Source: Deltaproteobacteria bacterium
GTDB taxonomy: Bacteria; Desulfobacterota; Dissulfuribacteria; Dissulfuribacterales; QOAL01
Direction of reading: 5' to 3'
DNA length: 15,371 nt
Assembly (NCBI GenBank): GCA_026996955.1
Contig: JALWJV010000229.1
Span: forward strand, 1 to 15,371
Shown here: one piece after another, positions 1 to 15,371 of the stretch
Position numbering within the stretch: position 1 is the first letter of the stretch
Layout: the number at the start of each line of letters is the position of its first letter
The notes under the pieces: model-generated
Database searches by the model: none
What the model was told of the DNA's origin: nothing
The model's input: the letters and a program-made list of their open reading frames with translations, nothing else
Translations under genes and position numbers: made by a program

Positions 1-177
1 TCGGCTATATGGGAATTCCTCTGACAAAGGAGATGCAGTAAATACGGCAATCCCGAAGGGTTTCAAAACTGGAAAGCTATAATCGATGTAACTCCTATTA
101 ATTTCGTTGAAAAAACAATTTTCCGGATTTTGAAACGCTCAATCTAGGATACACCTGTTTATTTAAGGAGAGATACC

Positions 178-840
178 ATGAGACACGTAATTCAAGCCAC
201 ACTGTCAATTTTAACCCTTGTATTCTTCATGAGTTCATGTGCTCCGCCTGCCAACAACACACAAAAAGGTGCTATTTATGGAGGGCTTGGAGGGGCTGCA
301 GCAGGTGCCATTGTTGGCCAGGCAATTGGTCATGATACAAAATCAACAGTAACCGGAGCTGCAATCGGCGCTGCAATCGGTTCTGCCTCAGGAGCAGGCA
401 TCGGCTACTACATGGACAAGCAGGAAGAGGCCCTGCGTAATGCAATGGCAGCATCGGATGCAGCATCCATCAGACGTTCCGGAAATGTTCTTGAGGTAAG
501 CTACAAAAGTGATCTGTTGTTTGATATCAACTCGGCAGCCGTGCATCCAGGTGCATATGATGACCTGGACAGGCTTGCCCGTGTGCTTGTTCAGTACCCG
601 GACACCATCATCCAGGTGGCAGGGCATACTGACAGCACCGGCTCAGAAAGCTACAACCTGAGCCTTTCCCAGCGGCGTGCCGAGACAGTGCGCCAGCTCC
701 TGATCCAGCGCGGTGTTGCACCCTCAAGAATAATCGCCATTGGTTACGGCGAGACAATGCCAAGGGCAAGCAACAGCACCGCCTCTGGAAGGCAGATGAA
801 CAGAAGGGTTGAGATAAGGATTCAGCCTGCTGGACCGTAA
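178..840 (+). CDS. OmpA-family outer-membrane lipoprotein (glycine-zipper segment plus OmpA-like peptidoglycan-binding domain)
   Basis: 220 aa ORF with GGAG at 167-170, 7 nt upstream of the ATG. The N-terminal signal peptide ends in a lipobox-like FMSSC. A Gly/Ala-rich glycine-zipper stretch follows (GGLGGAAAGAIVGQAIG...GAAIGAAIGSASGAGIG). The C-terminal domain carries OmpA-type motifs (AGHTDSTGSESYNLSLSQRRAETV, NRRVEIRI). Confidence 0.85.
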   Translation: MRHVIQATLSILTLVFFMSSCAPPANNTQKGAIYGGLGGAAAGAIVGQAIGHDTKSTVTGAAIGAAIGSASGAGIGYYMDKQEEALRNAMAASDAASIRRSGNVLEVSYKSDLLFDINSAAVHPGAYDDLDRLARVLVQYPDTIIQVAGHTDSTGSESYNLSLSQRRAETVRQLLIQRGVAPSRIIAIGYGETMPRASNSTASGRQMNRRVEIRIQPAGP

Positions 841-900
841 CACAGCAATAAAATACATATTTTCAGCACGTTTCAATACATAAACATTGCCATAACGTAT

Positions 901-1100
901 CTATTCAGCGTAGTGAATGGTCTTGTTTTGGAGTGACTATGAAGAATTTCGTAGTTTTTCTTGGCGAAGCGGAGCCAAAAAATCGCGACTGTCTGAGCGA
1001 GGTACGAGCGAGTTTCGCGATTTTGGCATAGCGAGCCTTAGAAAAACAAGAAATTGTTCTCCAGAACGGAAAAACAAGACCATTTACCAATGTTATTTAG
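901..1100 (+). repeat. 200 bp MITE-like palindromic repeat, full copy A
   Basis: Imperfect terminal inverted repeats of about 29 nt: ctattcagcgtagtgaatggtcttgtttt at 901-929, versus the reverse complement of aaaaacaagaccatttaccaatgttatttag at 1070-1100. An internal 10 bp stem pairs aaaatcgcga with tcgcgatttt. By-eye alignment shows the core is roughly 90 percent identical to the reverse complement of 4674-4873. The ORFs predicted inside it look spurious. Confidence 0.8.
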
Positions 1101-1164
1101 GTGAATGCGCTGAACAGTTATTTACCCACAACCATTAAATTTTGTCATTCTGATAAAAATAATA

Positions 1165-1194
1165 TTGACAACCGGGCATATTAAAGGCTATATG
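1165..1194 (+). promoter_or_regulatory. Candidate sigma70-type promoter that would give rho a leader of about 520 nt
   Basis: TTGACA at 1165-1170, a 17-18 nt spacer, then cTATATg at 1188-1194. This is motif matching only, with no transcript evidence. Confidence 0.3.
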
Positions 1195-1720
1195 ACAACA
1201 TCCTGAGGCTACATCTTGTGGATGCCTATTCAGAAACGGTCAGGTTCTGACCAATTTCCAGTTTCTGCAAGTCAAAATATCAGATCATAATCCGCACGAG
1301 GACACAATTTATCTGAAGTTTTATACTCCGTTTTACGAATTAAATTAAAGAGTCAGTCGGGCTTTATATTCGCTTCCTGCCGCAGGCAATGTTGATGGTG
1401 ACTTCCTGAATAAGCTGATTTTCAGGTTGTGTCTGTCATCTTTATGCTGCCGCTGTTGCTTTAATCGTCGTGCTGATTTTGTGTTTCATTCATTAATATT
1501 CAGTAGCCTCAGGTGACTGCAATCCAGGGGGAGAGGGCGGCAGTCTTAAATATAATGATTCTTTGTACTTCTTTGGTGCATATAACTTGTTTCTAAGTTT
1601 AGTAAACAAACCAGTTTTTTTGATAAAATCAGGCATAAACTTTTCCGGGGGTGGCACCCGGAGCCGGTTAACAACCGCAGAAATCACAGGCCACAATCTA
1701 AAGAGGAATTGAGGTGCCAG

Positions 1721-3049
1721 ATGGCGAGAAAACCCAAAAACAACAACAGGGATCAGGGTGGGGAACCCTCGGCAACAAATGGCAATCCCGTGAAGATCAT
1801 GAATCTTAATGATCTTAAAAAACAGCCGGTTACAGAACTTTACCAGCTTGCATCAGAGCTTGGAATAGAGTCGGCCAGGGGCAAGAGAAAACAGGAACTG
1901 ATATTTTCCATTCTCAAGACCCAGATGTCCAGAAGCGGCATTGTATATGCCCAGGGTGTGCTTGAAATCCTGCAGGATGGATTCGGATTTCTCCGCAGCC
2001 CTGATTACAACTATCTGCCAGGGCCGGACGATATTTATGTCTCTCCATCCCAGATAAGGCGCTTTAACCTGAATACCGGCGATACGGTTTCAGGCCAGAT
2101 ACGCCCGCCAAAAGAGGGAGAGCGCTACTTTGCACTGCTGAAGGTTGAATCCCTGAATTTTGATCCGCCGGAAAGCGCCTTTGATAAAATACTCTTTGAC
2201 AACCTGACCCCTCTCTATCCCCAGGAACACCTGCGCCTTGAAACCACCCCTGACAATCTTGGCGCCCGAATCATGGACCTCATAACTCCCATCGGCAAGG
2301 GACAGCGCGGTCTCATCGTGGCCCCGCCCCGTACAGGCAAGACCATGCTTCTCAAGAGCATTGCCAACAGCATCTCGGCCAATCACCCTGAGGTGATAAT
2401 GATTGTGCTGCTTATTGATGAAAGGCCTGAGGAAGTCACTGACATGCAGCGCTCTGTAAATGCAGAGGTCATAAGTTCCACCTTTGACGAACCTGCCCAG
2501 CGGCATGTCCAGGTATCAGAGATGGTGGTTGAAAAGGCAAAGAGGCTGGTTGAACACAAAAAAGACGTGGTAATTCTGCTGGACAGTATCACCAGGCTTG
2601 CACGAGCCTATAACACAGTGGTTCCGCCCAGCGGCAAGATACTTTCAGGTGGTGTTGACTCAAATGCGCTCCAGCGTCCCAAGAGGTTTTTTGGCGCAGC
2701 CAGGAATATTGAGGAGGGCGGAAGCCTTACAATCATTGCCACAGCCCTGATTGATACCGGAAGCCGCATGGATGAAGTTATCTTTGAGGAATTCAAGGGT
2801 ACCGGCAATATGGAAATCGTGCTTGACCGCAAGCTTACGGAAAAACGCATCTTCCCGTCCATTGATATCAACCGTTCAGGCACAAGGAAGGAAGACCTGC
2901 TGCTGCCGCCTGATGTGCTTAACAGGGTGTGGATACTGAGAAAACTCCTCTCACCACTTAATCCTGTGGACAGCATGGAGTTTCTCATGGACAAGATGGC
3001 AAGCACAGAGAGCAATGAAGAGTTCTTAAATTCCATGAACAAGGGCTAG
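1721..3049 (+). CDS. rho: Transcription termination factor Rho
   Basis: Collinear with E. coli Rho from [23 protein letters not shown] onward. It has the RNA-binding region ([15 protein letters not shown]), Walker A (APPRTGKT) and the rest of the RecA-type ATPase core. The ORF track opens at TTG 1709. I prefer ATG 1721 because GAGG at 1711-1714 lies 6 nt upstream. ATG 1799 would give the canonical N-terminus and cannot be excluded. Confidence 0.95.
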
Positions 3050-3078
3050 CAGTTTGTTTAATGGTAACTGGAGTGTGT

Positions 3079-3107
3079 CTATTCAGTGTGGTAAATGGTC
3101 TTGTTTG
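3079..3107 (+). repeat. Solo terminal-repeat fragment of the 200 bp repeat family
   Basis: ctattcagtgtggtaaatggtcttgtttg matches the reverse complement of 4845-4873 at 28 of 29 positions. The sequence following it has no similarity to the element interior. Confidence 0.65.
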
Positions 3108-3211
3108 TCGGTACGCTGAAACAGAAACGTTTAGTGTTGACTTAAGGCCCTGCAGGTGTTTTTTTATTGCCTGCCTGAAAAAGGCAATTAAATCAGTTTC
3201 AGGAGAATAAA

Positions 3212-3424
3212 ATGAAAGAAGGAATACATCCCAAATATTACAAGGCTACAGCCCGCTGTGCCTGTGGAAATGAGTTTGAGGTTGGTTCAACCATTGAGGA
3301 GATAAAGGTTGAAATCTGCGCCAAGTGTCATCCGTTTTTTACCGGAAAGCAGAAGCTGGTTGACACTGCCGGGCGTATTGAAAAATTCCGTAAGAAATAC
3401 GGTGACAAGGCTGCTGCAAAATAG
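3212..3424 (+). CDS. rpmE: 50S ribosomal protein L31, zinc-binding (type A) form
   Basis: 70 aa ORF beginning MKEGIHPKY with AGGAG at 3201-3205. It carries the CxC...CxxC cysteine pattern (CACGNEF...[12 protein letters not shown]) typical of Zn-ribbon L31. Confidence 0.95.
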
Positions 3425-3536
3425 ATTTTTGATTTGTATGCCCAAGGGGATTAATCAGGATTTTTCGTATAAAGCCCTGGTCTAACATTTTCAGTGCAAC
3501 CGTCGTGTCAGGGATTTTAAACTCCGCCAGCGCATA

Positions 3537-4619
3537 ATGGATCTTACCGCCAAGTTACAGGAACTTGAAGAACGGTACTCCCAGCTTGAAAAGGAGCTGA
3601 GTGACCCGGATGTCTTCAAGGACCAGAAAAAATATCAGGCAATTGCCAAGGAGCATTCTGATCTAGGAGCCGTGGTTAAGGTAAACCGCGAGTTTCGTGA
3701 AGTACAGCAGCAGTGTGCCGAGAACAGGGAGCTTCTTAATGATCCGGATCCTGACATGCAGGAGCTTGCCAGGGCTGAACTGGAAGAGCTTGAGGCCCGC
3801 TCTGAGGAACTTGAGGCAAAACTTAAACAACTGCTGTTGCCCAAGGACCCGCTGGACGAAAAGAATGTCATCCTTGAAATAAGGGCAGGGACCGGTGGAG
3901 ATGAGGCAGCGCTTTTCGCAGCAGACCTGTTTCGTATGTACTGCCGTTATGCTGAAGAAAAACACTGGAAGGTTGAAATCCTCAGTGAACACTCCACAGG
4001 CATAGGCGGCTACAAGGAGGTCATTGCAATGATTTCCGGAAACAGGGTTTACAGTCACCTGAAGTATGAAAGTGGTACCCACAGGGTTCAGCGGGTGCCA
4101 GATACAGAGACACAGGGCCGTATTCATACATCGGCAGTGACAGTGGCCGTGCTCCCGGAGGCCGATGATGTTGATGTGGAGATTGATCCCTCTGACCTCA
4201 GAATTGACGTTTACCGGGCATCAGGCGCCGGTGGCCAGCATGTAAACAAGACAGAATCCGCAGTTCGCATAACCCATATACCCTCAGGTCTTGTGGTGCA
4301 GTGCCAGGATGAAAGGTCCCAGCACAAGAACCGTGCAAAGGCCATGAAGGTGCTTGCCGCAAGGCTGCTTGACCTTGAAAAACGCAAACAGCATGAACAG
4401 TTAAGCGCTGAGCGCAAACAGTTGGTGGGCTCTGGTGACAGGAGCGAACGGATAAGGACCTACAACTTCCCCCAGGGCAGGGTTACCGACCACCGGATAG
4501 GGCTCACCCTTTACAAGCTTGAGGCTGTTATGCAGGGAGATCTTGATGAGCTTATTGAGGCACTGGGCACATACTTCCAGGCCCAGGCACTTGCAGCCGG
4601 AAGTGAATCTGCAAGCTGA
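3537..4619 (+). CDS. prfA: Peptide chain release factor 1
   Basis: 360 aa. The PxT tripeptide-anticodon region reads [18 protein letters not shown] (4098-4106). The GGQ motif reads [16 protein letters not shown] (4230-4238). It is full-length collinear with RF1. Confidence 0.95.
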
Positions 4620-4673
4620 ACCCTGCCCTTATTCTGTTTCTTTTCTTCTTTGTAACTGTTCAGCATAATTTTG

Positions 4674-4873
4674 TTAATGAAGGTTGGTAATTGGTCTTGT
4701 TTTTCCGTTCCGGTGAACAATTTCTTGTTTTTCTAAGGCTTGCTTCGCCAAAATCGCAAAACTCGCTCGTCCCTCGCTCAGACAGACGCGATTTTTTGGC
4801 TGCGCTTCGCCAAGAAAAACTACGAAATTCTTCAAAGTCACTCTAAAACAAGACCATTTACCACACTGAATAG
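4674..4873 (-). repeat. 200 bp MITE-like palindromic repeat, full copy B, inverted relative to copy A
   Basis: The reverse complement aligns end to end with 901-1100. I counted about 11 mismatches across the roughly 165 nt core. Terminal repeats are ttaatgaaggttggtaattggtcttgttttt and aaaacaagaccatttaccacactgaatag. It occupies most of the prfA-prmC spacer. Confidence 0.8.
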
Positions 4874-4937
4874 ATGCCTTCTTTTAAGCTTTTACAACAC
4901 CGGTAAAACGCAGTGTCAGGCATTGTGCCATTAATGA

Positions 4938-5873
4938 ATGACAGTTGATCAGGCACTTAGAATAATCGCCAAACGCCTTTCCCATGATGTGGCTTCTGAA
5001 AGGCCCAAATCCCAAATCGAAAATCCTCTCCTTGAGGCTGAAATACTGCTCTCTCACCTTCTTAATATGGAAAGGTGGCAGCTCAAGACCCGTGGCAGCA
5101 AACTCATAGAACCTGACCTGTACAGCCAACTGGAAACACTTGCGGCAAGACGCCTTGAAGGTGAGCCCCTGGCCTATCTTCTTGGTGTTAAAGAGTTCTG
5201 GTCAAGGGAGTTTCTGGTATCAAGTTCAACCCTCATTCCCCGCCCTGAGACTGAACTTCTGGTTGAAAGGGCAATTTCACTGTGCCCAGATAAAAACAAT
5301 CCGTTTATCCTTGATGCCGGGACAGGTAGCGGCATTATTGCAATTACACTTGCACTTGAACTCCCGGGTGCACTGATTGTTGCAACTGATATCTCTTTTG
5401 ATGCCCTCTGTACAGCCAAGCAAAACTTAAACAAATATGCAGATGAAATAAGTGACAATTCATCCAGGATATTTTTTGTTAACAGTGACTGGCTGGGAGG
5501 AATTAAAAAATCCCCCAGCTTTGACATCGTGGTATCAAACCCGCCATATATTGGCACACAGGAGGCAGAGCTCCTGGCGCCCGATGTTATCAGATACGAA
5601 CCACGGCAGGCACTGTTTGCAGGCAGCAGCGGACTTGATGCCATAAAGGAGCTTTTGGGCACAGTTCCTGATGTATTGTGTCCTGAAGGGTGGTTTTTAT
5701 GTGAAATAGGATACTTGCAGGGGGAAGATGTGCTTGAAATGGCAAGGAAATCCGGGAGATATGATTCCTGCAAAATAGAAAAGGACCTAGCCGGAATGGA
5801 CCGGATGCTCGTGGCCTCAAAAAAGGCCAGCAAAAAAGGGAATGAGCCGCTTACACGGCATCATTCCCTGTAA
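4938..5873 (+). CDS. prmC: Release factor glutamine N5-methyltransferase (PrmC/HemK)
   Basis: 311 aa with the SAM-binding motif ILDAGTGSGIIAI and the catalytic VSNPPYI (NPPY) motif. It has the conserved position downstream of prfA. There is a short basic C-terminal tail. Confidence 0.9.
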   Translation: MTVDQALRIIAKRLSHDVASERPKSQIENPLLEAEILLSHLLNMERWQLKTRGSKLIEPDLYSQLETLAARRLEGEPLAYLLGVKEFWSREFLVSSSTLIPRPETELLVERAISLCPDKNNPFILDAGTGSGIIAITLALELPGALIVATDISFDALCTAKQNLNKYADEISDNSSRIFFVNSDWLGGIKKSPSFDIVVSNPPYIGTQEAELLAPDVIRYEPRQALFAGSSGLDAIKELLGTVPDVLCPEGWFLCEIGYLQGEDVLEMARKSGRYDSCKIEKDLAGMDRMLVASKKASKKGNEPLTRHHSL

Positions 5874-5896
5874 AGTTAAAAACTTGACCCGAGGCC

Positions 5897-6091
5897 CTAT
5901 CTTCTGCGCCTGCGGCGTGCCTTGCGGCGTCTTCTTTCGGCTTCCTGCATCTTGCGGCGCCGCTTTACACTTGGTTTTTCGTAAAAACGGCGATTCTTGA
6001 GCTCTCGTTGAATCCCGTCGAGCTGCATCTTCTTCTTGAGCACACGGAGAGCCTTTTCCAGGTTGTCCTGGACTTCAACTACAATCGCCAA
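5897..6091 (-). CDS. rpsU: 30S ribosomal protein S21
   Basis: 64 aa, very basic, with S21-like sequence ([37 protein letters not shown]). It has a TTG start preceded by AAGGGGGG about 6 nt upstream on the minus strand. Confidence 0.88.
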
Positions 6092-6124
6092 GGGAATCCC
6101 CCCTTTCTTTTTTAGAATTTCCGG

Positions 6125-6153
6125 ATTATATCAGGTTGGCTTTTTACAATCAA
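6125..6153 (-). promoter_or_regulatory. Candidate sigma70 promoter for rpsU
   Basis: On the minus strand: TTGATT (6153-6148), an exact 17 nt spacer, then TATAAT (6130-6125). The -10 element ends about 33 nt upstream of the rpsU start codon. Confidence 0.5.
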
Positions 6154-6400
6154 TAAAAAAATACCTTCTGGTTCCCTGCTCGACTATAATGTAGTTTAGG
6201 TGTAAAATTTTCCTATCTGCTCAAATAGTGCCGCATCTGCTGCTTTCTCAGGGGCTGGAACGCCTGTGCCCTCATTAGCATTGCATTTGCAGCAACGTGG
6301 GAGCAGATACATTGCATGAAAAATGTCTTTCCAGCTTTGCAACCTTCGAGCGGAGAAAGCAGTTATAAATTTGGACATATAACAATGAATGGAGGCAACC

Positions 6401-7456
6401 ATGTCCGACCTGACCATAAAAGATAAAAACAGGGCAGTTGACGCTGCCCTGAGCCAGATACAGAAACAGTTTGGAAAGGGCGCTGTAATGCGCCTTGGTG
6501 ACAAGGGGAGTGTTGAGGATGTAGCTGTTATTCCAACCGGTTCCATTGCCGTTGATATTGCAACAGGCGTAGGCGGGGTGCCAAGGGGAAGGATAGTGGA
6601 AATATTCGGACCCGAATCTTCAGGCAAGACCACCCTTGCACTTCACATTATTGCAGAGGCTCAGAAGTCAGGTGGCATTGCTGCCTTTATTGATGCAGAA
6701 CACGCAATGGACCCTGTTTATGCCTCAAAACTGGGGGTAAATACCGAAGACCTCCTCATATCACAGCCCGATTACGGCGAGCAGGCACTTGAGATAGCAG
6801 ATTCTCTGGTTAGAAGCGGTGCGCTGGATATCATAGTGATTGACTCTGTTGCCGCCCTTGTGCCAAAGGCAGAGATTGAGGGCGAAATGGGGGATACCCA
6901 TGTGGGCCTTCAGGCACGGCTCATGTCGCAGGCACTCAGGAAACTTACTGCCAATCTCAACAAGACCAACACCGTGCTTATTTTCATCAATCAGATTCGC
7001 ATGAAAATAGGCGTGATGTTTGGAAACCCCGAGACAACCACTGGCGGTAACGCCCTAAAATTTTACTCCACTATGCGCCTTGATATAAGGCGGACTGCAG
7101 CCCTGAAGGAAGGAGCAGACGTGATAGGCAACCGGACAAAGGTAAAGGTTGTAAAGAACAAGATTGCGCCTCCCTTCAAACAGGCTGAGTTTGATATCTA
7201 CTACGGAGAGGGGATTTCCAGGGAAAGCTCACTGCTGGACCTTGGGGTTGCCGTTGACATAATTGAAAAGAGCGGGGCATGGTACTCATATAACGGCGAG
7301 CGCATGGGGCAGGGCAGAGAGAATGTAAGGAATTTCATGAAGGAAAACCCTGAAATTACATCAGAGATAGAAAACCGGGTTCGTGAGGCCTATGGCCTGC
7401 CTCCCCTTGAAAAGACAACGACAGAGGCAGAAACTGAAGAGGCTGCCGACTCCTGA
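6401..7456 (+). CDS. recA: Recombinase RecA
   Basis: Near-perfect RecA collinearity, including Walker [11 protein letters not shown], the L1/L2 loop regions and an acidic C-terminal tail. The ORF track starts at 6389, but GGAGG at 6391-6395 sits 5 nt before ATG 6401. That start gives the typical N-terminus [17 protein letters not shown]. Confidence 0.97.
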
Positions 7457-7557
7457 TAAGGTGTCTTTGGCACAAAAGAGAGGTTGGGTTTTCTGTACCT
7501 GCCTGGTAAAGGTCAAAACTTGATAATTGAAAAACATACATTTTGTCAACAGATTAT

Positions 7558-10194
7558 ATGAAAAACTTAAAAGGTTCTGAAATACGAAAGCTGTTTCTTG
7601 ATTACTTTGAAAGCAAGGGGCATCAGGTAGTTTCAAGCTCCTCTCTTGTACCGGCTGATGATCCCTCCCTCCTGTTTACCAATGCCGGAATGGTACAGTT
7701 CAAGAAGGTGTTTCTTGGGGAGGAGACAAGGCCCTACAAACGTGCTGCCACAAGCCAGAAGTGTGTAAGGGCAGGGGGTAAGCACAATGATCTTGAAAAT
7801 GTCGGATACACAGCCAGGCATCACACATTTTTCGAGATGCTTGGTAACTTCTCCTTTGGGGACTATTTCAAGAGGGAGGCAATTGCATTTGCCTGGGAAT
7901 TTTTGACAGAGGTACTTGAGCTTCCCAAGGAGAGGCTCTGGGCAACTGTTTTTGAAGATGATGACGAGGCCGCAGCCATGTGGCCTGAGATCACAGGGAT
8001 TTCTCCTGACCGTGTGGTTCGTCTGGGTGAGGAGGATAATTTCTGGGCAATGGGTGATACCGGGCCGTGCGGGCCCTGCTCGGAGATACTTATTGACCAG
8101 GGAGAGGATATAGGCTGCGGAAGACCTGAGTGCCGTGTGGGCTGCGACTGTGACCGGTACCTTGAAATCTGGAACCTGGTATTCATGCAGTTTTTCAGGG
8201 ATGAGAGTGGCCGCATGTCAAGTCTTCCTGACCCATGCATTGATACCGGTATGGGGCTTGAGCGTATTGCAGCAGTGTGCCAGGGAAAGTTCAACAACTT
8301 TGACACCGACATATTTGCAGCGATAATGAATCACCTCCAGAAACTCTCGGGGCTTGAATATGGCAAGGGGGCAGGCACAGACATTGCCATGCGGGTTATT
8401 GCAGACCATGCAAGGGCATCGGCATTTCTGATAGCAGACGGCGTAATCCCTTCAAATGAGGGCCGGGGCTATGTTCTCAGGCGGATAATCAGGAGGGCAG
8501 TACGTTACGGTCGGGTTCTGGGGCTTACAGATGCCTTTATGGCATCAGTTGCCGGTGTTGTCTGTGATGACATGGGTGACATCTATCCTGAACTTGATAA
8601 ATCCAGGGATTTCATGTCCAGGGTGCTTGAAAATGAAGAAACCCGGTTTGCAGAAACACTTGAAACAGGCCTCAGGATACTTGATGAACGAATCCAGGAG
8701 CTCAAGGAGAAGAATGAAAAACAACTGCCTGGAGATTTTGTTTTCAAGCTCTACGATACTTACGGCCTGCCTGTAGATATTGTGCAGGATGTTGTAAAGG
8801 AGCAGGGGGCAGATTTTGACCGAGAAGGTTACAGAAGAGCACGAGAGGAGCAGAGAAGGCGTTCAAAGAGTGCGCACCGAGATGCAGTAACTGAAAAACT
8901 TCCTGATATTTACCGGGAGCTTCTGGCAAAGGGCAAGGGAGTAGATTTTTCAGGATACGAAACCCTTGCCTGTGACTCCACAATACTTGCCCTGGTTTCA
9001 GGACAGGAGGCCCTTGATGCTGTGGAAAGCGGCTGGGAGGGTGAGCTTGTTGTGGAGACCACGCCTTTTTATGCAGAATCAGGCGGGCAGCAGGGGGATA
9101 CAGGTATCATAAAATCAGACGCAGGCAGCGCAGAGGTGCTTGATACTGTCAAACGTGGGGATCTTATTGTACACAAGGTCAGGGTGATAAGCGGAACGCT
9201 TCGGGCAGGCGACGCTGTCCATCTTGCAGTGACCGAGGGCAGGCGAATGGACATTGCACGAAACCATACAGCAACCCACCTGCTTCATGCAGCCCTTCGC
9301 CAGGTCCTTGGTGATCATGTCAAGCAGTCCGGCTCCCTTGTGGCGCCTGATCATCTGCGCTTTGACTTTACCCACTTCTCAGGGGTGTCCACTGTGGAAC
9401 TCCAAAAGGTTGAAGACATTGTAAATGAAAAAATCAGGGCAGATCTCCCGGTGGATACAGAGGTCATGTCCCAGGAAGAGGCAATAAGCCGTGGTGCCAT
9501 GGCGCTGTTTGGCGAAAAATATGGTGATACCGTGCGGGTTGTGAACATACCGGAGTTCAGCATGGAGCTTTGCGGCGGCACTCACCTTGAGAGGACAGGA
9601 CAGGCAGGATTTTTCAAGATAACATCAGAGTCAAGTGTATCAGCAGGGCTTAGAAGGATTGAGGCATGTACCGGTAGCACTGCAGTAAACCTTGTGCATC
9701 AGATGGAAAACACTATTTCAGACATGGCATCAACGCTGAAATGCCCTGTTACCGCAGTAAAAGAAAAGGTGGAATCCCTGTCTGCACGTGTAAAGCAGTT
9801 GGAAAAGGATCTGCAAAAGGCCCTGGCTTCAAAGGCTGCCGCAGGGATTGATGATATACTTGAAAACGCAAGACAGGTTAATGGTATTACTGCAATTGCT
9901 GAAGTGGTTGATGTCCCTGACGCAAAGGCACTTCGGGAAGCTGGGGACAGGATAAGGGACAGGCTCAAGTCAGGTGTGGTGGTGCTCGGTGCTGAAAATA
10001 ACGGCAAGGCCCTGCTCTTGTGTGTTGTTACCAAGGATCTTGCTGGAAAAACCTGCCACGCCGGAAAGATAATCAAGGAAGTGGCCTCAGTTGTAGGCGG
10101 AGGCGGTGGAGGCCGCCCTGACATGTCACAGGCAGGTGGAAGCCGTCCGGAAAAGCTTGAGGAGGCTGTAAAGAAGCTCTATGAGCTCCTCTAG
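7558..10194 (+). CDS. alaS: Alanine--tRNA ligase
   Basis: Class II catalytic core (FTNAGMVQFK, RHHTFFEMLGNFSFGDYFK), editing-domain HxxxH motif (HTATHLLH...CGGTH) and C-terminal DHHA1-like GGGGGGRPDMSQAGG. The ORF track opens at TTG 7543. ATG 7558 (MKNLKGSEIRKLF) matches the usual AlaS N-terminus better. No clear Shine-Dalgarno sequence precedes either start. Confidence 0.96.
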   Translation: MKNLKGSEIRKLFLDYFESKGHQVVSSSSLVPADDPSLLFTNAGMVQFKKVFLGEETRPYKRAATSQKCVRAGGKHNDLENVGYTARHHTFFEMLGNFSFGDYFKREAIAFAWEFLTEVLELPKERLWATVFEDDDEAAAMWPEITGISPDRVVRLGEEDNFWAMGDTGPCGPCSEILIDQGEDIGCGRPECRVGCDCDRYLEIWNLVFMQFFRDESGRMSSLPDPCIDTGMGLERIAAVCQGKFNNFDTDIFAAIMNHLQKLSGLEYGKGAGTDIAMRVIADHARASAFLIADGVIPSNEGRGYVLRRIIRRAVRYGRVLGLTDAFMASVAGVVCDDMGDIYPELDKSRDFMSRVLENEETRFAETLETGLRILDERIQELKEKNEKQLPGDFVFKLYDTYGLPVDIVQDVVKEQGADFDREGYRRAREEQRRRSKSAHRDAVTEKLPDIYRELLAKGKGVDFSGYETLACDSTILALVSGQEALDAVESGWEGELVVETTPFYAESGGQQGDTGIIKSDAGSAEVLDTVKRGDLIVHKVRVISGTLRAGDAVHLAVTEGRRMDIARNHTATHLLHAALRQVLGDHVKQSGSLVAPDHLRFDFTHFSGVSTVELQKVEDIVNEKIRADLPVDTEVMSQEEAISRGAMALFGEKYGDTVRVVNIPEFSMELCGGTHLERTGQAGFFKITSESSVSAGLRRIEACTGSTAVNLVHQMENTISDMASTLKCPVTAVKEKVESLSARVKQLEKDLQKALASKAAAGIDDILENARQVNGITAIAEVVDVPDAKALREAGDRIRDRLKSGVVVLGAENNGKALLLCVVTKDLAGKTCHAGKIIKEVASVVGGGGGGRPDMSQAGGSRPEKLEEAVKKLYELL

Positions 10195-10225
10195 TATCTT
10201 CTTTTGAATAATGAAGGTTAGATTA

Positions 10226-10307
10226 ATGCTCAAGGTATGATGCTCAAAGATAATGGTAGAGAAAATCATGCTTTTTTACTTTGGGCCTTGAGCTTTCATT
10301 TTGAGCT
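10226..10307. promoter_or_regulatory. Four copies of the hexamer GCTCAA/TTGAGC (two direct, then two inverted) upstream of the stressosome-type operon
   Basis: atGCTCAAgg at 10226-10235, atGCTCAAag at 10240-10249, ccTTGAGCt at 10286-10294 and TTGAGCt at 10301-10307. Spacing within each pair is 13-14 nt. The cluster ends about 40 nt before the ATG at 10346. Its function is unknown. Confidence 0.3.
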
Positions 10308-10345
10308 GTTTTTACATTACAAATGAATAAAAGGAGGGCTGTAAC

Positions 10346-11227
10346 ATGAACGAACTGAAGGACTACCAGAGTGACGAGGGCTTCCTGTTTGAAATCGTAA
10401 ATGCGGTTCCTTCAGGGATATTTGTTACAGACCTTGAGCACAACATCCTCATAATCAACAAGGCTGCCGCAGATATGGTGGGCCTTACGCCGGGTCAGTG
10501 TTTTGACCGCAAGTGTTATGAAATATTCAATACCAGCATGTGCGGCACTGACCAGTGCACATGCAGGGTGGCTATTGACAACAACCGGGTCAACCAGGGC
10601 CAGACCACGCTTCATGCTGAAAATGGCGAGGTGATAATAGAGTATGCAAGCCGTCCGTTAAGGAATCATGCCGGTGAAATAATAGGTTGCGTGGAACATT
10701 TTATTGATGTCTCTGCACGGGTCGCCCAGGAGGAGGCCATACTCCAGCAGCAGCGTGACCTGCTCAAGAAAAGAGAGGAGGACATACGGCATCTCCAGGA
10801 AGAGATACTTGAGCTCTCCACCCCGGTTGTAGAGGTGTGGGAAGGGGTGCTTGCGCTTCCTCTGATTGGCACCCTTGACAGTCACCGGGCAAGGAGCGCA
10901 ATGGAGCTCCTTCTGAATGAAATCGAGAAGACCCGTTCTCCCTATGTAATTATTGATATTACAGGTGTGCCAACGGTTGATACCGAGGTTGCAAACCATC
11001 TGCTTCAGACGGTTGATGCCGTGCGTCTCATGGGCAGTGAGGCTATCCTTACAGGTGTTTCAACCCATATCGCACTTACCATGGCCCATCTTGGTGTGGA
11101 ACTTGGCACAATAAAGGTGAGGAGCCGCATGGCAGACGCTCTTCATTTTGTGATCAGAAAGATGCATAAACGCCGTCAGGATACCCCGCTTACTGAGCTT
11201 ATACTGCAGGACGGCATGAAAAAATAA
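10346..11227 (+). CDS. RsbR-like stressosome sensor: N-terminal Cys-rich PAS domain, helical linker, C-terminal STAS domain
   Basis: 293 aa with GGAGG at 10333-10337, 8 nt upstream. PAS-like N-terminus (VPSGIFVTDLEHNILIINKAAADMVGL...GEIIGCVEHFIDVS). The RsbR-type STAS signature reads ELSTPVVEVWEGVLALPLIGTLDSHRA...IIDITGVPTVDTEVA...ILTGVSTHIALT. Thr213 and Thr245 lie at the positions of the B. subtilis RsbRA phosphosites. Confidence 0.85.
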   Translation: MNELKDYQSDEGFLFEIVNAVPSGIFVTDLEHNILIINKAAADMVGLTPGQCFDRKCYEIFNTSMCGTDQCTCRVAIDNNRVNQGQTTLHAENGEVIIEYASRPLRNHAGEIIGCVEHFIDVSARVAQEEAILQQQRDLLKKREEDIRHLQEEILELSTPVVEVWEGVLALPLIGTLDSHRARSAMELLLNEIEKTRSPYVIIDITGVPTVDTEVANHLLQTVDAVRLMGSEAILTGVSTHIALTMAHLGVELGTIKVRSRMADALHFVIRKMHKRRQDTPLTELILQDGMKK

Positions 11228-11293
11228 GAGCATCTTTAACTGTGTCATCCATTTACTTGCGCAAACCATGCCCCTGAAACCTGAAACGTACAG

Positions 11294-11710
11294 ATGACGC
11301 CCTTTTCCATATTCCCCATGCAGGATGTAATTATGGTCTCAATCCAGGAGGAGATTGATGACACCCATATTGCATCCCTGGTAAAGGCACTGAGCAGGCG
11401 GGTAAGGGAGACCCATGTACGCTTTGTAATCATTGATCTTCACGATGTTGAGGCAGTGGACACATTTCTTGCTGGAGAGATAGAAAAACTGGCCTCAATG
11501 CTGAATCTCCTCAGGGCATCAACCATTGTGGTGGGACTTTCTGTTCCTGCAGTCCTTACCCTGCTTGATTTTGGCATTCGTTTAAGGGGGGTGGAGTTTG
11601 CCCTGGATGTTGCCCAGGCACTTGAGAGAATCACTTCAGGTGCTGGAACAGACATGCCATACCCTGATGAGTTGGCCAGCATTACAGACAATCCACAGGG
11701 CGAAGGGTAG
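11294..11710 (+). CDS. RsbS-like single-domain STAS protein (stressosome scaffold)
   Basis: 138 aa. DVIMVSIQEEIDD...VRFVIIDLHDVEAVDTFLAGE...STIVVGLSVPAVLTLLDFGI is collinear with RsbS. Thr57 (codon 11462-11464) is at the position of the RsbS Ser59 phosphoacceptor. Confidence 0.85.
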   Translation: MTPFSIFPMQDVIMVSIQEEIDDTHIASLVKALSRRVRETHVRFVIIDLHDVEAVDTFLAGEIEKLASMLNLLRASTIVVGLSVPAVLTLLDFGIRLRGVEFALDVAQALERITSGAGTDMPYPDELASITDNPQGEG

Positions 11711-11716
11711 TCACAG

Positions 11717-12127
11717 GTGTTTACTGACAGAAGCCGGTACTGTGCCCCGGTAAGTCCAGGCACAGGGATAGTGCCTGCCAGGATCATGGCGCGCTCCCTT
11801 CTGAAACGCCTGAACATTAATGAGCCAGCAAGGGCAGAGGTGCTGCTGCTTGTAAACGAACTTGCTACAAACATCATAAGGCATGGACTGGAGGGTGAAC
11901 TCTGTATCTTCCCGGTAACTGCAGAGGGCTATACAGGTTTTCTCATAAGGGCAACTGACCGGGGACCTGGCATCAAGGATCTTGAAACTGCGCTTAAACC
12001 AGGCATTTCACAGGACAATGGCCTGGGCCTGGGACTATCAGCCATAAAACGCATTGCAGACGATGTGAGGATATCAAGCATGATTGAGGGGGGAACACAG
12101 GTGGAGGTCTGGAAATGGCTGAGCTGA
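11717..12127 (+). CDS. RsbT-like GHKL serine/threonine kinase (stressosome switch kinase)
   Basis: 136 aa with a GTG start 6 nt after the previous stop. N-box NELATNIIRHG, G1 DRGPGI, G2 NGLGLGLS and C-terminal GTQVEVWKWL all match the RsbT/RsbW-type HATPase_c_2 pattern. Confidence 0.85.
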   Translation: MFTDRSRYCAPVSPGTGIVPARIMARSLLKRLNINEPARAEVLLLVNELATNIIRHGLEGELCIFPVTAEGYTGFLIRATDRGPGIKDLETALKPGISQDNGLGLGLSAIKRIADDVRISSMIEGGTQVEVWKWLS

Positions 12128-13182
12128 GCATGCAGCCAGTATGGAAGGAGCTTCCAGTGGCCTCCTCTGCTGATGTCCCCATCATAAGGCGGGCTGTTGG
12201 TAATATAGCGCTTAATTTGGGCTTTTCAGAAAAGAGACAGGCAGAGGTGGTGCTTGCGGCAAGTGAACTTGCCCAGAATCACGTAAATTTCAACACTGTC
12301 AAGGGACGAATCCTGATCTCCGGCCTGTTTTCAGGAAAAACCTCCTTCATTACCATATTTTCCACAGATCATGGCCCCGGCATTAATAATCTTCCCCAGG
12401 CACTTGAAGATGGCATTACCACAGGAAACAGCTATGGGAACGGGCTTGGCACGGTGCGCCGCCTGGCAGATGATTTTTCAATATGTTCAGGCTCTGCTGG
12501 CTCCATGGCCTGTTTCCCTGAACTGCTCTCCCCTGAAGGCACCGGAACCATTGTAGCCGCCTCATTTTCAAGTGACAGCTCTGTCCTTTCGCCGAAAATT
12601 ACTGTCTCTGCCCTTGCCTGCCCAAAGAGGGGAGAGCTCTTTTGCGGGGATGGAATTTACATGGAACAGAGCGGGGATACCTTGCTGATTGTGCTCGCAG
12701 ATGTTCTGGGTCATGGAAAGGAGGCAGCAGAATCTATTGAAACGCTCTGGGACATCCTTGAACTCCTTGATCCGTCTGCTGAACTTTCAAACACCGTGTG
12801 TACCCTTGACAGGGGCCTTGCCGGAAAACGCGGCATGGCATGTCTGTTCATGCGGATTGATCTTGCCAGCGGCATGCTGCAGGCATGCAGCGTGGGAAAC
12901 ATCCGTGCATGCCTTCATGACGGAACCAGGCAGTTTGCAATTGCATCGCTCCCCGGGGTCATTGGCCAGAAGATAAACTGCCGGAAGGTTATGGTGCAGG
13001 AGGTTTTGCTTGCAAGCGGGACAACCTGCCTGATCTTTTCTGACGGCATTGATTCCTCAGCCTTTGCCGCAAGGATAAGAAACAGTATGCATCCTTTGTT
13101 CCAGACATATCTTGCATTTAAGACAGCCCTGTCCCCCTGGGATGATGCGTCGATAATAGCGTGGAGATGGCAGAAACCATAA
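12115..13182 (+). CDS. Fusion protein: RsbT-like kinase domain (N-terminal) plus PP2C/SpoIIE-family phosphatase (C-terminal, RsbX-like)
   Basis: 355 aa. GGAGG at 12103-12107 lies 7 nt before the ATG, and the ORF overlaps the upstream gene by 13 nt. The N-terminal half has an intact N-box (ASELAQNHVNF), DHGPGI and GNGLGTVRRLADDF. After a Ser-rich linker, the C-terminal half has PP2C metal-site motifs (CGDGIY, LIVLADVLGHGKEAA, LIFSDGI, DDASIIAW). Confidence 0.8.
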   Translation: MAELSMQPVWKELPVASSADVPIIRRAVGNIALNLGFSEKRQAEVVLAASELAQNHVNFNTVKGRILISGLFSGKTSFITIFSTDHGPGINNLPQALEDGITTGNSYGNGLGTVRRLADDFSICSGSAGSMACFPELLSPEGTGTIVAASFSSDSSVLSPKITVSALACPKRGELFCGDGIYMEQSGDTLLIVLADVLGHGKEAAESIETLWDILELLDPSAELSNTVCTLDRGLAGKRGMACLFMRIDLASGMLQACSVGNIRACLHDGTRQFAIASLPGVIGQKINCRKVMVQEVLLASGTTCLIFSDGIDSSAFAARIRNSMHPLFQTYLAFKTALSPWDDASIIAWRWQKP

Positions 13183-14507
13183 CAAAAAGAGTACACATCC
13201 TCACCCTGGTTATTAAAAACCGAAGGGATATTCCCCTGGTGCGCGGAAAGGCCAAGCATCTTGTAAGGCTCTGCAGCATGAGCAGGGTGGACCGGGCAAG
13301 GGTGGCAGTGTCTGCATCTGAGATGGCGCGATACCTGCTGGAACACACATCCGGGGGCTCTGTATCGTTTCTTCTGGTTTGCTGCAATCCGGCATGCGCC
13401 ACAGACAGGGATGATTCCTGTGCAGGGATCCTGCTGAAATTCAAGGGGAACCACGTTTTCAAAAAAGATGATATGAAAAATCAGGGTGCAATGGCTCCAA
13501 ACCTCTATGCCTTTCCCCCAATGGAGACAAGAAGGCCATTTGATGGCATTGGTAAGGCAATGGACAGCCTTAAAATCATCAAAAACGGCATAAGGGAACC
13601 CCTGGAGCTTGATATAATCAAGTGGGGGGTGAAAAAAACATGGGAAGAGCTTGTTGCATCAAACGAATTCTTAAGAAAAAAGCTCTTTCGTAACGCTGAA
13701 GAATCGTTCATAGCAAACCTCAGGGCAAAACATGATGAGGTGCTGAAGCTTCTTGATGAGCTTTCGCAAAAAAACAGGGAGCTTGACCGTGCCAACAAGG
13801 AGCTCATGCAGCTCAGCAATGACCTGGAAATCCTCACCCATGAACGGACAATGTCAGAGATCGCCCTGAAGGTGGCAGACCGCATAAGAAATCCTGCTAC
13901 GGCAATTGGTGGCCTGACCCTTGTCCTACTAAAAAAAGCACCGAAAGACAAATGGTTACAGGAAAAACTTGAGGCAATTTTTCATGAGGCAAAACGCCTT
14001 GAGAAAATTGTAAAGGACTTTGATTCCCTTGCTGCTGCCAAGTCCAAGAGTTTTGAAAAGGTGGACCTGAGGGAGATTGTAAAGACGGTCCTCGAGACCC
14101 TCTCCACCAATTTTCAGCAAAGGGATATAAAGGTAAATGAAAAATTTATAGATGAGCCGGTAATTGCCCTTGTAAACCGCCAGACCATCAAGGTGGCATT
14201 GCTCCACATACTGAGAAATGCCATTGAGGCATCACCAAATGGAGGCATCATAGACGTTACGGTCTGGAGGCGTGATGGCAAGCCGTTCATATCTGTGAGA
14301 GATTATGGACCTGGAATTTCACAGGACATCCAGGAAAAACTGTTTAAGAAGACTGTTACCACAAAGGCAACCGGAACAGGCATGGGACTGATGACAGTCA
14401 AGCAGATAATGGATGAACACAAGGGCAAGATAGAGATAAAGAGCGGAAGGGAACCCGGTCAGGGTACAGAGGCCATCATGTTCTTTCCTGTGCGCTGGAG
14501 CGAATAG
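13161..14507 (+). CDS. Histidine-kinase-like protein: degenerate RsbT-like N-terminal domain, coiled coil, DHp helix with Asp in place of the phosphoacceptor His, and an intact HATPase_c domain
   Basis: 448 aa, overlapping the upstream gene by 22 nt. The start may be GTG 13161 or ATG 13167. Residues 1-155 align to the RsbT pattern but lack ATP-binding motifs. Residues 165-230 are heptad-rich (LRAKHDEVLKLLDELSQKNRELDRANKELMQLSNDLEIL). The H-box reads VADRIRNPATAIGG. The catalytic domain has the N box HILRNAIEAS, G1 DYGPGI, F LFKK and G2 GTGMGL. Confidence 0.8.
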   Translation: MEMAETITKRVHILTLVIKNRRDIPLVRGKAKHLVRLCSMSRVDRARVAVSASEMARYLLEHTSGGSVSFLLVCCNPACATDRDDSCAGILLKFKGNHVFKKDDMKNQGAMAPNLYAFPPMETRRPFDGIGKAMDSLKIIKNGIREPLELDIIKWGVKKTWEELVASNEFLRKKLFRNAEESFIANLRAKHDEVLKLLDELSQKNRELDRANKELMQLSNDLEILTHERTMSEIALKVADRIRNPATAIGGLTLVLLKKAPKDKWLQEKLEAIFHEAKRLEKIVKDFDSLAAAKSKSFEKVDLREIVKTVLETLSTNFQQRDIKVNEKFIDEPVIALVNRQTIKVALLHILRNAIEASPNGGIIDVTVWRRDGKPFISVRDYGPGISQDIQEKLFKKTVTTKATGTGMGLMTVKQIMDEHKGKIEIKSGREPGQGTEAIMFFPVRWSE

Positions 14508-14522
14508 GGGCGGCTGGCAATA

Positions 14523-15371
14523 TCATTCCTGTTTCAGAATTGAAATAATCCTCTCCAGTTCCTCCCTTGTATCATATCTTATTTCAAGTTTGCCACCCCG
14601 TTTTCCCTGATTGATCTTTACCGGCGAGCCAATGGCATAGGTAAGCTCTTCGCACAGTGCCACAATGTTCGGGTCAATGCTTCTTTTGTTTTTTTCAGGC
14701 TCATCACCTGATTTTTCAAGTTTTCTTGCAAGTGCCTCTGCCTTTCTTACAGAGAGTTTTTTAGTGATTATGGTGTCCCGCAATTGCTTCTGGAGCTTTG
14801 GGTCTGTTACCATCAGGATTGCCTTGGCATGCCCCATGGTAAACCGCTCCTCCAGCAGGTCTTCACGGGCATAATCTGGAAGCTGAAGCAGCCGCAGAAA
14901 ATTTGCAACTGTTGCCCTGTCACGTCCAACCCTTTTAGCTGCCTCTGCCTGGGTAAGCCCAAAGTCTTCAATCAGGCGCTGGTATGCCATTGCCTCTTCA
15001 AGGGGGTTCAGGTCCTGGCGCTGAATATTTTCAATAAGCGCAATCTCAAGGAGTTCATCAGGGCTTACGTCCTTGATTACAACCGGAACGGTTTTCAGGC
15101 CGGCCTTCTGGGATGCACGCCACCTGCGTTCCCCTGCCACAAGCTCATAGCCCTCACCAGCAGGACGCACCACAAGGGGCTGCAACACACCCTTTTCCCT
15201 GATGGAATCTGCCAGGGCTGCCAGGGCTTCCGGGTCTATCTTCTTGCGGGGCTGCTCCGGGTTTGCCCTTATCTTTTCAATGGGACAAAGAAAAAACCCC
15301 GGGCTTCCAGCCTCATAAATTTCCTCTGACGAAAGCAGGGCGCCAAGTCCCTTACCCAGACCTCCCTTCAT
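14523..15371 (-). CDS. parB: Chromosome partitioning protein ParB (Spo0J family)
   Basis: 282 aa starting MKGGLGKGLGALL, with its ATG on the last three bases of the window. It has the ParB box with the arginine patch (VAGERRWRAS) and a helix-turn-helix (LTQAEAAKRVGRDRATVANFLRLLQL). The upstream region, and parA if present, lie outside the window. Confidence 0.9.
   Translation of the reverse strand: MKGGLGKGLGALLSSEEIYEAGSPGFFLCPIEKIRANPEQPRKKIDPEALAALADSIREKGVLQPLVVRPAGEGYELVAGERRWRASQKAGLKTVPVVIKDVSPDELLEIALIENIQRQDLNPLEEAMAYQRLIEDFGLTQAEAAKRVGRDRATVANFLRLLQLPDYAREDLLEERFTMGHAKAILMVTDPKLQKQLRDTIITKKLSVRKAEALARKLEKSGDEPEKNKRSIDPNIVALCEELTYAIGSPVKINQGKRGGKLEIRYDTREELERIISILKQE

Follow-up and report, generated by a model that had tools for sequence, protein, structure and literature searches.

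Where does the signal of a stressosome-type operon go when its last gene encodes a histidine kinase without its phospho-accepting histidine? The question is raised by five co-oriented ORFs in a stretch of 15,371 nucleotides, analysed as a whole and called the window here, from a sulfur-cycling deltaproteobacterium. The locus is a genuine five-gene stressosome-type operon, and the preliminary description of its layout, with all ORFs on one strand and junctions of +66, +6, -13 and -22 nt, was confirmed from the coordinates (Table 1). The same holds for its statement that no RsbU, RsbV, RsbW, sigma factor or response regulator gene is found in the window; in addition, no sigma-B partner-switching genes were found near the operon, in this locus as in some 70 related ones. 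The ORF1 promoter is presumed to lie in the leader between alaS and ORF1, in which a sigma-70 scan found no site.

Table 1. Coordinates and main attributes of the features of the operon.
Feature	Coordinates	Strand	Remarks
Leader alaS–ORF1	10195..10345	+	AT-rich intergenic; ribosome-binding site AAAGGAGGG 8 nt before ATG
ORF1, RsbR-type co-antagonist, 293 aa	10346..11227	+	N-terminal PAS sensor, helical linker, C-terminal STAS
ORF1 PAS Cys cluster	10499..10690	+	C52, C57, C66, C71, C73, C115; candidate Fe-S/metal redox-sensing site
ORF1 T213 and T245	10982..11080	+	10982-10984 and 11078-11080; aligned with RsbR phospho-Thr positions
ORF2, RsbS-type single-STAS scaffold, 138 aa	11294..11710	+	Phospho-acceptor T57 at 11462-11464
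ORF3, RsbT-type GHKL Ser/Thr kinase, 136 aa	11717..12127	+	N-box (E48, N52), G1 (D81-G83-G85) and G2 intact
ORF4, kinase::PP2C fusion, 355 aa	12115..13182	+	Both halves found by Pfam
ORF4 RsbT-like kinase domain, residues 17-129	12163-12501	+	HATPase_c_2, 5.5e-8
ORF4 RsbX-type PP2C, residues ~161-355	12595-13179	+	Pfam SpoIIE/PP2C at 187-313, 2e-10
ORF5, histidine pseudokinase with N-terminal pseudo-RsbT domain, 448 aa	13161..14507	+
ORF5 N-domain, residues 9-157	13185..13631	+	RsbT/RsbW fold by hhalign and fold search; predicted ATP-dead by motif loss
ORF5 coiled coil/S-helix to DHp	13695..14045	+	ERT at 228-230; DHp helix 2, residues 264-295
ORF5 CA (HATPase_c) domain	14055..14483	+	N353, G1 (D381-G383-G385), F395 and G2 (G405-G407-G409) intact

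A Pfam domain search was run on all five ORF proteins. Of the domains expected beforehand, PAS, STAS, HATPase_c_2, SpoIIE and HATPase_c (7e-20 in ORF5) were recovered, whereas HisKA in ORF5, at 24.6 bits, stayed just under its gathering score of 26.9. Pfam and structure matches agree with the RsbR-RsbS-RsbT-RsbX module proposed earlier. ORF1 contains PAS_4 (7e-14) and STAS (3e-13) domains, the latter matching the structures of RsbR from V. vulnificus (7o0i_B, E 1.2e-27) and Listeria (6qcm, E 4e-26), and ORF2 (STAS, 4e-9) matches RsbS chains 6qcm_A (E 4e-15) and, from B. subtilis, 6jhk (E 7e-15). Alignment to these proteins bears out the phospho-sites first read from the sequence: T213 and T245 of ORF1 correspond to the two phospho-Thr of Listeria and Vibrio RsbR, and T57 of ORF2 to the Ser of Listeria and B. 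subtilis RsbS. The T57 position is Ser or Thr in 62/62 homologues; Thr occupies both ORF1 positions in 25/25 five-gene loci, and in the four- and three-gene loci described below these are mostly Ala/Ser and Val/Ile. Judged by sequence, ORF1 and ORF2 are homologues of RsbR and RsbS with intact phospho-acceptor residues, and ORF1 has a dN/dS of 0.016 (against locus L007). Five of the six cysteines in its PAS cluster are invariant among ORF1 homologues and C73 is found in 58/59. The cluster may bind a cofactor, for which the [4Fe-4S]-carrying PAS domain of Desulfovibrio OrpR is a precedent (PMC8359166).

The kinases and the phosphatase of the module also appear complete. ORF3 (HATPase_c_2, 1e-13) shares 33% identity, ungapped (E 7e-25), with what we take to be the B. 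subtilis RsbT sequence. The preliminary description had seen a second intact RsbT-like domain in ORF4, and the domain hit as well as the residues E51, N55 and D85-G87-G89, kept in nearly all 62 homologues, speak for it. ORF3 and the ORF4 N-domain fall into separate clades and are predicted to be two distinct RsbT-type Ser/Thr kinases with intact catalytic motifs. The C-terminal half of ORF4 resembles MtX of Moorella (3zt9, E 1.3e-12) and RsbX of B. subtilis (3w40, E 2.8e-11), and its D179, D196, D310 and D343/D344 are kept in nearly all 62 homologues, as expected of an RsbX-type PP2C with a complete set of metal-binding Asp residues. The fusion itself had been taken as atypical, but its family, named ‘ATP-binding SpoIIE family protein phosphatase’ at NCBI, comprises at least 200 clusters at E<=1e-15, follows RsbR-RsbS in many loci, and takes the place of RsbX in stressosome-like loci, among them those of Streptomyces and Planctomycetota. 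The architecture of ORF4 is ordinary and widespread.

The unusual part is ORF5. Homologues and the database product P0016 begin at the ATG at 13167, which is probably its true start as well and would give a last overlap of -16. The third, degenerate RsbT-like domain claimed for its N-terminus was not detected by the Pfam search; nevertheless, hhalign relates it to the ORF3 family with 96.9% probability (E 1.9e-10, 124 columns), and the AlphaFold2 model of residues 1-173 (pLDDT 85) has SpoIIAB, RsbW and UsfX as top Foldseek matches in the PDB. In a whole-library profile search with this domain, the matches outside its own family were small RsbT/RsbW kinases. Of its ATP-binding motifs, G1 and G2 have disappeared and the N-box has Y58 instead of Asn; R28, at the position of the STAS-docking Arg, E54 and R57 are invariant. 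Further downstream, the full-length model shows an unbroken helix over residues 179-259, with the S-helix ‘ERT’ motif preceding the DHp. In the H-box (A-D240-R-I-R-N244-P245, 13878-13895), the residue aligned with the ZraS phospho-His is D240 (codon GAC, 13878-13880), in line with the Asp reported there before. ORF5 is thereby predicted to be an RsbT-domain::histidine-kinase-like fusion that is doubly disabled, in the RsbT-like ATP motifs and in the DHp His. It is not a decaying gene, given a dN/dS of 0.053 for the whole protein and at most 0.10 for each domain (against L007).

One might suppose that nothing is special here and that ORF5 is a mis-read sensor kinase ending an ordinary RsbRSTX module with a Vibrio-type two-component output. 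Such outputs are well documented (PMC9237108, PMC10014275), and ORF5 homologues are annotated as ‘sensor histidine kinase’ in databases. However, D240, R243, N244 and P245 are invariant in 63/63 operon-linked and 8/8 half-length Nitrospirae homologues, and the Asp is also found in 32/32 database homologues, and in 65/66 in the overall count for the Thermodesulfobacteriota derivative. The kinase-essential acid at H+1 is missing from all of the 32, 63 and 8 proteins, a basic or neutral residue standing in its place. Moreover, the window has no receiver gene, and Vibrio differs in having a D1 protein of ~1,060 aa followed by D2, and an RsbX described as single-domain (PMC9237108, PMC10014275), compared with the 448 aa of ORF5 and the PP2C fused to a kinase domain in ORF4. 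We consider this explanation distinctly unlikely.

The Asp-for-His operon is restricted to Thermodesulfobacteriota, where it was found in 62 species-level loci that fall into no more than about 20 clusters at 50% identity. It occurs in a five-gene version (25 complete loci), a four-gene version lacking ORF3 (31 loci) and a three-gene version lacking ORF3 and ORF4 (two loci, L055 and L062), and ORF5 accompanies RsbR and RsbS in every one of them. Given that ORF3 and ORF4 are dispensable and ORF5 is always retained, ORF5 is apparently a direct client of RsbR/RsbS, and the RsbT-paralogue cascade put forward earlier is not supported. The same distribution bears on the possibility that ORF5 is a decoy, its ATP-dead domain rivalling the true kinases for RsbS docking and its DHp-CA serving for dimerisation only, so that released ORF3 would act on an unlinked RsbU-like target that possibly feeds a sigma factor. 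The pseudo-RsbT domain does retain docking rather than catalytic residues, and ORF3 is a good RsbT homologue; yet ORF5 persists where there is no ORF3 to compete with, or neither kinase, the invariant R243, N244 and P245 and the S-helix indicate a constraint above the needs of dimerisation, and no RsbU_N-type gene was found near any locus examined. A decoy role is therefore improbable.

The CA boxes are intact in 28/28 five-gene loci and degenerate in 24/31 four-gene and 2/2 three-gene loci. The retention of all ATP-binding motifs in the window's clade goes beyond the needs of a pure phosphatase or scaffold model. It is conceivable that Asp240 itself is a phospho-acceptor, forming an acyl-phosphate through its own CA or a heterodimer partner kinase and passing it to a receiver, as an ‘aspartate kinase’ sensor. 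This would fit the strict invariance of the Asp, the equivalent residue of the pseudokinase PsmA varying between E, D, Q, V and Y (PMC12963549). It would also fit the intact CA motifs of the five-gene clade and of the Nitrospirae and Tll0287-type relatives, and the bona fide PAS-HisKA kinase that comes after ORF5 in some nine Desulfobulbaceae loci. On the other hand, the Asp is still invariant in the 26/33 four- and three-gene loci with a degenerate CA, the acidic H+1 needed for kinase chemistry is missing, and we know of no precedent for acyl-phosphate chemistry on a DHp Asp, which makes this idea highly improbable. The strictness of the Asp (never Glu, Asn or Gln) nonetheless suggests a specific chemical role beyond what our best model accounts for.

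With no effector encoded in the operon and no phosphorylatable His in ORF5, the output should be an unlinked partner, and the earlier statement that the module is self-contained is not supported. The closest matches of the DHp-CA part of ORF5 are ZraS and AtoS, whose partners are NtrC-type regulators. Among the related loci, the operon has no conserved response regulator beside it, but a sigma54-type regulator with a PilS-like kinase lies directly upstream of it in five loci, from four distinct contigs, and a few genes from an ORF5-type gene in three more. The ORF5 DHp has only 13-19/74 residues in common with these kinases, so a shared regulator is not indicated. The neighbourhood comparison showed that the gene order is not unique: L077 and L078 have the same five genes in the same order, except that the fifth encodes an intact RsbT-like::HisKA(His)::HATPase_c fusion, and in L077 a gene for a REC-PAS-HATPase-REC protein comes next. 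Intact RsbT-like::His-kinase fusions form more than 25 further clusters. We infer that this operon is a lineage-specific derivative of a widespread RsbR-RsbS-RsbT-RsbX module wired to a two-component-type output. Its distinctive part is the Asp-for-His derivative, neither ORF4 nor the gene order.

The reading we favour, with a probability of about 0.5, is that ORF5 docks onto the STAS core via its pseudo-RsbT domain and, being kinase-dead, then either dephosphorylates or binds an unlinked response regulator. RsbR and RsbS would build this core, the PAS Cys cluster of ORF1 would sense redox state or a metal, ORF3 and the ORF4 N-domain would phosphorylate RsbS T57 and RsbR T213/T245, and the ORF4 PP2C would remove the phosphates, resetting both proteins. 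ORF5 would be the output: with R28 for docking and E54 facing the phosphorylatable Ser, it may bind unphosphorylated RsbS in an RsbT-like manner, and phosphorylation would lead to its release or re-orientation, a docking that we propose from RsbT homology and just these two conserved contact residues. The S-helix coiled coil would relay the change to the DHp, which is predicted to be unable to autophosphorylate while keeping the H+4 Asn and H+5 Pro for HisKA phosphatase activity and having a D-x3-N pair that resembles the D-x3-Q of CheZ and NarX. In CrdS, an NtrB-family HisKA kinase, H371A retains phosphatase activity, E372A abolishes the kinase only and N375A abolishes the phosphatase (PMC3510030). 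ORF5 would in this way dephosphorylate or sequester its regulator, probably of NtrC type.

The signal could also run in reverse, as in DivL, a kinase that lacks the His and detects DivK~P through its catalytic core (PMC4211667), and whose structure 4q20 is among the ORF5 fold matches. The DHp-CA would then bind a phosphorylated regulator, and the coiled coil and pseudo-RsbT domain would alter the access of ORF3/ORF4 to RsbS/RsbR, with the real output elsewhere. The CA motifs kept in the window's clade and the lack of an operon-encoded regulator would suit this scheme, but the three-gene loci leave ORF5 neither kinase nor phosphatase to modulate and offer no other candidate output. In addition, the relatives with an intact fusion are ordinary kinases with receiver proteins after them; this favours forward flow and makes the reverse direction unlikely. 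For docking of ORF5 followed by action on an unlinked regulator, the permanent loss of the His and the dead RsbT copy suggest how stressosomes could couple directly to two-component signalling.

The five open reading frames of the operon, ORF1 to ORF5, were reproduced exactly as the preliminary description had given them, on the same strand and with junctions of +66, +6, -13 and -22 nt (see table). The Pfam run recovered the PAS, STAS, HATPase_c_2, SpoIIE and HATPase_c domains expected there, with HisKA found as a sub-threshold match only, and no NCBIfam equivalog was assigned to any of ORF1-ORF5. For ORF5, the start in the homologues and in the database product is the ATG at 13167, two codons 3' of the GTG; an exact-sequence database look-up gave no match, the database product (protein P0016) beginning two residues further in. 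The earlier observation that the window has no gene for a sigma factor, RsbU, RsbV, RsbW or a response regulator held true across its length, and no rsbU, rsbV, rsbW or sigB gene linked to the RsbR-RsbS-RsbT module was found in the window or conserved in the flanks of ~70 related loci; judged by its gene content, the module is not a sigma-B cascade.

Features of the stressosome-type operon and its flanks
Feature	Position in window	Strand	Description
ORF1	10346-11227	+	co-oriented ORF, PAS + STAS (Pfam)
ORF2	11294-11710	+	co-oriented ORF, STAS (Pfam)
ORF3	11717-12127	+	co-oriented ORF, HATPase_c_2 (Pfam)
ORF4	12115-13182	+	co-oriented ORF, HATPase_c_2 + SpoIIE/PP2C (Pfam)
ORF5	13161-14507	+	co-oriented ORF, HATPase_c + sub-threshold HisKA match (Pfam)
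Upstream flank			housekeeping: OmpA-family gene, rho, rpmE, prfA, prmC, rpsU (minus strand), recA, alaS
Downstream flank			housekeeping: parB, convergent to operon

Promoter and terminator scans around the operon gave nothing convincing, and neither Rfam nor tRNA scanning produced a hit in the window. The leader between alaS and ORF1 carries a short imperfect direct repeat (10226-10256; ATGCTCAAGG TATG ATGCTCAAAG), which could be an operator or a chance occurrence. In two related loci (L001, at 5295-6162, and L009) a nucleotidyltransferase/HepT-like toxin-antitoxin pair lies between alaS and rsbR, a pair that the window does not have. Further upstream, a 206-nt inverted repeat pair (894-1099 and 4675-4880, 90% complementary, no Rfam match) occupies the intergenic regions between the OmpA-family gene and rho and between prfA and prmC, and looks like a dispersed MITE-like element. 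Positions 1-148 form a second dispersed repeat, with copies at 6911-7058 and 1843-1985 of L007, a close relative (WGBG01000158.1, from a MAG labelled 'Deltaproteobacteria bacterium', 93-95% DNA identity to the window). There, a 94%-identical copy makes up most of a 208-nt insertion in the gap between rsbR and rsbS of an otherwise apparently intact operon.

A motif-guided scan, taking one genome per species, yielded 70 loci. The full-length ORF5 relatives, 62 in number, all come from Thermodesulfobacteriota (Desulfobulbia, Dissulfuribacterales and MAGs labelled Thermodesulfatator), and a profile of the ORF5 N-terminal domain run against 1.84 billion representative proteins recovered only ~20 clusters (50% identity) of the ORF5 type; being confined to this phylum and to so few clusters, the family is narrow. 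The operon occurs in three versions: the five-gene ORF1-2-3-4-5 form (25 complete loci, the window's clade among them), a four-gene ORF1-2-4-5 form without separate RsbT (31 loci) and a three-gene ORF1-2-5 form (two loci, L055 and L062). RsbR, RsbS and ORF5 are thus the constant core of the operon. The flanks are variable among the loci and contain no conserved response regulator. A sigma54-type regulator with a PilS-like kinase is encoded directly upstream of the operon in five loci on four distinct contigs and a few genes from the ORF5-type gene in three further loci, while a bona fide PAS-HisKA kinase lies 3' of ORF5 in about nine Desulfobulbaceae loci. Compared for a sign of common regulator specificity, the ORF5 dimerisation (DHp) domain shares only 13-19 of 74 positions with the neighbouring PilS-like kinases. 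Within the clade labelled Thermodesulfatator (L013-L030 and L042), two same-strand genes directly follow ORF5 in 17 loci, encoding a large protein without Pfam match (~530-840 aa) and a DUF1318 protein (~190 aa), which could be clade-specific partners of ORF5.

The STAS domain of ORF1 has its best PDB match in Vibrio vulnificus RsbR (7o0i_B, E 1.2e-27) and also matches Listeria RsbR (6qcm, E 4e-26), and its T213 and T245 align onto the two RsbR phospho-Thr positions. ORF2 is a single STAS domain resembling RsbS (6qcm_A, E 4e-15; B. subtilis 6jhk, E 7e-15), in which T57 aligns onto the phospho-Ser of RsbS, a position holding Ser or Thr in 62/62 homologues. The RsbR Thr pair is kept in every one of the 25 five-gene loci and elsewhere is mostly replaced by Ala/Ser and Val/Ile; comparison across the loci hints at a link between ORF3 and these Thr sites. 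Regarding the input, the PAS domain of ORF1 (10499-10690, residues 52-115) contains six Cys in the arrangement C-x4-C-x8-C-x4-C-x-C plus C115, five of which are invariant in 59 homologues and the sixth, C73, is present in 58 of them, across all operon versions. A PAS domain binding a [4Fe-4S] cluster through C52, C61 and C65 is known from Desulfovibrio OrpR (PMC8359166). The six-Cys PAS looks like a candidate Fe-S or metal site, and by analogy a redox or metal input through it is plausible.

ORF3, encoded directly 3' of the RsbS gene, is a small GHKL Ser/Thr kinase (HATPase_c_2, 1.4e-13) with intact N-box, G1 and G2 motifs, and is 33% identical, without gaps, to what we take to be the B. subtilis RsbT sequence. 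ORF4 has a second RsbT-like domain as its N-terminal half (99.4% in hhalign with the ORF3 family), and its PP2C half is closest in the PDB to MtX of Moorella (3zt9, E 1.3e-12) and RsbX of B. subtilis (3w40, E 2.8e-11); Pfam gave no Response_reg match in this protein. Nearly all of its 62 homologues keep both the kinase motifs and the metal-binding Asp of the PP2C. A recent duplication of the ORF4 N-domain as the source of ORF3 was considered and rejected, given that the two fall into two clades with 23-24% identity between and 38-47% within them; on the sequences, these are separate, old clades. The kinase-PP2C fusion had been regarded as atypical and is instead common: at least 200 database clusters at E<=1e-15 have HATPase_c_2 followed by SpoIIE/PP2C in ~330-385 aa, under the NCBI name 'ATP-binding SpoIIE family protein phosphatase'. 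Fusions of the ORF4 type are also found 3' of RsbR-RsbS(-RsbT) in loci with other outputs. Examples are a locus of Streptomyces ambofaciens, where a GAF-PP2C gene comes next, and a Planctomycetota contig that has a protoglobin-RsbR, lacks a separate RsbT and carries a PP2C-kinase fusion and a STAS protein further downstream.

The degenerate third RsbT-like domain proposed for ORF5 was missed by Pfam and was borne out by profile comparison and fold search. An hhalign comparison of the ORF5 N-terminal family with that of ORF3 spans 124 columns (96.9% probability, E 1.9e-10), the AlphaFold2 model of residues 1-173 has pLDDT 85 and pTM 0.81, and its best Foldseek PDB matches are only GHKL proteins that partner STAS proteins, namely SpoIIAB, RsbW, UsfX and SiaB. 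On profile and predicted fold together, the domain is real. Its ATP-binding motifs are lost: the N-box Asn position is Y58, hydrophobic throughout the family (Y/F/L/M/I/W), the G1 motif DxGxG reads F-K-G-N-H and G2 is missing. Invariant in the family are R28, at the docking position of SpoIIAB R20 and SypE R22, and the N-box residue E54. In the predicted SypA-SypE structure, SypE Arg22 and Glu48 hydrogen-bond the acidic patch and phosphorylatable Ser of the STAS protein, at a predicted interface that its authors call nearly identical to those solved for SpoIIAA-SpoIIAB and RsbV-RsbW (PMC10120452). One rival reading of ORF5, as a decoy for RsbT, would draw on this lost catalysis and kept docking position; it would leave aside the conserved DHp residues on which the reading favoured below is based.

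The DHp and ATP-binding (CA) domains of ORF5 are nearest to ZraS (9jfj, E 1.2e-23), and D240 (codon GAC) aligns onto the ZraS phospho-His, so that the earlier report of an Asp where the phospho-His should be is confirmed, with the Asp invariant in the family. Equally invariant among the homologues are R243, N244 (H+4) and P245 (H+5), while the H+1 residue, R241 here, is R/K/Q/S in all operon-linked homologues and never acidic. The structure model has one continuous helix over residues 179-259, including an S-helix ERT at 228-230. The window and 28/28 five-gene loci have intact CA boxes (N, G1, F and G2), and 26 of the 33 loci with four or three genes have degenerate ones. No cognate response regulator gene is present in the window or conserved across the loci. 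A decaying pseudogene was rejected on dN/dS: against L007 the values are 0.016-0.14 over the five genes, all of which are under strong purifying selection, and 0.053 for ORF5, which thus has a DHp-CA fold without phospho-His kept under selection. Since the phospho-His, the defining test of a histidine kinase, is absent, ORF5 should be classed, from its sequence, as a histidine pseudokinase.

In HisKA proteins, an acid at H+1 is required for the kinase and Thr/Asn at H+4 for the phosphatase activity; accordingly, CrdS retains phosphatase activity as H371A, loses only kinase activity as E372A and loses phosphatase activity as N375A (PMC3510030). An ordinary kinase is one rival reading, but the DHp cannot be one because it is without both the His and the H+1 acid. 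We also examined whether another His could serve: H191 (13731-13733) is invariant in the motif ENLRAKHEE, 49 residues N-terminal of D240. It was rejected as a substitute phospho-acceptor, as it lies ~13 helical turns from D240 on one continuous helix; it is also Asn in the class of intact RsbT-like kinases and present in a relative that has the phospho-His (P0144/L049). Likewise, the ORF5 CA domain as kinase for the RsbR Thr sites found no support, since the residues at 213 and 245 do not vary with the state of the CA among the four-gene loci. CheZ and NarX have a D-x3-Q phosphatase motif with the spacing of D240-x3-N244 (PMC3510030). An invariant Asp could alternatively be an acyl-phosphate acceptor, but for this Thermodesulfobacteriota protein such a relay is less likely than a phosphatase.

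The five-gene order, which could not be matched before to a characterised system, was found also in two other loci by gene-neighbourhood comparison. L077 (GCA_002093115.1) and L078 have the window's exact gene and domain order, both fusions included. Their fifth protein combines a real H-box (SHEFRTPL) with an RsbT-like domain whose motifs are intact (SELARN, DxGxG), whereas ORF5 of the window is doubly inactivated; the sensor in operons of this type is RsbRD_N, as opposed to PAS in the window, and in L077 only, a REC-PAS-HATPase-REC protein (REC, receiver) follows the fifth gene. The ORF5 N-domain profile moreover recovered more than 25 clusters of intact RsbT-like, HisKA (with His) and HATPase_c fusions, some with a terminal REC. 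Given these clusters and the two loci, the window operon is thus best placed as a derived, inactivated branch of a broader RsbT-like-histidine kinase architecture, uncharacterised as far as we found. Intermediates with a degenerate N-domain and a real His exist (P0129, P0144/L049 and P0161). The closest His-bearing relative of ORF5 is P0144/L049 (L049 being from a Desulfobulbaceae MAG), with 'KVAHEIRNP', an intact CA, a diverged N-domain and, around L049, no STAS genes; it may represent an ancestral or a reverted state.

The Asp-type DHp also occurs elsewhere. In Nitrospirae (L065, L067, L069-L072, L075 and L076) membrane-anchored proteins have an Asp-type H-box (ADRVRNP) with intact CA, in most cases with NfeD, an SPFH/stomatin gene and a small unknown gene upstream, and by this gene context the Asp-type DHp of the lineage has no tie to stressosomes. 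Metagenome proteins (P0055-P0062 and P0040) fuse a 'KVADRIRNP' Asp-type DHp to a Tll0287-like (PF11845) or PAS sensor. The Asp-type DHp may be a distinct His-less family.

The module belongs to the RsbR-RsbS-RsbT-RsbX (RSTX) stressosome family on every criterion testable from sequence: an RsbR sensor with STAS, an RsbS acceptor, an RsbT with ATP motifs and an RsbX-type PP2C, here fused to a kinase. The window shares with V. vulnificus (VvRsbRSTX with VvD1/VvD2; PMC9237108, PMC10014275) the R-S-T-X order, conserved phospho-sites, the lack of a sigma-B cascade and a gene for a kinase-like protein immediately 3' of the module. Differently from that system, its sensor is a Cys-rich PAS where V. 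vulnificus has a globin, a second RsbT-like kinase is joined to the RsbX-type PP2C, the protein encoded downstream is small at 448 aa and has a pseudo-RsbT domain and Asp for His, and no receiver or c-di-GMP gene comes next. Moorella thermoacetica (MtR-MtS-MtT-MtX-MtG) shares the RSTX module, a non-sigma output and, in MtX, the best PDB match of the ORF4 PP2C; its GGDEF output enzyme (a diguanylate cyclase) and its single-domain, 193-aa MtX are both unlike the window. Published Vibrio and Moorella loci thus have a single-domain RsbX, and their sensors and outputs differ from the window's as well. Taken one by one, the features described as atypical are either common (ORF4) or derived from the wider architecture. 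No paper was found on Desulfobacterota stressosomes or RsbT-like-histidine kinase fusions in a literature search that did not take in the 2005 and 2017 stressosome reviews.

For the two fusions, partial parallels exist. HsbR of Pseudomonas is a single protein with an RsbW-like kinase and a PP2C that work on a STAS protein. SypE of Vibrio fischeri is built likewise, and its target is again a STAS protein (PMC10120452). ORF4 similarly joins a GHKL Ser/Thr kinase and a PP2C, presumably acting on the same STAS substrates, but has no receiver, its PP2C is of the RsbX type and its setting is a stressosome operon, not a single-STAS partner switch. For ORF5, DivL (Caulobacter; Tyr for His) and PsmA (Streptomyces; variable residue) likewise have a conserved DHp-CA without phospho-His (PMC4211667, PMC12963549), and reverse sensing of the DivL kind is a further rival reading. 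In ORF5, however, only Asp takes the place of the His, the window's clade has intact CA motifs, the H+4 Asn missing in PsmA (PMC12963549) is kept, and the coupling is to STAS proteins instead of PAS/CckA or DivIVA.

We favour, on the sequence, a reading in which ORF5 is dead as a kinase and, gated by the stressosome, would dephosphorylate or bind an unlinked regulator, because its DHp is without the kinase residues and keeps the H+4 Asn and H+5 Pro. In the proposed mechanism, RsbR and RsbS would form the STAS core, which ORF3 and the ORF4 N-domain would phosphorylate and the ORF4 PP2C would reset; ORF5 would dock through its pseudo-RsbT domain, and the S-helix on the continuous helix would couple docking to the DHp. 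The target regulator is probably of the NtrC type, since the ORF5 core has affinity for ZraS, AtoS and NtrB. The wider reading, in which RsbT-like-kinase clients dock on the STAS core and the Asp-type DHp is a gated phosphatase class and a general signalling family, is tentative, and we give it a chance of about one in four. The downstream 'kinase' would then itself take the place of free RsbT on the STAS core, and the physical link still missing between stressosome and two-component output may lie in RsbT-like domains that are fused to kinase cores. The Thermodesulfobacteriota client would be a new DHp class with a strict Asp in D-x3-N, a dedicated stressosome-gated response-regulator phosphatase; as membrane, PAS and Tll0287-like modules are found joined to the Asp-type DHp too, it would be a general, unrecognised signalling family.

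These operons bear on how stressosomes beyond Bacillales transmit their signal. In non-Bacillales stressosomes most downstream proteins are without RsbU_N, and VvRsbT-VvD1 binding was not detected (PMC9237108); the operons suggest that the output protein bears its own RsbT-like docking domain. Input signals identified so far are rare, and the six-Cys PAS points to a redox or metal signal. In the window's branch docking appears to have been kept and catalysis lost, and with its five-, four- and three-gene versions it would therefore be a handy system to separate binding from phosphorylation. A DHp in which Asp strictly replaces the His and the phosphatase Asn is kept could mark out a family of 'kinases' of a dedicated phosphatase type, and together, the RsbT domain as docking module and the Asp-type DHp could explain how stressosomes are coupled to two-component systems.

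Follow-up and report, generated by a model that had tools for sequence, protein, structure and literature searches.

A conserved aspartate at the phospho-histidine position of a kinase-like protein encoded in a stressosome operon

Introduction

Two-component signalling is defined by phospho-histidine. The stretch of DNA analysed here (15,371 nucleotides, referred to as the window) encodes a protein that resembles a sensor histidine kinase and carries Asp in place of the phosphorylated His. This locus raises the question of whether the exchange is genuine, whether it is shared by other proteins, and what a transmitter of this kind may do at the end of the operon in which it is encoded. An earlier note on the same sequence had drawn attention to the exchange; it had overlooked the stressosome operon, the apparently degenerate RsbT/RsbW-type domain at the N-terminus and the large family of Asp-type proteins with their co-varying Trp.

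Results

Genomic context of the target gene

The features of the window are listed in Table 1. A stressosome gene set, consisting of an RsbR-like sensor-STAS protein, an RsbS-like STAS protein, an RsbT-like GHKL kinase and a PP2C phosphatase fused to a second RsbT-like domain, was found in one operon, which is predicted to comprise five genes with the target gene as the last. Neighbouring genes overlap or are separated by no more than 66 nt. The PAS domain of the RsbR-like protein contains a cluster of five Cys residues (CFDRKC-x8-C-x4-C-x-C) that is retained in 51 of 52 loci. In the RsbS-like protein, the Thr of the motif VDTF, aligned by eye, presumably occupies the site of Ser59, which is phosphorylated in B. 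subtilis RsbS. The boxes of the RsbT-like kinase are intact (N box, ELATNIIRH; G1 box, DRGPGI; G2 box, GLGLGL), as is the GHKL domain of the phosphatase fusion (residues 17-129), which precedes the phosphatase domain (residues 187-313). The gene encoding this fusion overlaps both of its neighbours; where a separate RsbT gene is lacking, no other kinase-like gene intervenes between RsbS and the target gene. A scan of the operon for promoters and terminators returned no consensus sites above shuffle expectation, and an Rfam scan of the window gave nothing informative.

The stop codon of the target gene ends at 14507 and the convergent parB gene at 14523, leaving a gap of 15 nt. parB bounds the end of the operon and lies outside the stressosome system. 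Gene coordinates and Pfam assignments bear out the statement of the earlier note that parB comes next and that no response regulator gene follows: the window contains no receiver-domain gene that could encode a cognate response regulator, either inside the operon or beyond its end, and no such gene recurs consistently beside the target gene across 79 related loci.

Table 1. Features of the window and of the target protein.
Feature	Coordinates	Strand	Residues	Basis or remark
RsbR-like stressosome sensor	10346..11227	+		Pfam PAS_4 7.4e-14, STAS 2.7e-13; linker helix between domains
RsbS-like single STAS protein	11294..11710	+		Pfam STAS 4.4e-09; synteny conserved
RsbT-like GHKL Ser/Thr kinase	11717..12127	+		Pfam HATPase_c_2 1.4e-13; NCBIfam spIIAB 1.5e-12
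RsbT/RsbW-like GHKL fused to PP2C/SpoIIE	12115..13182	+		Pfam HATPase_c_2 5.5e-08, SpoIIE 2.1e-10
Target ORF, last operon gene	13161..14507	+	448 aa	Kinase-like, Asp for His
N-terminal domain	13161..13664	+	1-168	Predicted RsbT/RsbW/SpoIIAB-type GHKL fold without ATP-binding motifs
Junction motif N-L-R-A-K-H-D/E-E-V	13716..13742	+	186-194	Start of long helix
E-R-T motif	13842..13850	+		E228, R229 and T230 invariant or nearly so; directly before DHp
DHp helical hairpin	13851..14045	+	~231-295	AF2 helices; HisKA match at residues 235-291
H-box equivalent A-D-R-I-R-N-P	13875..13895	+	239-245	Residue-wise alignment to solved kinases
CA (HATPase_c) domain	14058..14495	+		Pfam HATPase_c 6.6e-20; alignment to solved CA domains
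N box HILRNAIEAS	14205-14234	+		Canonical; N353
G1 box DYGPGI	14301-14318	+		Canonical; D381-x-G-x-G385
G2 box GTGMGL	14373-14390	+		Canonical; G405-x-G-x-G409
F-P-V-R-W motif	14484..14498	+	442-446	Trp446 strictly tied to the Asp form
Convergent parB	14523..15371	-		Pfam ParB_N 1.8e-35, HTH_ParB 2.3e-35, ParB_C 5.4e-13

Of 57 related loci, 51 have the RsbR and RsbS genes ahead of the target gene; in L002 and L080 these two alone precede it. In Nitrospirota, the Asp module was found at 21 loci without any STAS gene; the D-type genes at these loci showed no conserved neighbour or receiver beyond local synteny. The genes for P0042, P0025, P0130 and P0244 are orphans with unrelated neighbours.

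A comparable arrangement is known from Vibrio vulnificus, in which the RSTX module is accompanied by the sensor kinase VvD1 and by VvD2, which together form a two-component system with a presumed role in controlling c-di-GMP (PMC10014275). In both cases, an RsbR-RsbS-RsbT-phosphatase module is followed by a histidine-kinase-type output rather than by RsbU and sigma-B. In the present operon, by contrast, there is no second output gene, the kinase-like protein carries Asp for His and an RsbT-like domain of its own, and the phosphatase is fused to a further RsbT-like domain.

Domain organisation of the target protein

Translation of 13161-14507 from the GTG codon at 13161 gave a protein of 448 aa that includes THERTMSEIALKVADRIRNPATAIGGLTLVL, and its numbering is used throughout. 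Initiation at the ATG codon at 13167 yields 446 aa with 100% identity to the database protein P0001, in which the Asp is residue 238. The protein is composed, in this order, of a pseudo-RsbT domain, a coiled coil, an Asp-type DHp domain and a CA domain.

A sequence search of PDB chains with the N-terminal domain returned noise only (pelota, E-value 0.02), so that a fold search was needed. When the AF2 model of the domain (pLDDT 84.8, pTM 0.81) was compared with the PDB using Foldseek, the top matches were SpoIIAB, RsbW and UsfX (E-values of 5e-5 to 7e-4, probability 1.0, TM-scores of 0.47-0.78). An hhalign comparison with the RsbT-like kinase of the window gave a weak match (E-value 0.0024 over 115 columns, with a probability of just 12%). 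By our own reading, Tyr58 in the segment SEMARY stands where the N-box Asn is found in ELATN of RsbT. DxGxG is absent, and Pfam HATPase_c_2 matches the C-terminal domain only (residues 340-425). H12, D23, R28, K32, S53, E54, R57 and G66 are invariant. Judged by its modelled fold, the N-terminal domain is a degenerate RsbT/RsbW-type GHKL domain that has lost its ATP-binding motifs.

In the AF2 model of the target, an unbroken helix extends over residues 179-259 and is followed by a second helix (residues 264-295). In the junction motif, N186, L187, K190, H191 and E193 are invariant among 32 homologues; the motif is shared by the His-type sister protein P0115 and missing in membrane-anchored D-type proteins such as P0041. 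The E-R-T motif is taken here to be that of a signalling helix (S-helix).

This layout invites comparison with B. subtilis, in which RsbT, once freed from the stressosome, activates the phosphatase RsbU upon binding (PMC12143880). In both cases, a C-terminal output is governed by a helical linker with a domain of the (here predicted) RsbT fold at its base, and in one Asp-type protein RsbU_N takes the place of the pseudo-RsbT domain. In the target, however, the RsbT-like domain is fused and devoid of ATP motifs, and the output is histidine-kinase-like instead of PP2C.

Asp240 lies at the phospho-histidine site

In phmmer searches of PDB chains, the DHp and CA domains (residues 230-445) aligned with ZraS (E-value 1.2e-23), ThkA, KinB and HK853. 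The target segment kvaDRirnp was placed directly over gvaHEirnp, rvaHEirnp, sisHEirnp and nisHElrtp, and this exact overlay on solved H-boxes puts Asp240 (codon GAC, 13878-13880) at the phospho-His site, Arg241 at the H+1 position of the catalytic acid and Asn244 at H+4. The earlier note had assigned Asp240 to the same position, and the alignment confirms it. The phmmer matches to solved HisKA kinases and the AF2 helices identify a HisKA-homologous DHp hairpin; the Pfam HisKA model scored 24.6 bits, under its gathering score of 26.9. With ZraS, AtoS, ThkA and KinB (H-box AHEIRNP; E-values of 1e-23 to 3e-21), the target shares R-N-P, IGG and the N, G1 and G2 boxes, and it differs from them in having Asp-Arg for His-Glu and FPxRW at its C-terminus. 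NCBIfam returned AtoS (3e-39) and ZraS (3e-34), all with scores far under the family cut-offs.

Among the residues of a canonical kinase, the phospho-His (Asp240) and the H+1 acid (Arg241) are thus missing, and the H+4 Thr/Asn is present. In HisKA kinases, kinase activity alone depends on the H+1 acid, and phosphatase activity alone on the H+4 residue (PMC3510030); the His helps to place the hydrolytic water (PMC7005713). In the target, both kinase residues are gone and the phosphatase residue, Asn244, is invariant.

Other His residues were considered as acceptors. H227 and H275, which the earlier note had named as alternatives, are unconserved among homologues, and the homologue alignment contained no other conserved His in the DHp domain. 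His191 was rejected as well: it is invariant, but it is situated 49 residues upstream on the same helix, at an estimated ~70 Å from the DHp site, and is missing from D-type proteins that are not linked to a stressosome. It is read as part of the N-domain junction. The exchange of His for Asp, the family-wide presence of Arg, Lys or Gln instead of the H+1 acid and the lack of an alternative conserved His support the view, already put forward as probable in the earlier note, that His-Asp phosphotransfer does not take place, and we infer from the sequences that the target would be unable to perform canonical His autophosphorylation or His-to-Asp transfer.

P0115, a metagenomic protein of 423 aa, is a His-form sister of the target. 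It shares the pseudo-RsbT N-domain (E-value 1.9e-15), the junction (ENLRAKHEEL), the signalling helix, the DHp domain and an intact CA domain, and it differs in its canonical AHEIRNP and in lacking the C-terminal RW and with it the FPxRW Trp. Its short contig contains no STAS gene in the 925 nt upstream.

Asp-type transmitters form a family

All 32 full-length homologues in the alignment, with identities as low as 32%, have Asp at position 240, and R243, N244 and P245 are likewise invariant. The motif AD[RKQSN][IV]RNP was found in 47 of the 48 nearest protein clusters; from hit 49 onward, His is present wherever the motif was found. Asp-type proteins account for 64 of the best 150 cluster representatives (50%-identity clusters). 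The H+1 residue is acidic in none of these 64 and in 72 of the 77 His-type representatives, and the residue at H+4 in the Asp-type set is Asn (59) or Thr (5). The C-terminal Trp is present in 98% of the 64 Asp-type proteins, compared with 0 of the 77 His-type proteins, including the 14 closest. The signature of the family is the change from His-Glu to Asp-Arg/Lys, co-occurring with the Trp of C-terminal FPxRW.

The Asp codon in 79 species genomes is GAC in 55 and GAT in 24 cases and never CAC or CAT. The earlier note had cautioned that GAC differs by one base from CAC; a His codon might have been misread or have mutated recently. Codon use in the 79 genomes rules out a sequencing error at 13878. 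Given that the Asp is invariant among the homologues, that the adjacent Glu is replaced too, which needs at least two base changes, and that an independent, 99%-identical assembly (L009) agrees with the window protein, an error or recent pseudogene has practically no probability left. The note's suggestion to look for Asp in orthologues has been answered in the affirmative, and the Asp is the defining conserved mark of a sizeable protein family.

Asp-type modules were found in Thermodesulfobacteriota and Nitrospirota, where they follow PAS, REC, HAMP, Cache or RsbU_N domains and, in all, a dozen kinds of sensor domain. Among 55 D-type representatives, one contains an RsbU_N domain and 11 contain receiver domains. 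In P0025, an RsbR-type Cys-rich PAS domain is fused straight onto the Asp module; P0105 and P0111 have the domain order HK-REC-REC-Asp module, and in P0101 the Asp module is followed by PAS and a canonical histidine kinase within one protein. The fusions to the RsbR-type PAS, RsbU_N and receiver domains and the HK-REC-REC-Asp module order are evidence that the module may act as a pathway output. Read by eye, residues H+10 to H+12 on the putative partner surface vary from one D-type subfamily to another, as among paralogous kinases.

The literature on His-to-Asp kinases and on this family, for which coverage was incomplete, yielded the pseudokinases DivL, ChrS and PsmA and a HisKA-like survey, and no Asp-type DHp domain; the family has apparently not been described before. 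The survey, a recent one of atypical HisKA-like domains, by its design admitted only domains with a conserved His column (bioRxiv 10.64898/2026.02.27.708494) and would thus pass over Asp-type proteins. In databases, relatives of the target are labelled "sensor histidine kinase", and the source labels of ten D-type clusters are generic ("PAS domain S-box", "signal transduction histidine kinase").

The CA domain and its possible substrates

The earlier note had described the ATP-binding boxes as kept. This holds for the N, G1 and G2 boxes, which are canonical, whereas the F box is only partly retained (LFKKTV versus FxPF). Across the 64 D-type modules, the N-box Asn is present in 59 and DxGxG in most. 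In the 57 stressosome-linked orthologues, the boxes are intact in 34; in the other 23, the N, G1 and G2 boxes are degenerate and AD[RQ]xRNP is kept. A canonical histidine kinase adjoins 8 of these 23, and a PAS-HK (THDLKAP...GKAGPLTEKQ) homologous to that of P0101 is encoded directly downstream in at least 8 loci.

Intact boxes in a protein that shares its operon with two STAS proteins could mean that the CA domain phosphorylates RsbR or RsbS in the manner of RsbT, with the DHp domain serving for dimerisation only, as the earlier note had suggested when it proposed Ser/Thr of the STAS proteins as targets of the ATPase domain. Some GHKL proteins with helical-bundle domains, such as PDK/BCKDK and plant phytochromes, are indeed Ser kinases. 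However, the operon already provides two intact domains of this kind, RsbT and the RsbT-like domain of the phosphatase fusion. A separate RsbT gene is found in 0 of the 23 CA-degenerate loci versus 23 of the 34 CA-intact loci (raw counts that ignore phylogeny, like those for a downstream histidine kinase); every locus with a degenerate CA domain lacks a separate RsbT, which indicates that the target does not stand in for RsbT. The module also occurs at the 21 Nitrospirota loci without STAS genes and behind PAS, REC and Cache domains, and a Ser/Thr kinase would leave the invariant Asp-Arg and the Trp unexplained. The suggestion is therefore poorly supported, and we consider it highly improbable.

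A second possibility is that the CA domain moves the gamma-phosphate of ATP onto the carboxylate of Asp240. In such an aspartyl autokinase, Arg/Lys241 would replace the general base and offset negative charge, the Trp would help to shape the active site, and the acyl phosphate would be passed to a receiver Asp (Asp-to-Asp) or be hydrolysed as a timer. The change from His-Glu to Asp-Arg/Lys is concerted and accompanied by a co-varying Trp, which looks like re-engineering and not decay, and the ATP-binding motifs are largely retained in the family and complete in the window protein. Receiver domains autophosphorylate from small acyl phosphates, e.g. acetyl phosphate, and the group-transfer potential of acyl phosphates is similar to that of phosphohistidine; both points favour the idea. 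On the other hand, the 23 orthologues without N, G1 and G2 boxes keep Asp-Arg, which argues that the Asp is selected without an ATP site in cis. This objection is tempered by the canonical kinases next to 8 of them, which might act in trans. To our knowledge, no GHKL domain has been found to phosphorylate a carboxylate, and no receiver gene lies consistently next to the target gene across the 79 loci. We regard an aspartyl autokinase as rather a long shot.

Discussion

Pseudo-histidine kinases are recognised by a conserved non-His residue at the acceptor site, and the Asp family has one. The comparison with such proteins drawn in the earlier note, which had pointed to DivL of Caulobacter crescentus and its Tyr, is reasonable, although the target is not a DivL orthologue: the DivL structure 4q20 was matched by phmmer at an E-value of 4.4e-9, with ZraS, ThkA and KinB far better, and sensor domains and gene context are different. 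Both proteins have a CA domain and a HisKA-type DHp domain in which the phospho-acceptor His is replaced by another residue. DivL exerts its effect through protein contacts, binding DivK~P and modulating the true kinase CckA, and some members of the Asp family are likewise fused or adjacent to a true kinase. The differences are Tyr in DivL versus Asp here, where the H+1 acid is replaced too, and multiple PAS inputs versus a degenerate RsbT-like input in a stressosome operon. The CA boxes of the target are intact, whereas most of the CA domain of DivL is dispensable. Fusion and adjacency to a canonical PAS-HK lend indirect support to a DivL-like action, in which the module may bind a phosphorylated regulator and modulate a kinase.

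His-less proteins of this kind, DivL among them, act with neither kinase nor phosphatase activity, and the CA domain of DivL is for the most part dispensable (bioRxiv 10.1101/812529). By analogy, the target might be an inert scaffold or adaptor, catalytically dead and with vestigial ATP binding, that tethers the stressosome to another complex. The decay of the CA domain in 23 of 57 orthologues would fit such a role. Very strong purifying selection acts on Asp, the residue at H+1 (Arg/Lys), Asn, Pro and Trp in proteins of differing architecture, and most of the family keeps the ATP-binding motifs; both speak against an inert protein, and we consider a mere scaffold unlikely.

Starting from what was observed directly (the domain layout, the exact replacement, the family signature, the stressosome synteny, and the reuse of the module behind many sensor domains and its occurrence beside canonical kinases or fused to them), we tentatively prefer to read the target as an output module docked on the stressosome and incapable of His phosphorylation, which probably binds or dephosphorylates a response regulator or modulates a true kinase. 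Since the target is predicted to be unable to form His~P, it would be a regulated, non-His-phosphorylating transmitter. The pseudo-RsbT domain may dock on the STAS core or compete for it, as RsbT does; its fold and the synteny point to this, and the sequence match to RsbT is weak. The state of the stressosome would then travel along the coiled coil and shift the conformation of the DHp and CA domains, thereby controlling the binding of a partner to the DHp surface. The likeliest partner would be either a response regulator, which the module would sequester or dephosphorylate, or a genuine histidine kinase, whose activity it would modulate. Nucleotide bound to the intact CA domain of the window protein may tune the conformation.

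The loss of the CA boxes in 23 of 57 orthologues that keep Asp-Arg implies a role of the Asp that is independent of the CA domain. Asp240 and Asn244 (DxxxN) could provide a phosphatase or regulator-docking site with no need of that domain. Being one helical turn apart, they may resemble the acid-amide pairs of CheZ and CheX. The phospho-Asp phosphatase motifs of HisKA (H-E/D-x-x-T/N) and HisKA_3 (H-D-x-x-x-Q/H) also place an acid and an amide one turn apart on DHp helix 1; in the candidate site of the target, the acid is at the His position itself and not at H+1. The Asn at H+4 is needed for phosphatase activity in HisKA proteins (PMC3510030, PMC7005713). Against a phosphatase, N244 and RNP are inherited from the parent HEIRNP subfamily, so that their invariance may be structural. 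Two further observations weigh against an output module of this kind: the ATP-binding boxes are mostly kept, suggesting an ATP-dependent activity that pure docking or a phosphatase does not need, and the window and the 79 related loci provide no receiver gene that is present or consistently adjacent.

The Asp family is a coherent and widely reused transmitter module and not a single degenerate kinase. Its emergence involved a concerted change, from His-Glu to Asp-Arg/Lys, with a new C-terminal Trp and an ATP-binding site that was mostly kept. If its members are phosphatases of regulators or modulators of kinases, or if they use new phosphoryl chemistry, the way in which such genes are read in genomes changes either way. 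Should the autokinase prove true, they would constitute a distinct enzymatic class, and the stressosome would be joined to a response regulator by Asp-to-Asp phosphotransfer. The His-form sister P0115 and the cultured Dissulfurimicrobium hydrothermale, with its complete genome (CP085041), make the question directly testable. For anaerobic sulfur bacteria without an RsbU/sigma-B module at the locus, the target protein is a candidate for the output of the stressosome.

Assignment of the phospho-acceptor position

Genes and motifs of the window are listed in the table. Positions 1-10194 carry housekeeping genes on the + strand, and no Rfam family was found at threshold across the whole window. 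The kinase-like target is 100% identical to database protein P0001, which is 446 aa long; translation may therefore begin at ATG 13167, in which case the residue numbered here Asp240 (GAC, codon 240, 13878-13880) becomes Asp238.

Features of the window and of the target protein
Feature	Position	Strand	Remark
OmpA-like lipoprotein	178-840	+	named from translation, without family search
rho	1709-3049	+	named from translation, without family search
prfA	3537-4619	+	named from translation, without family search
prmC	4938-5873	+	named from translation, without family search
recA	6389-7456	+	named from translation, without family search
alaS	7543-10194	+	named from translation, without family search
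RsbR-like PAS-STAS protein	10346-11227	+	upstream of target
RsbS-like single STAS protein		+	upstream of target
RsbT-like kinase, intact	11717-12127	+	upstream of target
Intact RsbT/RsbW-like domain fused to PP2C phosphatase	12115-13182	+	upstream of target
Target open reading frame	13161-14507	+	448 aa, contains ...ERTMSEIALKVADRIRNPATAIGGL...
N-L-R-A-K-H-E/D-E-V motif of target	13716-13742 (aa 186-194)		His191 absolutely invariant
FPVRW motif with Trp446, target C-terminus	14484-14498		strictly associated with an Asp-type DHp

In a phmmer search of all PDB chains, target residues 230-445 matched the solved HisKA kinases ZraS (E = 1.2e-23), ThkA (1.6e-23), KinB (3.2e-21) and HK853 (~1e-14), with 'vaDRirnp' lying over 'vaHEirnp' or 'isHElrtp' in all printed alignments. 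Asp240 therefore takes the phospho-His position, as the earlier note had proposed, while Arg241 takes that of the catalytic acid (H+1, one residue past the phospho-His) and Asn244 that of H+4. Pfam identified HATPase_c (6.6e-20) and scored HisKA at 24.6 bits, slightly below the gathering score of 26.9. The boxes of the HATPase_c (CA) domain, described earlier as intact, are canonical for the N box (HILRNAIEAS), G1 (DYGPGI) and G2 (GTGMGL), but the F box is kept in part only. The same note was right that no response regulator gene follows: a receiver gene was not found 3' of the target in the window, and convergent parB lies 15 nt beyond the gene's end.

Conservation of the Asp form

A homologue search of about 5.8 billion proteins gave 99 matches. 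The motif AD[RKQSN][IV]RNP was present in matches 1-48 with one exception (P0039, 'AHGIRNP'), and His stood at the acceptor position from match 49 on, wherever an H-box motif was detected. Whether Asp is conserved in orthologues, a point raised in the earlier note, was answered by an alignment of 32 full-length homologues, the most distant at 32% identity: A239, D240, R243, N244, P245, G250 and G251 are invariant, and H+1 is Arg (22), Gln (6), Lys (3) or Ser (1). H227 and H275, named there as alternative acceptors, were ruled out, since neither is conserved.

We searched 1.84 billion cluster representatives, without a word index, with a profile that comprised the signalling helix, DHp (the dimerisation/phospho-acceptor helical hairpin) and CA. 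Of the 150 highest-ranking representatives, 64 have Asp as acceptor (Asp-type) and 77 have His (His-type). An acidic H+1 occurred in none of the 64 Asp-type representatives (R 33, K 16, Q 6, N 3, G 3, S 2, C 1), and Glu or Asp was found there in 72 of the 77 His-type ones. Column comparison of this set yielded a sole further exclusive difference, the Trp of C-terminal FPxRW, which is present in 98% of Asp-type and in no His-type representatives, including the 14 closest. A pattern scan covering one genome per GTDB species returned 80 loci, of which 79 had GAC (55) or GAT (24) as acceptor codon and none a His codon; one locus, from a Deltaproteobacteria MAG (L009), is 99% identical to the window. 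A sequencing error at Asp240 was rejected on the grounds that Asp occurs in 79 loci and is encoded by both GAC and GAT. The replacement of the His-Glu pair in Asp-type modules is concerted and under selection.

A further departure from the catalytic His-Glu pair was seen within the same HisKA subfamily in proteins P0052-P0059 (~610 aa, GAF and receiver domains in several), where the His is kept but H+1 is Ile, Ala or Val ('VH[IAV]IRNP').

N-terminal domain and signalling helix

Residues 1-168 of the target have no Pfam match. Their AlphaFold model, built from 20 homologues (pLDDT 84.8, pTM 0.81), gave the anti-sigma Ser kinases SpoIIAB, RsbW and UsfX as best solved-structure matches (E 5e-5, probability 1.0). 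A profile-sequence alignment to the window's RsbT covers nearly the whole RsbT length in one register, at E 0.0024 and a probability of only 12%. By our own reading of this alignment the N-box Asn is replaced by Tyr58, and DxGxG is absent from the domain; without these ATP-binding motifs it is therefore termed a pseudo-RsbT domain. In the full-length model (pLDDT 78.8), residues 179-259 form a single unbroken helix. It contains the motif NLRAKHEEV, which is invariant, an ERT motif that we take to be that of a signalling helix (S-helix), and the first helix of the DHp, whose second helix (264-295) comes next, ahead of the CA domain. The NLRAKHEEV-type motif sits at the junction between pseudo-RsbT domain and coiled coil. 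It is shared by the His-form protein P0115, takes the form QHEQV in P0025, where the Asp module is fused to PAS, and is missing from membrane-anchored Asp-type proteins.

The metagenomic sister protein P0115 has the architecture of the target: it combines a pseudo-RsbT domain (E 1.9e-15) and the motif ENLRAKHEEL with a signalling helix and a CA domain that is intact; unlike the target, it carries canonical 'AHEIRNP' and lacks the C-terminal RW. It is a natural control that shows the His form of this architecture and confirms that Asp, the H+1 base and Trp change together.

The stressosome operon

The four + strand genes 5' of the target overlap or are separated by gaps of at most 66 nt, and they constitute a stressosome module. 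Among the last three operon genes, the first overlap is 13 nt and the second 22 nt, or 16 nt with a target start at ATG 13167, which suggests that they are translationally coupled and made in a fixed stoichiometry. RsbR and RsbS are the immediate 5' neighbours in 51 of 57 species genomes encoding an Asp-type protein with pseudo-RsbT domain, several of the remaining six loci being interrupted by a contig end. The operon middle varies, with RsbT and the RsbT~PP2C fusion in the window and in Dissulfurimicrobium hydrothermale, the fusion alone in some loci and nothing between RsbS and the Asp-type gene in L002/L080; the core that stays constant therefore consists of RsbR, RsbS and the Asp-type protein. 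No receiver gene was a constant 3' neighbour of the Asp-type gene among the compared loci. The fusion protein combines an apparently intact Ser kinase domain (N box ELAQNHV, G1 DHGPGI) with PP2C/SpoIIE. In many related loci no other kinase-like gene stands between those for RsbS and the Asp-type protein, so that stressosome kinase and resetting phosphatase may be one protein there.

The PAS domain of the RsbR-like protein harbours a five-cysteine cluster, CFDRKC-x8-C-x4-C-x-C (about aa 52-73 of the protein), which 51 of 52 related RsbR-like proteins share. In these anaerobes the cluster could serve as a metal or Fe-S site or as a redox sensor. Similar Cys-rich PAS domains were observed in P0025 and in downstream canonical PAS-kinases (ORFs L051:6755-7843 and L076:6796-7893).

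State of the CA domain and neighbouring kinases

The CA boxes are kept in 34 and lost in 23 of 57 stressosome-linked loci. A separate RsbT is confined to loci with an intact CA domain (23/34 versus 0/23 degenerate; Fisher 6e-8) and a downstream kinase to loci with a degenerate one (8/23 versus 0/34 intact; Fisher 3e-4), both p-values overstating independence because shared ancestry is ignored. The earlier suggestion that the CA domain acts as a Ser/Thr kinase on the STAS proteins fares poorly and is considered very improbable, given that the window operon already has its own RsbT, that all 23 loci with a lost CA domain are devoid of a separate RsbT and that the Asp module is also found where STAS proteins are absent.

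Directly 3' of the Asp-type gene, at least 8 stressosome loci carry a separate PAS-kinase ('LTHDLKAP...GKAGPLTEKQ'). This arrangement, with a canonical PAS-histidine kinase of DHp signature 'THDLKAP...GGF..RLL.GKAGPLTEKQ', belongs to one clade (loci L045, L048, L051, L052, L057, L070, L076, L077, L078 and L086). In P0101 (P0244 in the same cluster; L088:6001-8931), the Asp module is followed by PAS and a canonical kinase with the DHp 'FAHDMKNP...GGF..R.LSGKAGPLTEKQ'; this fused kinase is homologous to the downstream PAS-kinase and shares its signature, a gene-fusion link between kinase and Asp module. Pairs of a canonical kinase and a sigma-54/NtrC-type regulator lie upstream of rsbR in L001, L003 and L035 (the kinase being PilS-like in the first two), downstream in L027, L043 and L056, and also beside L066. 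Such a pair is absent from the window; where present, it is a candidate partner system.

Mode of action

HisKA kinases require the H+1 acid solely for the kinase reaction and the H+4 Thr/Asn solely for the phosphatase reaction (PMC3510030), and their His contributes to positioning the hydrolytic water (PMC7005713). Judged by its sequence, the target lacks the capacity for canonical His autophosphorylation, as had been anticipated, with both the His and the H+1 acid replaced. The Asp-Arg pair is retained even in orthologues with a decayed CA domain. We tentatively favour an Asp-type protein that acts as a transmitter through its DHp surface, because the kinase residues are replaced, Asn244 is invariant and Asp-Arg outlasts CA decay. 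This surface would bind a response regulator and probably dephosphorylate it, or would modulate a true kinase, as DivL does CckA; the pseudo-RsbT domain would dock on the stressosome and set the conformation of the transmitter via the coiled coil. Residues H+10 to H+12, read by eye from the sequence listing, differ between Asp-type subfamilies, as in paralogous kinases.

A transmitter of this kind leaves unexplained why the N-box Asn is retained in 59 of 64 Asp-type modules and G1 in most. This retention, the swapped charge of the Asp-Arg/Lys pair and the newly acquired Trp jointly leave room for a more radical reading, which we regard as unlikely: the CA domain might phosphorylate the Asp, and a receiver domain could then take up the acyl phosphate. 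Acetyl phosphate is a known phosphate donor to receiver domains.

Relation to known systems and reuse of the Asp module

Two-component-output stressosomes and His-less pseudo-kinases are already known, the latter reportedly including the ChrS- and PsmA-type pseudokinases. The downstream module VvD1/VvD2 of the Vibrio vulnificus stressosome is described as a two-component system of sensor kinase and partner (PMC10014275), and resembles the target operon in joining a stressosome to a histidine-kinase-type output; DivL is a known His-less pseudo-kinase (PMC4211667; bioRxiv 10.1101/812529). A 2026 survey of unrecognised HisKA-like domains demanded a conserved His column and for this reason would have left Asp-type proteins outside its scope. 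No description of the Asp-type DHp family, its Trp signature or the pseudo-RsbT fusion was found in the literature searched, whose coverage was incomplete.

Pfam scans of 55 Asp-type representatives detected PAS (17), receiver (11), HAMP (4), dCache (3) and Tll0287-like (3) domains, and MASE3, ETR1_N, NIT and RsbU_N once each. P0105 and P0111 are arranged as sensor, canonical HisKA-HATPase, REC, REC and Asp module, and in 21 Nitrospirota genomes the module stands behind other N-terminal regions, with STAS genes absent nearby. In P0025, the junction motif and Asp module come straight after an RsbR-type PAS with the CFDRKC...C...C.C cluster, a fusion that puts sensor and module into a single pathway in which the module is the downstream element. 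The Asp module is a reusable output.
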